This document shows, piece after piece, positions 1-64,000 of a stretch of DNA of 64,000 bases. Source of the stretch: a virus. The stretch lies in the IMG/VR virus record IMGVR_UViG_3300029787_000001, positions 32,001 through 96,000 of that record; one strand, given 5' to 3'. The notes beneath the pieces are model-generated. The model saw only the letters and a program-made list of their open reading frames with translations, ran no database searches and had not been told where the DNA came from. The position numbers and the translations under genes are program-made. Position 1 is the stretch's first letter. Each line of letters opens with the position of its first letter.

Positions 1-139
1 AGCAGGGCTTGACACGGAGGCTATGGAATTCAGCCCCGAGAACATTGCATTCAAACTCTTGCGCCGTAACGATCTCCTTGATACACTAACCAAGCTCAAG
101 TACAAGGCTTACGACCAATCTATGACTTTGGATGATTGA
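1..139 (+). CDS. C-terminal fragment of a gene entering the window; resembles the C-terminus of large-phage nucleotidyltransferase-like proteins
   Basis: Frame 2 reads AGLDTEAMEFSPENIAFKLLRRNDLLDTLTKLKYKAYDQSMTLDD*; the EFSxENxxFKxLRR pattern was recognised from memory. Confidence 0.35.
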   Translation, partial: AGLDTEAMEFSPENIAFKLLRRNDLLDTLTKLKYKAYDQSMTLDD

Positions 140-784
140 TGGAATTCTACGAAATCACTGAGGATGTCTTTCCTCACCCCGGAGAGTACATCCTTTATGT
201 TCCAGCACAATCGATTGTGTTGTGTGGTGCCTACACTGGCGACCGGATTAAAGCCTTGCACAACGGACGTGTTCTTGAGGATAAAGTTGAGAACTTCAAG
301 AAGATAAAGGTTGGCACGAAAGAAAGGAAGCAGAAGTTTGTGTCAAGGTGCAAAGCGTGTGGTAAATGACCAAAATCTACACCTATTGCCTTTTCGATGG
401 CGATGACACATTCCATGGCGTTTACTCATCACTCGCCGCAGTTTATCGTGATGCGATTAAGATTGCCAACCAGGGGCAAAGCCGCGTGGTGCTTCAGACA
501 GAAAACGGATGGGTCGATCCTGACTTGACAACGCTCCGCAACGTGTTATATTCAAAGTGCGATGTGGTGGTGCTCCTACAAGGGGGACGCCATAAAGCAA
601 AAATACTCAAAACAAGACTAAAGGAGTGACTATGACCGACAATGACCACAATGCTTTCCTCTCTATGCACAATGATACAGATTGTGAAAATCCGTTTGAA
701 GAAAACTTCTCATGGGATCCAGACGATTGGGAAGACTGGAACGATTGGCAAGAAGAAACAAACTCTCGTTACTGGTGGGTCTGA
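136..784 (+). other. Three small hypothetical ORFs (136-369, 366-629, 632-784; the last is an acidic Trp-rich 50-aa protein)
   Basis: Overlapping stop/start coupling, AAGGAG before 632. Confidence 0.6.
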
Positions 785-1032
785 TGTATGAGATCTATGG
801 CGTAACAGATTGCCCTCATTGCCTACGCGCACAAGCGTTATGTATGGAAAAGGACGTTGACTACGCTTGGGTGATGATGGATTGGTCCAAGGACTATCGC
901 GAAAAGGTAAAGAAAGAGTTTGGCTGGGAAACCTACCCAATTATTGTCAAGATTGATTTCGACTCTTTAGAGGAAAAGTTGATCGGAGGTTTCAACGAAC
1001 TCATGCGCGAACTGCTTTCAGCCAAAGAGTAG
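784..1032 (+). CDS. Glutaredoxin
   Basis: CPHC active site, ETYPIIV cis-Pro motif, LIGGF; ATG overlaps the upstream TGA. Confidence 0.85.
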   Translation: MYEIYGVTDCPHCLRAQALCMEKDVDYAWVMMDWSKDYREKVKKEFGWETYPIIVKIDFDSLEEKLIGGFNELMRELLSAKE

Positions 1033-1044
1033 CATAGTTACTAT

Positions 1045-1746
1045 GTGGAAGAACTATCACCCGGCGACCTCGTAAGATGGATCATAGATTATAAAGTCTT
1101 TGAGGCACAAGAGAATGGTGAAGTGTTCCCCATAGATGCTGTTTGGGCATACGGAATCATCATTGAGGTTTCCTATGAAGACCCAATGTCAGTCGTGTTG
1201 GTGAGACTGGACACAAAAACACATCAAATTTTACACATGATACACGACGGCTTCGTTGTCGTCAGCAAAGCCACCGGAGGATAAATGGCAAAAAGAATCA
1301 CAGAAGGCTCACTCGTCTGCACTAATCGCAATGTAGAGGGCTTAGGTTTGGTCTTGAAAAGAATAAGAGACATCAATCAGTACACCGAGTTTGATCTTTC
1401 AGAGTCTTTTGCTAAGCTTTTTGATGACGATCACCCAGAATATTTATTCAAAAGCATGGAAAGTTACATTCTTGTCAGCCTACGAGGCGACGCAATTGAA
1501 AGCATTAACGAACAAATTGTCAGGAACAAGCCGGATGTAGAACTTGACGCCCTTCAGGTCTTCTGGAATCACAACAGGGCTTATTCTGTCACCTACTCTC
1601 CAAGAAAGAGAGTAAAAAAAGCCAAGGTTGATTTTTGCCTTGTTCACTGGACAAAAGCACCATCAGACTACGGTAGTAGACCATCAAGCTGGTACCAAAG
1701 AAAGAAGGCAGTTTGGATGACAACGAGTTCTGTTAAGAACAAATAA
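1045..1746 (+). other. Two hypothetical ORFs with SH3/KOW-like N-termini (1045-1284 PGDLVRW; 1285-1746 EGSLV)
   Basis: ORF track; GDLV-type motif. Confidence 0.55.
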
Positions 1747-1804
1747 CGCCCAGCCCTTGACAGCAGGCGATCACCCGGATAGTCTATCTATACAGGGAGA
1801 GACA

Positions 1805-2251
1805 ATGTGTAGCCTACCCAAAGAGTATGACACGGGACCATTCGCCGAGAGGACGATGGTTTATCGAGGACGCAACTCGCGCTACTTCAACATCGCTCGC
1901 AAGGCTGCACTCTGCTCTGAGCAGACTGATTACAAGCACGGCGCCGTGTTGGTGAAGGGGGGCTCCGTAATCAACACAAGTTGCAATAAGAATCGGCTTG
2001 TCTCCTTTGGCTCCCGTTTCTGCACTGAGCACGAGGGAACACCAACTCTGCATGCGGAGTTGGGAGCTATTCTCGGACTTGACCGGAGCATCACAGAAGG
2101 CGCTTCTATCTATGTCTGCCGTGTTGGGAAAGATAATGGCTTTCGCCTTTCAAAGCCCTGCTCCATGTGTCACCAAGCAATGATTCATGTTGGGATCAAA
2201 AGGGTGTTTTGGTCTATTGATAACTACTCTTGCGCCATGGGGAAACTATGA
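1805..2251 (+). CDS. Zn-dependent cytidine/adenosine deaminase superfamily protein (dCMP deaminase/TadA-like)
   Basis: HGAVLVK, HAE and PCSMC motifs. Confidence 0.85.
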   Translation: MCSLPKEYDTGPFAERTMVYRGRNSRYFNIARKAALCSEQTDYKHGAVLVKGGSVINTSCNKNRLVSFGSRFCTEHEGTPTLHAELGAILGLDRSITEGASIYVCRVGKDNGFRLSKPCSMCHQAMIHVGIKRVFWSIDNYSCAMGKL

Positions 2252-2646
2252 GACGTTGCGGCATTTGCGGCGAGCCCGGTCATTACCGAAGCACCTGCAC
2301 CAATAAAAGCACGGCAGGCAGCAAGCCCTCGATCAAGAAGGCAAAGTCTGTCAAGCCCATTGCTGACGAGTTTGAAGAGGACGACGGAGATTACGAAGAG
2401 ACTCTTTGTGATGAGTTTTGGCGTCCACTCAAGAAGGAAAAGAAGAAGAAAGTCATCCTCTGTTCTGTTTGTGGAGATGAAGGGCACAATGCGGCAACCT
2501 GCTATTACAGCAAGCCACCGCCTGATGTTCTTGGACCCACGATTATGGAATGTGGACACTTTACTTGGTGGATGGAAGACGGTGAATGCTCTCGCTGCAA
2601 CCAACGCCAGAAGCTAAGAGAACAATCCTATGAAGCAGCAGCATAA
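2248..2646 (+). CDS. Double CCHC zinc-knuckle protein
   Basis: CGICGEPGHYRSTC and CSVCGDEGHNAATC (C-x2-C-x4-H-x4-C). Confidence 0.75.
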   Translation: MRRCGICGEPGHYRSTCTNKSTAGSKPSIKKAKSVKPIADEFEEDDGDYEETLCDEFWRPLKKEKKKKVILCSVCGDEGHNAATCYYSKPPPDVLGPTIMECGHFTWWMEDGECSRCNQRQKLREQSYEAAA

Positions 2647-2759
2647 GGAGAACTAACAATGAGCTTTTGTAAAAATTGCCAATTGAAAACAATCCACATT
2701 GTTGGAATTGTATTTGCTCTTGGTGTTATGTTGCTTGAATTTATTTAGGAGAACGAAGA

Positions 2760-2951
2760 ATGAAAGTCGGTGACCTTGTTAAACTTTCTCACATTGACTA
2801 CCCTCAGTACGTGAACCTGAAGGGGATTTTGATGGAAGAGGTTTTTCCACAAAAGTGGAAGGTTTACATCAAGGGCAAGATGCATCCTTACCTCGTCCAT
2901 CAAGTAAGCTTCGCCAACCACTGGAGAACGAATGATTCACATCACAGGTAA
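2760..2951 (+). CDS. Small SH3/KOW-like protein (MKVGDLV family)
   Basis: MKVGDLVKL N-terminus, RBS. Confidence 0.65.
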   Translation: MKVGDLVKLSHIDYPQYVNLKGILMEEVFPQKWKVYIKGKMHPYLVHQVSFANHWRTNDSHHR

Positions 2952-3528
2952 GATCCCAAGAAGAGTTGCTGTCGCTGTAAGTGGCGGCATTGACTCTATG
3001 GCAGCCCTCGACTTTCTTCGCAGGGCTCATGATGTTGTTGTGTTGCACTACAACCACGGCACACCTTATGCTCCAAAGGCAGAGGCTCTTGTTCGTGCCT
3101 ATTGCATGAAGCACAAACTAACCATCGTCATCGGAAGATGCGAGGAAGAGATGCCCGATGGCGTTTCCCCTGAAGCGTGGTGGCGAGAAAAACGTTACAA
3201 GTTCTTTGAAGAAGCAACAACTTCGCCCATTGTCACGGCACACCACCTTGACGATCAGGTTGAGAACTGGATCTTCACAAGTCTCAATGGTAACCCATTC
3301 TTGATCCCGCACAAGCGCGATCAGTTCATCCGACCTTTCTTGACCACAGAGAAGCGAGACTTTACGATGTGGTGCATTCGCAAAGAAGTGCCAACGATCA
3401 GCGATCCCAGCAATGGAGACTATCGCTACAGGCGCAACTACATTCGCAATGTAATGATGCCGCACGTCACACACATCAATCCCGGCATCAAGAAAGTAGT
3501 GAAGAAGAAAGTCCTTGACAGCATGTGA
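2932..3528 (+). CDS. tilS: tRNA(Ile)-lysidine synthetase, N-terminal PP-loop catalytic domain only
   Basis: VAVSGGIDS PP-loop, HYNHG, AHHLDDQVE, RPFL, DPSN, RRNYIR motifs. Confidence 0.88.
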   Translation: MIHITGKIPRRVAVAVSGGIDSMAALDFLRRAHDVVVLHYNHGTPYAPKAEALVRAYCMKHKLTIVIGRCEEEMPDGVSPEAWWREKRYKFFEEATTSPIVTAHHLDDQVENWIFTSLNGNPFLIPHKRDQFIRPFLTTEKRDFTMWCIRKEVPTISDPSNGDYRYRRNYIRNVMMPHVTHINPGIKKVVKKKVLDSM

Positions 3529-3565
3529 TCGCCCGGTTAAGTTACAAGAGTAAGGAGAGAGACAC

Positions 3566-3957
3566 ATGACCACTGACGAACTGCGACACAACTATGCCGA
3601 CGCCTTCATCGCCCTTGTGATGGATGGTGCTGAGGGAAGCGCCCTCGATGTTCATCACCGCGATGCGATCATTCTCGCACTACAGGATGCGATCGAGTTC
3701 TTCTCGGCGGCTGAATACGGCACCGAGATTTCTTAAATAAATCCTTGACAGCAGACGACCACCCGGTTAGATTAACAGAGTCCCAAGAGGACAAGGAGAC
3801 AAAGCAAATGAGCATCGAACTTATGCAGCAGATTTCTAACATTCTCACCACCACTATCCTTTTCTATGCCACCCTGATTGGCATGTGCTCCCTTGTCATT
3901 GTGCATGAGGCGCGGAAGTTCATCAATGGACTCCCGACTCCCCGTCAGATTTCTTAA
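3566..3957 (+). other. Two promoter-cassette ORFs (3566-3736, 56 aa; 3808-3957, membrane peptide)
   Basis: Each has its own promoter and RBS; both end in AGATTTCTTAAA. Confidence 0.6.
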
Positions 3958-4086
3958 AAAAACACTTGACAGCCGCTACCCTGTCGGTTAGATTACAGGG
4001 GTAAGGAGGAAGACAGCGACCTCCCGACGCAAAAAAAACGCACTTGACAAGCCGCGCCCTCCCGGTTACAATAGGAGGGACACCAC

Positions 4087-4163
4087 GGGGAGATAGCTCA
4101 ATTGGTCAGAGCATCAGTCTCATAAACTGCCGGTTCCGAGTTCAAGTCTCGGTCTCCCTACCA
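4087..4163 (+). tRNA. tRNA with CAT anticodon (Ile2 or Met)
   Basis: GGGGAGA/TCTCCCT acceptor, loop CT-CAT-AA, TTCAAGT T-loop, encoded CCA; own promoter at 4044. Confidence 0.9.
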
Positions 4164-4225
4164 TCTTAACACTATAGGTGTTGTCCCTACCTTAAAAGGG
4201 GCGCTCATAACTACAAGGAGAAAAT

Positions 4226-4429
4226 ATGAGTACCACTATCACCAGCAGCCTTATCCGCGAGGCAACCTTCGACGCCAACAGCCGCACGCTTACGGTCGTC
4301 CTCAACAGCGGTCGCGAGTACACCTATCAGGGTGTCGATCAGTCAGTCTACCAGGGTCTCGTCTCTGCTGACTCTGCCGGTCGCTTCTTCAACAAGAACA
4401 TTGTTGGTAAGTTCACGACCTCTTCCTGA
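4226..4429 (+). CDS. KTSC domain protein
   Basis: SSLIREATFD...LTVVLNSGREYTYQGV...SADSAGRFFNKNI. Confidence 0.85.
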   Translation: MSTTITSSLIREATFDANSRTLTVVLNSGREYTYQGVDQSVYQGLVSADSAGRFFNKNIVGKFTTSS

Positions 4430-4468
4430 TAAAGGAAAGCCCCGCCCCCGGCTTTGTAGGGGGCTCAC

Positions 4469-4544
4469 GCACCTATAGCTCAATTGGAAGAGCATCGGTT
4501 TTCTACACCGAGGGTTGAGGGTTCGAGTCCTTCTGGGTGTACCA
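4469..4544 (+). tRNA. tRNA-Arg(TCT)
   Basis: Full cloverleaf, TCGGT-TT TCT AC-ACCGA, CCA. Confidence 0.95.
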
Positions 4545-4597
4545 TTTAGCCGACTCTGGGCTTTATCAGAGAACAAATAAAAAGGAAACAGAAAGTA

Positions 4598-4750
4598 ATG
4601 CGTAACATTATGATTCTCGCAGCCGCCATCATGGTAGGTTGTGGAGACAAGGACGAGGACACTGGCAGCGACACTGCCGAGGCTCAGGACACCGACGATG
4701 GTGGAGAGCCAGAAGACACTGGTGGGGAAGACACCGCTGTCGTAGAGTAA
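4598..4750 (+). CDS. Small acidic lipoprotein (50 aa)
   Basis: MRNIMILAAAIMVG-C lipobox then DEDTGSDTAE...EDTGGEDTA; not in the ORF track. Confidence 0.7.
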   Translation: MRNIMILAAAIMVGCGDKDEDTGSDTAEAQDTDDGGEPEDTGGEDTAVVE

Positions 4751-4758
4751 GTAAGAAG

Positions 4759-4787
4759 CCGCTGGCACACCGGTTAAAGTGTGCCAC
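4759..4787 (+). repeat. Hairpin repeat CCGCTGGCACACCGGTTAAAGTGTGCCAC, copy 1
   Basis: Identical 29-mer at 4991-5019; 26-nt match at 21290-21315. Confidence 0.95.
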
Positions 4788-4799
4788 ACATGCTCACCA

Positions 4800-4985
4800 C
4801 CAACATAGGGTCCGAGTAGGTACAGGGAACTGGCTTCAGCGCTAATGCTGACTAAGATGATCCAGTAACGGAAACAACGCTCACCCGTGAGCGGGTCATG
4901 CTAATGATGTTGGAAACAATGTATAGGACAAGTTGATCACTTGTCCGAAAAGACGCCTAACAGAGATTAGGAGTGTCCCTGACAT
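4800..4985 (+). ncRNA. Candidate structured ncRNA between the two hairpin repeats
   Basis: No plausible ORF; at least six helices found by eye (see findings). Confidence 0.6.
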
Positions 4986-4990
4986 TGCAA

Positions 4991-5019
4991 CCGCTGGCAC
5001 ACCGGTTAAAGTGTGCCAC
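4991..5019 (+). repeat. Hairpin repeat, copy 2
   Basis: Identical to 4759-4787; ends 5 nt before tRNA-Gln. Confidence 0.95.
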
Positions 5020-5024
5020 TTTAT

Positions 5025-5100
5025 TGGGACGTGGCGCAATTGGTAGCGCATCGGTTTTTGGCACCGAGGGTTGTAGGTTCGAGTCCTACCGTCCCAGCCA
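5025..5100 (+). tRNA. tRNA-Gln(TTG)
   Basis: T1-A72, G73, loop TT-TTG-GC, CCA. Confidence 0.92.
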
Positions 5101-5266
5101 CTTAAGAGGAAATAACATGAGCACAGTAGAGTTATGTTTTGGAATTTTGATTTCTGCAACGGTCATTATTGCCGTGATTCAGTACAAACTTTCAGAGTCT
5201 CCCGATCGTCGTAAATAAAAACACTTGACACCCGCACCTCTCCGGGTTACAATAGAGAGGACACAA

Positions 5267-5352
5267 GCCAGCGTGGTGGAATGGTATACACAGCAGACTC
5301 AAAATCTGCCGGTCTTATGACCTTGCGAGTTCGAGTCTCGCCGCTGGTACCA
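5267..5352 (+). tRNA. tRNA-Leu(CAA)
   Basis: Long variable arm, CT-CAA-AA, A73, CCA; own promoter at 5225. Confidence 0.95.
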
Positions 5353-5375
5353 CTTTTCAAACAGGATAAAGCAAA

Positions 5376-5768
5376 ATGGGCATTTTTATCGTAACAGCAA
5401 CTCACACGGACGACGATTATAAGCGTCCCCACGTAAGCAGTGAAACTGCGATGGCCACTTCTCACGAAGACGCTGTTGTGCGTGCAGTAGAGTTCTATCT
5501 TGAAAGGCTCGATGGTGGCTATTCTTTCGATTACCACAATCCATCAGGGTTCAATAAGGTAATCGAGCAGCACCGAAACAGCCCACAGACTCTATTCTCA
5601 GCACTTTACGATTACTTTGAGAGCAACCCAGAAGGAATGTTTACTGGCGAGTTTGTCCCAGAAACCCTAAATGTGACCATTAGCGAAAACGAACACGTCC
5701 CGCTTGATACAAAGCCAATCCTATCTATGGTTGACGAGGTTTCTCGTTACATCAGAGAGGAAATGTAA
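5376..5768 (+). CDS. Hypothetical protein
   Basis: ORF between tRNAs. Confidence 0.6.
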   Translation: MGIFIVTATHTDDDYKRPHVSSETAMATSHEDAVVRAVEFYLERLDGGYSFDYHNPSGFNKVIEQHRNSPQTLFSALYDYFESNPEGMFTGEFVPETLNVTISENEHVPLDTKPILSMVDEVSRYIREEM

Positions 5769-5782
5769 CAATAGAATATTTT

Positions 5783-5858
5783 GGGTCTATAGCTCAATTG
5801 GCAGAGCATCGGACTTTTAATCCGCAGGTTCTGGGTTCGATTCCCAGTGGACCCACCA
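5783..5858 (+). tRNA. tRNA-Lys(TTT)
   Basis: Cloverleaf, CT-TTT-AA, CCA. Confidence 0.95.
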
Positions 5859-5877
5859 TTTAAAATAAGGAGAAGAG

Positions 5878-6402
5878 ATGTTTAAGAAAGTTTTGGCATG
5901 CATATTGTGCCTGGGGTTGTCAACAGCCGCATACGCTCAGGCGCCCGTAGCCGAGGATGCAGACGCATCTAAGATGGACTGGAATACTCGCAAGGGCATC
6001 CGGTTTGGATACAACTATGCAAACAAGGCAGATGAGTCAGACAAGCTTCAGAGCCCACACATGTTTGTGATTGGCTTTGAGATGCAGCAGACAATGGACG
6101 GCGATTCGTGGCTCGACTTGCTTTTTATTCAGAACTTGACCATCAGTGGTTTGGACCAAAGTGTTGTTCTTCCATCTGGAAACGCGCTTGTCGGATTTGA
6201 AATCAAAGATGCACTACAGTTGGCAGTGGGCGCTAACGCCACTATCGTTGATCCTTCTGATGAGGACCACTATGTACATCTTGTTACTGCGGTCGGGTGG
6301 ACGCAGGATGCGGGAATCTTCAGCGTCCCAGTTCATCTTATCTTTGTCCCAGATGTCAATGACTATTATAGGGTTGCAGTTACTACCGGGATTAACTGGT
6401 AG
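5878..6402 (+). CDS. Exported protein, probable small outer-membrane beta-barrel
   Basis: Signal peptide ending AYA, amphipathic strands, C-terminal YRVAVTTGINW beta-signal-like end. Confidence 0.55.
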   Translation: MFKKVLACILCLGLSTAAYAQAPVAEDADASKMDWNTRKGIRFGYNYANKADESDKLQSPHMFVIGFEMQQTMDGDSWLDLLFIQNLTISGLDQSVVLPSGNALVGFEIKDALQLAVGANATIVDPSDEDHYVHLVTAVGWTQDAGIFSVPVHLIFVPDVNDYYRVAVTTGINW

Positions 6403-6453
6403 TCATTGTAAATAACCGCAGGGAGGCACGGGTTTACAGGTGCCTCAACTTTT

Positions 6454-6528
6454 GCTCCCATAGTTTAGCGGTTAGAATGCCGGCTTTTCACGCCGGAGGT
6501 CGGGGTTCGATTCCCCGTGGGAGTACCA
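6454..6528 (+). tRNA. tRNA-Glu(TTC)
   Basis: CCGGC-TT TTC AC-GCCGG, CCA. Confidence 0.93.
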
Positions 6529-6533
6529 TTTTT

Positions 6534-6609
<76 letters not shown>

Positions 6610-6670
6610 CTTTCCACTTGACACCGTCAGCCCCTCCGGTTACAATAGAGGGGAGGCACAGAACACTTAT

Positions 6671-6745
6671 CGAGAACAACGCGCGGGGTGTGCGGCCAGT
6701 TTTGGGTACTGGAAGTGCCGGGTTCAACTCCCGGGTTCTCGACCA
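6671..6745 (+). tRNA. tRNA-Pro(TGG) with atypical D-arm
   Basis: CGAGAAC/GTTCTCG, A73, CCAGT-TT TGG GT-ACTGG, T-arm CCGGG/CCCGG, CCA; A at position 8 and non-consensus D-loop. Confidence 0.8.
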
Positions 6746-6774
6746 TTTAACCTTTATTGAGATTGAGATAACAA

Positions 6775-6996
6775 ATGAGCAAGATTAGTATCCCACTCAC
6801 ATCACTGCTCCTGGCAGGATGCCCAGTAGCAATGGCTTTCGATCAGCCCACACTACCAGAATGCGTAATCGATCGGTGTGAAGAAAAAGTTTGCACAGTC
6901 GAGACACCAGAGGGCACAGTCGAGATTGCCAAGAAGAGGCACTATCAAGAGGGCACGCCAGTTGTGTGTCCGCTTTGGCTGATTGACCCCCGGTGA
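6775..6996 (+). CDS. Small exported or lipoprotein, Cys-rich
   Basis: LLLAGC lipobox-like motif, CVIDRCEEKVC. Confidence 0.55.
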   Translation: MSKISIPLTSLLLAGCPVAMAFDQPTLPECVIDRCEEKVCTVETPEGTVEIAKKRHYQEGTPVVCPLWLIDPR

Positions 6997-7058
6997 CATT
7001 CCGTGACTTGACAGGCGCCCTCCAACGAGCTACATTACAAGAGTAACAGGGAGACAGA

Positions 7059-7444
7059 ATGTTTAAGGTCGGCGATGTCGTAAGAGGCAACACAGTTGAC
7101 ACCAGTCTATCAACTGCGTCCCAGAGAGCCTCCACTGGAATCATCACCAAGATCGATGAATGTGGTGCGATTTCGCTGTGTTGGCTTTTTGGTAAAGTCA
7201 AGTGCAAGGGCAAAGAGTTTGGCGGCTTTAGGAAACAAGAACTTGAACTGGTGAGCGAAGCATGAAAGTCGGTGACCTTGTGAAGTTTACTGCCGGGTTC
7301 GCTGGCGCTGAGCGCCGGCAACGCGGCATTGTCGTTTGTTTTGATAATGACAATGACCCAGTGGTTTTGTGGCTTGGTTCAGGGTGGAACGGCTACCGTG
7401 AGGCAAATTTTCGCAATCACATTGCAGTGCTTTCTGAGGCGTAG
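7059..7444 (+). other. Two coupled MKVGD-family SH3/KOW-like ORFs (7059-7265, 7262-7444)
   Basis: FKVGDVVR and MKVGDLVKF; both end in (L/V)(V/L)SEA. Confidence 0.7.
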
Positions 7445-7580
7445 CGAACTACTTATTGCCTCAAAGTAGGAGAGTAAAATGGACAGAGACCTCATGGCTG
7501 ATATCGGCGTAGTAGCCACAGTAATCAGCATGTTTTTCATTGTAACAATCTTTATGTGCTGATTGAAAACTATTTAGGTT

Positions 7581-8405
7581 ATGTGGCGCTCTGTTGTTTT
7601 AACCTTACTACTACAATCACAACCAAGTTGGCTGGAAATAGGCGACGCTCAATCGCGCTGTAGCCTCCAAGGTTGTCTTGTTGAGGCAACAACAACAAAG
7701 CCAATCCCACAAACAATCGAGAACATAGTAAAAGAACAAACATCGGTTTTCTATGAAGAAGACCGATTTTTTCTACATTATGATCTCCGCAAAAGGATTA
7801 GAGATTTCTTACAGGAACACCCAAACCAAACAAGATTCATCATTACAGGCTGGACTGATGGCTGCGGAGAACACGATTACAACAAAGAGCTATCCAGAAA
7901 GAGAGCAGATGAAGTTGCACGTTACATAATGCAACTTAGAAGGGGTGCTCTTGTAGAGTTGCGCTGGGTTGGAGAAGCAACTGGAAAACACACGATTAGA
8001 GCCCGTAGAGTGGATGTCGCTGTGCTGAAAAAAGCACAACAAACAATCACACCCCCCAAGATTATTTATGATTATTATTTGATCGATGCAAGTGGCTCTA
8101 TGTCCGGTCCTAAATGGAATAAGTGGACTAACGCTATCGCTTATTGGCGAAAGCCGACCTCCAAAGTTTATGTTTCTTCTTCTGGCTACATTCCTGCTTG
8201 GAGCATTCTACAAAACATTGGACCTTATGGTTCTACCGAGATTTGGCTGTCCTTGTGGAGCGTTCTTGATGAAATGAGCGCTGGGCAGACTTTGGTTGTG
8301 ATCAGCGACTTTAACTCTGAAGTTCCGCTTTCTGGACGAGAGCGTGAAAGGATCAGCCAGAAGGCACGCACCAGAGGGGTGAGGATCGACTACGTGAGAC
8401 TGTGA
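7581..8405 (+). CDS. Exported OmpA-like peptidoglycan-binding domain fused to a vWA-like domain
   Basis: ITGWTDGCG...NKELSRKRADEVARY...RRVD; LIDASGSM MIDAS and VVISD. Confidence 0.7.
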   Translation: MWRSVVLTLLLQSQPSWLEIGDAQSRCSLQGCLVEATTTKPIPQTIENIVKEQTSVFYEEDRFFLHYDLRKRIRDFLQEHPNQTRFIITGWTDGCGEHDYNKELSRKRADEVARYIMQLRRGALVELRWVGEATGKHTIRARRVDVAVLKKAQQTITPPKIIYDYYLIDASGSMSGPKWNKWTNAIAYWRKPTSKVYVSSSGYIPAWSILQNIGPYGSTEIWLSLWSVLDEMSAGQTLVVISDFNSEVPLSGRERERISQKARTRGVRIDYVRL

Positions 8406-8470
8406 CAAAGATCGTAGCGATTAGCCCTTGACAGACTCGACCCGGTCGGTTACATTATGAGGGAGGAGCA

Positions 8471-10143
8471 GTGGTGGAGCAGATTTCGTTTGTTATCCCC
8501 TTTGGCGACACCAGCGACCCCGAACAGATCGCCGCCCGCATCGCCAAAGAGCTACAGTTTCTCTCTTGGTTTGTGAAACAAGAAGAAAAGAATAATGACG
8601 ACGATGGCGTCGCAGCAACAACATTTACTTTGTCCGGCTGGACTACAAAATGGCAGGTAGAATGAAAGTAGCAGAACTAAAGGTCGGAGAACTTTACAAG
8701 ATTCGCTCAGATCGAGAGACACATGTCGCTATTCGGCGTGGATTTCTTGATGTTCATTTGGGCAGTGGGCTTTTCCAAACCGAAGGCGCAAAGATTCGCC
8801 CAATGGACCATCTTATCTATCTTGGACAAGATCGCCACAACACACGCTGGGTCAACTATCGTGGCAAGAAGCTGCGCGCCTATCCCAACATCTGGCAACA
8901 CATTACGCTACTGGAAGAGGGATGAAGACGGGCGACTTGGTAAAAGATGAGCACTATGGTGTTGGGATTGTTATCGAAGACTGGAAAGAAGACACTACCC
9001 ACTTAAACTGGCGAATCTACTTTATGCAAGATAGTACGTTGCTGCATGTGTGCGAAACTACAAAGTGTTTTATCGAGGTGCTCAGTGAAAGTAGGTGATT
9101 TTATCCAGTCCTCAGCGTTTGTTGATCAGAACGGAATCATTCTGGAAACTGATGTTATCTCAAACCACCCGGATAATGAAACTTGGTTTCTTGTCCATTG
9201 GTTTACGACGATGTCCGGTCTCTCAATGAAAAAGGGTCGTCAAGAATGGCTGAGATCTTGGGAAATCGAACTGCGTGACTTGACAGATGCCTCCCAGCGA
9301 GCTACATTCCAAGAGTAAGAGGAGACAGAATGGCTAACGGCTATGCCCTTTTTAAGAGCCTTCATCCTGTCGGCGGTCTCTATCGCTACAAGGCGCCGTA
9401 TGCTCCACAGGGCTTAAACCCTTGGAGTGACGGCAAGGTCTATCTCCTAACAAAGTGGGAAAGACCAGAGGGCATAGACAAAAAGTCCCCTCTTCTCAAC
9501 GCTTTCTTCCTTGTTAATGGAACGGAGCATTGTGTTGACATTTCTTTCTTCAAGTATCTTAAGGCAGTAGAATGAAAGTCGGTGATCTGGTAAAGTATGC
9601 TTCAAATGATTCACCACTGGGTCTCTTTAGACGGAGCGGCGGCATTGTCACTGCCCAAAATAACAATCTTTTTGGTACTATTGTTTACTGGTTCAGAGAT
9701 AAACAGCGTACAGAAGAACAGGAAAAATACTTGGTGGTGATCAGTGAAAGTAGGTGATTTGGTAAAGCGGAAGACCCCTCCACCTCCAATGGGCTCCATC
9801 TGGAAAGGAATCATTATTGGAATGGGAGAAGAAAGCAACTTTGAGTGGATGGTTTACGACTTCTACGAGTCTTTTATTTGGTACGCCGATGCCGACGAGT
9901 TGGAGGTGATCAGTGAATGTGGGTGATTTGGTAATGTGGAGGCATCCAGGCGATCGCAGCAAGCCAGAGTTTGGAATGATTATTGCGTTGCGTCCTTATC
10001 TGAAGCCACGCTTGGAGATCAAAGTTGTTGATCTTTGTGGAGAGCGCCAAGGCGGCACAGACTGGTGGGATGCGGGAGACTGGGAGGTAATCTCAGAAAT
10101 AGACTTGACAGATGACGCTGAACCGGCTACATTAAAAGAATAA
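8471..10143 (+). other. Translationally coupled tandem of 8 small ORFs, mostly KVGDLV family (8471-8665, 8662-8925, 8922-9098, 9085-9318, 9330-9575, 9572-9757, 9744-9926, 9913-10143)
   Basis: Overlapping starts and stops, repeated junction TCAGTGAAAGTAGGTGATTT. Confidence 0.75.
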
Positions 10144-10152
10144 GGAGACACG

Positions 10153-10836
10153 ATGGACTTGACCGATGAACAGATCGTCACGCGCTTGGGTGCTGTCAAG
10201 AGCCTGCCGACTTGCACTCAGTGGGCTACTGGTTTCGCTGAATCGATCATCGAACAGAGCAGCAAGGGTCGGATGCTCTCCGACCGACAGAAGGTGATCT
10301 GCTATAAGATCCTGAAGGAAAACAACGAAGAAGCACAGCAGTCGCTTGCTAACTGGGAGACCGAGTACAAGACAAAGCACGAGAAACAAGCTAAGCAGAT
10401 TGCAAACTATTACAGCGCCCAGGCTGCTGGCTACTTTGGTGATGTGGTCAAGGTTGTCTTGGCTGACGAAGTTCCCCCACGCGCCAAGTACCTTAAAATG
10501 CGTAACAACAAGTACGCAAAGAAGGTTCTTTCTGAGCTTGAGCGCAAGCCGCGCTTTAGCACAGATGATCACATCGTCCCAAATAGCAAGTTTCTTGCTG
10601 GCTATTCCCATAGCATGTCTATGATGGAGACTCGTGAAGGAAGGGCTCCAGCCAGCGCAGTTCGAGCGGACTTCAAGAGGCGCGGGGGAATCATTCTTTT
10701 TGTGGACGACAAGATTAAGTCTGCTGCCAAAGGTTCTAAGCGTTACCTTGTGTTGCCTTTTGGTTCTGCTGAGACTTACTGGTGTGAGGAGAGGTACCTC
10801 AAAATCAAGCCAAAGGCAAAGAAGGTGAAAAAGTGA
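10153..10836 (+). CDS. Hypothetical early protein
   Basis: Own promoter at 10105 and RBS. Confidence 0.7.
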   Translation: MDLTDEQIVTRLGAVKSLPTCTQWATGFAESIIEQSSKGRMLSDRQKVICYKILKENNEEAQQSLANWETEYKTKHEKQAKQIANYYSAQAAGYFGDVVKVVLADEVPPRAKYLKMRNNKYAKKVLSELERKPRFSTDDHIVPNSKFLAGYSHSMSMMETREGRAPASAVRADFKRRGGIILFVDDKIKSAAKGSKRYLVLPFGSAETYWCEERYLKIKPKAKKVKK

Positions 10837-11256
10837 GAGTTTTGCCTGTTCCGCCTGTCGTGTTTGTTCCAAAAAAGACGGATAAGGTCCAAAATGACCC
10901 TGAACGTCGCAAGATCAAGAAGAAAAAGGCTTGACGGCTGACGATCGGTAGGTTATGTTATTGGAAAGGGAGCGAGCCGCGTTCCTTGCGAGAACACAAA
11001 AACAAAAAGAGGTGAATCTTGTGCTGGACCGCTATTGTTGTTAATGAAGAAGGAGGCTTCAGCCATTCTTTCTCTTTTATTGGCTCTCACGACAAGAGAG
11101 TAGCTTTTGAAGACGCACAGAGTCAGACCCCTTTATTGGTGGTCGCGATCGTCGCTGGCGATCATCCCGTCTACAACCCTGTTCTCGACTCGTGACATTT
11201 GGTGACTTGATCTTCTGACGCAACCGGTTACATTATAGAAGAACCAAGGAGAGCAC

Positions 11257-12096
11257 ATGCGGTGCGGATATTGTTATCAGGAGGGACACAACAAGCGGAC
11301 GTGTCCCGCCCTTACCAAACGACTGAAGGAGCGCCACGATCACGACATCGAGGCGGGTCATACAAATACTTGGGCGATTCAACGATACAAAGATCGGATC
11401 GCCCCCAAGGGCAAGAAGGTCAGCAGCCAGCAGTGTGGCTATTGTGGAGAATATGGCCATACTCGACGCAAGTGCGAAATGCTCCGAAAGGACAAGGAGT
11501 GGTTTGTTGTTCATCACAATGCTCACCTGCGCGTAGCACATGATTACATTGTGCAAAGCCCCGTTGGTATTGGGTCACTTTTCGGGTGGAAGAAGCAAGA
11601 ATACAACTACAATACTGGCGAGTATGATACCAGCCACGAAATGTTGGTGCTTACTGGCTTCTCGGTGGCTCCAGTTATCAAGCAGGATGGTTTCAAGATT
11701 CTTGCTACTTTGCAGCACCCGAACAAAGGTTGGAAGCAGACGATCGATGTCCGTCAATATGTCCGCAACCCCGAATACGCGACAAGTTGGCGTTCTGAAC
11801 CGACCCTCCTGTCTCCTTCTCGTGGCGTTGTTCCCTCAGACTGGATTGGGGGCCAAAGTATCACACTTGATGCTGCAAGCAAACTTGACTACTTCAAGCG
11901 CATTGGCAGAAAGAACGACGATCGTCGTGACTGGGCTTTCAACAACATTGATCGCACCCGCGAGATCATCAAAAAGTATCCTCCTTCTGCTGATGACCGA
12001 TACGACCATCATGGTCGCGCCAAGGCAGAGTTGGCAGGATACACGCCCGAACACAATCGTGTCAAGTTGTTCGAGGACTTCAAAAGTGGGGAGTAA
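11257..12096 (+). CDS. Double CCHC zinc-knuckle protein, paralog 1
   Basis: CGYCYQEGHNKRTC and CGYCGEYGHTRRKC. Confidence 0.8.
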   Translation: MRCGYCYQEGHNKRTCPALTKRLKERHDHDIEAGHTNTWAIQRYKDRIAPKGKKVSSQQCGYCGEYGHTRRKCEMLRKDKEWFVVHHNAHLRVAHDYIVQSPVGIGSLFGWKKQEYNYNTGEYDTSHEMLVLTGFSVAPVIKQDGFKILATLQHPNKGWKQTIDVRQYVRNPEYATSWRSEPTLLSPSRGVVPSDWIGGQSITLDAASKLDYFKRIGRKNDDRRDWAFNNIDRTREIIKKYPPSADDRYDHHGRAKAELAGYTPEHNRVKLFEDFKSGE

Positions 12097-12187
12097 GATC
12101 CGCACGCTGGCTTTCGCCCCCCTGTATGTAGCAGGGTGGGCGATCGTCGCTGGCGATCATCCCGTCTACAACCCAGACATCTCGTGA
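12086..12187 (+). CDS. 33-aa membrane peptide coupled to paralog 1
   Basis: GTG overlapping the upstream gene end; SKIRTLAFAPLYVAGWAIVAG homologous to the 13069 ORF. Confidence 0.45.
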   Translation: MGSKIRTLAFAPLYVAGWAIVAGDHPVYNPDIS

Positions 12188-12260
12188 CAAAGATCGTAGC
12201 CGATCAGCCTTGACAGATTGAATGTGAGCGGTTACATTATCTGAGTAATGAGGAGGAAGC

Positions 12261-13076
12261 ATGGCACGCTGTAGTTACTGTTACCAACATGGGCACAACA
12301 AGCGCACCTGTCCGAAGTTGACCGCCAAGCTGAAGGAGCGTGCGGACGCAGCAATCGCTGCTGGCGACCCTGACGCATGGGTGGTCGAGAAGTACAAAGA
12401 GCGTATCGCGCCAAAGAAGAAGAAGGGGCAGAAGCTCAGCAACATGGTTTGTGGCTATTGCTTTGACGTAGGGCACACTCGCCGCAAGTGTGATGCCATG
12501 GAGAGAGATAAGGTCATTTACGAAAAGCACCATAACATGGTCTTGCGGGTCGTCCGCGATTACATCTCTTCGTGTCCGATTGGCATCGGATCTCTCTTCA
12601 GCCAGAGTCGCGATGTTTGGACAGACACGGGATATGAGAGAAAAGAACGAAAGCTGGTAGTGGTGGGCTTTGACATTAGCAGTGATCTAATGATTTTCAA
12701 CCCGCGCCCTTGGCTGGAAATGATTGACTTTGTCACAGGTGAGAAAGTTCCCAAGAGCCTGCGAGCCTTTACTTCTGGACGTGGCGACACTTCCTACTAC
12801 AACCCAGTAAGATTGATTTCCGCAGAAGCGAGTCCGATCCCTGATGATTGGGTTGAAAAGAAGATGGTAAGAATCGAAATGCTTGCAAAGCACAGGTACT
12901 TTAAACGCTCTGGAAACAAGTCAGATGATTGCCGTGAGTGGGCTTTTAACACCATAGAGCGGTACGAGAAGTGTACTCCCGATAGCCCCACCTATGCTGA
13001 AGCCCAGCGCAACCTCGCGGCGTGGTCTGAGAAGTCTATCCGTGAAAACATTATCAAGATTCATGCCCATGCGTAG
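12261..13076 (+). CDS. Double CCHC zinc-knuckle protein, paralog 2
   Basis: CSYCYQHGHNKRTC and CGYCFDVGHTRRKC; similarity to paralog 1 extends to YFKR.G.K.DD.R.WAFN.I. Confidence 0.8.
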   Translation: MARCSYCYQHGHNKRTCPKLTAKLKERADAAIAAGDPDAWVVEKYKERIAPKKKKGQKLSNMVCGYCFDVGHTRRKCDAMERDKVIYEKHHNMVLRVVRDYISSCPIGIGSLFSQSRDVWTDTGYERKERKLVVVGFDISSDLMIFNPRPWLEMIDFVTGEKVPKSLRAFTSGRGDTSYYNPVRLISAEASPIPDDWVEKKMVRIEMLAKHRYFKRSGNKSDDCREWAFNTIERYEKCTPDSPTYAEAQRNLAAWSEKSIRENIIKIHAHA

Positions 13077-13278
13077 CAAGATCCGCTCTGCCTTGATCGC
13101 CCCCCTGTTTATCGCAGGGTGGGCACTCGTCGCGGGTGTCGTCGTGGTCTGCTCTTTCGCCAAGTGCGACAAGTCGAGACAAAAAAAGAGTGGCAAAGAT
13201 CCGCCAGACGGTTACATTACAAGAGCAACAGGGAGAGAGCATGGGAGCGAAGTTTACACTTGTCCTCGACACGGATGA
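13069..13278 (+). CDS. Small membrane protein coupled to paralog 2
   Basis: MRSKIRSALIAPLFIAGWALVAGVVVVC. Confidence 0.45.
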   Translation: MRSKIRSALIAPLFIAGWALVAGVVVVCSFAKCDKSRQKKSGKDPPDGYITRATGREHGSEVYTCPRHG

Positions 13279-13504
13279 CCCACAGGGTCTTCGCGATGCG
13301 CTGGACATCGCCTTACTGCTCAACAAGAACCACGGCACCGGCTACGAGTCGAGGATGCCGAAGGCAAAGATTGGAAAGATCGCCCTGATCAAGCTGGTTC
13401 GCACCGTCGCGAAGCGGGTTGAAGAGGGAAAGCAGAACGCCTCCCTCCACTCTTCCAAGAACTTTGTGGATGAAAGGTGGGATCATTTGGTTCACAACTC
13501 TTAG
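13241..13504 (+). CDS. Protein with a ribosomal L7/L12 C-terminal-like motif
   Basis: GKIALIKLVR...SLHSSKNFVD versus the L12 pattern KIxVIKxVR...GLKEAKDLVE. Confidence 0.4.
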   Translation: MGAKFTLVLDTDDPQGLRDALDIALLLNKNHGTGYESRMPKAKIGKIALIKLVRTVAKRVEEGKQNASLHSSKNFVDERWDHLVHNS

Positions 13505-13512
13505 GAGAAAGA

Positions 13513-13722
13513 ATGGCTCGCATCACTATTGGATCACTTGTCCGTCACCGAGTTTTCGGAGAACTTGGAATCGTCATCGAGCACACGATGTACGATGGCG
13601 ACTGGGGCGGTTTCCGCGTCAAGTTCAACAGACCCGTGAACCGTGGCGCTACCAAGAATCTGAAGATGCTCTTCGATCGTGCCGATCGTTGGGAACTCGT
13701 CTCAGGTTCCGACAACCAGTAA
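13513..13722 (+). CDS. SH3/KOW-like small protein
   Basis: IGSLVRHRVFGELGIV. Confidence 0.6.
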   Translation: MARITIGSLVRHRVFGELGIVIEHTMYDGDWGGFRVKFNRPVNRGATKNLKMLFDRADRWELVSGSDNQ

Positions 13723-13922
13723 CAAAGATCGTAGCAGAAAGTGCTTGACAGATCGAGCCCGTCAGGTTACATTACAAGGGTGAGGGAGACGATAGTCGTT
13801 TCCTCCGAGAACTGAAAAAGATAAATAAAAAAACTGCTTGACAAACATCGGCAGAGTAGTTACATTATAGGGGTGAGAGGGATAGACCTTCTCACCAAAT
13901 AACAAGAGAAAGAGAGTTCAGC

Positions 13923-15005
13923 ATGGCGTTCGACTTCGCAACCTTCCTGACCACCGTTCCCTGCATCCTCGATGCCAAGCTCCCCGTGCTGGTCCGTGGT
14001 CGCCACGGCGTCGGCAAGTCCGAGGTGGTGTACAGCATCGCCAAGGAGCGCGGGCTGCCTGTTGTGGAGCGCCGCGCAAGCCAGATGACCGAGGGCGACC
14101 TCCTTGGTCTGCCTGACACTGCCGACCTCTCCGATGGTCGCAAGGCTACGACGTGGAACGCCCCAGACTGGCTGGTGACGGCTTGCACTGAGCCTGTGGT
14201 CCTCTTTCTCGACGAGGTTGACCGCGCTACGATGGAGGTCCGTCAGGGTCTCTTCGAGCTTACTGACAGTCGCAAGATCAACGGGTGGCACCTGCACCCT
14301 GAGACCCTGATCGTCGCTGCCGTCAATGGTGGTGAGCACGGGTCGCAGTACCAAGTCGGTGAGATGGACCCGGCTGAGTTGGATCGCTGGACTGTGTTTG
14401 ACGTGGAGCCCTCCGTCGAGGATTGGCTCTCATGGTCCTCCGGCAAGGTCGATGGTGTCCTGTGGGACTTCATTAACGGCAACCGCCAGCACCTTGAGCA
14501 CACCGACGACTACGAGCCCAACAAGGTTTACCCGTCTCGTCGTTCTTGGGTTAGGTTTGCTCGCACTGTCGAGCCTCTCGCCCTGTTCGCTGAAGAAGCC
14601 GACCGAGACCTGCTTCTCAACCTTGCCACTGGCTTCGTTGGCTTTGAGGCTGCCGTGTCTCTTCGTGATTTCGTGCAGAAGTACGAATATCAGGTCAGCA
14701 TCGCAGACCTCCTCGATGATGGCTCTTTCGACAAGATCGAGAAGTGGGGCATCAACGACCACGCTGCTATGGTTGAGAAGATGGAGCACGCCTCCACTTT
14801 CAGCGAGACCCTGAGTGACTCGCAGGTTACCAACCTTGCAACGTGGTTTGTCTCCATGCCTTCCGAGATCTGCATGAAGCTCTGGTCAGCGATCGGCGAT
14901 TGTGAGGACGAGAACGGCACTAACGCCATTCGTCTCCACAAGGCTACCGCCGCAGACGGCACCCGTGTGAGTGAGCACATGGTCACAATCCTTCGCGGGT
15001 CGTGA
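13923..15005 (+). CDS. MoxR-like AAA+ ATPase
   Basis: GRHGVGKS Walker A, VLFLDEVDR Walker B, MDPAELDRW Arg finger, PSRRSW sensor II. Confidence 0.88.
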   Translation: MAFDFATFLTTVPCILDAKLPVLVRGRHGVGKSEVVYSIAKERGLPVVERRASQMTEGDLLGLPDTADLSDGRKATTWNAPDWLVTACTEPVVLFLDEVDRATMEVRQGLFELTDSRKINGWHLHPETLIVAAVNGGEHGSQYQVGEMDPAELDRWTVFDVEPSVEDWLSWSSGKVDGVLWDFINGNRQHLEHTDDYEPNKVYPSRRSWVRFARTVEPLALFAEEADRDLLLNLATGFVGFEAAVSLRDFVQKYEYQVSIADLLDDGSFDKIEKWGINDHAAMVEKMEHASTFSETLSDSQVTNLATWFVSMPSEICMKLWSAIGDCEDENGTNAIRLHKATAADGTRVSEHMVTILRGS

Positions 15006-15008
15006 TTC

Positions 15009-15444
15009 ATGGAGCCTGCCCTCCGGGTCGGTGATCTGGTCACCCCTGCCAGTGCTACAAGTCCTGCCTTCAAGCAGAAGCACGGGTTCGGGGTGATCAT
15101 CGAGATCGATCGCAAGGATTCCTGGGATGTTATCGTCTACGTTGTAAAGTTCACCAAGTCGCAGCGCATCTATAGGTTTAGTTTCGATGGTGTGAGGCGT
15201 TATGAATAGGACCGACAACATTAAAGAAGGTGACCTTGTTGTCCGCAGAGGAGACAAAAAGCCCTACATTGTGTTGGAGGTCAAGAGATATCAAAGAAAA
15301 GTCTACGGAGCAGGACCATCGGGAAATCGCAGAAAGAAGTTCTTACTACTTTCTCCTGACGGGCGGCAAAGTTGGAAGATTGACACAGCGATGAAAGTTG
15401 AGTTTTATCTGCCCGGTAGCCCCTACTTCGATGACATCCGTTGA
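15009..15444 (+). other. Two KOW-like ORFs (15009-15209, 15202-15444)
   Basis: LRVGDLVT and IKEGDLVVR. Confidence 0.65.
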
Positions 15445-15514
15445 CAAAGATCGTAGCCGTCCAGCCTTGACAAACAGGGCTGGGCGTGTTACATTATAGA
15501 AGTAAGGAGGCACC

Positions 15515-16747
15515 ATGCCTGACAACAAGAAGCCATTTGACCTAAACCTGCACACAGCGCGGCTTCTCATGAGGGAACCATTTTTTGCTGCACTCTCACG
15601 GCGCATCGACAAGATCCGCACTGACAGTGTGCCGACTGCCGGTGTGCGGGTCAACCCTGACACCGCTCAGTTTGAGCTTTTCTACAACCCAGACTTCATG
15701 AGTTCTTTGTCTGACGACCACAAGATGGGCGTGCTCATGCACGAGTTCTATCATCTTGTTTTCGAGCATGTGACGACTCGCAAGCCAGAAGGCGGCATTC
15801 GCCAGATCGATAACATTGCCATGGATCTCTCGATCAACGGCATCTCCGAGATGCGTGGAAAGTTGCCCTGTGAGGCTTCTCCCGGTCCCGTCGTCACTCC
15901 CGGCGGTGAGCCGATGAAGGCGTGTCTGCCCGGCGAGGGCAAGTTTGCTGACCTGCCCGCCAATCAGACCTATGAGTGGTACCTCGCTGCTCTTGAGAAG
16001 ATGCAGGAAGAGGCAGAGAAGAACGGCGAGGGCAATCCTTTCGGTGACGCTGACTCGTTCGATGACCACGACGGCTTCGGCGAGGGCGGTGGCAATCAGG
16101 CAGCCAACGAGATCGCGAAGGAGCGCATGAAGGATGCGATCCGCAAGGCAGCAGAAGAAGCCGACAAGGCGGGCTCCTGGGGCTCCGTGTCCTCCTCGAT
16201 GCGGAAGTCTATCAAGGAGCGTCTCGCCACGAAGGTAGATTGGAAGAAGATGCTTCGCTACTTTGTACGCACAAGTCAGCGCGCCGACAAGCGGTCTACT
16301 CCGCGTCGTCTCAACAAGCGGTTCCCAAAGATTCACCCCGGCAAGCGGGTGCGTCGTCAGGCAAAGATCGCCATCTCCATCGACCAGTCCGGTTCTGTGG
16401 ATGATGGGATGCTCGCTGCGTTCTACTCTGAGTTGGACAACCTCGCACAGTTTGCCGAGTTTACTGTCATCCCGTTTGACACGGAAGTTGCGACCGACAA
16501 GGTTTATGTGTGGAAGAAGGGCGAGCGCCGGAAGGCTGAGCGTGTCCTGCATGGCGGAACCTGCTTCGATGCCCCCACACGGTTCGTCAATGATGGCAAG
16601 TTCGACGGACACATCGTGCTCACCGACATGATGGCTCCCAAGCCAATCGCCAGCAAGTGTCAGAGGATGTGGATGACGACCAGCGAGTACGCCCACAACC
16701 CCTACTTTTCCACAAGAGAGGTCGTGGTGGCGATTGACCGCAAGTGA
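15515..16747 (+). CDS. Metallopeptidase-like (HExxH) N-domain plus vWA-like C-domain (DUF2201-type)
   Basis: GVLMHEFYH, IAMDLSIN; ISIDQSGSV, GGTCF, IVLTDM. Confidence 0.85.
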   Translation: MPDNKKPFDLNLHTARLLMREPFFAALSRRIDKIRTDSVPTAGVRVNPDTAQFELFYNPDFMSSLSDDHKMGVLMHEFYHLVFEHVTTRKPEGGIRQIDNIAMDLSINGISEMRGKLPCEASPGPVVTPGGEPMKACLPGEGKFADLPANQTYEWYLAALEKMQEEAEKNGEGNPFGDADSFDDHDGFGEGGGNQAANEIAKERMKDAIRKAAEEADKAGSWGSVSSSMRKSIKERLATKVDWKKMLRYFVRTSQRADKRSTPRRLNKRFPKIHPGKRVRRQAKIAISIDQSGSVDDGMLAAFYSELDNLAQFAEFTVIPFDTEVATDKVYVWKKGERRKAERVLHGGTCFDAPTRFVNDGKFDGHIVLTDMMAPKPIASKCQRMWMTTSEYAHNPYFSTREVVVAIDRK

Positions 16748-16832
16748 GACATCTGAAGACAAAGATCGTAGCGATTGACACTTGACAGACTCACCCCAGC
16801 AGGTTACATTACAAGAGTAACAGGGAGAGATA

Positions 16833-19800
16833 ATGTTTCTCAACATCCACCACCGCCACCTCCGTCCCCCGCCAGAGCCGGTGGTGTTCTTCTGCCGCCA
16901 CTGCGGGCACGGCTCCAAGAGGGACGGCGAGCGCATTCGCAAGGGCTCGTGGGCTGCTCACTGGGGCGGCGAGGGTTGCCCTGATTGCGGTACCTCCACT
17001 CCCCCCAAGAAGTGGTAAGCAAGTGACTGACGATGAAAGGATTGTAAATGCGTTTGTCAATCACTGGGGACTCACTTTAGAGGAAGCCCGCAAGGAGTTG
17101 ACAAAGGCAAAGGCGGACGCCAAGAAGAAGGCATGCCGACGAGAGGCTGAAAAGCAGTCACTCTGGAACAACGACAAGGATTGGGACTACTACCCAACCT
17201 TCCCAGAAAAGAAGGAACAATGAAGCATCCTTTCAAAGTTGGTGATCTTTTGCGAAGCAGGATGAACCGAGAAAACCTCGCCATCGTTTTGCAAGTTTAC
17301 ACAATGGACGGGCGCCCTTATTTGGATGTGAAATATCTCCGTGGCGATGTAGTCCCTTGTGTGCCTCTCCAGCGTTTTACCCTTATTTCGAGAGCAGAAC
17401 AATGAAGCCCATTCTCAAGACAATCGCCAAGGACATCATCGTCCTGTCCGCCCAGGCTCTCGCCTTTCGACTGGCAGCGCCCCAGGATCAGCAGCAGGAC
17501 ATCGTTTTCGCTGCTGTCCCAACGAAGGGCTCCACCGCGCTCAAGGCACTTCCCGCCGATGATGAGCCACAGGCACGCAAGGTCGGCTTCTGAGACATTC
17601 CAAGACAAAGATCGTAGCAGAAACACCTTGACAGATTGGCTCTAACAGATTACATTACAAGAGTAACAGAGACGGAGAAAGAACATGGAAGACCTGACCC
17701 CCCTGGACATCGCGCTTGAGACCACTGACCGAGTGATCGCAGCCATCACGACGCAGGCGACAGCAGCCCTGATTCCAGAGAACTCCGAGACGTTCCTGAT
17801 CGCCTACTGTGCCATGCTCGCTCCGGCAGAAGCATGAGCCAGGATCTCCGATTCCAGTGCGACGTGATTATGCTCTGCGCTGCTGGGATCTTGATCTGTG
17901 TCCTGCTCGCCTCAATCTTCCAAGAGTTCGGATGGACACTGTAGGCTGCCCCAGCCCGGACTATTTACTTTCGAGGTCCACCATGGCAAAGCGCAAGAAC
18001 AAGACCCCCAAGGGTCGCAACGTGATCGCCGTCGCTGCGATCACCCGTTCAGGCTGCAAGAAGCTCTGAGACGCTCAAAAAAAAGATAACAGAAAGACCT
18101 TGACAGATAAGACATAGCAGGTTACTTTGTAGAAGTAACAAGGAGAGCGAATGTTCACTATCGGCAATCACATCCAGTTCACCTCCACCGGCTGTCGCGG
18201 TCTGGTGGTCAAGATCACCAAGCACGAGGGCGGCTGCGATGGTCGCGGCACTGAGTTCGTTCACGTCCTCTGCGGACCTGACGCTGACGGCGAGCACGGA
18301 GGTGAGACCATCGGCTTCCCGCGCCTGCATCTCGAAATGGTCGCAGAGGTCCTGTAGACCAGAGATTTCAGAAACAATCAAAAAAGCCCTTGACAGAAAC
18401 CCCCTGCCGCATTACATTACAAGAGTAACAAGGAGAGTGAGAGATGACCACCAGACAGAAGATGGCTGCTGCCGTAGTTGTTGACTATGCCTGCTGGTTC
18501 TCGCTTGGCTTTGTTGTTGGCTACTTCGTACTCTGAACACAAAGAGGATAATATGACTCGCAATGATTCCGTCGTCTCCGCTTTCGCCTCCGGTCGCCCT
18601 GCTCGTGCAGGAGCACTCCGCACCGATGGTCGCTCCCTCTACTCCTACGATCTGAAGATCGCCGAGAAGACCCTCGCCGGTGTGGTCGTCAGTGACTACA
18701 CCTCTGGTGGTGGACTGTTCGTCTCGCAGACCACGAGCCGCCACGTCGGGCTCGCAAGGCGCGTCGCAGACACAGTGATGCTCCCAGAGCAGTTCAAGGC
18801 ACTCTTCGTCAAGATGCCCTTCTGATGGGCGTTCTCGTCTCACTCTGCGAACACCGCGCCAAGCTCCGGCAGGAGGAGCAGGCGAAAACGCAGGAAGAAC
18901 TTGATCAGTTGAAGATTCTGGTGCGTGCCTGGGCGAATGCCATGGGAGATCCAGAGGTCAAGCCCTACTTCCTTCCCCTTGACGATCACCTGACAGAAAG
19001 TCCTTGACAGATTAGGCTCCTCAGGTTACATTACATGCATAAGAAGGAGAGATGATGCTTCGCACTTCGCTGCCGCCCGGCACACTTGTCGAGATTCCTA
19101 CCGCGCATGGTCGTGGGTGGTTCCGCGCCCTCGTTCTCTCTGACTGGTTTCCGCGCGGTGGGGCTCACTGGTTCACGATCAGCGCCCTTGAAGCCGTCCC
19201 CGCCGCCTTTATTGAAAAGGGCGCGGTGCTCGACATCATGGACGACCCGCTCGATTTTCGTGTAGTTTCTGCTTGACAGAACACGATCACCGGACTACAC
19301 TACACGCACAAGAGGGAGAGAGAATGAAGAAGAAGAAGCTGACCCCAAGCCTCCACGGCGACATTGGAATCGACACCCGCTCCAACCGCCAGCCCCGCAA
19401 CGTGATCGGCTACGCAGCCGAGCCCGCTGGAATCAGCGGCGGTCGCGTGTGGCGCCTGCACAAGGGGCAGCGCAAGTCCTGGCTGTGTGACACGGTGTTG
19501 CTCTCGACTGCCGAGAACATGGCAGCAGACGGCAATCTCGCCATCACGGAGAAGTAGAAATAAAAGATCGCAGCAGAAAGTGCTTGACAACTCGCCCTGA
19601 GCGAGTTACATTACATGCAAGAAAGGAGAGCACATGAACGACCCCCGTGCGCAGTTCCGCGCACTTCGCCCGCCCACTGTTGGTTCGATGGTTATGCTGC
19701 CGGACCCGGACGAGACTGGCGAGACCCTCCACACTGTCATCCGTCGCGTTCGCGGCTCTGTGTACCGACTGGAGCACGATGACACCGGTGAGGAGGTCAC

Positions 19801-21038
19801 CGCCGACCTCGCCCAGAAGGGCACTGTCTGGACGGTCGGCTCGACCACCTACCGAATCGACTGAACATTCTTTCCCGTTTCCCCTTGACAAGTGGAGCGG
19901 GACAGGTTACATTACAAGAGTAACAAGAAAGGAGAGATAACAATGTTCCCCTACTTCCACCACTTCGCCGCTGTCATCTTCAACGATGTCCTCCTGAACC
20001 GCAACGATGCGGGTCTGCGGCAGAATCTCCGGTACCTCGCGCAGGACCTCGGCATCATCCCCGTCGATGACTGGGCGAGCAGCACCGACTGAGCGAACTT
20101 TCCTTCCACTTTCCCCTTGACAGAAGAACCCAGACAGGTTACATTACAAGAGTAACAAGAAGGGAGAGAAAAGATGAACCAGATCGAAGCCCTCGACGTG
20201 CTCACGATGCACGATCTCTTCGGAGACGGCAGGCGCGACACCCTCACCGCCGCCATCGCGGTGATCGAGCCCATCGCCACCCGCCGCGCCCACAACGGGA
20301 CCGGCGACAGCATCGACTTCATGCTGGAGATGGTGCAGGGCGCCCGCGAGGATCTGTCTCGCATGGCTCCGTGCCCGTCCGGTCGCTGGTAGCGCACACT
20401 GCTGAGAGGGCAGCGGGTTCGACTCCCGCACGGGTTAGCATCTGGCCGGCTGGTTGCTTCATGGGTTCGAGTCCCATGACCGGTAGCTCTGCACGGACCC
20501 GTAGGGCGGCGACTCCCTCTCACTTTCCTTCCACTTTCCCCTTGACAGACTGACCCTAACGGGTTACATTACAAGAGTGAGAGGGAGACAGACTCCCCTC
20601 CAATCCCCAAGCAAGTGAGTTGACACCATGGCTAACCTCTTCGTCCTGAACCTCGTCGGAACCACCGCCCCCCTCGCCGCAGACAAGAACGCCAACCGCC
20701 TGATCGCTCTCGCGGTCGATATGCTCGCAGGCGACAGTGCCCCGGAGCCGGTCGAGGTCCCCGACACCGACGCCCTCCGCGCTGCCCTGTTCACCCGCGT
20801 CGCCACTGGTGAGGTCTCCCCGGCAGACTGCGCCGCCGAACTGAAGGCAATCGATCAGCAGGTCGCTGACGCTGCGAAGGCTGCGAAGGCTGACCCGCCC
20901 GTGCTCTCGCTCGCTGGCACGCCGGCGTCCGCTGCGATGATTAAGAGGGCGTTTCGCGGAGCGGAGTCCGGCACGAGCGTGGAGGTCGCAAGCCTCGACG
21001 GCGAGCGCGTCGGTTCGATCACAATGTTTCGTTGTTAG
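16833..21038 (+). other. Series of small early ORFs, most with their own promoter (16833-17018 Zn finger, 17023-17223, 17220-17405 KOW, 17402-17593, 17685-17837, 17983-18069, 18151-18357, 18553-18825, 18825-19007, 19052-19276, 19324-19557, 19634-19864, 19943-20092, 20174-20392, 20628-21038)
   Basis: Promoter, GGAG and ATG spacing; C-rich third codon positions. Confidence 0.7.
20365..20500 (+). ncRNA. Candidate RNA with two tandem tRNA T-arms
   Basis: GCGGG-TTCGACT-CCCGC (20413-20429) and TCATGGG-TTCGAGT-CCCATGA (20459-20479) enclosed by TCCGTGC/GCACGGA. Confidence 0.6.
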
Positions 21039-21114
21039 GAATGTTCCGGGTCTGAGACTCCAAAAAAAGATAACAGAAAGCCCTTGACAGGTGAGCCCAT
21101 CCGGGTTACATTAT

Positions 21115-21290
21115 AAGGGTAACAAGCGACAAGAGGTCCGCGACATGAAAGGTCCGAACTGAACATTCATGCATAGGCTGGGAGGCGTCCCACCTGTGAG
21201 CAGTAGCAAGAGCGACGCACAGAGGTGAACCTGACCCGAACGGGAGGGAACCTGCCTCTTCAAACACGACAGCAATAGTCCAACCCAGCC
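21115..21290 (+). ncRNA. Candidate structured ncRNA A
   Basis: Promoter at 21084 with no RBS or ORF; GGCTGGG/CCCAGCC closing helix with nested stems. Confidence 0.55.
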
Positions 21291-21315
21291 CGCTGGCACA
21301 CCGGTTAAAGTGTGC
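21290..21315 (+). repeat. Hairpin repeat, copy 3
   Basis: CCGCTGGCACACCGGTTAAAGTGTGC. Confidence 0.9.
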
Positions 21316-21325
21316 TCCCCTTTCT

Positions 21326-21510
21326 ACGAGAGCCGATCACCTCGCGCCAACGAGAAGCATCGGAGACATTGCACAGGTTTGGCGACCTGTGACGTGTGGG
21401 GCATAAGGTGCCCCGATGGCTTGACCGAACCTCGCAACCCACGCCACCAACGAAGGCGCAGGAGCGACAAGTAGCCGGTCATCTCTGCGGGTTCAACTCC
21501 CGCCTCTCGT
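21326..21510 (+). ncRNA. Candidate 185-nt tRNA-like RNA with a kissing-loop insert (ncRNA B)
   Basis: 7-bp acceptor ACGAGAG/CTCTCGT abutting T-arm GCGGG-TTCAACT-CCCGC; loops CGCCAA and TTGGCG are complementary. Confidence 0.7.
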
Positions 21511-21604
21511 TTCCTTTACAGTCCGAGACAGCAAAAAAAGATAACCCTAACCCCTTGACAGACTAACGGCAGCGCGTTACATTACATGTAAGAAGGGAGA
21601 GACA

Positions 21605-23514
21605 ATGTTCGCACTGATTACCTGGGAAAGCATCACTGGTCCCTGGACCGTCCGCGAGGGTCTGCCCTTCGCCTTCGCAATGTCGATGGCAAGGAATGGC
21701 GGCTTCGCCCGTGCGCAGGTCATCGACGAGCACGATCAGATCATGGCAGAGTTCAAGGCTGCCTGAGCCTTCCTTCCGAGAACTCATAAAAAGATAAACA
21801 CTATCCCCTTGACAAGAAGAAGAGGATAGGTTACATTACCAGTAAGAAGAGAGATAGACAATGGAAGACATGATTCACATGCTCATTTTGATTGTCCTTG
21901 TCCTTCTGACTATGTTGGTGGTAGAGGTAGCTAAGAGCACTGACACCATTTGACCCCTGCATGACCCTTGTGATCCACTAAGTGTCACAGGTTAATGAAA
22001 GTTATTTGACATTCTTTACTATTGGTGTTATGCGGTGTCATAGAGCCGCGCTGGCATGTGAGGGGGTTGGGCGTTGTGATCTGGCCCCCTCACACGCAAA
22101 CTGTCAAGGACAATAATCGTCCGCATTACCGTGCAGCACGGCATTGACAGCAAGTCCGCCACGTGTTACATTACACACCAGAGGAGCCCCCATGTGGATT
22201 ATGACCTACGACTGTGCAGACCGCGACCGGCAGACGATGCGCTTCGCATCGCTCCAGGCAGCAACCGACGCTGCCCTGCGTGCCCAGTGCGGTGGATGGA
22301 CCGTCTACAGCATCCATCAGGCAGAAATGCCCAAAAACAAGAATGCCCACCAGTAGCGCATTCATATAGGCACTTTGCTTATACGAGAGATAAAAATAAA
22401 ACAGCTTGACAAGCACCCGCTTTCAGGTTACATTACTTGTGTAATGAGGGAGAACTAATGAGCTACAACCGCGTCCTCGAAACCCGTGAGCACCCCGTGT
22501 GGGACTGCGTCCAGAAGGACTACCCCGAGGCTAAGCTCATCGCAGTGCGGACGGACGCCATCAACTTCGCAGTCGGTCGCCGCATCTGGCTGGCACACTT
22601 CGACTACAATCAGACGGATGTCGAGTGGTACGAGGACGTGACCCGGTTCGTGCCAGACGCTCTCCGATAGTTAGCACTTTCCCCTTGACAGCAACAGCAT
22701 AACAGGTTACATTAGTTGGGTAGCCAGCAAGGAGCCCACATGACCATTCGCCACCACCTCGGCATGCCCCTCGTCGCCCGCAACGTCAAGCGCCTGGGAG
22801 AGTTCGCCATGTGGGACGAGCACACCTGCGAGCTTCGCACCACCACCGGCACCTTCGTGCTCTGGTTCCCGATCGGCAAGGACACGACGGACGATGAGAT
22901 GATCGCCATGTGCCGTGACGCCCTGAGCGGTCACGTCTACGAGGGCAACCGGATCGTCACGAGGACTGCGCCCCCCATGATCAAGCGCGCACGATAGCCC
23001 TTGACAGCAAGGGCAGAACAGGTTACATTAGTTGGGTAATCAGAAAGGAGCCGATATGCCGACGACGAAGCTGAAGTACGATGTCGAGATTGTCTACTCA
23101 ATCCTCGGTGACGGCACTACGGGTGTTCACCGTCTGCGTTGCCGCTTGGAGGAGCTGGACAGTGCCCACACTTGGGGGGCTCTCCAGCGCGCCGGGAAGT
23201 CCCGCGCGGAGGTCCACTGTGTGCGCTGGCTCAACCGCCCGCGTCCACAGGGATAGGGCGAAGAAGCCGCTTGACAGCCCGCCTCTGGCGGGTTACATTA
23301 CTTGTGTAATCAGACAGGAGAACTCATGAAGCACCCCTTCGATGTCACCATCGCATTCCGCAAGAACATTGGTCGCCACAACGGTCCTGCCGTGTGGGAG
23401 CAGCGCGAGCGTGTCGAGCGCGTGTTCGCCGACAGCATCTGCGAAGCCCTCCACCTCGGAGAAGTTCGCTCCGGTGGTCGTGCCATTGCGTGCAAGTGTT
23501 TGTGGGATCGTTAG
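21605..23514 (+). other. Last early cassettes (21605-21766, 21861-21953 TM peptide, 22192-22356, 22458-22670, 22740-22997, 23056-23256, 23326-23514)
   Basis: One promoter and one RBS per ORF. Confidence 0.7.
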
Positions 23515-23650
23515 TTTGCATAGGGGGGCACCCCCCCCCTCCCCCCCCGGAGGATAAGTCCCTTAGAACCTGGGTTATCGAGCAGGTTGCGCAAGTACAT
23601 TCACAATCACCGCCAAAAATTTCCAGAATTAAAAAACCCGGAGTAAAAAA

Positions 23651-24802
23651 ATGCCAGATATACAAATAGGAGACCTCGTGAAAGTAGAGAACAAACACTT
23701 AGAAGCGAGTCATAAATTGAGATCGAAGAATTGTTGGCTAGTTGTGGAAACAAAAGTAACCTACCAGATAGATGTGGCGTTATGCATACAAGGAAGCAGA
23801 AAGGAATGGATTAGCTTTGGCATATTGGAGAAAGTATGATACAAATAGGAGACCTTGTAAGAGTAGATAAAAACTCCGGTAAAAAATTTCCCACATTTGC
23901 ACCCGAGAACAAAATAAAAACTAGTTACATCGTAAGCCAACAAAGGCAGGAGACAATTATGAAGATTACAAAGGCAAGATTGAAGGAAATAATCAAGGAA
24001 GAACTTGAGAATCTAAACGAAAGCCTAACCGGCACTATGGATGCAGAACGCAGATTGGCTATGGACCAAGGTCCCCGCGCATCAATGGCTAGAAAGAGCC
24101 AAGGCGCAGAGCTAAGAAGACTAGCTAGAAGCAAAGGAGAAGAGTCTCCCGAAGTTGCAGCCGCTAGACAACAATTGGTAGACAAGGGCATGCTCGACGC
24201 TCGCACGGGCAGATCTTTAACGCGCGGCAATAGCATAAATGACGTAGAAGACGCTCTTAAGGCTATGAACACCGATGCGGCTACTATGGATGCTATCATA
24301 CGCAAGCTAGAAGCCCTCTACAGGTAGTGTAAAAAAACAAGTAGCACACTTTACCGCATGCCAAGAATTCCATCATCCCCGCTCCGTTACAAGGTCGGGG
24401 ATTTGGTTTGTCTATCGTATGACGAGTTTAAGTTGTATGGCTACGGCATAGTGATGGAAGGTCTGCCGAATAGCCTCTATAGAGTCTACTGGTTTAAAGA
24501 AAAATCCACTGAAATAGAGACGACCTTCGACATTCTGCCCGCTGAGTTGCCGGAAGGCTGGATGCAAAGCTCACACGAGACACATGTCGAGAACACGTGA
24601 ATCTTCAGCATCGATAGCAGTCGGTGATTTAGTCGTGTTAAAACACGATTATTTCCGGCAAGTAGGCTACGGAATAGTATTGCATCCCAGCATTATGCCC
24701 CACAGGTGCTCGGTGTACTGGATAGGGCTGGACATGACCCTGGTAGAATTCTACAACGATTTAGAAAAGCCACCTTGCGGTCCCCACGCGCGGGCGTTAT
24801 AA
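23651..24802 (+). other. KOW-like ORFs (23651-23839, 24358-24600, 24584-24802) and an MKITK-leader protein (23959-24327)
   Basis: IQIGDLVKV, YKVGDLV, AVGDLV; AGGAG and CTAGTTA upstream of 23959. Confidence 0.65.
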
Positions 24803-24838
24803 TACGGGTGTAAGCCAAATAATTTCTTTGGAGGCACT

Positions 24839-25162
24839 GTGACGTGGAAAACTTTTTTAATTGCATTCTCGGTAGGCTGTGCGGGCGACATTGCCCATTA
24901 TGATAGTGCAGAACCGCTGTATCCTATCGAGGAATGGACGTGTTCTCACAATGAGTCCCGTTTTTCCGCCCATGTGGAGGCATCTACCATTGATTTGGAA
25001 GAGTGGTCGGCAATAGACTTCTTTATTCATGACCATGATAGCAGCTATAGCTTGCCAATGAAGAAGCACGAAGATGGCTCCTGGCGAACCTACGGGAATA
25101 TCTATGAGCTTGACTGCAATTCTGATAACTTGGGTACCTCCTGGGTCTACTACGAATTGTAA
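24839..25162 (+). CDS. Putative lipoprotein
   Basis: FLIAFSVG-C lipobox. Confidence 0.5.
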   Translation: MTWKTFLIAFSVGCAGDIAHYDSAEPLYPIEEWTCSHNESRFSAHVEASTIDLEEWSAIDFFIHDHDSSYSLPMKKHEDGSWRTYGNIYELDCNSDNLGTSWVYYEL

Positions 25163-25372
25163 TGTTTAATGTGTTTTGAGAATGCGCCTGTAGTGGTGGT
25201 TTTGACGATGCGGAGGTGGAAACTTTTAGCGCAAGAAAAAGTTGCGGAAAAATAGGCGGCAAAGCAAGATAATTTTTTTGCGCGTTTTGGTTACGGGCAT
25301 AGGGGTTTGCGGACTATTTAAGTGTGCTCCCGTTGTTATGTGTGTGGGAGTTTATAAAGGAACTCTCACAAC

Positions 25373-26134
25373 ATGTTTAAACTAAAATCTATTTTATTCG
25401 CTCTCGTTTTTGCCTTGGGTGGTGTCGCTTATGCTAAAGACGCCAACTCTGGACCGCTCACTAACCAAACTGTGTCCATAATCGTATCCGACGCAAGCAT
25501 GTCCATGACTGAACGCAAGGTTCGTGATGCGGCTGTTCGTGTGTTTACTGCGGGGGGCGGACATGGTTCTGGCTCTTACATCAAGCATAAGGACTTTTAT
25601 TTTGTTTTGACGGCTCAGCACGTAGCAGATGGTGCTCTTTATTCTGATTACAGAGTGAAGAAGGGCTCAGAAATCAAGAAGGCAATCCTTGTTTGGTCTG
25701 ATAAAACAGCCGACATCGCTGTTCTTGCTCTAACAAGCGAGTTTGAGACCATTTCTCCAATGGCTTTCAAGACAACATCTGACATTCCTGAGGTAGGAAC
25801 GGAGATTTCTTACTCTGGTTACCCCTCAAGGCACCAATTGATGTCTATTCGTGGTAGAGTTGCTGGTTATGAGCAGAAAATTGGGGCGGGGACGCAGATA
25901 ATGCTTCACACCTACGGGTGGTTTGGCTGCTCTGGTTCTGTGATCTACAATAAAAAAGAAGAAATCATTGGAGTTTTGTGGGGAGTTGATGTAGAATACT
26001 ACCCTGGCATGGCTGTTGTCGAAGAGATGGTCTGGGTTATCCCAGTTCAGAAACTAAAAGTAGACGAAGTTGTGGAAAACACATGCAAAATAAAAGGAAT
26101 GAAGCAACAATTGTCCCGCTTCTGTAGGAAGTGA
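25373..26134 (+). CDS. Trypsin-like serine protease with signal peptide
   Basis: GSGSYI, LTAQHV (His), DIAVL (Asp), GCSGS (Ser). Confidence 0.85.
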   Translation: MFKLKSILFALVFALGGVAYAKDANSGPLTNQTVSIIVSDASMSMTERKVRDAAVRVFTAGGGHGSGSYIKHKDFYFVLTAQHVADGALYSDYRVKKGSEIKKAILVWSDKTADIAVLALTSEFETISPMAFKTTSDIPEVGTEISYSGYPSRHQLMSIRGRVAGYEQKIGAGTQIMLHTYGWFGCSGSVIYNKKEEIIGVLWGVDVEYYPGMAVVEEMVWVIPVQKLKVDEVVENTCKIKGMKQQLSRFCRK

Positions 26135-26135
26135 A

Positions 26136-26825
26136 TTGAAGCTACTAATTGAAAATTGGAGAAAGTTTGTCAACGAAGGCGTGAATTCTAATTTCACTGT
26201 CTCGATGGACCCTCAAGACTTTTTGACCCTAACTTATCAGGACGATGCCGACATTGAAGGCAGATCCGACTACATTCTTGGAATGCCGGGCGGATTTGAT
26301 AAGACAAAAGCCGGCAAATTGTCTCTTGTTATCAAGAAATGCTGGGATGATGGCGTAGATAAGGTTATTTCCCACGCTGGACGTGCTCGCTCTATGGCTG
26401 CTATGAAGTCTGGGGTGAAGCAGATGCCAGTAATCTTGACTTTTGTTAACTGCGACGAGAAGCCCGTGCGCGGAATGCCAAGTCTGAATTTTATTTCTGA
26501 TAGATTGGAAGGTCAATTTGATAATTCTTCTATCTCAGTAGATAAGATAGGCAAATACGAATCCCAAAGGGCTCTTGATCTTGGCACAAGAACAGAAATG
26601 TCAACAGGAGAACTGTTAAAAACCCTACGAATCACTTTTCTAGAGAAAGCTACAAATGATTATAGAATGGCTGATTTTGTTTCGGACCTAAATAAAGAAT
26701 ATAATTTTATGCTCTCAGGCGAACCCGAACAGGTGAAGGTTATGGTAAAAGATGGACTGCGCTTTCCGGGGTTTGAGTCGGATCCTCCCGAAGATTCCAA
26801 TGTAAAGGTGTTAAATAAAGAATAA
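26136..26825 (+). CDS. MKLLIENWRKF-leader protein with a ParB/Srx-like cargo
   Basis: Leader; VISHAGRARSMAAMKSGVKQMPVIL. Confidence 0.6.
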   Translation: MKLLIENWRKFVNEGVNSNFTVSMDPQDFLTLTYQDDADIEGRSDYILGMPGGFDKTKAGKLSLVIKKCWDDGVDKVISHAGRARSMAAMKSGVKQMPVILTFVNCDEKPVRGMPSLNFISDRLEGQFDNSSISVDKIGKYESQRALDLGTRTEMSTGELLKTLRITFLEKATNDYRMADFVSDLNKEYNFMLSGEPEQVKVMVKDGLRFPGFESDPPEDSNVKVLNKE

Positions 26826-26827
26826 CA

Positions 26828-27469
26828 ATGAAACTACTGCTTGAAAATTGGCGCGCTTATCTGGATGAAGAGCAGATAAACGAAAAAATGATGCTGAAAC
26901 CCGGTCCGCAGGGCTGGGATCTCTACGCACAGTTGGTTGGCGATGCCTATTTGGCTGCTCCCAAGTTTGAACAGAGGGCAGTCCCGCATTTTCAAGCTAT
27001 GACACCCTTTCTGGAAAAAATGTTTAAGAGGATCTCAAGCAGAGTAGACATAGAATTCGTTGATTACCACCCCTATAACACAGCAGCAGAGCTAAGAGAT
27101 GCAGTAAACAGCACTGGAAAGATGAAAGTTGCTACAATTGACGCCGAACATGATGTGTTTGACGAAATTACGAACGCAAAATTCAGAGCGGTCCACGATT
27201 ACATGTCCCACATTCAGGCAATCGGCTCACGAGGAACCGAATTTGATTTGAGAGGGGAACTTGCCTCTTATAATGCTCACCTCAAAACAATGCCACAGGA
27301 GTCTATTCCTGCCTTATTTACCGAGATTGTCGGACAGACTTGTGCTTACCACGCTGGTGGCGGCACTTTCGCAGAACAGAAGATCTGTCTATTAGATGGC
27401 TTTGATTACATCAATCTTGGTGTTGTCGAAGGCTATGACATAGTTAATAAGGAATTGGTAAAGAAATGA
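26828..27469 (+). CDS. Leader protein with a conserved phage domain (FRAVHDY..H)
   Basis: Leader; NAKFRAVHDYMSH...GELASYNAH...LFTEIVGQ. Confidence 0.6.
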   Translation: MKLLLENWRAYLDEEQINEKMMLKPGPQGWDLYAQLVGDAYLAAPKFEQRAVPHFQAMTPFLEKMFKRISSRVDIEFVDYHPYNTAAELRDAVNSTGKMKVATIDAEHDVFDEITNAKFRAVHDYMSHIQAIGSRGTEFDLRGELASYNAHLKTMPQESIPALFTEIVGQTCAYHAGGGTFAEQKICLLDGFDYINLGVVEGYDIVNKELVKK

Positions 27470-28119
27470 AACTACTACTTGAAAATTGGCGAAAGTTCTT
27501 GACTGAAAATGAGGCGGCTTACTTCCCTTGGCTAGAAGAATTAGAAGCGCAAGGTGGAGAAGCCCTTATGGGTCCTGATTTTCAACAAGCAGGCTCAGGA
27601 GCATTCCGTGTTGTCTTCAAGCCAAAAGGAGATGAGGACCATGTCATCAAGCTATCGAAAGATCCTCGCAACAATTGGATGAACAAGATAGAGTCCGAAA
27701 CAGCCAATTCTTACCCCGATTTGTTTCCAAAGACATTTGCTCATGCTGATGATTGGGAATGGATTGTCCAAGAGGCTGTCGAAGTGCTGACCCGAAGAAA
27801 CGAGCAGCAAATGCGTGTTATGTTGCAGAAGACTTTTCCAAACATCTATGTTGTCTTCAAGGGTGCAACTCTAAAAGATCATGAGCTTTCTGGCTTATGG
27901 AGCGACATTGTTGATGCAGCAAGGGGTCCTTACGCAACAAAAGACCAGAAGATTTTTGATTTTGGAATAAAGAACGAAAAAGCCTTCATCCAGCTTGCTT
28001 CAGCTATCTCTAAATTTAAGATAGACAGCGAAGATCTGGGTTATGGCAACATAGGAATAAATGAACAAGGACAATTAAGGATCTTAGATGCCTCTGTGCT
28101 TCTCAGACCAAAGGAATAA
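27466..28119 (+). CDS. Leader protein with a kinase-fold cargo
   Basis: GSGAFRVV, VIKL, EDLGYGNIG, LRILD. Confidence 0.65.
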   Translation: MKLLLENWRKFLTENEAAYFPWLEELEAQGGEALMGPDFQQAGSGAFRVVFKPKGDEDHVIKLSKDPRNNWMNKIESETANSYPDLFPKTFAHADDWEWIVQEAVEVLTRRNEQQMRVMLQKTFPNIYVVFKGATLKDHELSGLWSDIVDAARGPYATKDQKIFDFGIKNEKAFIQLASAISKFKIDSEDLGYGNIGINEQGQLRILDASVLLRPKE

Positions 28120-28121
28120 TT

Positions 28122-28601
28122 ATGAAACTACTACTTGAAAATTGGCGTCAATTTATGAATGAGGATGTGCGAGTCACATTTAAAAAAGCAATTGATTTGG
28201 TCTGCCCCCCAGCAACACAGGACTTGGAACTTAACACGAAGAACCGTGATTCCGCAATTCATGCTGAACACATTCAGTACGGTCCTCTGAATGTCGGAAT
28301 GCCCGGTGACTACTGGGAAGAAATCGCCGACTACTGGAACACAACTGAAGAGGCAGCCGAAGCTTCTAACTGTGGGGTTTGCACTGCTTTTGACATTTCT
28401 CCTAGAATGTTGGAATGCATGCCCGGCGAAACATCCGATGAAGACGGTGTTCTCGGCTATTGCTGGATGCATAACTTCAAGTGTCACTCTGCGCGTGCTT
28501 GTAGAACTTGGGCAAAGGGTGGACCCATAGAGGAAGATTCAGTTTCTGCTGATTGGCAGGAGCGCTCAAACATAGGTAAAGAGAATGAAACTACTGATTG
28601 A
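28122..28601 (+). CDS. Leader protein with a Cys-rich cargo
   Basis: CGVC...C...GYCWMHNFKC...C..W. Confidence 0.6.
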   Translation: MKLLLENWRQFMNEDVRVTFKKAIDLVCPPATQDLELNTKNRDSAIHAEHIQYGPLNVGMPGDYWEEIADYWNTTEEAAEASNCGVCTAFDISPRMLECMPGETSDEDGVLGYCWMHNFKCHSARACRTWAKGGPIEEDSVSADWQERSNIGKENETTD

Positions 28602-29271
28602 AAACTGGCGTAAGTTCTTGGCTGAAGAAGAAGTTCTAGTTGAGAAATGCTGGGACGGCTACAGACAAGCTGGGCTTAAAAAGAAAGGTGACCGAATGGT
28701 CCCCAACTGTGTCCCAATTGGTGGAAAGAAAGACGAAGCAATGGAGATAAATGAAGAGCAAGGTCAATACATCGGCACTATTGACGATGTGGGCTCTGAC
28801 CTTTATCGCATCTCCAAGCGCTATGGAGACAAGGGCGACAATTATGAACGATTTCAGAAGGGAGCCAAGGTCATAAGGTCCCGTAACACGTCCGCAGATG
28901 ACCAGCAGCCCTATCTAAATTCTGATGGAGACCCAGAGCATAGGATTTATTTTTTCGGCTCTGGAGACGACGCTAAGGCTGCTATGATGTCCGACACACA
29001 AGAGTTGGAAGCAATCGTCGGCGACTTTTCTGACGCAGACAAGGAAAAAGGCATCAATGAGAATTTGTTGTTAGTCCGCATTTCGATGAACCAAGTTCCA
29101 AAAGAGGTTGAATTCTTCACCGATTACGAATTGGAAGGAACTCCCTACGATGCTATTTATGGTGCGTACCCAGATGGTCGGGCTTGGACTCTCGCCCCCA
29201 AATCAAATGACATTCAGTTAGCGACCGATCTACTTAACTATGAAGAGGACGATTACTATGAAGATTACTAA
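28585..29271 (+). CDS. Leader protein with a KCWDGY..VPNCVP motif and unknown cargo
   Basis: Leader; KCWDGYRQAGLKKKGDRMVPNCVP. Confidence 0.6.
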   Translation: MKLLIENWRKFLAEEEVLVEKCWDGYRQAGLKKKGDRMVPNCVPIGGKKDEAMEINEEQGQYIGTIDDVGSDLYRISKRYGDKGDNYERFQKGAKVIRSRNTSADDQQPYLNSDGDPEHRIYFFGSGDDAKAAMMSDTQELEAIVGDFSDADKEKGINENLLLVRISMNQVPKEVEFFTDYELEGTPYDAIYGAYPDGRAWTLAPKSNDIQLATDLLNYEEDDYYEDY

Positions 29272-29700
29272 AGAAAGACTAAAGCAAATTATCAAGGAAG
29301 AGCTTGAGAATGTTATGGAAGTTGAGCGCGCGTGGTGCGTTGGCTTTGAAAAAGACGGCAAAATGCACCACGAACAGGTCAATGCTGACGCTGGTGGAGT
29401 TGCCGAGAGAAAAATAAAAAAGAAGCACGATGTGGGCGATGCCGCAATCAAGAGCACCAAAGAAGGTAAGTGTCCTCGATGAAAATTACAAAGACAAGAC
29501 TAAGGCAGATCATCAAGGAAGAACTCACCCGTCAAGACAAAGCCGATGTTAAGAAGATGGTCCAAGACGAACTTGGCAAGCTCCTTAAGAAGAAGGATGC
29601 TAAGGACCAAGTGGGCGAGATCGTAAAGAAGATTATGAAGAAGCTTTACAAGGATCTGTCACTAGAACACCCCTACATCATTGACAGGATTAAGATCTGA
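29258..29700 (+). other. Two MKITKxRLxQIIKEEL-leader proteins (29258-29482, 29479-29700)
   Basis: Shared N-terminus with 23959. Confidence 0.7.
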
Positions 29701-29715
29701 GGTTAAATTAAGGCT

Positions 29716-31561
29716 GTGAGAGAGGACAACATCGATCCCTTCGCAGCCCAGTTTCCACAGGCAACTGTTGATGAGTGGGTTTATTATCCTAAAACCAAAT
29801 TATGTGGACTAGTTATTGGTGTTGACAACCAAACTGGTTTCATGCAGGTTCATTGTTTCGAAACTATGGATCTAAGATGGCTAACCATTTATAATTTTGG
29901 TCAATATTTGGTTTTATGAATGAAGGTGATCTAGTTAGACTCAAAACACGGTATCCAATTTGGTTATATTCTTATGGTCTCTCTGACGGAGACTTCGGAA
30001 TTATAACCAAAATTGGCGAAGAAGAGGTGGTGGTCTACTGGCTAAAAATCAGAAGACTGTGTTCTGTAAAACCAAATCTCATTGAAGTTGTTCAATAGGA
30101 GAACATAATGAAAGACAAATTTATTATTGGATTGTTTATGGTGAGTGCCTGCTTGACAGCGCTCTCGCTCCACTACAGGCTTAACTCAATCAACACAGAA
30201 GTGAAAAGAGTTCACGTAGAATCAATTGTTTCTTCTGGAAAGGCAATTTATTTGCCTGGAAGTGTGTGCGTGTTAAAAGCCACTTCTGAGATCGATGTAA
30301 GCAAAATGCGCGAATTTGCGGCTGCCTGCATCAACTCACATCAAGAATGGTTGCTAATCAACAACGGCAAAACTAATTACAGTGATGCCACTGAGAAAAC
30401 ACAGCCCTAGTGATTTAAAAGCTGGAATTTTAATCCAAGATATCCAAACAGGAGATCTCGCCCTGTTAATCAAAAGGGTTGACTTATTTGAGTTTGTCGA
30501 AGACGAACAGCCTTTGTGGATTTGGGAAATAACTTGGACAGGTCCAGCCACAGATTCCTATAATCGACACATGCCTTTTATTGAAGAGGCGGTGCTGGGT
30601 CTCCTAGACGGTGGTGTCTGGGAAATAAAAGGCGATGACGGACATTAGTGACTTGCGTGATGCCGCTTCACATGTTATCTTACGTGTGGGTGACATGATT
30701 TATGATGTCCGCACTAAATCACGAGGGTTTCTACGCAAACGAGAAAGAAGAATAGACATCGTGGAAGATGACATCTTCATTTGGTGGATCACTTGGTTTT
30801 CTCAGGACCAAGACACCGGGTTCAACAACGTTGAATACATTGAAGAAGAAGGTCTCAAGATGTCGATTATAATAGGACTCGTAGAAATCAACAGCATCAA
30901 ACAAGGAGAATAAGATGCCCAACTGGAATGTTTACAAGGTGTTTGCTAGCGGCAAAAGGGCTAAAAGTCCTTACACAACTTTCGAAGCTGACAAGGCTCA
31001 GCATTTTTTTGAAAACATTCTTCCCACGCTCACACCAAAGCTGAAGAAGTCTAGCTGGGTCATTCTTGATGTAGAGGCATCACAGGAGCGCCCAGAAGGT
31101 GGCACGATGACCGAAGAGGACTTGGTTACAAAAAAGCGTAATCGCTTTCTAACTGGCATCGCCGTAGAAAAATTCCCAGACATCGCTGATAAGGGCGTCT
31201 CCACCTGTCTTATGATGAATGAGGGGACAGATTGGAAATGGGCTTGGTGCTTGGCTGAAGGGGCTACCCATAAGTTTATTGGCTTCTTGTCTGAAAAGTT
31301 TGACACTAGAAAGGAGGCTGTTGCGTGGATAGAGGAGGTTGGCACTTAGCCCACAAAATAGGAGACCTAATAAAAGTGGTGGAAAGAACTACAATAAACC
31401 TTCATAATGTAACCACAGAAATTGGTGATTTGGGAGTTGTTGTAAGTTGCCCAAAAGAAACAAGAGGAATCTTGTTTGTTGAAGTCTACATGGTTAGGAC
31501 AGGCACAGTGCGATGGTTCTCGCCACAAGAAATAGATATAATTTCCAACATAGACGAGTAG
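29716..31561 (+). other. Small hypothetical and KOW-like ORFs (29716-29919, 29916-30098, 30108-30410 TM, 30382-30648, 30635-30913, 30915-31349, ~31325-31561)
   Basis: ORF track, coupling, GDL motifs. Confidence 0.55.
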
Positions 31562-31758
31562 CTCTCTATTTATTAATAGAGGGTTTTCGCAATGAAGCAG
31601 ACCAATAGTTTTGTCGATTCCATGTCTCTGACATGTGTTTTGATAAACATTGGTCTGTTCTTATTTGCGTGCTGGTCTGGCTATTTACAAATACAACTAC
31701 TAGCACTATTTAATGTTGCTTGTTTTTTATTGTATTTTCTTATACTGGGGCGTAAATA

Positions 31759-32901
31759 ATGTATCAAAAATTTTGGAACCAGTTCTTGGTTGAGCAAGAT
31801 GAGCTTGCTAGACCCACATTTAATGTAAGTGATGTCGCGTCTACAAGACCAGAGCCCGCACCAACACGTTCTTATCCATCTCCCTACACCACAGGTGTTG
31901 GGGCTTATTTGCTTTCCAAGGGTTATGATCTAGACAGCAAACTTGGTGGTGGCTTCGATGGAGAGGTCTACGCAGCGATAAATAAAAAAACAGGACAGAA
32001 GGTTGCTGTAAAATTTGTGCCCAGAACAACAATGGGCGACATGAATAGAGAGGCAGAAAATTATAAATTTATCAAAGACAATCGCGCCGCACTAGGCAAA
32101 TACGCTAAGCATTTTCCTGTTGTCTACTCTTCAACGATAGAGGAAGTTCCTTTAAAAAGGGAGCCAATTGGTGGAAGAAAAATGGAAAACGCTGTAATCT
32201 TCATGGAAGAATTAGAGCCATTGCCAGACGTTGTCGCTAGAAGTCTATTTCCAGCCAGTGGACACGGAGAGAAGACAACAAGAGCCAGAGAGCTAAGGGA
32301 TGAAAAACTGTTATCCAACCCCAATCTTGTAGAAAATCTCTTATCCTTGGTTTTTACAAGTTTAGAAAACTCTAATGCTTGGCTTCCTACCATAACTGTT
32401 GACATGGAGCTTGAAGTAATTCCAAAAGTTGTAGAAGAATTTTTTACTTCCAATAAGTCTTTCGACACGCCTGCTGTTGAGCGTCAAATCTCGATAACCA
32501 AAAAAGGCAAAAGGCTTATGTCTGTGTTTATTCATTTTTTGTTTGAGTCAATGGAAGAAAATGCTAAGGATGACGCAGAGAAGTCATTACTCATCGACTA
32601 CCAGCAGAACATAAAGCAAACATTGATGAACATGTTCTTGAAAGCTTACGCAAGATCTTTGGTTTCCGGTGGCGCCGGAGGCGCATTAAAGTCTTACTCA
32701 ACTCTACAGGGAATGGATCAGTATCCACTCGCAAAGTCTGAGTTGGAAGGCGAATTTCCAGAGACAACAGGCATTCGCGCTGCTATGGAAGAGCTTGGCA
32801 TGATCGGTCTAAAGCCCTTTGATGTTCACATGGGTAATGTTATGATGCGCCCCAGAACAAATGAGATTGTAATTGTTGATCTTGGAAGATTCAAAAAGTG
32901 A
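31759..32901 (+). CDS. Ser/Thr protein kinase-like protein with a variant leader (MYQKFWNQFLVE)
   Basis: LGGGFDGEVY, VAVK, REAENY, DVHMGNVM, IVDLG. Confidence 0.8.
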   Translation: MYQKFWNQFLVEQDELARPTFNVSDVASTRPEPAPTRSYPSPYTTGVGAYLLSKGYDLDSKLGGGFDGEVYAAINKKTGQKVAVKFVPRTTMGDMNREAENYKFIKDNRAALGKYAKHFPVVYSSTIEEVPLKREPIGGRKMENAVIFMEELEPLPDVVARSLFPASGHGEKTTRARELRDEKLLSNPNLVENLLSLVFTSLENSNAWLPTITVDMELEVIPKVVEEFFTSNKSFDTPAVERQISITKKGKRLMSVFIHFLFESMEENAKDDAEKSLLIDYQQNIKQTLMNMFLKAYARSLVSGGAGGALKSYSTLQGMDQYPLAKSELEGEFPETTGIRAAMEELGMIGLKPFDVHMGNVMMRPRTNEIVIVDLGRFKK

Positions 32902-33347
32902 AGGAGATTATAAACGAATGGAGGCAATTTATGACAGAGCGTAATAATAGAGAAGTTGGTTCTTGCGTAATTATAGATAATAAAGATAGAGTCTTAGTGC
33001 TCTTGAGGGGAAGCACTGATCCCTGGAAGCCGGGTTGGTGGGATTTGCCGGGCGGTCATCTTGATGGAAATGAAACTCCAATCGAAGGAGCTATCAGAGA
33101 AACCATCGAAGAGTGCGGATTGACTGTCAGGAATCTACAAAAGGTAGCAGTAAGACCAATGGGGCGCATTGTAAAATACTTTTTTGCTACTCGTGATTAT
33201 GATGGCGTGATTTCTCTAAATCCAAATCCAGAAACCGGAGTTATTGAACACGACGAGTTTAAATGGATGTCATTAGAAGAGCTTTCGGACATTCAGAAGT
33301 CAATTGTCCCACTTTCAGTAGTAAGGGGAGCCATGAATCTTGTATGA
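32898..33347 (+). CDS. Nudix hydrolase with leader MKEIINEWRQFMTE
   Basis: GGHLDGNETPIEGAIRETIEECG Nudix box. Confidence 0.9.
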   Translation: MKEIINEWRQFMTERNNREVGSCVIIDNKDRVLVLLRGSTDPWKPGWWDLPGGHLDGNETPIEGAIRETIEECGLTVRNLQKVAVRPMGRIVKYFFATRDYDGVISLNPNPETGVIEHDEFKWMSLEELSDIQKSIVPLSVVRGAMNLV

Positions 33348-33675
33348 ATATAAAGCGATATGCGAAAGAGTCGTCGATGGAGACACAATCGATGCTCGTG
33401 TCGATCTTGGATTTAAAATGTGGACACATATCCGAATCCGTCTCTATGAAATAGACGCCCCAGAGTCTAGAACCAGAGATTTAAATGAAAAAGCTAAAGG
33501 TCTTAGGTCAAAGGCTTATCTCAAAACAATAATGGACTCCTGCGGCGGCAAATTCACACTTAAGTCTCACGGAGTTGGGAAGTTTGGAAGATGCTTAGGC
33601 ACTATTTATGTCCATGGCGAAAACATCAATGAAAGATTGATTACCGAAGGGTACGCCAAGAGGTACGAAAAATGA
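33340..33675 (+). CDS. Thermonuclease (SNase-like)
   Basis: RVVDGDTI, IRLYEIDAPE, GKFGRCLG, LITEGYA. Confidence 0.88.
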   Translation: MYEYKAICERVVDGDTIDARVDLGFKMWTHIRIRLYEIDAPESRTRDLNEKAKGLRSKAYLKTIMDSCGGKFTLKSHGVGKFGRCLGTIYVHGENINERLITEGYAKRYEK

Positions 33676-33968
33676 TTTTTTTATTTATTCTCGCGATTAG
33701 CGCGATGGCAGAAGAGCCAAGGGAGCCAGAAGACAAGTCTGCGGACATTTATCGAAGCTATTGTGTAAGCTGCCACGGTGAAAACGTAGAAAAAATTCCC
33801 CTTAACCCCGAAAGCACTGCCGAACAAAGAATTGTGGCTGTAAGCTTGGGGGTTTCTAGCATGCCACCTTATAATTGGATGTTGGGAGATGAGGAAGTCA
33901 AGAGGGTGATCAAGTTCATGGAGCAGTTACAGGCAAATGGGCGAATAGAAGACCCCCAGGCACCATAA
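33672..33968 (+). CDS. Small c-type cytochrome with signal peptide
   Basis: YCVSCHG heme motif, SMPP axial Met. Confidence 0.75.
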   Translation: MIFLFILAISAMAEEPREPEDKSADIYRSYCVSCHGENVEKIPLNPESTAEQRIVAVSLGVSSMPPYNWMLGDEEVKRVIKFMEQLQANGRIEDPQAP

Positions 33969-34163
33969 AAATGCTTTAAAAAGCTTTCCCGTCACCTACA
34001 TCGCTTTATTTTTTTATAACAACAAGGGGCATTTGAGGGCTACATTTTGTGATCTATCTAAAAAAGCACAAATAGACCAAACAGCCGTCAGAATCGGCAA
34101 GAAACACCATCATGAGAGGCGACAACAAAGAAACTGAAAGGCAACTTGACTATTTAAGAATGT

Positions 34164-34487
34164 ATGGAGGGCTTTACAATGCCTGAAAATTATAATCAAC
34201 TCGTTTTAGCACAACTACAATCACTCTCACAGGCTATCGAAGCCCTCCGTGGCGATCTGCAACTGGTTCGTCAAGAGATTACTGAGATAAAAGCCAAAGA
34301 AGACAAGGTCGTCGAGCTTCGTGAATGGAAACAGAAGGTAGATGAGGTCGCATCCCCTACTCAACTGGCTAAATTCGTGCAAGACATCCAAGATTTAAAC
34401 AATTTCAAGACAAAAGCAGTCACAATCTTTGCCGTAGTGCAGTTTGCTATGGGTGCTGTGCTGTTTGCGATGAATTTCATTAGTTGA
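34164..34487 (+). CDS. Coiled-coil protein with C-terminal TM helix (holin or membrane accessory candidate)
   Basis: Heptads then AVTIFAVVQFAMGAVLFAM; CTATTTA upstream. Confidence 0.5.
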   Translation: MEGFTMPENYNQLVLAQLQSLSQAIEALRGDLQLVRQEITEIKAKEDKVVELREWKQKVDEVASPTQLAKFVQDIQDLNNFKTKAVTIFAVVQFAMGAVLFAMNFIS

Positions 34488-34529
34488 CAAATTTAATAAT
34501 AATGTTAAATTAAACACATAGGAGCCATT

Positions 34530-35517
34530 ATGATTGAATTAGGCGATTATGTAGCACAAATGCACCCATGTGAAACCATGTCTTTAAAGAAAGGTGTTGT
34601 GGTGGGTTCTTGCAAAGAGTCTTTTACCATTCAATGGCTCTCATATAACAAGGATTTTTGGATGGAGTTCGAAGGCGAACAGTTTAAAGAGCTTAATGAC
34701 CGCTATTTACTAACAAAGATGTCTTATCATCGAACCAATTACAATGTAGACATTGCGGTTTTAAGTAAAGCAGGTGAAAATGGCGTGGGATGAACTTGAT
34801 ACTGACAGGATAGAACAAATTGTTCGACAAATTAGCGGCAAAAAGCTAGATAAGTCGAAAAAATTGGTCTCACCGGCTATGATCAAGGGTACCGGCATCG
34901 TTTATCTGTGGGCTCCTACAAAGAAGACACTCCTGAAGGTCAACAGGGGCGTCAGAGTCTATGTTGTTAGTTATGATATGGACGAAAAAGACAGAATTTT
35001 GGTCTATGATGGCTACAATCTTCTTGCAATCCATCCCGATGAAATAGAAGAGATAGGATTTAATTAAAATGATACTTCAAATCACAAAATTTTCAAAAAC
35101 TTTGCTAACAATATTGATATTTTGGGTATTTTATGCCGCTTTTGGTTTTGAGATCACTGTTGTGACGCTAATGGCAGCTATTTTAGGCAATTTTTGGCAA
35201 AACACTGGCTTATTAGTGTAAAAAACACTTTTTTGATCGCTACTTACACCTGAATAATGGAAGAAAAGAACAATTTCGGTGAAATAGCATCAAAAAACAT
35301 CAAAATTGGTGACATTGTAGCTTGGTCCAAGTGGAATTCGCAAGAATCTGAGTGGAAACAGCTACTTGGAGTCGTTCTAGAGGTCAAAAACACCATTTTA
35401 TCCAATAGGATGGTGTGCGTTACTATGGTAATGCCCCTAAAAGAGCCCAAAATACCCATAGAATTGTTCACTTTTTCCCTCAAACTAGTCTCTTCGGGGA
35501 GCAAAAAAGGGGTATAA
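34530..35517 (+). other. Hypothetical and KOW-like ORFs (34530-34793, 34774-35067, 35257-35517)
   Basis: ORF track. Confidence 0.55.
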
Positions 35518-35518
35518 A

Positions 35519-35851
35519 ATGGATGTAATCGACCACATAGCAATAAAGGTAAGTGATTTAGAAGAAGCAGAGTCTTGGTATACCGAGCAATTAAATGGTG
35601 AAGTGTCCTTTCGAGACCACAAGTATGTAAGATTGAAGCTTGGAAACACCAACATTGCTCTTATAGACGAGAAATACTACCCGCATGCTCACATAGGCAT
35701 TATTGTGGAGAAAAAAGAAGACCTCCCGGTAGGTGACGAAAGGGTAGAGCACCGCGATGGCACCATTGGAGTCTACGTCAAAGACCCATTTGGGAACTAT
35801 ATAGAATATATTTGGTATTCTCAAGACCAAAGTGAGACGTTCCTCAAATGA
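35519..35851 (+). CDS. VOC/glyoxalase family protein
   Basis: IDHIAIKVSDLEEAESWY, HIGIIV, YVKDPFGNYIE. Confidence 0.88.
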   Translation: MDVIDHIAIKVSDLEEAESWYTEQLNGEVSFRDHKYVRLKLGNTNIALIDEKYYPHAHIGIIVEKKEDLPVGDERVEHRDGTIGVYVKDPFGNYIEYIWYSQDQSETFLK

Positions 35852-36735
35852 AAGATACGCTTAAGCCCCTAATGGACCAGTTTATGCCCTTCGCCCAAAA
35901 GCGAATGGGTTTCCATAAGCCACCACGCATCTTCTTGCGTGACGACCCCCAAAATGCGCAGAACCCACTGGGCAAGACCGCGTACTACGACCCAGAGCAA
36001 ATGTCGGTGACCCTTTACATCAGTGGGCGTCACCCAAAGGATGTTATGCGTTCACTATCACACGAGTTGGTTCACCACACTCAGAACTGTAATGGCGAGT
36101 TTGATGGTGCCTCTGAAATGGGTGAAGGCTACGCTCAAAAAGACGAACACTTGCGTGAAATGGAACGGCAGGCTTACGAGCAGGGCAATTTGTGCTTTCG
36201 CGACTGGGAAGATAGCATAAAGAACACTATTTACAATGAATCTTTGCAAAAAGGAGCAAAAAAGAAAATGTCTATAAAAGATTGGAAGAACAATGAGTTA
36301 AAAACTCTACTATCAGAACAGTGGGGATTTTCTTTTAATCTCCTCAACGAATCTCAGGAAGAAGTTGTCGAAGAGGCAGCCGAGGACGAAACTCTTAACG
36401 AAGAGGAAGAAGAGCTTGACGAAGTAGCGGCGTCTTCTGGTCGTCAGTCACCCCACGCAGATCGACGTGGTGATGATGAACGTAAGCGCCCAATGGAAGA
36501 GGCTGAAAAACCTGACTTTCCTGATGTGGATGGCGATGGCGACAGAGAAGAGCCAATTTCCAAAGCTTCTAAGGAAAAAAAGGAAGACAATGGTGACGAG
36601 AAGTCTGATAAAGACATGTCTAAGGTCCCGCCTCAACTTCGCAAGCACGTTAAGGGCAAGATGGACGAAGCCCAGATTCGTAGTCTTATCCGCAAACTCG
36701 TCAAAGAAGCAATGATAAAGAACACCAACAAGTGA
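35848..36735 (+). CDS. HExxH metallopeptidase-like domain with acidic tail
   Basis: RSLSHELVHHTQ, EREA-like ERQAYEQGN, PDVDGDGD. Confidence 0.65.
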   Translation: MKDTLKPLMDQFMPFAQKRMGFHKPPRIFLRDDPQNAQNPLGKTAYYDPEQMSVTLYISGRHPKDVMRSLSHELVHHTQNCNGEFDGASEMGEGYAQKDEHLREMERQAYEQGNLCFRDWEDSIKNTIYNESLQKGAKKKMSIKDWKNNELKTLLSEQWGFSFNLLNESQEEVVEEAAEDETLNEEEEELDEVAASSGRQSPHADRRGDDERKRPMEEAEKPDFPDVDGDGDREEPISKASKEKKEDNGDEKSDKDMSKVPPQLRKHVKGKMDEAQIRSLIRKLVKEAMIKNTNK

Positions 36736-36883
36736 TGGATAAAGAGCATAGAAAGTCTGTATCTCGAAAAAAAGAACAGGCTTCTGTGCCAGCTTCACAT
36801 CCACCACGTCAGGTTTCAAACTCTGAAATGATTGAGAGGCTTAAAGAAATGGTAAACCAAACAAAACAACAAAAGGAGGAATC

Positions 36884-37126
36884 ATGATGTCAAAGTGGCG
36901 TGATTTTCTTGATGGCACAAGACCCAGCCGAGACCTTGAGAGTCTTCTTGAGACTTTAATAGCAGATTTAAATTTATTGAAACCAAGAACGCTAAATGAA
37001 GAAGCCAAGAAGTCTTCAATGGAAGAGATTGTTTGTGAGATTAGATTAAAGATGCGACAGTTGAAGCATGATAATAAAGTCCTCCAAAACAAGATAGCAA
37101 TTCTTGAGGAAGATTTAGACCTATAG
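36884..37126 (+). CDS. Small coiled-coil protein, leader-like SKWRDFL
   Basis: ORF track, RBS. Confidence 0.55.
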   Translation: MMSKWRDFLDGTRPSRDLESLLETLIADLNLLKPRTLNEEAKKSSMEEIVCEIRLKMRQLKHDNKVLQNKIAILEEDLDL

Positions 37127-37135
37127 GAGCCTCTT

Positions 37136-37909
37136 ATGTCCGATCTTTATAACAGCATAGATGAACTCATGCTTGAGTTAGAAGACGAAAATGGCGATCC
37201 TGTGGGTCGTCGCACTGTTGCTGTTGTTCCGGGCGCTTTCAGACCCCCACATTTAGGGCACGTTGGCTTAGTTGAGCAGTATGCTGATAAAGTAGACGAG
37301 GTTGTGGTCTTGGTGTCTTCTGCTCTCAAGGGAAACCGAGGAATTGGTGAAAATTCAATCTCTGCACAGCAGTCAAAGCAGGTGTGGCAAGAACTATTGT
37401 CAGACAGGGGCTTGTCCAATGTTCGAGTAGAAGTTTCACCACAGCCAACCAGAGCCTCCGCAATCTTGGAGTACATTGGAGAAGGCGGACCTCTTGAGCA
37501 CGGAACCGAGGTGATTCTTGGTATCGGTAACACAGGTGGTTCTATGGAAAGATACGAGTCGATTTGTAAACATGCCAAGCGAGGCGTCAGCATTGCACCA
37601 ATCTCAGAGACTGCTATGCAGCCCGTAACAAGACCTTCTGGTGAGCCGTATAGAACCGCAGATGTTCGTAAAATCTTAGATGAGGGTGGAGATGCCGATG
37701 AGTTTTTTGGAGAAGGCAGGACAAGTTCTGTGCGCTCTATTCTTGGAATGATAGAAGAGATGTCTTCTATGGCTGGAGGTGCTGTAGGCGGGTATGGTGC
37801 GCCGCTTGGCACAAGAGCCAGGAAAAAGAAGAAACAAAGTGAGTACAATGAGTTATACTTGTACAAAGAGGTCCTAAGACTACTTATGAAAGAAGGTATT
37901 ATCAAATGA
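37136..37909 (+). CDS. HxGH nucleotidyltransferase (cytidylyltransferase-like)
   Basis: PGAFRPPHLGH. Confidence 0.7.
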   Translation: MSDLYNSIDELMLELEDENGDPVGRRTVAVVPGAFRPPHLGHVGLVEQYADKVDEVVVLVSSALKGNRGIGENSISAQQSKQVWQELLSDRGLSNVRVEVSPQPTRASAILEYIGEGGPLEHGTEVILGIGNTGGSMERYESICKHAKRGVSIAPISETAMQPVTRPSGEPYRTADVRKILDEGGDADEFFGEGRTSSVRSILGMIEEMSSMAGGAVGGYGAPLGTRARKKKKQSEYNELYLYKEVLRLLMKEGIIK

Positions 37910-38685
37910 AAAATCCAGAAGATCTACTAAGAGAGAATGTAAGAGATTTGATCTCTCTTGTCAAGAACAAAAATAAAAATACTCAATCTGAAGAGCAGCA
38001 GCTAAGAACCATAATTCGTGAGTTTTTGCAGCATGAGCTAAAAGAAAGCTCTACTCCCGATAACGATCCTGCACCCCATAAGTCCACTGGCATCAACGTG
38101 CTTGAGGATCTTCTCAAGAAGATTATTCCTCAGATTGAAGATGACTATAAGCTTCTTACGACTTCTGAAGAGCAACGTGAGTCTTACAGGTCACACATCA
38201 TCGATGCTGTGGTCAAAACTCTAACTCCTGTTGATCTTAACAACGACGCTCCAGAACAAGCCTCAGATAGTGCTGGGCTAGAAGAAGAGATTGATGTTGA
38301 GATTTCTGATGACGATGAGAAAGAAGATGATATGTTTATCGACATTAATCCCGAGGAGCCAGAAGAAGAGAAAGAGGAGGAGGATCCAAGAGATTCATTC
38401 GGTATCGAAGGTAAGGATACCACAGGTCGCAACATGGCGTATAACACTTTTAAGAAAGTGCAAACTCAAGTTATCGATTCTTACGACATGCTCTCTAATC
38501 CCGAAGATCAAGAAATTTTCTTTGACTACCTGATTGCGAACCTTAAGCTATACTTTGATAAGTTTGAGGCAGAGATCCAACCTGATGTTGAAGAGCCCAC
38601 TAACCAAGCTTATGATTCTGCTAAACAAGAAGAGCCTGCTGGTGGGGGGGAAGAAGGCGAAGAGACTTTAGATCTCGAAATTTAA
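37906..38685 (+). CDS. Acidic hypothetical protein (possibly virion-associated)
   Basis: EQQLRTIIREFL, strongly acidic. Confidence 0.6.
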   Translation: MKNPEDLLRENVRDLISLVKNKNKNTQSEEQQLRTIIREFLQHELKESSTPDNDPAPHKSTGINVLEDLLKKIIPQIEDDYKLLTTSEEQRESYRSHIIDAVVKTLTPVDLNNDAPEQASDSAGLEEEIDVEISDDDEKEDDMFIDINPEEPEEEKEEEDPRDSFGIEGKDTTGRNMAYNTFKKVQTQVIDSYDMLSNPEDQEIFFDYLIANLKLYFDKFEAEIQPDVEEPTNQAYDSAKQEEPAGGGEEGEETLDLEI

Positions 38686-38705
38686 TTTGACACTTTTGAG
38701 TTTGC

Positions 38706-39068
38706 TTGTTAGTATCTTTTATGAAGAAGAGAAGATCACAATATAAATATAAAAGTATAATTAATAATTTATTATCTAATAATATTATAAATGAAAGTAA
38801 CTTAACATTTATTGATAGCATGTCTTTAGAAGATTTGATTGCTGTTAAACTAGAGCTTTCAGCAAGACACATTAATAATAAACTTTATGCTTTTAATCTG
38901 TTGTCAAATACTAATAGACTAGTTAAAGAAGCAATAATCAAATTTGCTATCAGTGCTACTGACACTAAAGTAGACGCTGCTAGATTTCTTGGTTTAGATT
39001 ACGAAGGCTTACACCGACTAGTTAGGGAGTATAACCTTCAGGAATACTTTGATGAAATTAATAATTGA
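38706..39068 (+). CDS. Protein with a Fis-type C-terminal HTH
   Basis: IIKFAISATDTKVDAARFLGLDYEGLHRLVREY. Confidence 0.55.
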   Translation: MLVSFMKKRRSQYKYKSIINNLLSNNIINESNLTFIDSMSLEDLIAVKLELSARHINNKLYAFNLLSNTNRLVKEAIIKFAISATDTKVDAARFLGLDYEGLHRLVREYNLQEYFDEINN

Positions 39069-39744
39069 AAGCTTTAGAAAGTTCTTGACAGAACAAAACT
39101 TTATTTCTGACATTCCATTAGAACAAGATGAAGAAGGTAACATCATTCTCTACCATGTTTCAGGGGCTGAAGACATAGAAGAATTAGACCCCGAAGTGGC
39201 AGCAAGAAACCTGAAGAACTACACTACAGCGGAATATAGAAGCTGGGATAGACCAAGGGTTTTCTTTTTTACTCGTCTCGGACAAGAAGACACTGGCATT
39301 GGTCAAATACAGGGTGTCCCTTACCGTGTTAGATTACGTCCAAACCAACTCTATCCGATTATGGACGACCCAGCAGGCTTGTCTTCAAAGCAAATGCAAC
39401 AGGAATGGATGACCGAGAACGTTCCAGAGTTTGCTGAGAAAATAGGTGAAGCTAAAAAGTGCTCCTCAGATGAGAAATATAACCAGTGGCACATCTGTTC
39501 CAAGACTTCTGATTCTGACGGACTCTACTACACAGAGAAGAGGCACGCTGGTAAAGTCTTCTTGGTAGATGACCCTGGATTCCACCATCTTAAGCCGAAC
39601 ACATATGAAATGGTTGCCAAGTTAGCGGAAGAGCGTTATAATAGCATAGGGTTCATTTACCCACAGAGCGGCGAAGAGAAAAACCAAATCGTTGCCTTGT
39701 GGAGAAAAGCCCCAGCAGAAAAACTAGACAAAGAATTTTATTAG
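39052..39744 (+). CDS. Leader protein (MKLIIESFRKFLTE) with possible ADP-ribosyltransferase-like cargo
   Basis: IILYHVS...RVFFFT pattern; inference only. Confidence 0.45.
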   Translation: MKLIIESFRKFLTEQNFISDIPLEQDEEGNIILYHVSGAEDIEELDPEVAARNLKNYTTAEYRSWDRPRVFFFTRLGQEDTGIGQIQGVPYRVRLRPNQLYPIMDDPAGLSSKQMQQEWMTENVPEFAEKIGEAKKCSSDEKYNQWHICSKTSDSDGLYYTEKRHAGKVFLVDDPGFHHLKPNTYEMVAKLAEERYNSIGFIYPQSGEEKNQIVALWRKAPAEKLDKEFY

Positions 39745-39752
39745 GAGGAACC

Positions 39753-40001
39753 ATGATTGGCAAGACTGTCTGGACTACATTTGGAAACAATGTGATTCGT
39801 TTTGGAACAGTGATAGAACAAGATGTTTGTGATGTTTGGACTTACGTTAAGGTAAATTGGGTTGATGATGACGCTCATGACATGGATCGTCAGAGAGTTT
39901 TAGAGATGAGAGGCTATGATAAGTACAACGACTGGTATAGAATCGATAAAGTGTCAATTTTTGACAAGAGCGAACTAATTAAGACAGTTAACAAATTATA
40001 A
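39753..40001 (+). CDS. SH3-like hypothetical protein
   Basis: GGAGG RBS; MIGKTVW. Confidence 0.6.
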   Translation: MIGKTVWTTFGNNVIRFGTVIEQDVCDVWTYVKVNWVDDDAHDMDRQRVLEMRGYDKYNDWYRIDKVSIFDKSELIKTVNKL

Positions 40002-40141
40002 GAATGGTGTTCTGCCCTGACCGGCTCGGCGGGGATTTTATGGTAATTGGGTCCATGCCTATCACGACCCATCGGAGTGCAAACCCGTAATTAAAATGTA
40101 AGCTAGCTGCGGTGAGCAAGAGACCCGCAACCGAGTCATAA

Positions 40142-40228
40142 AGTGAGGTGTCCGAGTGGTTTAAGGATCCGGTCTAGAAAACCGGTGTAGGAGCAATCCT
40201 ACCGTGGGTTCGAATCCCACCCTCACTG
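40142..40228 (+). tRNA. tRNA-Ser with anticodon AGA, CCA not encoded
   Basis: AGTGAGG/CCTCACT, G73, long variable arm GTAGGA-GCAA-TCCTAC, CCGGT-CT AGA AA-ACCGG. Confidence 0.85.
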
Positions 40229-40321
40229 CCCCCTATTTTTATCAAATGAAGAGAATCTTAGCCCTATTGACTAGTTACTTTGAATCGTGCTCAGTTTGTG
40301 GGTGCGACCCATGTGATTGCT

Positions 40322-41236
40322 ATGATCAAGATTATTAGTTTACTATTTTTATTTTCTTGCGGTAACGAGTTCGTTGTTACACCAACAGATGTAATAGAAG
40401 TAGAAATCCCACCACCCTTAGACACAGCACCTCAGACCGAAGTAGTCATAGATTATTTTGTCCAGCCATCCAAGCCAGAGAGCTTGGATGTTCTGGTTGT
40501 GCTAGACACCTCTTGCTCCATGATGAATGATTATGAGAAAGTCGCTTCGGGAATGGACATCTTGAGAGGTGACATAGAGACTCTCACCTACGATTATCAG
40601 ATCGGTATAATAAATAGCTCTCTTTCGGGAGAGGTTTATTTTGCAGGTCCTTACGATACGAACTCTAGTTCAATAGAGTTTTTGCTAGGCACATCATTGT
40701 TGTCGCATGACAACTTTGAGCAGGGCTTTAGAAGCCATTATGAATTTGCAACCATCACTGAGGAAGGCTTATTCTTTTTAAGACCCGGCGTCCCAAAATT
40801 ATATATTTACATTTCTGATGAGGATGAGCAAAGCCCCATACCAACGCAGATTTTTAAAGAATGGCTTGATGACTATCATGATTCGGTAATTTACGATGCT
40901 TTAGCAATCGCTATGATTGAAGACAGCCCCCACTGCAATTCGAGACCAGCCGACATCGGCTATAAGTTTGATGAATTCGTTCAATATTATAACAAGAAAG
41001 CAATAGACATTTGCGGCAACTGGCAGTTGGCTTTGGCAGATAGTAGTTTTTTGGTAACTCAGGTCTCCTACTTACAACTATCAAGACAGCCACTTGCAGA
41101 ATCTATTGTTGTCTATCAAAATGGCACCAAAGAGAATAATTGGTACTACTTAAACTACACCAATACGGTGTATTTTCAGTTTGAAATTGAAGACGGTGCA
41201 GCGATAAAAGTTGGCTACGACTCAATAGTGGAATAA
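40322..41236 (+). CDS. vWA-like lipoprotein
   Basis: LLFLFS-C lipobox; VVLDTSCSM, YISDEDEQS. Confidence 0.7.
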   Translation: MIKIISLLFLFSCGNEFVVTPTDVIEVEIPPPLDTAPQTEVVIDYFVQPSKPESLDVLVVLDTSCSMMNDYEKVASGMDILRGDIETLTYDYQIGIINSSLSGEVYFAGPYDTNSSSIEFLLGTSLLSHDNFEQGFRSHYEFATITEEGLFFLRPGVPKLYIYISDEDEQSPIPTQIFKEWLDDYHDSVIYDALAIAMIEDSPHCNSRPADIGYKFDEFVQYYNKKAIDICGNWQLALADSSFLVTQVSYLQLSRQPLAESIVVYQNGTKENNWYYLNYTNTVYFQFEIEDGAAIKVGYDSIVE

Positions 41237-41240
41237 ACAA

Positions 41241-41885
41241 ATGATCACAGCAATGGGCGATGTAATGCGCGAAGCCTATAAGCGCAACTGGATCACGACT
41301 CGCGATGGAAACGTCGCAGTTAGAATCAAGAACTCAAGCACAATTTACCTAACACCCTCGGCTATAAGAAAAACTTTAATTTGCCCTGAGATGATAGTGA
41401 GGCTAGAGCTTGGCGATGAACTTCAATTTCATGCAAGCATGGATCTCCAGGCAACTGGCGAGTGGGATATGCATTACAGAATTTTAAAAGACGCGAAGGA
41501 AAGCGCAAGCTCTGTACACCTTCACCCACCTAATATAGTGGCAGCGATGTATGCTGGTTGGAATTTGCAAGAAATGGTAAAGCCATTTCCAGAAGTCTTC
41601 AGGTATACTCGCGTTGGGCACAATGTTGCCGCTTGGCAGGCTTTGTCAAAAGAGTTAGCTCAGCACACTGCCAATAATCTTGGGATTGAGGATGGAATAA
41701 GAAAATTTGATATCGTTGGTCAAAAAAACCACGGAGTTACAGCCGTAGGAAAAAATCCTTGGGAAGCGTTTGAACACATAGAAAGAGTTGAACACATTTG
41801 TCAAATTGTGTTAGCATCGGGTGTACAACCACCCGAGATAAAAAATGGAAAACATAAAAAATTCAATTTGTTTGTTCGACGTTGA
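41241..41885 (+). CDS. Class II aldolase/adducin family protein
   Basis: DGNVAVR, TPS, E..MH, HLHP, NHG. Confidence 0.88.
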   Translation: MITAMGDVMREAYKRNWITTRDGNVAVRIKNSSTIYLTPSAIRKTLICPEMIVRLELGDELQFHASMDLQATGEWDMHYRILKDAKESASSVHLHPPNIVAAMYAGWNLQEMVKPFPEVFRYTRVGHNVAAWQALSKELAQHTANNLGIEDGIRKFDIVGQKNHGVTAVGKNPWEAFEHIERVEHICQIVLASGVQPPEIKNGKHKKFNLFVRR

Positions 41886-42666
41886 CGGAACGCTAACAGA
41901 GCCAAGAAGAAGAATAAACAAAGAGATATTAGACTCTTTGAGAGAGTTGTCTTTTAGCACAGAGATAGGACTTCTCACCGGCTCTGGATTGGATTACATT
42001 AAAGAACAGTTGTGGCCACTGCTGGCTGACCAAGAGTTAAGCCTTAATTGCCATGTGCTACCCTGCAACGGGATAGAATATTACATTCCAAATCCTGAGT
42101 CGCCCGGAAACTTTATAGAAATCCATAAGAACTCTATGTGGCACAAGCTTGGGCACGATAAGTTTCAATTAGTCATGAAAACAATAATGAAACTACAGGC
42201 AAGAATATCCGAACGCGACTACGATATTTCGTTTACTGGGCACCACTTCCAAAATAGAGGCTCAACTGTCAATTGGTCGCCTATCGGCAGAAATGCTGAA
42301 AACGGAGATCGACAGCAGTTCTTGGCAATGGATAAGATTTACGGCATCAGGAAAGAATTTATTTATGAATTTAGAAAAACAATGTTGCATGCCGCAATAG
42401 ATGACGTTACAATAAAGTTCGGTGGTGATACGTCTTTCGACATCTACCCAACAGGCTGGGACAAGAGATATGCCCTCAAGCACTTCCCTGAGTCTGATTG
42501 GGATGTTTTCTTTGTCGGAGACAGATGCAGCCCAGATGGAAATGATTACGAAATCTATGAACACTTGAACCCGCTCGGAAGATCATTCGAGACAAGCGGA
42601 CCAGAAGAAACAATAGAAATAATCGACATTCATCTTCATAAATTAATAGGGAGCTTACATGAGTGA
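41845..42666 (+). CDS. Phosphomannomutase, HAD-IIB (eukaryotic PMM type)
   Basis: LFDVDGTLT, NWSPIGR, GGDTSFDIYPTGWDK, GDRCSPDGNDYEI. Confidence 0.88.
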   Translation: MENIKNSICLFDVDGTLTEPRRRINKEILDSLRELSFSTEIGLLTGSGLDYIKEQLWPLLADQELSLNCHVLPCNGIEYYIPNPESPGNFIEIHKNSMWHKLGHDKFQLVMKTIMKLQARISERDYDISFTGHHFQNRGSTVNWSPIGRNAENGDRQQFLAMDKIYGIRKEFIYEFRKTMLHAAIDDVTIKFGGDTSFDIYPTGWDKRYALKHFPESDWDVFFVGDRCSPDGNDYEIYEHLNPLGRSFETSGPEETIEIIDIHLHKLIGSLHE

Positions 42667-43096
42667 GAATAAGACCATAATGGTTAGTGGCGGCTTTGAC
42701 CCAGTACACATCGGACACATCAGAATGATTATAGAAGCATCAAAATACGGCGATGTGATTGTTGTTGCTAATTCTGACAGTTGGCTTTTTAGAAAGAAAG
42801 GCTTTGTATTTATGGAATTTGAACAGCGGGCTGAAATACTTGCTGCCATAAAGGGAGTAATAAAAGTCTCCGGCGCCGATGATTCAGACGGTACTGTTTG
42901 TGAAGCGATTAGAAGGCTAAAGCCGGATTATTTTGCAAATGGCGGTGATCGAAAGAAGCACAACACCCCAGAGCAAGCTGTCTGTGATGAGCTTGGTGTT
43001 GAGATGCTTTGGAGCGTAGGCGGCGATGACAAGGCTAATTCAAGTTCTGATTTAGTTGATAGAGTTGTGGTTAAGAGCAGAGTTTCGAGCAGATAA
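42659..43096 (+). CDS. Cytidylyltransferase (TagD/RfaE-like)
   Basis: SGGFDPVHIGH, ANSD, FANGGDR. Confidence 0.88.
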   Translation: MSENKTIMVSGGFDPVHIGHIRMIIEASKYGDVIVVANSDSWLFRKKGFVFMEFEQRAEILAAIKGVIKVSGADDSDGTVCEAIRRLKPDYFANGGDRKKHNTPEQAVCDELGVEMLWSVGGDDKANSSSDLVDRVVVKSRVSSR

Positions 43097-43133
43097 ACCC
43101 TAGTTACTATGAATTATGGACAAAGAGTTTAAA

Positions 43134-43622
43134 ATGAAAACCCTTAAACTTGATTTAACATATCGCCCGGTAGGCGTGATTGATTGTCTTGAAGCTTTGG
43201 TTCTTTGCATTGTAGGCAAAGCAATTGCAGTTGAAGAATACGAGAATAAAGTTAGATCACCATCAGCCTCTTTTAAAATACCTTCTGTGATTGTGTTAAA
43301 GAATGTTGTAAAGTTTTATAATATGGCATTGAGACCAACAAGAAGCAACGTTGTTTGGCGAGATCATAATAGGTGTCAATACTGTGCTGATTATTTTCCT
43401 TCTAGTGAGCTTACTTTAGATCACATTGTTCCCCGCTCTCGTGGCGGGAAAAACTCTTGGACCAATCTTGTTGCTTGCTGTAAAAAATGTAATCAAGTAA
43501 AACGAGATCGAACACCGGAAGAGGCAGACATGCAACTAATTAAAAAACCACTAAAACCTCATAACTCTGTTTTGCGACATGCAACTAAAATCGAGCCTAT
43601 TTGGAATATTTATTTGTGGTAA
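43134..43622 (+). CDS. HNH endonuclease (McrA-like)
   Basis: RDHNRCQYC, TLDHIVPRSRGG, NLVACCKKCN. Confidence 0.92.
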   Translation: MKTLKLDLTYRPVGVIDCLEALVLCIVGKAIAVEEYENKVRSPSASFKIPSVIVLKNVVKFYNMALRPTRSNVVWRDHNRCQYCADYFPSSELTLDHIVPRSRGGKNSWTNLVACCKKCNQVKRDRTPEEADMQLIKKPLKPHNSVLRHATKIEPIWNIYLW

Positions 43623-43718
43623 ACCGCTGCATCGTCGGTAATAACGGTGGGTGGCTGCCGCACCAAACGTAGGCAGAGGTTTTCGGTTATCCTAAATTCT
43701 AGACACAAAACCGAACAT

Positions 43719-43794
43719 GCCGATATAGCTCAGTTGGTAGAGCTTCTGTTTTGTAAACAGGGGGTCGGGGGTTCGAGTCCCTCTATCGGCACCA
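43719..43794 (+). tRNA. tRNA-Thr(TGT)
   Basis: Cloverleaf, TT-TGT-AA, CCA. Confidence 0.93.
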
Positions 43795-43813
43795 TTTAAA
43801 TCATGGAGGGGAC

Positions 43814-44338
43814 ATGAGAGATGAAACAAGAAGAGAGCGCTATGATAACAAGAAATCAAAAGCAAAAATCTTCCCGGTCAGCCTAACAGCAATTAATTTT
43901 CATTGTGATGAAAATCTTGGCTACCTCATCCGTTCAGCAGCTTGTTTTGGAGCGTCATCCGTAAATGTAATTGGCTGCCTCCCCGACAGAAAAGAATTAA
44001 GAACATTTTCTGGTTCTTTGGCTGATTACATAGAGATAAATCAGTTTTCTACTCCAGAAGAATTTATGCAATTCTCACGCACCGAAAACATTCATCTTGT
44101 CTCGGCAGAATTAACAAGTGAAGCGTCTAATCTTGAACATTATTCATTTGATTATGACAAAAAGACGAGCATTGTTGTTGGTAACGAAACGACCGGAGTC
44201 CCATCTCAGATTTTATTGAATAGCGATGTCGTCTACATTGAAATGCCCGGCATTGGATACTGTTTAAACACAGCGCAAACAGCCAACATAATGCTTTACG
44301 AAGCAGTTAGCCAATTTAAAAAACAAGTTAGTTTTTAA
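43814..44338 (+). CDS. SpoU/TrmH-family RNA methyltransferase
   Basis: NLGYLIRSAACFG, VVGNETTGV, IEMPG..CLN. Confidence 0.88.
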   Translation: MRDETRRERYDNKKSKAKIFPVSLTAINFHCDENLGYLIRSAACFGASSVNVIGCLPDRKELRTFSGSLADYIEINQFSTPEEFMQFSRTENIHLVSAELTSEASNLEHYSFDYDKKTSIVVGNETTGVPSQILLNSDVVYIEMPGIGYCLNTAQTANIMLYEAVSQFKKQVSF

Positions 44339-44378
44339 ATTCTATTAATCTGAGACAGACCCTTGTGATAATGTAAAA

Positions 44379-44401
44379 AAGCCCGCCAATTAGGCGGGCT
44401 T
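44379..44401. terminator. Intrinsic terminator-like hairpin
   Basis: AAGCCCGCC-AATTA-GGCGGGCTT with an upstream A6 tract. Confidence 0.55.
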
Positions 44402-44429
44402 ACTATTTAAAGTAGTCACAGGAGTTTTG

Positions 44430-45761
44430 ATGGCTAAGAAAAACTACATTCTTGACACGAGTGTCTACCTTACAGACGCGGACGCTCTTTACAAGTTTGA
44501 TAATCACGACATTTATGTCCCTCTTAAAGTGCTAGAGGAAATTGATAAGCATAAGAAGCGTCAGGATTCAGTAGGAATCAACGCCCGCAGAATCATTCGC
44601 ACCCTTGACGAATTGAGAACCAAGGGTAATTTACAGAAAGGTGTGAGACTGGATAAAGGTAAAGGAGTTTTAAAAGTAATTTCTTATGAAGTTTTGAAGA
44701 ATGTAATCTTCCCTTCTGATCTCGATTTGAACATTCCAGACCACATGATTATCGCGACTGCTATGGCTGTACGTGAAGAATCAACAAGAAAGACTTCTGT
44801 TGTCTCTCGCGACATCAACATGCGAGTTATCTGTGATTCAGTTGGACTTCCAGCAGAGGACTACACCACCGAAAAGGTAGTAACATCTTCTGACGAACTC
44901 TACTCTGGTTTAGCTACACACCTTGTTGATGACCAAGTAGTTGATCGCTTTTACGAGGGGAATGACATTATCATCAGTGAAGATGAGGTGAAGCATAAGT
45001 GGCATCCAAACCAGTATGTCTTGTTGGTGTCCAACGCTAATGAAAAGAAGACCTGCATAGCAAGGTTTTACACCCATTTCCAGCCTCTGGAAAAAGTTAT
45101 TCACTCAACCATTCCTGATTGGAAAATTTCATCAAGAAACAAGGAACAGGCGTTCGCAATTGACCTTCTTATGGATCCTGATGTTAAGGTTGTGTCACTC
45201 GTTGGTCGTGCTGGTTCTGGCAAGACCCTGTGTGCTATCGCATCAGGGCTCCAGCAGACAATTGGCTTAAGAGGCAACAACCACTATGATCGGATGATTG
45301 TTTCACGACCAGTGCAGCCGCTCGGTAAAGACATTGGTTTCCTACCCGGCACCATGGAAGAGAAGATGCTTCCTTGGTTGATGCCCATACAAGATAACCT
45401 GCAATTTTTGGTTGGAGGAGACAAAAAAACCCTACAAATGTACATGGAGAAAGGTAAAATAGAGATAGAGGCTCTGACCTATATCCGTGGTCGCTCGATA
45501 GCAAACGCATTTATCATCATTGACGAAGCACAGAACTTGACAGCACATGAGATAAAGACGATTATGACCCGCGTTGGCGAAGGAACCAAAATAGTGCTTA
45601 CAGGCGACATCGAGCAAATTGATAATGTTTACGTTAACGAGACCTCTAATGGTCTTGCGCACTGTGTTGAGAAGTTTAAAGAGTTTCCAATTGCTGGACA
45701 CGTAACCTTTACAAGGGGAGAGCGTTCTGAGGTAGCCACATTAGCTTCTAAGGTGTTGTAG
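44430..45761 (+). CDS. phoH: PhoH-family ATPase with N-terminal PIN domain
   Basis: ILDTSV PIN motif, GRAGSGKT, GFLPG, RGRS, DEAQN, GDIEQID. Confidence 0.93.
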   Translation: MAKKNYILDTSVYLTDADALYKFDNHDIYVPLKVLEEIDKHKKRQDSVGINARRIIRTLDELRTKGNLQKGVRLDKGKGVLKVISYEVLKNVIFPSDLDLNIPDHMIIATAMAVREESTRKTSVVSRDINMRVICDSVGLPAEDYTTEKVVTSSDELYSGLATHLVDDQVVDRFYEGNDIIISEDEVKHKWHPNQYVLLVSNANEKKTCIARFYTHFQPLEKVIHSTIPDWKISSRNKEQAFAIDLLMDPDVKVVSLVGRAGSGKTLCAIASGLQQTIGLRGNNHYDRMIVSRPVQPLGKDIGFLPGTMEEKMLPWLMPIQDNLQFLVGGDKKTLQMYMEKGKIEIEALTYIRGRSIANAFIIIDEAQNLTAHEIKTIMTRVGEGTKIVLTGDIEQIDNVYVNETSNGLAHCVEKFKEFPIAGHVTFTRGERSEVATLASKVL

Positions 45762-46202
45762 ATGATAGAGATTGCCTTCGGATTATTTCTGGGAAACTTA
45801 ATAGAATGGATTGTTCACAAATTCTTTCTACATAATCTCGGAAGAAAGAAGGCGTCTTTCTTTTCATTTCACTGGGGAGTTCACCATAAGGCAGCAAGAA
45901 GAAATAAGTTTTTGGACAGAAAAGTCTCAGCAAGAGAAATAGTTGGGGTAGCTTTTCTGTGCCTCCTTGCTTCCCCTGCCTTATTTATTTCCCCCCTTCT
46001 TTACACAGGCATGTTTGTTCATGCTATAGTCTATTTAGTAGTCCACAATTACGCACACAGGAATCCTGATTGGTGTTACAAATACCTTAGATGGCACTAC
46101 GATCATCACATGGGTAAAAATCAAAACATGAACTGGTGTGTCGTTCATCCATTGGCGGATTATTTATTAGGAACACGGAGAAAGTATGAATACAGAAAAT
46201 GA
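45762..46202 (+). CDS. Fatty-acid hydroxylase/sterol desaturase family membrane protein
   Basis: His boxes HKFFLH, HWGVHH, HNYAH, HYDHH. Confidence 0.8.
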   Translation: MIEIAFGLFLGNLIEWIVHKFFLHNLGRKKASFFSFHWGVHHKAARRNKFLDRKVSAREIVGVAFLCLLASPALFISPLLYTGMFVHAIVYLVVHNYAHRNPDWCYKYLRWHYDHHMGKNQNMNWCVVHPLADYLLGTRRKYEYRK

Positions 46203-47095
46203 ATTATCAGGAGTCATCGTTGCTTCTGAAAACCCACTAAAGGAAATGCTTGTTAATTATGTAGGCAACAAGTTTGCAACTGATGCCGACGAGGGAGAAT
46301 TTGAGGTTACAGTGCAGATGATCGTAGATGCGCTTGCTCATGAATTCCCAGAGTTTGTCATGATTATGGCAGAAGAAAATTGGGTTAGAGGCTACCAACA
46401 AGGATTAGACGATGCTACTAAATTACATCCAGAAACGCCAACAGATGCTTGAGAGTGGGGGCAACTTTTACACCCCAAATGGCATTCACGTTTACACCAA
46501 AGATGAACTAGTCAATGATACCGTTGATCTAGAAGGGACAGTAGCAAAGCTCGAAGCCAATCTGCCGGATCACGTTAGAGATGGTGTAGAGATGATTATT
46601 GTTGGACACTTTGATGAATTTGAGGAAAGAGGCATTAACGCTTTTTACAAAGATGGGGCGCTCTATGTTTCAAATGTTCAAGATGATAATGACGACTTGC
46701 TCGATGATCTAATCCACGAAACAGCACACTCTGTAGAGGAGCAATATGGAATGGAAATCTACGCAGATCAGAAAATTAAAAATGAGTTTTTGAGAAAGCG
46801 AGAGCACCTTTACAATGTCTTGTGGAAGATGGGATTCAAGGCTCCAAAGCAATTGTTCACAGACCCCGAATACGATCAGGAATTTGATGAGTTTTTACAC
46901 CAAGATGTCGGATACGACAAGCTCTCTGAGATTCTCAAGGGAATAATGATTTCACCCTATGCAGCCACAAGCTTGCGAGAATATTTCGCGACAGCATTTA
47001 CAGAGTTCTATCTTTATCCCAACTCACACAGCTATCTTCAGAGAGCGTCTCCAGAGCTATATAAAAAACTAGTTGAGCTACATCAAGCAGGCTGA
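46186..47095 (+). other. Hypothetical (46186-46452) and zincin-like protein (46445-47095)
   Basis: IHETAH and YAATSLREYFA. Confidence 0.6.
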
Positions 47096-47145
47096 AGTTG
47101 ACAGCCCATAGCCAGCGTGTTAGGTTAGTGGCATAAGGAGTTATT

Positions 47146-47904
47146 ATGCCCCACATTTCGTTCTCGGCATTAAAAGATTGGAACACTTGCGCTTGGTATC
47201 ACAAGCTGACGCGCATTGATAAGATCGCAGGCTTTAAGGGCAACGCCTACACTGCTTTCGGCAATGCTATTCATGATGTTTGCGAGAAAAAGCTCCTTAA
47301 AGAAGAGATTAGCGAGAATGAGCTTTTTCTAGAACGCTTTGAACATTTTTTGAAGGAACTTCCCGAACCTCAAGATGAAAAGCTTGTAGAACAGATGCGA
47401 GAGCAAGGCAAGCACATACTGCCTGAAATCGAAGATGCTCTAGAAGACTACTTCGGCGATTACGAAGTTCTTGGTTCTGAAATTCCCCTTGAAGAACCCA
47501 TTGAGGATGAAGAAGAGTATATCTTCAAGGGCTACATTGATGGTGTCGTAGCCACACCTGATGGCAAAGTTCACATCTTTGATTGGAAGACTTGTTCTTG
47601 GGGTTGGGATGCAAAGCGCCGCAACTCCCCAATGACCACCTATCAGTTGACTCTCTACAAGCATTTCTTTGCTCGTAAGATGAACATTGATCCAAAAAAC
47701 ATTGAAACGCACTTTGCTCTGCTTAAGAGAACTTCCAAGAAAGAAAGAGTTGAATTCTTTAGAGTAACCTCTGGACCGAGAAAGACTGAAAATGCTACAA
47801 AATTATTGAAAAAAGCTCTATACAATATCAAGAACAAGAGATACATTAAGAATAGAATGTCTTGTAAGTTTTGTAAATTTAACAAGACAGAGCATTGTAG
47901 ATGA
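47146..47904 (+). CDS. PD-(D/E)xK exonuclease (RecB/Cas4-like)
   Basis: FGNAIH, KGYID, IFDWKT, YQLTLY, CKFC; sigma70-like promoter at 47099. Confidence 0.85.
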   Translation: MPHISFSALKDWNTCAWYHKLTRIDKIAGFKGNAYTAFGNAIHDVCEKKLLKEEISENELFLERFEHFLKELPEPQDEKLVEQMREQGKHILPEIEDALEDYFGDYEVLGSEIPLEEPIEDEEEYIFKGYIDGVVATPDGKVHIFDWKTCSWGWDAKRRNSPMTTYQLTLYKHFFARKMNIDPKNIETHFALLKRTSKKERVEFFRVTSGPRKTENATKLLKKALYNIKNKRYIKNRMSCKFCKFNKTEHCR

Positions 47905-47913
47905 GGTTCATAA

Positions 47914-48903
47914 ATGCTAGCAGAATACATTTGGGTTGATGGCTCGGAGCCATACCGCCTGCTTAGAAGCAAAACTAGAGTTTTTGAAGAAAGACCAGAA
48001 AAATTTCCATTATGGAACTTTGATGGATCTTCAACAAATCAGGCTAAAGGTAACAGTTCCGACTGTGTCCTTCAGCCTGTTTTTACTTGTAACGACCCGC
48101 TTCGTTACGATAGCGTGCTGGTCATGTGTGAGGTGTTGACACCTGACATGAAGCCGCACCCATCCAACACCCGCGTGTTTGCAGAACAAGTCGAAAACGA
48201 ATATTCGTCAGAGATGGCGCTCTTTGGTCTTGAGCAAGAGTACACCATCTTCAAAGACGGACGCCCGCTGGGCTTCCCAGAAGGAGGCTTCCCAGAACCA
48301 CAGGGCAAATATTACTGCTCTGCTGGCGGTGGCAGAGTCTTTGGTCGCGAGATAGTTGAAGAACATCTTCGACTCTGCCTCTCAGCCGGCTTAAAAATTG
48401 GCGGCGTTAATGCTGAGGTTATGCCCGGTCAGTGGGAATTCCAGATTGGACCTTTGGGAACCGTAGAGACCGGAGATCACTTGAACATTGCACGCTACCT
48501 TTTGGAGCGTGTCAGCGAAGATTATGGTGTAGAAATCAGTTATGCAGCCAAGCCAATGGCAGGCGATTGGAATGGCGCCGGTTGTCACGTTAATTTTTCT
48601 ACTATTCCCATGAGAGAGTCGCTAAAAGCCTGCGAGGATGCATGCCGCGCCCTTGGTAATAACACCGAAGAGCACATTAAAAATTATGGACACGACATCG
48701 AGTCGCGCCTAACAGGAGCACACGAGACGTGTTCTTACAAGGAGTTTCGTTGGGGGGTGTCAGATAGGACAGCCTCAATCCGCATCCCTTGGGGCGTCGC
48801 TAAAGCAGGCAAGGGGTACATTGAAGACCGCCGCCCCAATGCCGACTGTGATCCTTATCTCGTTTGCGGTCTCATCTTAAAAACAGTTATGGAGAACAGA
48901 TGA
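47914..48903 (+). CDS. Glutamine synthetase type II
   Basis: EYIWVDG, WNFDGSST, NAEVMPGQWEFQIGP, WNGAGCH, RLTGAHET, EDRRP. Confidence 0.92.
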   Translation: MLAEYIWVDGSEPYRLLRSKTRVFEERPEKFPLWNFDGSSTNQAKGNSSDCVLQPVFTCNDPLRYDSVLVMCEVLTPDMKPHPSNTRVFAEQVENEYSSEMALFGLEQEYTIFKDGRPLGFPEGGFPEPQGKYYCSAGGGRVFGREIVEEHLRLCLSAGLKIGGVNAEVMPGQWEFQIGPLGTVETGDHLNIARYLLERVSEDYGVEISYAAKPMAGDWNGAGCHVNFSTIPMRESLKACEDACRALGNNTEEHIKNYGHDIESRLTGAHETCSYKEFRWGVSDRTASIRIPWGVAKAGKGYIEDRRPNADCDPYLVCGLILKTVMENR

Positions 48904-50180
48904 CAAAAAAGAAAATCTTAGTCCTCTCAGACCACCCCCTATCACCCTCTGGCGTAGGGACTCAAACAAAGTACATGATTGAGGCACTATTGAAGACCGG
49001 TCGCTATCAGTTTGTTTGCCTCGGAGGTGCCGTAAAGCACGGGGACTACACGCCTCAGATGGTCGATCCTTGGGGTGATGATTGGCGCATTTTCCCAGTT
49101 GATGGCTATGGTAACCACGAGATTATTCGCTCTGTGTTACAAAAAGAACGTCCAGACGCCTTGTGGTTTATGACAGACCCCAGATTCTATGGATGGCTTT
49201 GGGAAATTGAAAACGAGGTCCGAGCAAACATCCCCATGGTTTACTACCATGTCTGGGACAACTTCCCCGCCCCACAGTACAACGCTGATTTTTACAACTC
49301 TACAGATGTGGTTGCCTGCATTTCTAAAGTCACACATGCAGTCGTGCAAGATGTGGCGCCAGAAGTAGAGTCTTGCTATCTCCCGCACGCAGTCAATGAA
49401 TCCATCTTCCATCCTGCTAAGACTGATGAAGAAGAAAGAGCACAAGTCATAATGCGCAAAAGGGTTATGGACACATCTACCGCCATTCACCCAAAAAAGA
49501 AAATCTTCTTCTGGAACAACCGTAATGCCCGACGCAAGCAGAGTGGCACCCTTATTTGGTGGTTCAAGGAGTGGCTCGATAAGGTCGGACACGACAAGGC
49601 AACTCTCTTGATGCACACAGATCCTCGCGACCCTCACGGTCAAGATCTGCCACATCTAATCAACCATCTTGGTCTAGATAATGGACAAGTCCTAATGTCC
49701 ACCAAGAAAGTTCCACCCGAAGAACTTGCCAATCTCTACAGAATGGCAGACTACACCATCAACATCTCTGATGCTGAGGGCTTTGGTCTTGCAACTCTTG
49801 AGTCACTTTCTTGCGGAACACCAATCATTGTTAACATGACAGGCGGGCTACAAGAACAGGTAACAGACGGAAAGGATTGGTTTGGCTTCGGCATCGAGCC
49901 TGCATCGAAGACAGTCATCGGCTCTCTGCAAGTGCCCTACATCTATGAGGATCGCATTTCACAGCGAGACTTCGAGAAGACACTTACGAAGGCACTTAAG
50001 AACCCAACAAAGAAATACAGACAAATGGCTTCACAGGGTCGCAGGCACGTGCTAAAATCTTACAACTTTGAGACTTTTGAAAAGTCTTGGATTGATTTAA
50101 TGGACAAAGTCATAGAAGAGCATGGCTCTTGGGAAACAAGACAAAAATACCAACGCTGGCATTTGATGGAGGTAGCGTGA
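48900..50180 (+). CDS. Glycosyltransferase GT4
   Basis: AEGFGLATLES. Confidence 0.85.
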   Translation: MTKKKILVLSDHPLSPSGVGTQTKYMIEALLKTGRYQFVCLGGAVKHGDYTPQMVDPWGDDWRIFPVDGYGNHEIIRSVLQKERPDALWFMTDPRFYGWLWEIENEVRANIPMVYYHVWDNFPAPQYNADFYNSTDVVACISKVTHAVVQDVAPEVESCYLPHAVNESIFHPAKTDEEERAQVIMRKRVMDTSTAIHPKKKIFFWNNRNARRKQSGTLIWWFKEWLDKVGHDKATLLMHTDPRDPHGQDLPHLINHLGLDNGQVLMSTKKVPPEELANLYRMADYTINISDAEGFGLATLESLSCGTPIIVNMTGGLQEQVTDGKDWFGFGIEPASKTVIGSLQVPYIYEDRISQRDFEKTLTKALKNPTKKYRQMASQGRRHVLKSYNFETFEKSWIDLMDKVIEEHGSWETRQKYQRWHLMEVA

Positions 50181-51418
50181 AAAAGAAAGTTTTGCTAAAG
50201 GGTCCTCTACTGACCCGCTCTGGCTATGGAGAACAAGCTCGCTTTGCTCTCCGTTCACTTCGATCTCGTGAAGATCTATTTGAAGTCTTTATTCAGCCTC
50301 TACAGTGGGGCAAGACCTCTTGGGCTTCCGAGATGGATGAAGAGCGTGTCTGGATTGATGAGACCATCGAAAAGACTATCGCTTACGTCCAACAAGGCGG
50401 ACAGTTTGATGTTTCGCTACAAGTGACCATTCCCAACGAGTTCCAGCGACTTGCCCCTATCAATGTCGGCTACACCGCCGGCATCGAGACTACAAAAGTA
50501 GCGCACCAGTGGATTCAGAAAGCAAATGAGATGGACAAGATTATTGTTGTCTCCAACCACTCTAAGCAAGTGTTCGAGAGCACAGAGTACGCCGCTACAA
50601 ACCAACAAACTGGAGAGCAGGTCACCCTGCGCACCCAGACCCCTGTTGAATCTGCCGGCTATCCTGTGAAGACCTATGAAAACCTACCAGAACTAGAACT
50701 CGGTCTATCAACCGCATTCAACTTCTTGACGGTCGCCCAGTTTGGTCCGAGAAAGAACCTCCACAACACTATCAAGTGGTTTATTGAAGAGTTTAGAAAT
50801 GAAGATGTCGGTCTTGTAGTCAAGTCCAACATAGCAAAGAACTCCCTAATGGATCGTAAGAAGCTCCATGGAGATCTGACCCACTTCCTACGTCAACAGG
50901 GAGAGAGACAATGCAAGGTATACCTCCTACACGGCGACATGACTGACGCCGAAATGCACTCCTTGTATTCCAACCAGCAAATCCATGCATTTGTCTCTCT
51001 CCCACATGGCGAAGGCTTTGGTCTACCATTGTTTGAAGCAGCCTACTCAGGTCTTCCTGTGGTCGCTACAGGGTGGTCTGGTCAGCTAGATTTTCTTATT
51101 GATAGCGAAGGTCAAGAACAATTTTATAACGTAGCCTTCGACCTGCAACAAGTCCAGAAAGAGGTTGTTTGGGATGGGGTAATCGTCCCTGACTCCATGT
51201 GGGCTTATGCTCGCGAAGGATCTGCAAAACAACAAATGCGCAAGTGCTACGAGGAAAAAACTGTAGAACGCGACCTCACATATGCACAGAGCCTGACAGA
51301 ACGCTTCTCTGAAGAAAAGATGTATGAGAGGTTTGTCAGCCTGACACAATCACAAGAGGCAGCCGAGATGTCTGAATGGTTGAAAGAACTAGAAGAAGAA
51401 TTGGAAGAATATGAATAA
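50177..51418 (+). CDS. Glycosyltransferase GT4
   Basis: GEGFGLPLFEA. Confidence 0.85.
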   Translation: MKKKVLLKGPLLTRSGYGEQARFALRSLRSREDLFEVFIQPLQWGKTSWASEMDEERVWIDETIEKTIAYVQQGGQFDVSLQVTIPNEFQRLAPINVGYTAGIETTKVAHQWIQKANEMDKIIVVSNHSKQVFESTEYAATNQQTGEQVTLRTQTPVESAGYPVKTYENLPELELGLSTAFNFLTVAQFGPRKNLHNTIKWFIEEFRNEDVGLVVKSNIAKNSLMDRKKLHGDLTHFLRQQGERQCKVYLLHGDMTDAEMHSLYSNQQIHAFVSLPHGEGFGLPLFEAAYSGLPVVATGWSGQLDFLIDSEGQEQFYNVAFDLQQVQKEVVWDGVIVPDSMWAYAREGSAKQQMRKCYEEKTVERDLTYAQSLTERFSEEKMYERFVSLTQSQEAAEMSEWLKELEEELEEYE

Positions 51419-52250
51419 AATTGTATTTGTCTCAGATTTTTTTATTGAGGACATAGTAGGTGGCGGTGAACTAAACGATTATGAAGTTTATAAATTGTTT
51501 GTTCAAAAAGGATATGAGGTTGGCAGAATTAGAAGCCATATGTTCGCTTCTGACCATCTAGACAAAGATGCATTTTATGTAATTTCCAATTTCATTAATC
51601 TTAATTATCAATTAAGAGAGCTACTACAGGATTACAATTATATAATTTACGAGCATGATCACAAATACATACGCTCTAGAAACCCAGCGCTATACAAAAA
51701 CTTTGAAGCTCCAAAAGACCAGATAATCAATCAGGACTTTTACGATAATGCGGCGGCTGTTTTGTGTCAGTCAAATTTTCACATGGACATAGTAAAAAAA
51801 AACATATGTTTAGATAATATTGTAAGCGTAGGCGGCAATGTCTGGAGTCTAAAATCATTAGATTTTATGAGACAAATAAGTCAAGTAGAAAAAAAAAATA
51901 AAACTTCAATATTACATTCAAATATTGAGCACAAAAATACATTGGGTGCAATAGAATATTGTATTAGAAAGAATGAAAGTTACGAGCTAGTGAGTGATAA
52001 AGATTACTATTCTTTTCTATCTAAGTTAGGCAAAAATAGAAAGTTTGTCTTTATACCAAAAACTCCTGAAACTCTCTCTAGGGTATGCGTCGAAGCCAGA
52101 ATGATGAATATGTCAGTTGTCGTTAACAGTCTGATCGGCGCAAGCAAAGAGCCTTGGTATTCACTAAAGGGCACAGATTTGATTGATTATATGATAGAAA
52201 AAAGGGAAAAAGTTGTAGAAAAAATAATAGGAATCTTCAATGAGCAATAG
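51411..52250 (+). CDS. GT-B glycosyltransferase-like protein
   Basis: PETLSRVCVEAR motif. Confidence 0.6.
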   Translation: MNKIVFVSDFFIEDIVGGGELNDYEVYKLFVQKGYEVGRIRSHMFASDHLDKDAFYVISNFINLNYQLRELLQDYNYIIYEHDHKYIRSRNPALYKNFEAPKDQIINQDFYDNAAAVLCQSNFHMDIVKKNICLDNIVSVGGNVWSLKSLDFMRQISQVEKKNKTSILHSNIEHKNTLGAIEYCIRKNESYELVSDKDYYSFLSKLGKNRKFVFIPKTPETLSRVCVEARMMNMSVVVNSLIGASKEPWYSLKGTDLIDYMIEKREKVVEKIIGIFNEQ

Positions 52251-52980
52251 ATTTATAATAATGGTGCCGTTCTACAATGTACAAAAATGGATAAAATACA
52301 ATATCGCATCTATTAAAAAACAGAAGTATGATAATTTTATCTGTGTCTTGGTTGATGACATATCCACTGATAACTCTTATGAGGTTGCGAAAAAGATGGT
52401 GGGTGAAGACCCGCGTTTCATTTTGGTCAAAAACACTGAGAAAAAACTAGCTCTAAGAAATATTTATGAAGGTATTGAATTGGCAGATCCTAGCCAAGAA
52501 GATATCATTGTGACTTTGGATGGAGATGATTGGTTTAGCTCTGATGATGTTTTAAGCTATCTCGATGAATTCTATAATCAACAAGATTGTTGGCTCACAT
52601 ATGGCAGCTATTTAGAGTTTCCTAGTGGTCGTAGAGGCAAATTCACCAGACAAATACCCCAGCAGGTTATAGATCTGAATGCTTATAGACAATACGAGTG
52701 GTGTAGCTCACACCTTAGGACGTTTAAATATCACTTATGGTCTAAGATCGAAAAAGAGGATTTATTAGATTCTGAAGGCAACTTTTATAAAATGGCTTGG
52801 GACTTATCTTTTATGTTTCCAATGCTAGAGATGTCAAAAAACAAGTCAAGATTTATAGATAAATGTTTATATACATATAATCTTGATAATCCATTAAACG
52901 ATCATAAGACAGATAATGCTTATCAGGTCAGGCTTGAGATGGAAATTAGAAACAAGCCAAAATATGAGGAAATAATATAA
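52240..52980 (+). CDS. Glycosyltransferase GT2
   Basis: VPFYN, VDDISTD, LDGDD. Confidence 0.88.
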   Translation: MSNRFIIMVPFYNVQKWIKYNIASIKKQKYDNFICVLVDDISTDNSYEVAKKMVGEDPRFILVKNTEKKLALRNIYEGIELADPSQEDIIVTLDGDDWFSSDDVLSYLDEFYNQQDCWLTYGSYLEFPSGRRGKFTRQIPQQVIDLNAYRQYEWCSSHLRTFKYHLWSKIEKEDLLDSEGNFYKMAWDLSFMFPMLEMSKNKSRFIDKCLYTYNLDNPLNDHKTDNAYQVRLEMEIRNKPKYEEII

Positions 52981-53789
52981 TGTTAACTTGTGACGTAATG
53001 GGACCTAGTAAAATAGATGGGCATTATCTTGCTGGTCTTGGTAATCAAATGTTTACAATCGCCGCCACCGTGGCATTAGCATTGGATAATGAAGATGTCG
53101 CAGTTTTCCCAGACTTACAAAACAGAGACTGGTTCGGAACATATACAGATAATGTCTTTAGAAAGCTGACGATTGATGGAGATAAAGGGTTTGTAAAATA
53201 TCTATATCAAGAGCCAAGCTGGAAGTTTGCCAAAATACCATATAAAAAGGATCTGTGCTTAAGTGGTTATTTTCAATCAGAGAAATATTTTGCCCACAGA
53301 AGAAAGGAAATATTAAAAGTATTTGAAATTCCTGATTCTATTTTGGGTCACATAAAAGAAAAATATTCTGACATATTTGCAAAACAAAAACTTATTGGAG
53401 TTCATGTAAGAAGAGGTGACTACTTGACACCAACGCTAAGCCAATTTCATCATGCTCAAGCAGTTGACTATTATCACAGAGCCATGAGCTTGTTTGATGA
53501 AGATAGCAACTTTATATTTTTTAGTGACGACATAGAATGGTGTAAACAAAATTTTTCATCTATAAATAACACCCACTTTATAGAAGGAGAGACTGATGTT
53601 GTTGATTTATATTTTATGTCAGTTATGGAACACAATATAATCGCAAACTCTACGTTCTCATGGTGGGGTGCTTGGCTCAACCAAAATCCAGACAAAATAG
53701 TTATTGCTCCACACAAGTGGTATGGTCCTAAAAATTCACACCTAGAAGATAACGATATAATCCCAGAACATTGGAAGATTGTAAAATGA
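52980..53789 (+). CDS. Alpha-1,2-fucosyltransferase GT11
   Basis: GLGNQMF, GYFQSEKYF, HVRRGDY, FSDDIEWC, NSTFSWWGAWL. Confidence 0.92.
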   Translation: MLTCDVMGPSKIDGHYLAGLGNQMFTIAATVALALDNEDVAVFPDLQNRDWFGTYTDNVFRKLTIDGDKGFVKYLYQEPSWKFAKIPYKKDLCLSGYFQSEKYFAHRRKEILKVFEIPDSILGHIKEKYSDIFAKQKLIGVHVRRGDYLTPTLSQFHHAQAVDYYHRAMSLFDEDSNFIFFSDDIEWCKQNFSSINNTHFIEGETDVVDLYFMSVMEHNIIANSTFSWWGAWLNQNPDKIVIAPHKWYGPKNSHLEDNDIIPEHWKIVK

Positions 53790-54481
53790 AAATAGCTGTA
53801 CTAAATGTCGCAACTGGCGGATACATTGATTTGTCAAAGCGCCTGTTTGAAAGTATAAAGAGCAACTTTTTAGTTGATCATCAAGTAGACATCTTTTTGT
53901 TTACTGACAGCGATGAGCAATTTGCAGATAATATTAAAAAGTATAATATTAAAAGAAGAGGTTTTCCCGGTGATACACTGCTTAGATATCATTACTTTTT
54001 GCTAGCTGAGAAAGAATTGTTGCAGTATGATTTTCTTTTCTATCTTGACGCAGATTTGTATATAGAGAAGTCAATTGGAGAAGAAATAATTTCTGACATT
54101 GTTGCTGTTCATCATCCGGGCTTCTTTGGAAAAACCAATGGTACCTTTGAGCGACGACAAATATCAACAGCCTTTGTAGATTCAAATATCAATAGCCCTT
54201 ATTTTTGCGGTGGTGTTCAGGGCGGCAGAACGGAACATTATTTAGCAGTTTGCAGAGAGATAAAGAACAACATAAACGTTGATATGTCAAAGGGCGTGAT
54301 GGCGGTGTGGCATGACGAGTCGCATTGGAATCACTTTTTATCAATTAATAAACCAACCCTTGCGCTAGATCCAAGATACTGTTATCCAACTGACGCTCAT
54401 TTTCCATGGATTGAAAACCTCAACGATGATCGCAAAATTATAACTGTAGAAAAAAACGAAGAAGAGATAAGAAAATTATGA
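53786..54481 (+). CDS. GT6 (ABO-type) alpha-1,3-Gal/GalNAc transferase
   Basis: VATGGY, YLDAD, HPG, ERRQ.STA, GGVQGG, WHDESHWN. Confidence 0.85.
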   Translation: MKIAVLNVATGGYIDLSKRLFESIKSNFLVDHQVDIFLFTDSDEQFADNIKKYNIKRRGFPGDTLLRYHYFLLAEKELLQYDFLFYLDADLYIEKSIGEEIISDIVAVHHPGFFGKTNGTFERRQISTAFVDSNINSPYFCGGVQGGRTEHYLAVCREIKNNINVDMSKGVMAVWHDESHWNHFLSINKPTLALDPRYCYPTDAHFPWIENLNDDRKIITVEKNEEEIRKL

Positions 54482-55206
54482 ACCCACAACAACAATATAA
54501 AGGTTACCTGTCAGGCAAGAGAGTAGCTGTAGTTGGTCCTTCTAAGAGCGTAATGTTGGCTGAAGATGGTGATTTAATTGATTCTTATGATGTTGTAGTA
54601 AGACTAAATAACATGTTGGAAATTAGCGAGGAGCATCAAAAATACTTTGGTAGTAGAACCGATGTTATATACGCAACGCTAGATGACCCTCCTAAGCAAA
54701 TTGCGCTACAGTGCGCCAGAGCAAAAGTAAAATTTCTATCGTCCTCATATCCCACAGATGAGTGGTTTTTCCAACAACGAATGGCTAGAAATGTTATGTT
54801 TTTGAAGAATGTAAAGCACTTCTCAACCGTTACAATGCCCAGTGAACCTTACTGGACAATAAAAAATGAAATGAGTTCTAGACCAAATACGGGTTTCTGT
54901 GCTATAATGGATTTATTGTCTTCGGACTTAAAGGAACTTTTCATAGTTGGAATTGATTTTTATAGAAACATAATGATTGATTCTGAAGATGCTTATTTTA
55001 GTGATTATTTTTGCCAATGGTCGGATAAAAAGAGTAAACAATTTTTAGAGATAGAATACGATGGGCATGATCATCATAACCCGGATAACGATTTTAGGCA
55101 TTTTAAGTACAACATGTACCTAAAAGATGATAGAATCAAAGTAACCTCTTTCATAGAAAAAATTCTAATTAATAGTGCATATGAAAGTTTGTCAAACTGT
55201 ATATAA
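54478..55206 (+). CDS. GT29-like (sialyltransferase-type) protein
   Basis: VAVVGPS..IDSYDVVVRLN..FGSRTD; PNTGF..I; GIDFY. Confidence 0.7.
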   Translation: MNPQQQYKGYLSGKRVAVVGPSKSVMLAEDGDLIDSYDVVVRLNNMLEISEEHQKYFGSRTDVIYATLDDPPKQIALQCARAKVKFLSSSYPTDEWFFQQRMARNVMFLKNVKHFSTVTMPSEPYWTIKNEMSSRPNTGFCAIMDLLSSDLKELFIVGIDFYRNIMIDSEDAYFSDYFCQWSDKKSKQFLEIEYDGHDHHNPDNDFRHFKYNMYLKDDRIKVTSFIEKILINSAYESLSNCI

Positions 55207-55228
55207 GTTTTAAATTAGGAGTCAAATT

Positions 55229-56209
55229 TTGTTAGATATAGAAAACATTGAATCTAAATTCAATTCTGTTATTAATACCTGTGAGTTTAGAGAGTTACAA
55301 ACTGTTTATAATAAAGCAAAGCACGTTTTTTTCTTTGGTCATGGTGGCAACATGAGTATCGCTGAGCATGCAGCCATAGACGCCTCTAGGCTTACAAACA
55401 AGAACGTGTACGCCCCCGGTGGTGGCGTGATAGTAACCTCTATCCAAGGAGATACTAGTTTTAACGATTGGATACAAAGCTGGCTAGAAATTAGAACTAG
55501 AAATCTAAATTTTGATGAGTGCCTTGCGATTGGGCTATCATGCTCTACTAGTGGCGCCTCATCAGACTGTCTCGCAACTGCGTTAAACTGGGCAGCCGAA
55601 GCTGGCATTCCCAGTGCTCTTTGGGCAGCCCAGCCAAAAGAAAAAGGAATCAATTCAAAGGTAGTCCAAATAATACAGCATGCCAAGCACTACCATACAT
55701 CTGAAATACTGTCTTTGACCATGACTTATGAATTAATTCATGGTGCTGGATTCACATGCCCCAGCATATCCAAGAAGGCTCAGCAAAGAAGATTTGAAAA
55801 GCTAGGAATTGAATCAGAAGTAGAAATACATAATAAAGAAGTTCCTCCGGGCATGGAGCATCAATTGTCAAATCTGGCAATTGATTTTGACGGTGTTGTG
55901 CACACATTTGATAAGGGATGGCACGATGGTACGTGCTACGGTGAGCCAATAGAAGGAGCAGTAGAGGCTATAAAAAGCTTATCTGAACACTGGAACATTA
56001 TTATTTTTTCTGCCAAGGTTAGACCTGATAGACCGCTTGTAAACGGTATGACTGGATACGAGTTGGTAGATGAATGGCTAGAGAAGCATGGAGTTCGCAA
56101 CTGTGTTTCTGAGATAACTCATGAAAAGCCACGAGCTAAATTTTACATCGATGATAAGGCTATTGAATTTAAAAACAATTGGGATGATATCCTTGAGAGG
56201 TTAAAGTGA
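55229..56209 (+). CDS. SIS (GmhA-like) sugar isomerase fused to a HAD phosphatase
   Basis: FGHGGNMSIAEH; IDFDGV...YIDD. Confidence 0.75.
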   Translation: MLDIENIESKFNSVINTCEFRELQTVYNKAKHVFFFGHGGNMSIAEHAAIDASRLTNKNVYAPGGGVIVTSIQGDTSFNDWIQSWLEIRTRNLNFDECLAIGLSCSTSGASSDCLATALNWAAEAGIPSALWAAQPKEKGINSKVVQIIQHAKHYHTSEILSLTMTYELIHGAGFTCPSISKKAQQRRFEKLGIESEVEIHNKEVPPGMEHQLSNLAIDFDGVVHTFDKGWHDGTCYGEPIEGAVEAIKSLSEHWNIIIFSAKVRPDRPLVNGMTGYELVDEWLEKHGVRNCVSEITHEKPRAKFYIDDKAIEFKNNWDDILERLK

Positions 56210-56871
56210 AAAAAGTAACTGCCGTTATTCCAGTCCGAAAGGGCTCCGTAAGAGTTAAAAACAAGAATCTTAAACCGTTTGCAGACACAAATTTACTAGA
56301 ACTAAAGATTCGACAGCTTAAGCAAGTAAATCTTCTAGATGAGATTGTTGTTAGTTCTGACTGCGATAAGATGCTTTCTTTGGCACATAGTCTTGGAGTG
56401 GGTGTTCATAAAAGAGAAGACTATTATGCTAGCTCAGAGGCAACAAATTCAGAGTTTTTTGAAAATATTGGAAAGTCTATTGACGCTAGCTACATTATGT
56501 ACAGCCCGGTGACCTGCCCTTTGATATCTTTAGAGACATATTTTGACTGCTTGTCGTCTTTTAAGAATGACCAACAATTAAAAAACTTAGTCACCGCTCG
56601 TAGAGTAAACCATCACATGTGGCTTGATGGCAAGCCTCTAAATTACGATATCGCAAACTCTCCAAATAGCCAGGATTTGCCAAATATTCATGCTATCACG
56701 TATGGTATCTCTATAATTTCAAGAAAAGAAATGATAGAATATAAAAACATTGTGAACGAAAACCCAACATTCAAAGTATTAGATGAAATAGAATCTATGG
56801 ATATTGATACGGAATTTGATTTTATGGTAGCCGAGATGATTTACAATAAACTATACAGAGACATAAAATGA
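56206..56871 (+). CDS. Acylneuraminate/KDO cytidylyltransferase (NeuA-like)
   Basis: IPVRKGSVRVKNKN, DIDT..DF. Confidence 0.88.
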   Translation: MKKVTAVIPVRKGSVRVKNKNLKPFADTNLLELKIRQLKQVNLLDEIVVSSDCDKMLSLAHSLGVGVHKREDYYASSEATNSEFFENIGKSIDASYIMYSPVTCPLISLETYFDCLSSFKNDQQLKNLVTARRVNHHMWLDGKPLNYDIANSPNSQDLPNIHAITYGISIISRKEMIEYKNIVNENPTFKVLDEIESMDIDTEFDFMVAEMIYNKLYRDIK

Positions 56872-58085
56872 AAAGAAATAGTTGTCTTGTGTGCGGCTCT
56901 AAGTCGCTTGAGATTATTGTTGATCTTGGCAATCATGCTTTTGCAGATACATTTGTCCCTATTGACAAGAAAAATGATCAACTAGTTACATACAATTTAT
57001 CATGTGCAATCTGCCATGATTGTGGCAATATTCAAACTTGTTCAAAGACAAATCCAAGTGATAGATATTCGTTGTTTGATTATTCCTATACATCATCTAA
57101 TTCAAGAACTTCACAAAACCATTGGAAGAGTTTTTGCCTTGACGTTGCTAAGAAAATTAAATTAAATAAAAAAGCTTTTGTCATAGAGGTCGGCTCAAAT
57201 GATGGCTATCTTCTTGAACAGTTTAAGAAAAACTTCGACGCTGATGTTCTAGGTATCGATGCATCCAAGCACGTCTCGGATATAGCAAATCAAAATGGCA
57301 TTGAGACAAAAGTTGCAATCTTTGATAGTAAAGTATCAAAGGGTGTGTTAAACAATTACGGCATGGCAGATTTAATAGTTGCTAATAATGTTTTTAATCA
57401 CTCTGAAGATCCTGTAGATTTTGCAAAGGCGGTGGCTGCTTTATTGAAAAATAACGGTGTCTTTGTTTTTGAAGTTCCTTATTGGAAGTCCGCTGTTGAT
57501 TCTGAAAAGATAGACCAAATTTACCATGAGCACGTTAGTTATATGACTGTAAAAAGTGTTAAGAAGACGCTGGAACTATCTGGGCTAAATATCATCGATG
57601 TGCAGGTTGTTGATTACCATGGTGGCTCATTGAGAGTATATTGCGGACCGTCTGTGTCTAAAGAACCACAAGTGGTTGATGATATGATAAATAATGAGGA
57701 CGCATCCGGCATCTTCAAAAAAGACACTTACAAGCTGTTATTGGAAAAAATTGACAATAAAAAGATAAACTTAATGAGAAAAATCTATGATATCAAAAAG
57801 TCTGGTGGCTCTCTCATATGTGTTGGTGCCGCCGCCAAGGGCAATACTTTTTTGACATTTTTAAATTTAGATAATTCAATCATAGATTATGTGACCGATG
57901 CATCTGAATACAAGCAAGGCAAATTCACACCTCTTACGTCAATACCAATTTGTGGCGATGATATTTTTAGAGAATATAATGAAGTATATGCAATAATACT
58001 ATCTTGGAATATTTCTGGTAAATTAAAAGAAAAGTTACATGAAATTAATTCCAAAATTAAATTTTTAGTTTTTGATGATTTTTAA
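56868..58085 (+). CDS. NDP-hexose C-methyltransferase family
   Basis: CLVC..C..C, EVGSNDG, YHEH, GAAAKG. Confidence 0.88.
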   Translation: MKRNSCLVCGSKSLEIIVDLGNHAFADTFVPIDKKNDQLVTYNLSCAICHDCGNIQTCSKTNPSDRYSLFDYSYTSSNSRTSQNHWKSFCLDVAKKIKLNKKAFVIEVGSNDGYLLEQFKKNFDADVLGIDASKHVSDIANQNGIETKVAIFDSKVSKGVLNNYGMADLIVANNVFNHSEDPVDFAKAVAALLKNNGVFVFEVPYWKSAVDSEKIDQIYHEHVSYMTVKSVKKTLELSGLNIIDVQVVDYHGGSLRVYCGPSVSKEPQVVDDMINNEDASGIFKKDTYKLLLEKIDNKKINLMRKIYDIKKSGGSLICVGAAAKGNTFLTFLNLDNSIIDYVTDASEYKQGKFTPLTSIPICGDDIFREYNEVYAIILSWNISGKLKEKLHEINSKIKFLVFDDF

Positions 58086-58097
58086 TCGGAGTAATAA

Positions 58098-58508
58098 ATG
58101 ATAAAAAGAAACGCTTGGAACGATATTAGAGCACCCCTTGAGTTCCATGAAGATGACAGGGGTAAGATAGCTGACATTTTTTATAAGGGTTCCATAGAAC
58201 ATGTTGCCATAATTAAATCTAAACCCGGCTCTATTCGAGGCAATCACTACCATGAGGAATCCACTCAGCATATGTTGATTACAAAAGGAAGTTTAGAATA
58301 TTGGTATAAAAAATTAGATACAGACGAAGAACCACAGTGTGTTATAATGCAAGAGGGTGATATAATATCTACCCCTCCCTTTGAAGTTCACGCACTTAAA
58401 ATTATCGATGAAAACGAATTCATTGTTTTTAGTGAGGGTCGTCGCGGCGGTCAAGATTATGAAAGCGATACAATAAGAATTGATGGCAACATTATTGGAG
58501 GATTGTGA
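58098..58508 (+). CDS. Cupin (sugar isomerase/epimerase-like)
   Basis: RGNHYH..E, HAL. Confidence 0.75.
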   Translation: MIKRNAWNDIRAPLEFHEDDRGKIADIFYKGSIEHVAIIKSKPGSIRGNHYHEESTQHMLITKGSLEYWYKKLDTDEEPQCVIMQEGDIISTPPFEVHALKIIDENEFIVFSEGRRGGQDYESDTIRIDGNIIGGL

Positions 58509-58509
58509 T

Positions 58510-59079
58510 ATGAGCGAACCTATCAGACTTCATTTGGGCTGCGGTCATAGGTACTTGCCGGGCTTCGTGCATGTAGATCAGGACCCACTTGAGCATGTGG
58601 AACATGTTCTTGATATCAAAGACTTGTCTATTTTTGAGGACAATAGCGTAGATGAAATCTACTCTTGTGGAGTTGTTGTTTATTTTGATAGATTCCAAAT
58701 CAAAGACGTTCTCAAAGAATGGAGTCGCGTTTTAAAGAGCGGAGGAAAACTTAGAATTTCCATTGCAGATTTTGAAAAAATGGTGCAAGTCTACCTAGAT
58801 AGCGGAAAAGTTCTTGAGTCTCGTGGCATTCTTGGTCCGCTATTTGGTAGATGGGAGATTACTGAAGACGGAGAATCAAAAATGATTTATCAAACCACGA
58901 CATATGATTTTAAGTCTTTAGAAAAAGTATTGATAGGCTGCGGCTTTGCTTCGGTTGAAAGATACGATTGGCGAGATTTCTTACCGGAGGGCTTTGATGA
59001 TTATTCCAGAGCCTACATCCCCCATATGGATGAAACCGGACTACATTTATCTCTAAATGTGGTATGTGAAAAAAGATGA
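58510..59079 (+). CDS. SAM-dependent methyltransferase
   Basis: LHLGCG, VLKSGG. Confidence 0.8.
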   Translation: MSEPIRLHLGCGHRYLPGFVHVDQDPLEHVEHVLDIKDLSIFEDNSVDEIYSCGVVVYFDRFQIKDVLKEWSRVLKSGGKLRISIADFEKMVQVYLDSGKVLESRGILGPLFGRWEITEDGESKMIYQTTTYDFKSLEKVLIGCGFASVERYDWRDFLPEGFDDYSRAYIPHMDETGLHLSLNVVCEKR

Positions 59080-59543
59080 AATCTGTAACCAACAATAAAC
59101 TCAGCAGTGATTGCTGGTGGCCACCGGGCTATAATGTTCAGCCACACAGAATTATGATGGCAAATCTTAATTTTGTCACTGATTCTATTGTTGACAGGGT
59201 TAACGTTGAATCTAGAACAATACTGTCACTCAAACCTACCTTGATAAAGGAGACACCTCATTATCAGTATGCTATGGGAAATATTCAGCCCTATAAAGAG
59301 TATTTGGAAAAATGCAAACATATAACATGGGCGAGAGCAGCCATCAATCAAGAACACATAGACCTCCAGTTTATGTTTGATAAATTTGATAAAATTTTAA
59401 ATACTGATCTGTCTTATTTGGACCCACCGCACCAAGATAAATATATTATCATAAATCGAAATAAACAAATAATTGATGGCTTACACCGAGCAGTTGCTCT
59501 GATGAGTCAAGGCATAGAGGAAGTGCCAATAGCTTTAGTATAG
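59076..59543 (+). CDS. Hypothetical protein with a ParB/Srx-like IDGLHR motif
   Basis: QIIDGLHRAV. Confidence 0.5.
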   Translation: MKSVTNNKLSSDCWWPPGYNVQPHRIMMANLNFVTDSIVDRVNVESRTILSLKPTLIKETPHYQYAMGNIQPYKEYLEKCKHITWARAAINQEHIDLQFMFDKFDKILNTDLSYLDPPHQDKYIIINRNKQIIDGLHRAVALMSQGIEEVPIALV

Positions 59544-59552
59544 GAATTCATT

Positions 59553-60245
59553 GTGCTTTTACCTTTGATAAATAATGACAAAAGATTTATAGTATGCTGG
59601 AATGCAAAAGCTGGCTGTACTGCGGTTAAACGATGGTATTTGGGAACAATGGGTGTCAACCCTGATGAGGTTAATCCGCACAAAGTAATAGCAGCCAATG
59701 CTCCACATATTAGCCCCACGCAAATACAACATCATTATGGAGATTATTATAAATTTATAGTCTGTAGAAATCCATGGAAAAGAATAGTAAGCTATTACAA
59801 AAATAAAAAAGTTGCTGTTTGGTGGAAAAATAAGACATGGCCAATAGACACGAGAGTCAGGAACTTGAATAGTGAAGACTTCACGTTCAGACAGTTAGTG
59901 TATTATGTGTGCCAAACTCCAGATCATTTTTTGGAACAACATATTCAAAGCCAAACCAGTCAATTAGGCGACATAGCTTTTAATAGCGTAGTAAAATTAG
60001 AGAACTTCAGTTCAGATATGAATGAGGTTTGTGATATACTAGGAATAAGCTATAGAAATTTTTCAAATCCAAACAAGACATTAGAAACCACAAACAAGGT
60101 GAATGTTAGTGATTTAAATCCTAAAGAATTTACTAACGACAACATGCCATCTTATGAGTGCTTTTACGATGATGAATTAAGAAATATGATTTTTGAAAAG
60201 TTTAAAAAAGATATAGAATACTTCAATTACAAATTTGAGAATTAA
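59553..60245 (+). CDS. Sulfotransferase family 2
   Basis: KAGCTAVK, VCRNPWKRIVSYY, VKLENF. Confidence 0.8.
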   Translation: MLLPLINNDKRFIVCWNAKAGCTAVKRWYLGTMGVNPDEVNPHKVIAANAPHISPTQIQHHYGDYYKFIVCRNPWKRIVSYYKNKKVAVWWKNKTWPIDTRVRNLNSEDFTFRQLVYYVCQTPDHFLEQHIQSQTSQLGDIAFNSVVKLENFSSDMNEVCDILGISYRNFSNPNKTLETTNKVNVSDLNPKEFTNDNMPSYECFYDDELRNMIFEKFKKDIEYFNYKFEN

Positions 60246-60246
60246 T

Positions 60247-60660
60247 ATGAAAAAGATTTTTTCAAAGGTAGAAAAAGGGCTGTTATTACATGCCATCCAT
60301 CGTTATGAAGATATAACCGAGAAGAGAGCAGACATAAGCCCAGAAGAAGAATTTTTACAGGTCTCCACCTTTCGTTTAAAAAAAGATAAGACCTTCCGGG
60401 CTCACTATCACATAGAAAACATAAAAGAGACGAATCGAACGCAAGAATCTTGGGTTGTAATAAAAGGCTCTGTTAAAGTTATGTTATATGATATTGACAA
60501 GAGGCTAATCTCAGAAGAGATATTAAAGCAAGGTGATTGCACTGTTACTTTTCGTGGCGGACACAATTATCTATGTCTAGAGGACGATACGGTCGTTTAT
60601 GAATACAAAACAGGACCCTACCAAGGTCAAAAATTAGATAAAGAGTTCATATATGTTTGA
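60247..60660 (+). CDS. Cupin-fold protein
   Basis: AHYH..E..V.KG, GGHNY. Confidence 0.7.
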   Translation: MKKIFSKVEKGLLLHAIHRYEDITEKRADISPEEEFLQVSTFRLKKDKTFRAHYHIENIKETNRTQESWVVIKGSVKVMLYDIDKRLISEEILKQGDCTVTFRGGHNYLCLEDDTVVYEYKTGPYQGQKLDKEFIYV

Positions 60661-61465
60661 TAAAACAAAAATTTGCCTCGTGCAAAACACATTAGGTCCA
60701 AATGTCTACGGTGGTCTTTTTACTCAGGACGAAAATACTGATGTGGTAGCATATGTTGACTATGCAATTGGTAACGCTAAAAAAGAAGATCAAAGATTAA
60801 AAGTGGCCATATTGGTTGAGCCCGCCGTCGTTAATTCAAGTTTATATAATTGGATTGAAAATAATCATTCTCTATTTGATCTTGTTTTGACTCACAACAA
60901 GGCACTGTCTGAAAAAAATGAAAAGTTTAAATACTACCCAGTCTGGCCTAGAATTTGGATACCTAAACCCGATAGAAAAATCTATGACAAGACAAAAAAG
61001 GTATCTGCTATATTTTCTAACAGAAATCAAACAATTGGGCACAAAACTAGGCACGTTATAGCCAAGCAGTTCTCTAGTTTGATTGATTTGTATGGCAAGG
61101 GGTATAACCCAATAGAAACAAAAACAGAGGGCATTTCTGACTACATGTATCATGTTGTAGTAGAGAATGAGCAGCGTGGATATGCTAGTGAGAAAGTAAA
61201 TGATTCTTTTTGTTGCGGCTCTATACCAATATACTGGGGTGATGATACATCAAATGTGTTGGACTTTTATAACAAAGATGGCATTTTGATGTTTGAGACT
61301 ATGGAAGAATTAGAAAATATTTTACTAAACATTGCATCAGAGACGTATTACAATAGTAAAAAAGAAGCCATAGAGGAAAATTTCAATAAAGCAGCCAACT
61401 TGTCTTTAGACAAAATTTATTGGGATTATGGTATAGAAAATTTCTTAAGACAGAGAGGGTTCTAA
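60653..61465 (+). CDS. GT10-like (alpha-1,3-fucosyltransferase-type) protein
   Basis: VVEN..YASEK..D.F..GSIPIYWG. Confidence 0.7.
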   Translation: MFDKTKICLVQNTLGPNVYGGLFTQDENTDVVAYVDYAIGNAKKEDQRLKVAILVEPAVVNSSLYNWIENNHSLFDLVLTHNKALSEKNEKFKYYPVWPRIWIPKPDRKIYDKTKKVSAIFSNRNQTIGHKTRHVIAKQFSSLIDLYGKGYNPIETKTEGISDYMYHVVVENEQRGYASEKVNDSFCCGSIPIYWGDDTSNVLDFYNKDGILMFETMEELENILLNIASETYYNSKKEAIEENFNKAANLSLDKIYWDYGIENFLRQRGF

Positions 61466-62061
61466 TGAGTTTTGATGTTGTAGAAGAATTTGAAAAAGAA
61501 ATTGCTAATTATTTTGGTGCGCCTCATGCCGTAGCAGTAGATTGCTGTACCCACGGGCTTGAGTTATGCTTGAGACACCAAAAGATAAATCACTACACCA
61601 CCCCCAAGAGAACCTATATATCTGTGCCGCTCTTAGCCAGAAAATTAAATATCACTTTTGATTGGAGAGACGAAAACTGGCAAGAATACTACTGTTTAGG
61701 GGGCACCAATATTGTTGATGCTGCGGTTTTATGGAGGGAAAACTCTTATGTGCCGGGCATGTTTATGTGCTTAAGTTTTCAGTTCAGAAAACATTTGAGT
61801 CTCGGAAGAGGCGGAATGATATTAACAGATGATGAAGAATCTGCTATAATATTGAAAAAGATGTCTTACGATGGAAGGTTGCCTAATATTCCATGGCGTC
61901 AACAAAATATTAACACTATGGGATATCACTATTACATGACTCCCGAAACAGCACAAAGAGGCTTAGACAAACTTACAGATGCCAAAACAACAGTTCCAAA
62001 AAAATGGTCTGTTGAGGATTGGCCAGATTTAACCCACATGGAGATTTTTAAGAATGACTAA
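61465..62061 (+). CDS. Short DegT/DnrJ/EryC1/StrS aminotransferase
   Basis: FEKEIANYFGAPHAVAV, SFQFRKHL..GRGGMI. Confidence 0.8.
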   Translation: MSFDVVEEFEKEIANYFGAPHAVAVDCCTHGLELCLRHQKINHYTTPKRTYISVPLLARKLNITFDWRDENWQEYYCLGGTNIVDAAVLWRENSYVPGMFMCLSFQFRKHLSLGRGGMILTDDEESAIILKKMSYDGRLPNIPWRQQNINTMGYHYYMTPETAQRGLDKLTDAKTTVPKKWSVEDWPDLTHMEIFKND

Positions 62062-63031
62062 AAAAAGAGCGCTAATTACTGGAATTAATGGACAAGATGG
62101 AAGCTATCTCACTGAGCACCTAAGCGCTTTGGGATATGAGGTACACGGAATTGTCAGAAGACACTCGGTTGCCGAAAACCAAAATTATAGATTAAGCAAG
62201 ATTGAAGGATTGGAAGATGTTCACTCGCATTACGGCGACCTTTTAGATTATCCTTCTCTTGTCAGAGTTGTAAGCGAGGTCATGCCTGATGAGATTTACA
62301 ATTTGGGTGCTATGAGTCATGTGAGGGTTAGCTTCGATATGCCATCATTTACGATTCAGACTAACGCTCTTGGGGTTCTTCACATGCTAGAGGTTTATAG
62401 AGCCATATGCCCACAAGCTAAATTTTATCAGGCTAGTTCCTCTGAGATGTTTGGCAACTCTGTTGACTCTGACGGGGTTCAGCGCCTAACAACCCCAATG
62501 AATCCGGTGAGCCCCTATGGCTGCGCCAAGGTGATGGGTTACAATTTGGTTAGACATTATCGCCATGCTTACGGACTTCATGCCTGTAATGGCATTTTGT
62601 TTAATCACGAATCTCCTCGACGTGGAACAAACTTTGTTACCAACAAGGTTGTTAATGGCGCTGTTGCAATTAAGAAGGGTCTGCAAAGCAAGTTAGAGCT
62701 TGGTAATATGGACTCGCAGAGAGATTGGGGGCACTCAAAGGATTATGTGCGTGCGATGCATATGATTATCAATCATGATACCCCAGAAGAATTTATTGTC
62801 GCCACCGGAGAAACACACTCAGTTAGAGATCTATGTGAAACTGTGTTTAGTAAACTGGGCATGGATTACAGAGACTACATTGTCCAAAATCCCAAGTATA
62901 TGCGTCCAGAGGAACTAAAGTACCTGTGTGGTGATTCTTCAAAGTCTAGAGAAGTATTAGGCTGGAAGCCGGAATACACATTTGAAACAATGCTTGATGA
63001 GATGATTGAAAGATGGGAGTCAGAGCTTTGA
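62054..63031 (+). CDS. gmd: GDP-mannose 4,6-dehydratase
   Basis: GINGQDGSYL, QASSSEMFG, SPYGCAK, NHESPRRG, RDWG. Confidence 0.95.
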   Translation: MTKKRALITGINGQDGSYLTEHLSALGYEVHGIVRRHSVAENQNYRLSKIEGLEDVHSHYGDLLDYPSLVRVVSEVMPDEIYNLGAMSHVRVSFDMPSFTIQTNALGVLHMLEVYRAICPQAKFYQASSSEMFGNSVDSDGVQRLTTPMNPVSPYGCAKVMGYNLVRHYRHAYGLHACNGILFNHESPRRGTNFVTNKVVNGAVAIKKGLQSKLELGNMDSQRDWGHSKDYVRAMHMIINHDTPEEFIVATGETHSVRDLCETVFSKLGMDYRDYIVQNPKYMRPEELKYLCGDSSKSREVLGWKPEYTFETMLDEMIERWESEL

Positions 63032-63243
63032 ATATTTCAGTGGGAAGCCTTATAAAGTGGTATGAAGAATATTCAGATGGCATCGTTAAAGATGCTGGTA
63101 CTGGGATATTGGTACAAATAAGAGGACCGCGCCCATATGGAAACAGTTACAAAGTTTATAGAAATAAATTTAAAGACTTTATCTGGGTATCTCAAACATG
63201 CATAGAGAAGATAGAATATGAAGATATTGATAACAGGACATAA
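63028..63243 (+). CDS. KOW-like small protein
   Basis: ISVGSLIKW. Confidence 0.5.
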   Translation: MNISVGSLIKWYEEYSDGIVKDAGTGILVQIRGPRPYGNSYKVYRNKFKDFIWVSQTCIEKIEYEDIDNRT

Positions 63244-64000
63244 AGGATATATTGGTAGTAAACTTTTTACAAAATTAAACAATGAAACAAACATTGTTCA
63301 TGGTATTGATTTAAAAGATGGAAAAGATGTAATCAAGGATCTACCAGATGCAAATTGTGATTATGTTTTCCACCTCGCAGCCCTTCCTAGCGTGCAGCAA
63401 TCAGTAGATGCGCCTTCCGACACATTCAGAAACAATGCTTATTCTACCTCGGTGCTTCTTGAGTGGGCTAAAAAACATAATGTAAAGCGCGTTATCTTTT
63501 CTTCCTCTGCCGCCGCTGCCAATGTAACATCACCTTATGGGCTTCATAAAAGAATTTCAGAACAAGAGTGCAAGCTATATTCAGATTTATATGGATTAGA
63601 CACTGTTTGTCTCCGTTATTACAATGTCTATTCTGAAGATCAAAAATATGGTGGTTCACACTCCACAGCGATAAGTGCTTGGATGCAGATGATTCGTGAA
63701 GGCAGAGCACTTCGTATAGATGGAGATGGAGAGCAGACAAGAGATTTTGTACATGTTGACGATGTTGTCTCTGCTAACATTTTTTGCATGAATCAAGGTA
63801 AACTATTTGCTGGCGCAATATATGACGTTGCTAGCGGTGCTTCATGCTCCCTAAATTCAGCTAGAGAGATAATAAAAAGAAAACACAATGTAACTTGGAG
63901 CGAAAATCCAGAAAGAAAAGGTGACATTAAGTATTCACACTCAGACATTTCTGGGTTATTATCTCTTGGATGGAAGCCGTCTATTACTATAGAAGATGGC
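63218..64000 (+). CDS. NAD-dependent epimerase/dehydratase (runs off the window)
   Basis: MKILITGHKGYIGS, FHLAA, FSSSAA, YGLHK, RYYNVY, RDFVHV. Confidence 0.9.
   Translation, partial: MKILITGHKGYIGSKLFTKLNNETNIVHGIDLKDGKDVIKDLPDANCDYVFHLAALPSVQQSVDAPSDTFRNNAYSTSVLLEWAKKHNVKRVIFSSSAAAANVTSPYGLHKRISEQECKLYSDLYGLDTVCLRYYNVYSEDQKYGGSHSTAISAWMQMIREGRALRIDGDGEQTRDFVHVDDVVSANIFCMNQGKLFAGAIYDVASGASCSLNSAREIIKRKHNVTWSENPERKGDIKYSHSDISGLLSLGWKPSITIEDG

Follow-up and report, generated by a model that had tools for sequence, protein, structure and literature searches.

In bacteria and their phages, plain hairpins are assumed to protect the 3' ends of RNAs. Just past stop codons lie intrinsic terminators and, between cistrons, stabilising stem-loops, for example REP elements. 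The 3' triple helix of MALAT1 and NEAT1 is a protective fold that stays on the upstream RNA after RNase P has cut at the tRNA-like element (mascRNA) downstream. The gene 32 operator of phages T4, T2 and RB69 is an H-type pseudoknot with an S2 of 6-7 bp, a short L1 and stacked stems, has A/U-rich RNA 3' of it and is linked to the gp32 gene (PMC3014915). The CPK1 class is defined by an S2 of 6-7 bp, an L1 of 1-2 nt and stems without a loop between them (PMC11262651). In eukaryotic RNA viruses, small pseudoknotted xrRNAs act as protein-free nuclease roadblocks that stop 5'-3' enzymes by means of a ring-like fold (PMC8374639, PMC5760640).

Here, a small H-type pseudoknot was identified in a 64,000-nucleotide stretch of viral DNA (IMG/VR record IMGVR_UViG_3300029787_000001; hereafter, the window) and in its relatives. 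It shares all of the above features with the T4-type operator, but lies 3' rather than 5' of gp32 and is also found after noncoding RNAs (ncRNAs); compared with both that operator and CPK1, its S1 is often only 3-4 bp, and the L1 of its class I form is 5 nt. Like terminators and REP elements, the knot lies past the stop codon, has a U-rich tail and can replace the terminator 3' of gp32; unlike them, it has a conserved crossing helix and a U-tract that is offset by A-N and is missing before a tRNA or ribozyme. The parallel with MALAT1 and NEAT1 is one of analogy only, the fold and the domain of life being unrelated, and the end of the phage knot could also come from termination or a ribozyme. 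Compared with the xrRNAs, the phage knot is plain H-type and lies 3' in the RNA that it would protect, where blocking is a candidate role.

The repeated element is an H-type pseudoknot under selection

A sequence-only reading of the window had reported a hairpin recurring ahead of tRNAs and ncRNAs. Its copies are real: the 26-nt core is present at 4759, 4991 and 21290, chance predicts no copy (100 shuffles gave 0 with as many as three mismatches allowed), and the copies at 4759 and 4991 have 29 nt in common. The variants at 6416-6446 and 4444-4464 were as described, as were gaps of 4-9 nt between the element and tRNA-Arg, tRNA-Gln, tRNA-Glu and the 21326 RNA. The plain hairpin itself failed: the loop pairs with nucleotides on the 5' side of the stem, and the fold is therefore an H-type pseudoknot. 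A blind fold scan of the window added copies at 3971, 4050, 4176 and 5230; others were found at 4548, 6623 and, weakly, 43623. The window total is about 12 copies; in four, a sigma-70 promoter overlaps the knot and its -10 hexamer lies inside a pseudoknot loop (Table 1).

Table 1. Pseudoknot copies and associated RNAs in the window
Feature	Position	Strand	Structure	Context
Pseudoknot	3971..4000	+		Overlaps promoter 3966-3994; 5' of ~35-nt hairpin RNA
Pseudoknot	4050..4079	+	-10 in L3	Overlaps sigma-70 promoter 4044-4072; 7 nt 5' of tRNA-Met
Pseudoknot	4176..4202	+	Same fold, unrelated sequence; no U-tract	Between tRNA-Met and KTSC ORF
Pseudoknot	4436..4464	+		After KTSC ORF 4226-4429; 4 nt 5' of tRNA-Arg
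Pseudoknot	4548..4571	+	Short version, S2 5 bp	Between tRNA-Arg and ORF 4598; also in relative L006
Pseudoknot, class II	4757..4786	+	S1 4-5 bp, L1 1-2 nt, S2 7-8 bp, A-rich L3	~7 nt past stop of ORF 4598-4750; 6 nt ahead of predicted ribozyme cut at 4792
Predicted HDV-like ribozyme	4792..4913	+	P1 6 bp, P2 7 bp, P3 3 bp, CC/GG P1.1	
Variable multi-stem domain	4914..4988	+		Between ribozyme core and closing pseudoknot
Pseudoknot, class II	4989..5018	+		Closes ribozyme RNA; 6-7 nt 5' of tRNA-Gln
Pseudoknot	5230..5260	+		Overlaps promoter 5225-5253; 6 nt 5' of tRNA-Leu
Pseudoknot, class I	6414..6446	+	S1 3-4 bp, L1 5 nt, S2 7 bp	After ORF 5878-6402; 7 nt 5' of tRNA-Glu
Pseudoknot	6623..6653	+		Overlaps promoter 6618-6646; 17 nt 5' of atypical tRNA-Pro
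Pseudoknot, class II	21289..21316	+	3-bp S1 register	Closes promoter-driven ORF-free RNA (~21119-21290); 9 nt 5' of tRNA-like RNA
tRNA-like RNA	21326..21510	+	7-bp acceptor-like stem stacked on T-arm	
Pseudoknot, weak and tentative	43623..43649	+		Immediately 3' of stop of ORF 43116-43622

The element is a 25-33 nt pseudoknot maintained by selection. Among 205 copies of class I, the class most widespread in relatives, the five column pairs with the highest mutual information were all base pairs, including the crossing S1 pair; one crossing S1 pair covaries through A-U, C-G, U-A and G-C and is paired in 187 of the 205. Overall, 98.2% of cells were paired, a level reached in 0 of 500 shuffles, with slid controls at 25-56%. 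At gp32 loci picked without reference to the motif, a Watson-Crick S1 of at least 4 bp was present in 42%, compared with 8% when flanks were shuffled and 11% when they were swapped. In S1, variation within class I is confined to one pair, and whole-S1 swaps appear across classes; at 5230-5260, C-G in S1 takes the place of the A-U of other copies. The fold was judged by pair counts and descriptors; covariance models cannot encode crossing pairs. CPK1 geometry fits class II (4757 and 4989) and the copies at 4050, 4436 and 5230; class I, with an L1 of 5 nt and an L2 of 1 nt, falls outside it.

The pseudoknot tracks the upstream RNA

Copies in relatives were compared with their neighbours on both sides. 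Of 288 copies, 203 lay downstream of a stop codon and ahead of the next ribosome-binding site (RBS), mostly 6-14 nt past the stop. The ORF upstream was gp32, the single-stranded DNA-binding protein (SSB) gene, in 122 of about 220 cases; conversely, a knot lay just past the stop in 41 of 71 gp32 genes, and windows upstream of gp32 had none (0/68 and 0/65). Complete relatives carry only about 1-3 copies each, which rules out a genome-wide promoter or terminator class. Copies from the blind scan, which missed one known copy in G001, cluster at the gp32 locus in 3 of 4 complete relatives. This concentration is also consistent with binding by gp32. In the genome of the window, as in its clade, a plain canonical terminator and no knot lies 3' of gp32; in a relative at 89% identity, a class II copy begins there before the contig ends. 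Genes inserted between gp32 and recA have knots on either side.

The enrichment predicted ahead of tRNAs was also found (23 of 78, compared with none in shuffles), at loci partly picked by the motif; 55 of 78 first-in-run tRNAs had no knot. A role as tRNA leader was not borne out, as searches anchored on neighbours tied the knot to the upstream RNA. Of the proposed tag for RNA genes, the structured element under selection stands, but its restriction to RNA genes does not, given the copies between stop codons and RBSs. The knot follows its upstream partner, not the downstream tRNA.

The knot family is a feature of an uncultured marine phage group. Among 185,579 cellular genomes it occurred in two short MAG contigs, which are probably phage DNA. 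No close gp32 match was found in cultured relatives (best full-length match, 33%). In Rfam 15, the knot reached neither the gathering threshold nor a significant E-value in any family. A literature search found no description of it; the candidate-RNA catalogue of PMC10690425 may still list the motif.

Tail sequence is linked to the following feature

TTTT occurred within 10 nt in 44 of 64 copies followed by an ORF or promoter and in 9 of 79 followed by a tRNA or ribozyme, counts over copies that are not phylogenetically independent, so that their P values overstate significance; before ribozymes the figure was 0 of 26, and the U-tract was strongest before promoters. The reported lack of a U-tract holds only in part: U-tracts are rare before tRNAs and ribozymes, U-rich tails are common in relatives, and the 4991 copy, the one knot picked by a terminator scan of the window, scored as terminator-like. 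Before ORFs and promoters the tract is partial and offset from the stem by A-N. At least six T in 8 nt were present in 22% of class I tails and TTT directly against the stem in just 2%, which would make termination weak.

The RNase E consensus is RN/WUU (PMC5222698). Class I tails carried it at +1 in 47% of cases and shuffled tails in 6%. Promoter-overlapping copies have the transcription start site at the 3' end of the knot, and the transcript of the overlapping promoter therefore lacks it. A new promoter lies beyond several copies, and no start site placed immediately 5' of a knot was convincing.

A candidate HDV-like ribozyme closed by the pseudoknot

The RNA at 4792-4913 resembles an HDV-like ribozyme in which L3 carries a large insert; its predicted form has an L3 of 73 nt, no real P4 and a cut 5' of G4792. 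In 77 homologues, P1, P2, P3 and P1.1 form a nested double pseudoknot in HDV order, with compensatory variants in P1 and P3; two have a 7-nt L3 and a 7-bp P1. The C at the catalytic position in J4/2 is present, but was required by the search pattern, and J4/2 has two extra nucleotides. Like the theta and minimal HDV-like ribozymes of gut phages (PMC10879173), the RNA combines HDV topology with a phage tRNA cluster, and some homologues lie a few nucleotides past a tRNA 3' end. It differs from them in coming from IMG/VR and from metagenome contigs whose names are of marine type, in its L3 of 7-131 nt, P1 of 6 bp and longer J4/2, in usually being closed by a pseudoknot, and in matching nothing in Rfam, including RF02682. 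An apparently uncatalogued HDV-like family with large L3 inserts is exposed.

The domain between ribozyme core and knot ranges from about 1 to 170 nt in homologues, and the knot closes the 3' end of the RNA in 86 of 90, compared with 2 of 270 shuffles. This closing knot was kept whether a tRNA, an ORF, a ribozyme or a promoter came next; a knot lay directly 5' of the ribozyme RNA in only 25 of 74. The tRNA-like RNA at 21326-21510 is a putative RNase P substrate, and no exact relative of it was found in IMG/VR. As first proposed, the element connects the ncRNAs to the tRNA cluster.

A candidate 3'-end cap and its alternatives

We favour, with modest confidence and from sequence comparison, the interpretation that the knot is a 3'-end cap left by termination or RNase E, RNase P or ribozyme cleavage, which would protect the upstream RNA. 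It would mark the 3' end of gp32 mRNA, nearby small-gene mRNAs and ncRNAs, the end being made a few nucleotides beyond stem 2 by a route set by the locus: ahead of an ORF or promoter, intrinsic termination that is leaky or a cut of RNase E type within the A-N-U-U-U tail; ahead of a tRNA or tRNA-like RNA, RNase P; and ahead of an HDV-like ribozyme, self-cleavage. Cleavage by RNase P or the ribozyme would leave the knot on the upstream product. A knot with a short overhang would stall host 3'-5' exonucleases, and the upstream RNA would therefore outlast its neighbours. Several hundred natural variants would then place a pseudoknot at the 3'-guard position, paired with three end-making routes. 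More tentatively, the knot may be a protein-free 3'-5' exonuclease block that forms, with the HDV-like ribozyme, a cassette making exchangeable RNA domains into stable ncRNAs, the 5' end made by the ribozyme and the 3' end by the knot. Such a 30-nt candidate block could be useful for stabilising RNA in bacteria.

The copies at 4176 and 4548 lie between a tRNA and an ORF and lack a U-tract, so a 3' cap makes little sense there. They would suit an alternative close to the sequence-only reading, which we consider unlikely overall: that the knot is punctuation or a 5' tag, recruiting or positioning an endonuclease, whether host RNase E or an enzyme of the phage, or shielding the downstream 5' end, and so freeing tRNAs, ncRNAs and cistrons. 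The RNase E consensus at +1, the enrichment 5' of tRNAs and the knots on either side of inserted genes point the same way; the tie to the upstream partner regardless of what follows, the many tRNAs and the gp32 genes that have no knot before them, the fresh promoters after several copies and the lack of a convincing start site just 5' of the knot count against it.

Less probable still is an operator bound by gp32, as in T4 gene 32, on which spare SSB would nucleate before coating the A/U-rich spacer, so that the next gene (recA, FKBP) is repressed or the end shielded. In T4 and T2, gp32 binds a 5' pseudoknot that precedes an A+U-rich region over the RBS (PMC3014915), and the CPK1-like class II geometry, the predominance of gp32 among upstream ORFs and the clustering at its locus are consistent with such binding. 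However, the knot is absent from the gp32 5' leader, which is the position of the gene 32 translational operator and where autoregulation would need it, and many copies precede tRNAs, ribozymes or promoters and have no RBS to cover.

That the element is only a leaky intrinsic terminator, its hairpin further stabilised by S1, appears improbable: the knot swaps with a plain terminator 3' of gp32, its U-tract is strongest before promoters and one copy was picked by the terminator scan, but class I tails seldom have the expected T-runs, pre-ribozyme copies lack TTTT and readthrough would be needed at many copies. A translational element at the stop codon, acting by readthrough, recoding or a re-initiation block, is very doubtful. 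The knot does start at about the edge of the ribosome footprint; the following gene shows no bias in frame (64/55/67), on which ground stop-codon readthrough was rejected, stops are mostly TAA, and the knot is near-obligate after ncRNAs.

Self-cleavage by the knot itself was ruled out, the classes sharing no sequence core, as was RtcB-mediated ligation, the genome having no RtcB; a ToxI/CptI-like antitoxin decoy, with no tandem repeats and no Rfam match, is barely credible. We give almost no credence to a DNA-level element, either a hairpin promoter or a sigma-54-like site: the resemblance to a -24 box is limited to class II, and although the four promoter-overlapping copies have GGTTA in common with 27 early promoters, no fold of this kind turned up in the blind scan at early promoters before ORFs outside the tRNA cluster, stem 2 tolerates G-U wobbles (32 of 92 at one pair), some copies have hairpin insertions in a loop, and the same pairing is kept in copies of unrelated sequence. 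In relative L006, the equivalent of the 4436-4464 copy is also a full promoter; the window copy lacks the hexamers and keeps the pairing. The ~35-nt hairpin RNA 3' of the 3971-4000 copy is found in L006 too.

The conserved element folds as a pseudoknot

The fold of the knot is real and its structure is secure. The sequence-only reading had proposed a leader hairpin; all five of the copies it named were found at their positions and are not chance matches, and the hairpin gave way to an H-type pseudoknot, since the bases on the 5' side of the stem can pair with the first part of the loop. A crossing helix (S1) joins the 5' flank to the loop of the main stem (S2), with an S1 of 3-4 bp in class I copies and of 4-5 bp in class II. 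A blind scan of the whole genome for such pseudoknots returned nine non-coding plus-strand matches, each of them either within the tRNA cluster or at 21287.

Among 222 class I copies, collected by two pattern scans in which the base before CCG was left free, that base was A in 105 copies with U at loop position 4, C (55) or U (10) with G, U (22) with A, and G in all 13 copies with C. The five strongest column pairs in 205 fixed-length class I copies were four S2 pairs and the crossing pair. Pairing was present in 98.2% of cells among 92 distinct class I rows, a level reached by no shuffle and compared with 25-56% in slid controls. Of 65 distinct spacers chosen by the gp32 protein only, 42% held a Watson-Crick S1 of at least 4 bp, a share that fell to 8% when the flanks were shuffled and to 11% when they were swapped; S1 helices unrelated in sequence were among those found. 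Wobble G-U pairs, together with hairpins inserted into the loop, point to an element that acts as RNA rather than DNA. Three-stemmed variants with an additional hairpin within loop L3 were seen in L125, L137, L106, L340, L341 and L346.

The class II knot is CPK1-like, a fold of a known kind. The knot had no match in Rfam and was essentially absent from cellular genomes, and literature searches found no paper describing it.

Pseudoknot copies and other features (window coordinates unless a locus is named; G000, the window's own genome)
Position	Feature	Remarks
3971	Pseudoknot	Added by blind scan
4050	Pseudoknot	Added by blind scan
4176	Pseudoknot	Added by blind scan
4436	Pseudoknot	Both helices kept; promoter of relative L006 absent
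4548	Pseudoknot	Slightly relaxed scan
4757	Pseudoknot	Class II
4989	Pseudoknot	Class II
5230	Pseudoknot	Added by blind scan
6414-6446	Pseudoknot	Class I
6623	Pseudoknot	Slightly relaxed scan
21289	Pseudoknot	Class II
4003-4035	Hairpin RNA, roughly 35 nt	Flanked on each side by a promoter-overlapping pseudoknot; conserved in L006
4087-6745	Eight tRNAs	Amid strong sigma-70 promoters
4792-4913	Candidate HDV-like ribozyme	Variable 3' domain
6671-6745	Atypical tRNA-Pro	Called by ARAGORN; score under Rfam tRNA threshold
20390-20530	Tandem pair of T-arm-like hairpins	Downstream of stop codon
21119-21290	ORF-free structured RNA	Promoter-driven; pseudoknot at its end
21326-21510	tRNA-like RNA, 185 nt	Acceptor-like stem and T-arm; folding z -3.6; no exact match to T-arm pattern in IMG/VR
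3515-23300 and elsewhere in G000	27 same-strand sigma-70 promoters	Common GGTTA at start of -10 region; drive long run of small early genes
40004-40140	Unrelated structured leader	Ahead of tRNA-Ser
43623-43717	Unrelated structured leader	Ahead of tRNA-Thr
L152:1198-1959 (G000 about 98550-99310)	Protein with weak Sigma70_r2 match	T4 gp55-like by eye; no match in Pfam or PHROG
L270:1630-1790 (G000 gp32-recA spacer)	Canonical terminator and extended -10 promoter-like site	Pseudoknot there in most relatives

The knot belongs to the upstream RNA

The knot belongs to the RNA upstream of it. Of 288 copies, 203 had a stop codon upstream and a ribosome-binding site downstream, and 19 stood ahead of a tRNA; the distance from stop to knot was most often 7-8 nt and showed no preference of frame. 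Where a copy overlaps a promoter, the -10 hexamer lies within L3 and the start site at the end of S2, so the knot is present only in RNA reading through from upstream. For tRNAs that come first in a run, a knot was found upstream in 23 of 78 and downstream in 5 of 79. Of the proposed role as a tRNA leader, the enrichment before tRNAs therefore stands, while the tRNAs do not need the knot. The copies at 4176 and 4548, which sit between a tRNA and an ORF, favor a punctuation element or 5' tag; we consider this main rival unlikely.

The commonest gene upstream of the knot was gp32 (122 cases), and others were FKBP, Hc1 and cold-shock genes. When loci were anchored on gp32, a knot with S1 of at least 4 bp lay just past the stop in 41 of 71, and none was found in the 150 nt before the gp32 start. 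An operator of the T4 gene 32 type (PMC3014915) is still less probable, as the knot failed the positional test for one. What follows the post-gp32 knot varied among recA, other ORFs, a tRNA and a new promoter. At this site, a plain terminator and promoter take the place of a knot in the present genome and in its closest relatives; in one relative at 89% identity a class II copy begins there instead and runs off the end of the contig. Four complete relatives carried only a few knots each, mainly at the gp32-FKBP-recA locus.

Knots close a candidate ribozyme RNA

HDV-like ribozymes cleave at the first base of P1 (PMC4908430), and theta ribozymes cut there behind phage tRNAs (PMC10879173). The RNA at 4792-4913 matches an HDV-like ribozyme in the order of its helices and in its pairings, with compensatory changes in P1 and P3 across about 80 homologues. 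It differs from such ribozymes in its atypical 6-bp P1, longer J4/2 and large L3. Among the homologues, L3 is hypervariable (7 to 131 nt), the 3' domain varies, and two have the canonical 7-nt L3 and a 7-bp P1. Of these homologues (in L351-L469), some lie a few nucleotides past the 3' end of a tRNA, and on some contigs the RNA occurs twice.

This RNA is the cleanest test of the direction of the knot. A knot closed it in 86 of 90 cases, compared with 2 of 270 shuffles, and stood directly before it in 25 of 74. The closing knot was followed by a tRNA (35), an ORF (13), a ribozyme (4), a promoter (4) or other sequence (30). Where a knot precedes the ribozyme (26 cases), the predicted cut would fall 4-6 nt past it.

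The knot as a probable 3' cap

From the secure structure and these positions, we infer that the knot probably, though by no great measure, serves as a 3' cap. Termination, RNase E, RNase P or the ribozyme would set the RNA end a few bases past the knot, and the knot would then block 3'-5' exonucleases. TTTT occurred within 10 nt of class II knots in 44 of 64 followed by an ORF or promoter and in 9 of 79 followed by a tRNA or ribozyme, counts that include copies related to each other and a window shortened by short tRNA leaders. Class I tails begin with A, followed by U-rich bases. The RNase E consensus, RN/WUU (PMC5222698), was matched in 47% of these tails and only 2% began with TTT, which leaves weak termination indistinguishable from RNase E cleavage here.

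The genome is that of a virus with a record of 191 kb, of which the window covers bases 32001-96000, and for which no close cultured phage was found. Its window encodes a gp32-family SSB adjoining a RecA-like gene and products that, by eye, look like a capsid protein of the T4 type and a sigma factor similar to gp55.

What the first reader, a model, noticed from the sequence alone, without database searches (positions are those of the whole stretch)
4800..4985. Pseudoknotted ~185-nt ncRNA candidate inside the tRNA cluster
Seen: ORF-free stretch between the two hairpin repeats. Helices: CAGGGA(4823-28)/TCCCTG(4976-81), ACTGG/CCAGT (4829/4862), CAGC/GCTG, CGCTCA/TGAGCG (4878-93), GGACAAGT/ACTTGTCC (4926-46) and CCTAA/TTAGG (4956-71). 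CCAACAT(4800-06)/ATGTTGG(4907-13) crosses the closing helix, giving a pseudoknot. The motif pair GCTAATG...GGAAACAA occurs twice. Known: large phage ncRNAs such as GOLLD and ROOL lie next to tRNAs, but I cannot match this to either. Inference: a co-processed structured RNA of unknown function.
Basis: partly seen in the sequence, partly recalled or inferred. Interest (0 to 1): 0.75.

Follow-up and report, generated by a model that had tools for sequence, protein, structure and literature searches.

The report
HDV-like self-cleaving ribozyme, phage tRNA cluster
The "unknown pseudoknotted RNA" is most likely a small self-cutting RNA of the hepatitis-delta type, sitting among the tRNA genes of an uncultured marine T4-like phage. 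It carries an unusual large insertion in one of its core loops and recurs in about 90 sequence variants in ocean metagenomes.

Summary
Its pseudoknot, CCAACAT/ATGTTGG, is real and conserved. The overall model is wrong and the RNA is not of an unknown kind.

Window 4792-4913 fits the nested double pseudoknot of HDV-like ribozymes: P1, P2, P3 and P1.1, with no P4, and a C-U-A-A junction holding the putative catalytic C4901. Pattern scans found about 90 distinct relatives in marine viral and metagenome contigs. P1 and P3 show compensatory changes (6 pairs with changes on both sides; 0 of 500 shuffles reach this).

One relative, L082, is a minimal 58-nt form with a normal 7-nt L3. It alone hits Rfam's HDV-F-prausnitzii model, below the family threshold (E 0.004). 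In every other copy L3 holds a hypervariable stem-closed insertion of 32-140 nt, 73 nt in the window.

Positions 4914-4990 are a separate structured module that is shuffled independently of the ribozyme.

The ribozyme lies 6 nt after a conserved leader hairpin, on the tRNA strand. It probably cuts the polycistronic tRNA-cluster transcript.

The closest known relatives are the P4-less "theta" ribozymes of gut phages. I class this as a new variant of a known kind. Self-cleavage has not been tested.

The parts
4759..4787 (+). Leader hairpin repeat, copy 1. Stem GGCACAC 4764-4770 / GTGTGCC 4779-4785, loop CGGTTAAA. It ends 6 nt before the predicted cleavage site.
   Evidence: Sequence. Folds at -13.1 kcal/mol. 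The same hairpin lies 4-6 nt upstream of the ribozyme in 26 of 77 untruncated distinct contexts, plus one at 16 nt; many other contexts carry hairpins with different stems.
4792..4797 (+). P1 5' strand, GCUCAC. G4792 is the predicted first nucleotide of the ribozyme, with cleavage between U4791 and G4792.
   Evidence: Pairs with 4887-4892. Compensatory variants in relatives: GUUUCGU/ACGAAAC, GUUUCAC/GUGAAAC, GCUUUAC/GUAAAGC, GCUCAU/AUGAGC.
4800..4806 (+). P2 5' strand, CCAACAU. It is preceded by J1/2 (CA, 4798-99) and followed by A4807.
   Evidence: 100% of cells paired with 4907-4913. All six 5'-side variants are G.U-compatible. Two relatives extend P2 to 9 bp.
4808..4810 (+). P3 5' strand, GGG.
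   Evidence: Pairs with CCC 4884-4886. Variants GCC/GGC, AGC/GCU, AGG/CCU, ACU/AGU and GGU/ACC; all three pairs show changes on both sides.
4811..4883 (+). L3 with insertion. U4811, then C4812 and C4813 (P1.1 5' strand), then a 69-nt insertion closed by G4814:C4882, A4815:U4881 and G4816:C4880, then A4883.
   Evidence: L3 starts UCC in 70 of 78 parsed copies; most of the rest are register shifts of the parser. L3 length is 7 nt in L082 and 32-140 nt elsewhere. The base of the insertion stem covaries: GAG/CUC, GAC/GUC, GAA/UUC, GGG/CCC, GGU/GCC. The window's insert alone folds no better than shuffles (z -0.2).
4884..4892 (+). P3 3' strand CCC (4884-86), directly followed by P1 3' strand GUGAGC (4887-92).
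4893..4895 (+). GGG. Two of these three G form P1.1 with C4812 and C4813.
   Evidence: Invariant, but this triplet was part of the search pattern. The 12 copies found without the exact 3' search word also carry CGGG here. In the Rfam alignment of L082 the last two G align to the model's P1.1 G's.
4896..4906 (+). Short linker in place of P4 (UCAUG, 4896-4900), then J4/2: C4901 (putative catalytic cytosine), U4902, A4903, A4904, U4905, G4906.
   Evidence: The linker varies (UCAU, UCGC, AACAAAUA, AUCGUA, AAAAAUA). CUAAUG is invariant, including in 12 copies not selected by the 3' search word. It aligns to GCUAAGAUG of RF02682.
4907..4913 (+). P2 3' strand, AUGUUGG. This is the end of the ribozyme.
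   Evidence: The AAA that follows is not conserved in the copies.
4914..4990 (+). Separate stem-closed 3' module. Terminal stem CAAUGU 4917-22 / ACAUUG 4982-87, with hairpins 4926-46 and 4956-71.
   Evidence: z -3.0. There are 31 module types, of which 14 are combined with more than one L3-insert type. The module is absent in 5 elements, where the hairpin follows P2' directly. The same module follows three other ribozymes: L147, L082 and L075.
4991..5019 (+). Leader hairpin repeat, copy 2. Stem 4996-5002 / 5011-5017. It ends 7 nt before tRNA-Gln (5025-5100).
   Evidence: Flagged terminator-like. In 73 of 80 distinct contexts a matching hairpin follows within 400 nt. Where a tRNA comes next it starts about 5-14 nt after the hairpin, mostly 5-8.

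Best explanation
Window 4792-4913 (+ strand) encodes a P4-less ("minimal") HDV-like self-cleaving ribozyme.

Fold (shown by comparative analysis):
- P1 is GCUCAC/GUGAGC.
- P2, CCAACAU/AUGUUGG, crosses P1.
- P3 is GGG/CCC.
- The CC at the start of L3 pairs with the GG after P1 to form P1.1.
- The junction C4901-U-A-A sits where the catalytic cytosine of HDV ribozymes sits.

Function (inferred, not shown):
- As the polycistronic transcript is made, probably from the sigma70-like promoter at 4044, the RNA folds and cuts itself between U4791 and G4792. That transcript would run tRNA-Met, ORF, tRNA-Arg, ORF 4598-4750, ribozyme, module, tRNA-Gln.
- The upstream small-ORF mRNA would end in the leader hairpin plus 6 nt with a 2',3'-cyclic phosphate.
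- The downstream RNA would begin with a 5'-OH.
- RNase P cutting at tRNA-Gln would then release a ribozyme-plus-module RNA of about 233 nt that ends in the second hairpin.
- In relatives where a tRNA lies 4 nt upstream, the same cut would trim the tRNA 3' trailer, as described for theta ribozymes.

The unusual feature is a hypervariable, stem-closed insertion in L3. Its role is unknown.
For: 1. Family and conservation. Pattern scans found 7 copies in IMG/VR and 98 stretches in marine metagenome contigs. These give 74-78 distinct copies, depending on how much flank is counted. Two near-invariant boxes surround a hypervariable insert.

2. Covariation. 98.6% of cells are paired, against 95.8% in shuffles and 28-52% when partners are slid. 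Six pairs have changes on both sides (27 cells); 0 of 500 shuffles reach this. All of these pairs are in P1 and P3. Explicit variants are tabulated.

3. Strand. There are 17 G.U cells that would be A.C mismatches on the other strand. All neighbouring tRNAs are co-oriented: 54 of 54 downstream and 46 of 47 upstream.

4. Family signatures. The order P1-P2-P3-P3'-P1'-GG-linker-C-N-A-A-P2' is present. L3 begins UCC. G1 follows non-conserved upstream sequence; position -1 is U in most copies but A in three.

5. The one copy with a normal 7-nt L3 (L082:1023-1078, L3 = UCCACGU) is aligned end to end by Rfam RF02682, the HDV ribozyme from F. prausnitzii, at 25.6 bits and E 0.0038. P1, P3, L3, GG and GCUAA are in register.

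6. A generic HDV-like descriptor finds this site and one dubious one in the 191-kb genome. It finds none in three shuffled copies or in the reversed genome.

7. Twelve further copies picked up by the 5' box alone all keep CUAAUG and AUGUUGG, while the flanking bases vary.

8. Context matches known biology. Minimal HDV-like ribozymes next to phage tRNAs are documented and active in vitro (PMC10879173). In three distinct contexts here (in loci L017, L065 and L136) G1 lies 4 nt after tRNA-Asn-CCA.
Against: - Self-cleavage has not been demonstrated for any member.
- The window copy and 77 of 78 relatives have a 32-140-nt insertion in L3, a loop that lines the active site in HDV ribozymes. I know of no active HDV-like ribozyme with such an insertion.
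- Rfam gives no hit on the window copy. The L082 hit is below the gathering score (25.6 against 44 bits).
- P2, P1.1 and J4/2 show no compensatory changes. Their 3' sides were fixed by my search patterns, except in the 12 copies.
- The third P3 pair is mismatched in about 8 of 78 copies.
- G1 pairs with C rather than forming the G.U wobble typical of HDV. The Rfam F. prausnitzii consensus also has G-C here.
- In the window the ribozyme is 247 nt from the nearest upstream tRNA, so tRNA 3' maturation cannot be its role there.
- My descriptor was written after I had seen the sequence.
Confidence: 0.8

Rival explanations
1. A non-catalytic structured RNA, for example a protein-binding or regulatory pseudoknot or a stabilising 5' cap structure for the downstream module. 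On this reading the HDV-like topology is convergent, or it descends from a ribozyme that the L3 insertion has since inactivated.
For: 77 of 78 copies carry a large L3 insertion that might be incompatible with catalysis. There is no Rfam hit on the window copy. The element is always followed by structured modules and hairpins, as if it were part of a larger stable RNA.
Against: The nucleotides that matter only for catalysis are invariant: the CC/GG of P1.1, C-U-A-A and G1. Peripheral parts vary freely. An inactivated relic would not keep these across about 90 diverged copies. The insert-free member matches an HDV ribozyme model.
Confidence: 0.13
2. A DNA-level element: part of a recombination or regulatory cassette (PeSL-like), or a homing or insertion site. 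The conserved boxes would then be protein-binding DNA sites rather than RNA.
For: The unit is flanked by repeated hairpin cassettes. Inserts and modules are shuffled like mobile modules. The phage is T4-like, and PeSL cassettes mediate such shuffling in T4-like phages (PMC4122927).
Against: Helices keep pairing through G.U states that are mismatches in duplex DNA or on the other strand. There is long-range compensatory covariation. Orientation with the tRNAs is strict.
Confidence: 0.04
3. A short leader peptide gene (ATG at 4790: MLTTNIGSE*), or a fragment of a group I intron. The intron idea comes from a shared 17-nt word, GCTAATGATGTTGGAAA, found in the intervening sequences of L016 and L047.
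For: An ATG-led frame exists in all copies. The 17-mer lies in a hairpin of a roughly 315-nt intron-like insertion in a ribonucleotide reductase small-subunit gene in L016, and in a similar sequence in L047.
Against: Frame length and stop position are not conserved, one lineage has a 1-nt deletion in the frame, and there is no ribosome-binding site. There are no flanking exons, no conserved P4-P6-like region, and the insert is hypervariable. Rfam finds no group I intron. About 25 other 17-mer hits were clearly chance matches in coding DNA.
Confidence: 0.02

Closest known systems
Theta ribozymes / minimal HDV-like ribozymes (drz-Mtgn type) of Caudoviricetes (Kienbeck et al. 2024, PMC10879173)
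   Same: Both have the nested double pseudoknot without P4, with the catalytic C at the first position of J4/2. Both are encoded by tailed phages, on the tRNA strand and inside tRNA clusters. In some relatives the cleavage site lies 4 nt after a tRNA 3' end.
   Different: - L3 carries a 32-140-nt stem-closed hypervariable insertion in all but one copy.
- Most copies, including the window's, follow a leader hairpin rather than a tRNA.
- The habitat is marine, in far-T4-like phages. The published set is more than 80% gut, and its marine database gave 7 hits, none tRNA-associated.
- None of the core words occurs in the paper's supplementary files as held. Four of the nine files were cut when stored.
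- No CCA-adding enzyme or RNA-ligase Pfam hit was found in this genome.
Rfam RF02682, HDV ribozyme from Faecalibacterium prausnitzii
   Same: It gives the best and only meaningful Rfam alignment, for the minimal member L082. P1 (with a G1-C pair), P3, L3 (CCACGU-like), GG and GCUAA are in register.
   Different: The score is 25.6 bits against a gathering score of 44. P4 (18 model positions) is replaced by 4 nt. The window copy is not detected at all.
Genomic HDV and CPEB3 ribozymes
   Same: Compared from memory of the published structures, not tested here. They share the helix order, a 3-bp P3, L3 starting U-C-C (U-U-C in CPEB3), a C-C/G-G P1.1, and C-N-A-A-U before P2'.
   Different: This family has no P4, a 6-bp P1 closed by G-C instead of 7 bp with a G.U wobble, and the L3 insertion.
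PeSL promoter/terminator stem-loop cassettes of T4-like phages (PMC2839356, PMC4122927)
   Same: The flanking hairpin repeats, and the sigma70-like promoters whose -10 box sits in the loop of a covarying hairpin, are short conserved cassettes. They bracket small ORFs, tRNAs and this RNA in a variable region of a Gp23-encoding phage.
   Different: The 29-nt repeat next to the ribozyme has no TTGACA -35 box. It may act only as an RNA hairpin: a leader, or a 3' stabiliser. No test was done here.

Membership tests
HDV-like self-cleaving ribozymes | Nested double-pseudoknot order: P1, P2, P3, L3, P3', P1', P1.1, (P4), J4/2, P2'. | tested here: met
   All strands are found in this order in the window. 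98.6% of cells are paired over 78 copies.
HDV-like self-cleaving ribozymes | Helices supported by covariation. | tested here: met
   P1 has 3 pairs and P3 has 3 pairs with changes on both sides; 0 of 500 shuffles reach this. P2 and P1.1 show only G.U-compatible one-sided changes, and their 3' sides were fixed by the search patterns.
HDV-like self-cleaving ribozymes | Catalytic cytosine at the first position of J4/2, followed by N-A-A. | tested here: met
   C4901-U-A-A is present. It is invariant in 78 copies (ascertained through the search word) and in 12 copies found through the 5' box only.
HDV-like self-cleaving ribozymes | P1.1: two C of L3 pair with two G directly after P1'. | tested here: inconclusive
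   CC (4812-13) and GGG (4893-95) are present and near-invariant, so there is no covariation to prove the pairing.
HDV-like self-cleaving ribozymes | Short L3 of about 7-8 nt closing a 3-bp P3. | tested here: not met
   P3 is 3 bp, but L3 is 73 nt in the window and 32-140 nt in 77 of 78 copies. Only L082 has 7 nt.
HDV-like self-cleaving ribozymes | Self-scission 5' of G1, giving 2',3'-cyclic phosphate and 5'-OH, abolished by a C-to-U change. | not testable with these tools
   Only assembled contigs of RNA libraries were available. They cannot show RNA ends.
HDV-like self-cleaving ribozymes | Score above the gathering threshold of an Rfam HDV-type model. | tested here: not met
   No hit on the window. 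L082 scores 25.6 bits against 44 for RF02682.
Theta ribozymes (tRNA-associated minimal HDV-like ribozymes) | No P4 domain. | tested here: met
   Only 4-8 nt lie between the GGG and the G/U that precedes the catalytic C.
Theta ribozymes (tRNA-associated minimal HDV-like ribozymes) | Cleavage site within +/-5 nt of a tRNA 3' end. | tested here: not met
   In the window G1 is 247 nt after tRNA-Arg and 6 nt after a hairpin. The feature is met in 3 of 80 distinct contexts, plus a few contexts with tRNA-like T arms that ARAGORN missed.
   No match at gathering or at E<=10.
PeSL cassettes (for the flanking hairpins) | Early sigma70-type promoter joined to a stem-loop, repeated in variable regions of T4-like phages. 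| tested here: inconclusive
   The phage has a Gp23 capsid gene. Neighbouring promoters at 3745, 3966, 4044 and 5225 have this design. The two repeats that flank the ribozyme lack a -35 box.

The most novel reading that the evidence does not exclude
The L3 insertion may not be a passive passenger. This would then be a new structural class of HDV-like ribozyme in which a hypervariable domain, placed at the active-site loop, tunes or gates cleavage, for example by binding a phage or host factor or an RNA. Alternatively, the ribozyme may serve as a built-in 5'-OH-generating cap for a family of shuffled, stem-closed small RNAs, some of them tRNA-like, analogous to the unexplained stable RNAs C and D of the T4 tRNA cluster.
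Probability: 0.2. Interest if true: 0.85.

Novelty: new variant of a known kind. Interest (0 to 1): 0.62.

Why it matters
HDV-like ribozymes next to phage tRNAs were described only in 2024, almost entirely from gut phages. That motif search found 7 marine hits, none of them tRNA-associated.

This finding adds a large, tightly conserved marine family in far-T4-like phages. Existing descriptors and Rfam miss it because the active-site loop L3 carries a long variable insertion.

If the family is active, three things follow:
- The HDV fold tolerates, or uses, insertions at a position thought to be constrained.
- Ribozyme-based transcript processing extends to ocean phages.
- It gives a mechanism for cutting apart the mixed units of tRNA, small ORF and small RNA in phage variable regions, where the ribozyme would do what RNase P does at tRNAs.

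It also gives a concrete, cheap bench test.

Tried and rejected
- **Rfam.** The whole window at gathering thresholds gave only tRNAs. Positions 4700-5050 at E<=10 gave only noise.
- **Cultured phages.** GenBank phage records have no match to the region or to the minimal ribozyme, so no cultured phage carrying it was found.
- **5'-box scan of IMG/VR**. It returned only members already known, plus chance hits in coding DNA.
- **Group I intron lead.** The 17- to 20-nt word also occurs in an intron-like insertion of a ribonucleotide reductase gene (L016) and in L047. I rejected this as the identity of the window element. The window element has no exons and no conserved P4-P6, Rfam finds no group I intron, and about 25 other hits of the word were chance.
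- **Leader peptide reading.** Rejected: the frame is not conserved.
- **tmRNA or tRNA-like reading of the 5' box ACCACCA.** Rejected: ARAGORN finds no tmRNA, and the geometry does not fit a T arm plus acceptor.
Tested and at chance level.
- **Metatranscriptome runs.** Contigs of four RNA libraries hold family members, with other inserts and modules. Contigs cannot show RNA ends or prove transcription, and their breakpoints coincide with the boundaries between conserved and variable sequence, as expected from assembly. I draw no conclusion from them.
- **Theta-ribozyme supplementary files.** No occurrence of the core words. Four of the nine files were cut when stored, so absence is not proven.
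- **3'-module word in IMG/VR.** No hit.
- **CCA-adding enzyme and RNA-ligase Pfam families in the genome.** None found.

Full report
**Setting**

The window is bases 32001-96000 of a 191-kb IMG/VR virus record. The genome encodes a Gp23-type major capsid protein (PF07068, 198.6 bits). Its nearest cultured relatives are Flavobacterium phage immuto, Rhodothermus phage RM378 and Microcystis phage Mel-JY01, at 36-47% identity. It is therefore a distant member of the T4 superfamily from seawater.

Positions 4087-6745 hold eight tRNA genes, all on the + strand. Small ORFs and sigma70-like promoters lie between them, at 3745, 3966, 4044, 5225 and 6618. The candidate lies between a 50-codon ORF (4598-4750) and tRNA-Gln (5025-5100). 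It is bracketed by two copies of a 29-nt hairpin repeat at 4759-4787 and 4991-5019.

**Checking the observation**

Thermodynamic folding of 4795-4990 is unimpressive: z -1.8 on the + strand and z -2.7 on the - strand. Rfam finds nothing there. Energy alone would have left the claim open, so the decision rests on relatives.

**Relatives**

- A 20-mer and then a 17-mer from the 3' conserved part retrieved six further copies in five IMG/VR contigs, two of them in L017.
- One metagenome scan with CGGG-N(2-9)-GCTAATGATGTTGGAAA gave 98 stretches. All are from marine or estuarine data sets, to judge by their record names.
- After filtering for a 5' box, 105 elements remain, of which 74-78 are distinct.

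Each element has three parts:
- a near-invariant 5' box, (A)UGCUCACCACCAACAUAGGGUCCG;
- a hypervariable middle;
- a near-invariant 3' box, CACCCGUGAGCGGG-linker-GCUAAUGAUGUUGG.

Up to three copies occur per contig, sometimes in tandem about 250 nt apart.

**The fold**

The variation between copies defines these helices.

| Helix | Window sequence | Variants seen in relatives |
|---|---|---|
| P1 | GCUCAC / GUGAGC | GUUUCGU/ACGAAAC (L070), GUUUCAC/GUGAAAC (L128), GCUUUAC/GUAAAGC (L082), GCUCAU/AUGAGC; several G.U states |
| P3 | GGG / CCC | GCC/GGC (7 copies), GGU/ACC, AGC/GCU, AGG/CCU, ACU/AGU |
| P2 | CCAACAU / AUGUUGG | six one-sided changes, all G.U-compatible; 9 bp in two copies |

On the MAFFT alignment A1 I counted the 18 pairs of the structure:
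- 98.6% of cells are paired, against 95.8% in shuffles and 28-52% when partners are slid.
- Six pairs have changes on both sides, in 27 cells. No shuffle out of 500 reaches this.
- The covariation score is 0.090 against 0.045.
- The 17 G.U cells would be mismatches on the opposite strand. Together with the strict co-orientation with tRNAs, this fixes the + strand as the RNA strand.

**Identity**

The strand order is P1, 2 nt, P2, 1 nt, P3, loop, P3', P1', GGG, short linker, C-U-A-A-U-G, P2'. This is the nested double pseudoknot of HDV-like ribozymes. The signature details are also present:
- a 3-bp P3;
- a loop L3 that begins U-C-C, whose two C can pair with two of the G that follow P1' to form P1.1;
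- a cytosine at the first position of J4/2 followed by N-A-A. From memory of the published structures, HDV has C75-G-A-A-U;
- a G as the first nucleotide, preceded by non-conserved sequence;
- no P4, as in the "minimal" HDV-like ribozymes.

The decisive link is relative L082. Its L3 is only 7 nt (UCCACGU), so the whole ribozyme is 58 nt. Rfam's HDV-F-prausnitzii model aligns it end to end at E 0.0038 and 25.6 bits. That is below the 44-bit threshold, but P1, P3, L3, GG and GCUAA are in register.

A generic descriptor that I wrote finds the window site, plus one dubious site, in the 191-kb genome. The descriptor requires:
- a P1 of 6-7 bp;
- a P3 of 3 bp followed by NCC;
- GG after P1';
- C-N-A-A before P2'.

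It finds nothing in three shuffled copies or in the reversed genome. I wrote it after seeing the sequence, so it is supporting evidence only.

My search word fixed the 3' box, so I also collected copies through the 5' box alone. Twelve further distinct copies all keep CUAAUG and AUGUUGG. The base before the C and the three bases after P2' vary.

**What is unusual**

In 77 of 78 copies L3 is 32-140 nt long; in the window it is 73 nt (4811-4883). After U-C-C comes a helix whose base covaries: GAG/CUC, GAC/GUC, GAA/UUC, GGG/CCC, GGU/GCC. Then comes a single A and then P3'.

There are at least 46 insert types. The window's insert folds no better than shuffles on its own.

The published theta-ribozyme study searched with a descriptor for minimal HDV-like ribozymes (PMC10879173). 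It reported 7 hits in its marine database, none of them tRNA-associated. The core words of this family are absent from its supplementary files as held, four of which are truncated.

I therefore regard the L3-insertion family as undescribed, as far as I could check. Whether such an insertion is compatible with catalysis is the main open question.

Positions 4914-4990 form a separate, stem-closed domain (z -3.0). Across the family there are 31 module types at this place:
- 14 are combined with more than one insert type.
- Five elements lack a module altogether.
- Several modules contain a T-arm-like GGUUCGAnUCC hairpin inside a long closing stem.

Complementarity between an element's own insert and its own module is no better than between swapped pairs: 7.9 against 8.1, and 6 in the window. 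The proposed closing helix CAGGGA/UCCCUG is therefore chance.

The local hairpin CGCUCA/UGAGCG exists, but it competes with P1 and P3. It could be an alternative, inactive fold. Copies such as L070 and L082 keep P1 and not this hairpin.

**Context and likely role**

| Position | What is found |
|---|---|
| Immediately upstream of G1 | the leader hairpin 4-6 nt away (26 of 77 untruncated contexts, plus one at 16 nt); other hairpins with different stems; or a tRNA 3' end 4 nt away (3 contexts, plus some tRNA-like ends that ARAGORN missed) |
| Downstream | in 73 of 80 contexts a matching hairpin follows within 400 nt; the next tRNA then starts a few nt after it (7 nt in the window) |

I infer the following; it is not shown. 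Within the polycistronic transcript the hairpin marks the 3' end of each upstream unit. The cut is made either by RNase P at a tRNA or by this ribozyme. In the window the cut would release the small-ORF mRNA with a hairpin-protected end, and it would start the ribozyme-plus-module RNA with a 5'-OH.

The hairpin and promoter cassettes resemble the PeSL elements of T4-like phages (PMC4122927, PMC2839356). That would explain the modular shuffling.

**Expression**

Contigs from four marine RNA libraries contain family members. Contigs cannot show RNA ends or prove transcription, so I draw no conclusion from them.

**Verdict**

The element is best explained as a P4-less HDV-like self-cleaving ribozyme carrying a novel L3 insertion, followed by an unrelated structured module.

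- Confidence in the fold and family assignment: about 0.8.
- Confidence that the inserted forms cleave efficiently: perhaps 0.6-0.7.
- Class: a new variant of a known kind, of moderate to high interest, with a simple decisive experiment.

Noticed in passing
window 3745-3790, 3966-4010, 4044-4085, 5225-5262: The sigma70-like promoters (TTGACA, 17 nt, TAGATT or TACAAT) each have the -10 box in the loop (CGGTTAnAnT) of a hairpin. The stem differs from copy to copy but stays complementary: ACCCTGT/ACAGGGG, CCCTCC/GGAGGG, CCTCTC/GAGAGG. The architecture matches the 29-nt leader hairpin repeat, which lacks the -35 box. It resembles the PeSL promoter/stem-loop cassettes of T4-like phages.
   Followed up: partly
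L092, L078, L065, L128, L077, L091, L079, L024 (3' modules listed): Several of the modules that follow the ribozyme in relatives contain a T-arm-like hairpin (GGTTCGAnTCC in a 5-bp stem) inside a long closing stem, and ARAGORN does not call them tRNAs.
   Followed up: no
L016:5600-5920 (- strand) and L047: A ribonucleotide reductase small-subunit gene is interrupted between ...NELISR and DEGSHCDFA... by about 315 nt. The insertion starts after a T and ends in G, and it contains GATATAGTC-like and P8/P9-like hairpins. This is probably a group I intron that Rfam does not detect at E<=1. It shares a 17- to 20-nt word with the ribozyme.
   Followed up: partly
window 4841-4877 versus 4900-4919: The window's L3 insert contains a second copy of GCTAATG ... 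GGAAACAA and ends in GCTCA, which mimics the P1 5' strand. This insert type may have arisen by partial duplication or recombination between ribozyme copies, and it can form an alternative hairpin with P1' (4878-4893).
   Followed up: no
window 4598-4750: The 50-codon ORF just upstream of the ribozyme encodes a lipoprotein-like signal (…LAAAIMVGC) followed by a very acidic tail. Its mRNA 3' end would be defined by the ribozyme cut.
   Followed up: no
window 2932-3528: A 198-aa PP-loop protein is conserved at 75-93% identity in nine IMG/VR contigs next to tRNA clusters and at 36-44% in five more. An earlier scan note reads it as a minimal TilS; I ran no family search on it. Not all of these relatives carry the ribozyme.
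   Followed up: no
L062:480-540, L130, L149, L104 (upstream of their ribozymes): T-arm plus acceptor-like sequences end 3-7 nt before the ribozyme G1, but ARAGORN does not call them tRNAs. tRNA-adjacent (theta-like) contexts are therefore probably under-counted.
   Followed up: no

What the first reader, a model, noticed from the sequence alone, without database searches (positions are those of the whole stretch)
21326..21510. 185-nt tRNA-like RNA whose D and anticodon arms are replaced by a kissing-loop domain
Seen: perfect 7-bp acceptor stem ACGAGAG(21326-32)/CTCTCGT(21504-10) stacked on a canonical T-arm GCGGG-TTCAACT-CCCGC (21487-503). Between them are hairpin CTCG-[CGCCAA]-CGAG on CCGAT/ATCGG, hairpin CACAGGT-[TTGGCG]-ACCTGTG, hairpin GGGGCA/TGCCCC and a long irregular stem (GATGGC/GTCATC, TCGC/GCGA, CGCC/GGCG). 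The two 6-nt loops are exact reverse complements, which predicts a loop-loop pseudoknot. The locus has a consensus early promoter (21084) and no RBS or ORF. Known: acceptor plus T-arm is the surface read by RNase P, the CCA enzyme, EF-Tu and tRNA-cleaving defences; tmRNA and YrlA use similar mimicry. It lacks G3-U70, an encoded CCA and a tag ORF, so it is not a standard tmRNA. Inference: an early-expressed tRNA mimic or decoy of an undescribed class.
Basis: partly seen in the sequence, partly recalled or inferred. Interest (0 to 1): 0.9.

Follow-up and report, generated by a model that had tools for sequence, protein, structure and literature searches.

The report
Phage tRNA-framed RNA with kissing loops
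An uncultured 191-kb phage carries a real, conserved 185-base RNA gene that keeps a tRNA's acceptor stem and T arm but has no anticodon; two hairpin tips pair with each other, the same design I found in phage T4's long-unexplained RNA C, and its function is untested.

Summary
Observation confirmed. Window 21326-21510 folds as described (z -3.4; a 6-nt loop-loop complement in 0 of 300 shuffles). I found 13 further distinct homologs (59-99% identical). 97% of cells pair, 22 pairs show double changes, and the kissing pair varies as A-U, C-G and U-A (at least two independent events). There is no Rfam, tmRNA, YrlA or ARAGORN match. New here: an invariant loop-E-like motif (GAA/AGUA) in the long arm; an acceptor/T frame closest to tRNA-Leu; pair 1:72 broken in 4 of 14; no CCA in any, while 9 of 10 tRNA genes in this window encode it. 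The RNA is one module of a shuffled array of early non-coding RNAs, 242 nt from the promoter. T4 RNA C has the same acceptor + T arm + covarying 6-nt kissing loops, in reverse order and without the extra arms, so the class is not wholly undescribed. The scan has also reported this design in many other phages. Best reading: a stable, tRNA-processed, non-decoding RNA whose locked core binds a host protein (about 40%). Expression and function are untested.

The parts
21084..21112 (+). Sigma70-type early promoter cassette; transcript start near 21119 (inferred); drives a multi-module non-coding transcript
   Evidence: the same cassette precedes most early genes
21133..21290 (+). Separate conserved upstream RNA module ('module X'); present before the element in most but not all homologs, sometimes in tandem
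21290..21316 (+). Small leader hairpin (probable H-type pseudoknot) ending about 9 nt before the element; the same motif precedes true tRNA genes here (4991-5017) and in relatives
21326..21510 (+). The 185-nt tRNA-framed RNA (whole element)
21326..21332 (+). Acceptor stem 5' strand, pairing with 21504-21510; two pairs covary; pair 1:72 unpaired in 4 of 14
21333..21363 (+). P2 hairpin (5 bp, internal loop, 3-4 bp) with kissing loop at 21345-21350
   Evidence: 6 of 9 pairs with double changes
21364..21397 (+). Invariant AGA linker and P3 hairpin with kissing loop at 21379-21384; arm length close to that of P2
21398..21414 (+). P4 short hairpin, sequence variable
21415..21483 (+). P5 long irregular arm; invariant GAA (21427-29) opposite invariant AGUA (21470-73), a loop-E/sarcin-ricin-like motif (inferred from sequence); the tip is variable
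21484..21503 (+). Invariant UCU linker and canonical T arm (21487-21503)
21504..21514 (+). Acceptor 3' strand and trailer; no encoded CCA; N73 varies (U, C, A)

Best explanation
It is an accessory, stable, non-decoding phage RNA built on a borrowed tRNA top half. SHOWN by comparison: the fold (acceptor, P2, P3, P4, P5, T arm), the P2-P3 loop-loop pairing, and selection on the junction and on the GAA/AGUA motif. INFERRED, step by step: (1) it is co-transcribed from the early promoter at 21084 with other RNA modules. (2) The acceptor/T-arm top half, most like tRNA-Leu, is read by the host's tRNA-maturation nucleases (RNase P at the 5' end, 3' trimming). This cuts the RNA out precisely and makes it stable, as for a tRNA; it is a handle, not an aminoacylation site. 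(3) The matched-length P2 and P3 arms pair tip to tip within one molecule and lock a compact core in place of the D and anticodon arms. (4) The working surface is this core plus the invariant junction and loop-E arm, which binds a host protein and diverts or inhibits it early in infection; most plausibly an RNA-binding defence or translation-control protein. It works like T4 RNA C in design.
For: Covariation in P1, P2, P3 and the kissing pair. The kissing pair needs two independent double changes on the tree. 74 of 189 positions are invariant and cluster in the loops, the linkers, GAA, the AGUA stretch and the T arm, while the P4 and P5 tips vary. The element sits behind the same leader motif, at the same spacing, as true tRNA genes. 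The frame scores best against tRNA-Leu in an unbiased set of 100 phage tRNAs. Relaxed 1:72 and N73 and absent CCA show the acceptor end is not under tRNA-like constraint. It lies in the early promoter-cassette region, swaps neighbours between phages and is missing from most relatives, the pattern of an accessory host-interaction gene. T4 RNA C has covarying kissing loops on the same frame.
Against: No partner gene travels with it; the upstream 136-aa ORF is absent from several homologous loci and has no family. Most double changes separate just two clades. The loop-E assignment rests on sequence alone. Tip-to-tip pairing within one molecule, rather than between molecules, was not tested. The host is unknown.
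Confidence: 0.4

Rival explanations
1. True tRNA decoy: after CCA addition the acceptor/T-arm half titrates EF-Tu, RelA-type sensors or tRNA-attacking defence enzymes; the rest only stabilises the fold.
For: Canonical T arm and 6-7 bp acceptor in all 14; frame close to tRNA-Leu; in the three clade-2 homologs the trailer reads A-C-C, one base from ACCA.
Against: No CCA in 14 of 14, against 9 of 10 tRNA genes in the window; 1:72 broken in 4 of 14, which among 297 phage tRNAs occurred only in Met and Gln types; no anticodon or D arm to attract anticodon nucleases or synthetases; strong conservation far from the acceptor end is not needed for this role.
Confidence: 0.22
2. Punctuation mark: the tRNA-like frame only directs RNase P to cut the polycistronic non-coding transcript and mature the upstream module (as mascRNA does for MALAT1).
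For: Last module of a non-coding early transcript in several loci; same leader as tRNAs.
Against: The upstream neighbour differs between loci (module X, the two-T-loop module, or a protein gene), and the interior motifs are invariant, more than RNase P needs.
Confidence: 0.12
3. Stand-in for, or derivative of, tmRNA: a tag-less ribosome-rescue or SmpB-binding RNA in a lineage that lost tmRNA.
For: tmRNA is present in 15 of 20 related records (9 of 10 complete) but absent from G000 and G001, which carry the element; the syntenic tRNA cluster of G001 is present and lacks it. A relative's tmRNA has the same T arm as most homologs.
Against: One lineage event only. G024 lacks both; G028 has tmRNA together with another kissing-loop tRNA frame. 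No G3-U70, CCA, D-loop, tag ORF or phage SmpB.
Confidence: 0.08
4. The loops pair between molecules to build dimers, rings or cages (as phi29 pRNA does), with a structural or packaging role.
For: Two complementary 6-nt loops on separate arms; size similar to pRNA (own knowledge).
Against: The arms are adjacent and of similar length, which suits pairing within one molecule; absent from most relatives, so not a core packaging part.
Confidence: 0.08
5. C4/CI-like antisense regulator released by RNase P, with loops that pair to phage mRNA targets.
For: C4 and CI are phage RNAs matured by RNase P (own knowledge).
Against: No excess of complementary sites in the genome beyond a tRNA T arm and one 13-mer within helix P3; the loops are matched to each other; no C4 hit (the control was uninformative).
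Confidence: 0.05

Closest known systems
Phage T4 RNA C (rnaC, species 1 RNA; NC_000866 70908-71046)
   Same: Acceptor-like stem plus canonical T arm, no D or anticodon arm, no encoded CCA, and two hairpins whose 6-nt loops are exact complements (TTGACG/CGTCAA in T4; TTGATG/CATCAA in Yersinia phage fHe-Yen9-01). The T4 loop hexamers differ from ours by one compensatory pair. Function unknown (PMC9697503); not in Rfam.
   Different: Loop order is reversed; one very long and one short arm instead of two matched arms; no P4 or loop-E arm; 139 vs 185 nt; lies in the tRNA cluster and is a late RNA (PMC9697503), whereas ours is in the early region. Model R2 scores it 14 bits, below T4 tRNA-Leu at 25, so homology is not detected.
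Phage T5 stable RNAs RNA1 and RNA2 (annotated 'tRNA-like stable RNA with unknown functions')
   Same: Phage RNAs with tRNA acceptor and T arm and an enlarged, non-decoding middle.
   Different: They keep a D-arm-like hairpin and show no 6-nt loop-loop complement in the predicted folds.
tmRNA (RF00023)
   Same: Acceptor plus T arm without anticodon; the T-arm sequence is shared with tmRNAs of related phages.
   Different: No G3-U70, CCA, D-loop, tag ORF or pseudoknot ring; no Rfam or ARAGORN hit.
YrlA / bacterial Y RNA (RF02553)
   Same: tRNA-elbow mimic found in phages.
   Different: Not permuted, no D arm, no Ro-binding stem; no TROVE gene and no YrlA hit in the genome.
Class II tRNA-Leu (RF00005)
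   Same: Best match for the 31-nt acceptor/T frame (up to 27 of 31).
   Different: No D arm, anticodon arm, A73 or CCA; not recognised as a tRNA.

Membership tests
tRNA (RF00005) | 7-bp acceptor stem and 5-bp T arm with TTCRANY loop | tested here: met
   (pair 1:72 broken in 4 of 14)
tRNA (RF00005) | D arm and anticodon arm with a 7-nt loop; score above the Rfam cut-off | tested here: not met
tmRNA (RF00023) | G3-U70 alanine identity and CCA end | tested here: not met
   3:70 is G-C in 14 of 14; no CCA
tmRNA (RF00023) | Internal tag reading frame and match to the family model | tested here: not met
   lengths vary out of frame
tmRNA (RF00023) | SmpB binding and ribosome rescue | not testable with these tools
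   no phage SmpB; host protein not testable
YrlA (RF02553) | Permuted tRNA domain with D and T arms plus Ro-binding stem, near a Ro60 gene | tested here: not met
C4 antisense RNA (RF01695) | Match to the C4 model; loops complementary to target sites in the phage | tested here: not met
   negative but its control did not ring
T4 RNA C type (rnaC) | Acceptor plus T arm, no anticodon, two hairpins with complementary 6-nt loops | tested here: met
T4 RNA C type (rnaC) | Sequence or model-level homology to rnaC and same arm order | tested here: not met
   14 bits with R2, below ordinary tRNAs; no blastn match among cultured phages; loop order reversed
T4 RNA C type (rnaC) | Discrete stable RNA in infected cells, matured by tRNA-processing enzymes | not testable with these tools

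The most novel reading that the evidence does not exclude
Phages have repeatedly grafted kissing-loop domains onto a tRNA top half to make a class of stable RNA effectors, of which T4 RNA C is the oldest example. This family carries a loop-E (sarcin-ricin-like) arm that acts as an RNA decoy or inhibitor of a host defence or translation protein, and belongs to a swappable early 'RNA toolkit' array; an RNA-only counter-defence or host-takeover mechanism.
Probability: 0.2. Interest if true: 0.85.

Novelty: new variant of a known kind. Interest (0 to 1): 0.57.

Why it matters
T4 RNA C and the T5 stable RNAs have been known for decades without a function. This family shows that the same design is under selection in an unrelated, uncultured phage group, and gives specific handles for tests: a covarying kissing pair (also shown here for T4 RNA C) and an invariant loop-E arm. 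The T4 loops can be mutated and rescued in a laboratory phage today. The locus also shows an early region that carries several uncatalogued structured RNAs as interchangeable modules, which protein-centred annotation misses entirely.

Tried and rejected
Rfam at gathering and E-value thresholds, on the window and on homolog loci: nothing relevant. First pattern scan with fixed loop hexamers: 43 chance hits near tRNA T arms. Looser viral scans: no new close members. GTDB scan: one hit (L191) with no R2 match, so no host-encoded copy was found at that sensitivity. Cultured phages by blastn: no match. L314 has the same arm order and 6-nt kissing loops, but its 34 bits lie only just above class II tRNAs (up to 30 bits); I treat it as an architectural look-alike, not a proven homolog. 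L315 was a tmRNA end. The idea that the TTGGCG loop reads tRNA CCA ends, T-box style, was dropped because one homolog lacks the needed UGG. An SD-like AGGAG in P5 is not conserved. Antisense targets: none convincing. The first isotype comparison used loci biased by my own T-arm pattern and was repeated on unbiased loci. The 'GAA..AGTA False' flags and clade-2 arm lengths printed are regex artefacts; one search gives the true picture. Literature searches found no description of this family; the Fremin 2023 candidate set (PMC10690425) could not be checked because its supplements are not held.

Full report
Setting. The window is part of a 191-kb IMG/VR phage record, rated complete, with no close cultured relative. 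The finding lies in an early region where nearly every small gene has its own TTGACA-17-TACATT promoter cassette. The host is unknown; two homologous contigs carry Tara Oceans names.

Observation. The element folds better than all 200 shuffles (z -3.36). The two 6-nt loops are exact complements, which occurred in 0 of 300 shuffled folds. Rfam 15, ARAGORN and single-family searches for tmRNA, YrlA and C4 find nothing here. No gene is called across it.

Homologs. A syntenic copy turned up in the closest relative (L045), and a metagenome pattern scan gave more. The set is 14 distinct sequences, 59-99% identical, in two clades. On the model-fitted alignment 96.8% of cells pair and 22 of 60 pairs have double changes; slid controls give 34-45%. 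On an unfitted MAFFT alignment 97.6% pair and 12 of 38 pairs have double changes, and RNAalifold finds the same nested helices unprompted. The kissing helix is 100% paired, and its one variable position is A-U in 11, C-G in 2 and U-A in 1, needing two independent double changes on the tree. Several double changes fall within a clade (P2 in L185 and L190, acceptor in L184), so the signal is not only the clade split. G-U variants and the promoter fix the + strand. Lengths of 180-189 nt break any reading frame.

What selection keeps and what it lets go. 74 of 189 positions are invariant: the base of the acceptor and P2, both kissing loops, the AGA and UCU linkers, the T arm, and GAA opposite a nine-base stretch containing AGUA in the long arm. 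GAA/AGUA with a flanking C-G pair is the signature of the loop-E or sarcin-ricin motif (established knowledge; the assignment here is inferred). The tips of P4 and P5 vary freely. At the acceptor end, pair 1:72 is broken in 4 of 14, N73 is U, C or A, and none encodes CCA, whereas 9 of 10 tRNA genes in the window do. Among 297 phage tRNAs an unpaired 1:72 occurred only in Met and Gln types. The 31-nt acceptor/T frame is closest to tRNA-Leu in an unbiased set (up to 27 of 31). I read this as a tRNA-derived handle that must stay helical and keep its T loop but need not be charged.

Context. The promoter is 242 nt upstream. Between it and the element lie another conserved RNA module and a 27-nt leader motif. 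That motif also stands just before tRNA-Gln in this window and before tRNA genes in relatives, which suggests the element is matured like a tRNA (inference). In homologous loci the neighbours change: tandem module X copies, the two-T-loop module of 20393-20527, an 88-nt cloverleaf downstream, or a protein gene. The element is therefore an independent unit in a shuffled array of non-coding RNAs. Among 50 related records, 10 of them complete, only the closest relative carries it, so it is accessory. The genome has no Ro60, CCA enzyme or SmpB.

tmRNA link. 15 of 20 related records carry a tmRNA; G000 and G001 do not, though G001's syntenic tRNA cluster is present. This is a single lineage event. 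One complete relative lacks both, and another holds a tmRNA beside a different kissing-loop tRNA frame. The tmRNA identity features are absent. I record this as a lead only.

Comparison with known RNAs. T4 RNA C is annotated as a small stable RNA and is a late RNA of unknown function (PMC9697503). Its fold is an acceptor-like stem, two arms and a T arm. Its two loops are exact 6-nt complements (1 of 300 shuffles) that covary in a Yersinia phage homolog and differ from ours by one compensatory pair. Loop order is reversed, it lacks P4 and the loop-E arm, and model R2 does not detect homology. So the element works like RNA C in design but is not shown to be a member of its family. Two more look-alikes appeared: L314, with the same arm order and a different complementary pair, and L108, which keeps a D arm. 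Earlier notes of this scan report tRNA frames with kissing loops in many other phages; these are unchecked leads, and none is sequence-similar to this element.

Mechanism. Shown: fold, pseudoknot pairing, pattern of constraint, modular context. Inferred: early transcription, excision by RNase P and 3' trimming, tip-to-tip pairing within one molecule (adjacent arms of 12 and 11-15 nt), and a protein-binding surface formed by the locked core and loop-E arm that diverts a host protein (about 40%). Rivals: acceptor-end tRNA decoy (22%), processing punctuation (12%), tmRNA stand-in (8%), multimer or packaging RNA (8%), antisense RNA (5%).

Verdict. A real, well-supported, uncatalogued RNA family and a new variant of a known but unexplained kind (T4 RNA C-like tRNA-framed stable RNAs). 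Interest 0.57: strong structural evidence and a testable link to an old open question, but no expression or functional data, and the design recurs widely.

Noticed in passing
L170:409-547 (-) (T4 rnaC); L320, L321: T4 RNA C has two hairpin loops that are exact 6-nt complements and covary in Yersinia phage fHe-Yen9-01; I did not find this pairing described in the papers searched.
   Followed up: partly
window 21290-21316, 4759-4785, 4991-5017; L142-L169: Conserved 27-nt leader motif, probably a small pseudoknot, placed before tRNA genes, non-coding RNAs and some protein genes in many related phages; not in Rfam. Could protect or mark 5' ends.
   Followed up: partly
window 20393-20527; L173, L175, L176, L185, L188: Conserved RNA with two T-loop hairpins, each followed by an acceptor-like strand whose partner lies downstream (permuted, nested tRNA-like layout); directly upstream of the 185-nt element in L176.
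   Followed up: partly
window 21133-21290; L171, L174, L184, L186, L190: 'Module X', a conserved structured RNA with at least two subtypes, often in tandem upstream of the element; no Rfam match.
   Followed up: partly
window 4786-4990; L153:3317-3459 and 4919-5068; L164:1943-2096: About 200-nt ORF-free structured RNA inside the tRNA cluster, bracketed by two leader motifs, with homologs in other phages; no Rfam match.
   Followed up: partly
L172, L178, L183, L186, just 3' of the element: An 88-nt cloverleaf-shaped module without a canonical T loop follows the element in four homologous loci but not in this window.
   Followed up: partly
L314:1501-1683 (-); L108:9213-9360 (+): Two other tRNA-framed RNAs with exact 6-nt complementary loops, in a jumbo phage and in a related 186-kb phage that also has a tmRNA.
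   Followed up: partly
G000, G001, G024 versus 15 related records: tmRNA is nearly universal in this phage group but missing from the lineage that carries the element.
   Followed up: yes
L326, L337, L348, L361: 115-116 nt phage tRNA-like genes with D and T arms and an enlarged anticodon/variable region; unrelated to the query, seen.
   Followed up: no
window 26136-28629, 39052; 23958, 29257, 29478: Runs of unrelated proteins that share short N-terminal leaders (repeat families D11, D12, D17).
   Followed up: no
window 20628-21038: 136-aa ORF upstream of the RNA array in many homologous loci; no Pfam or Atlas match; not a constant neighbour.
   Followed up: partly
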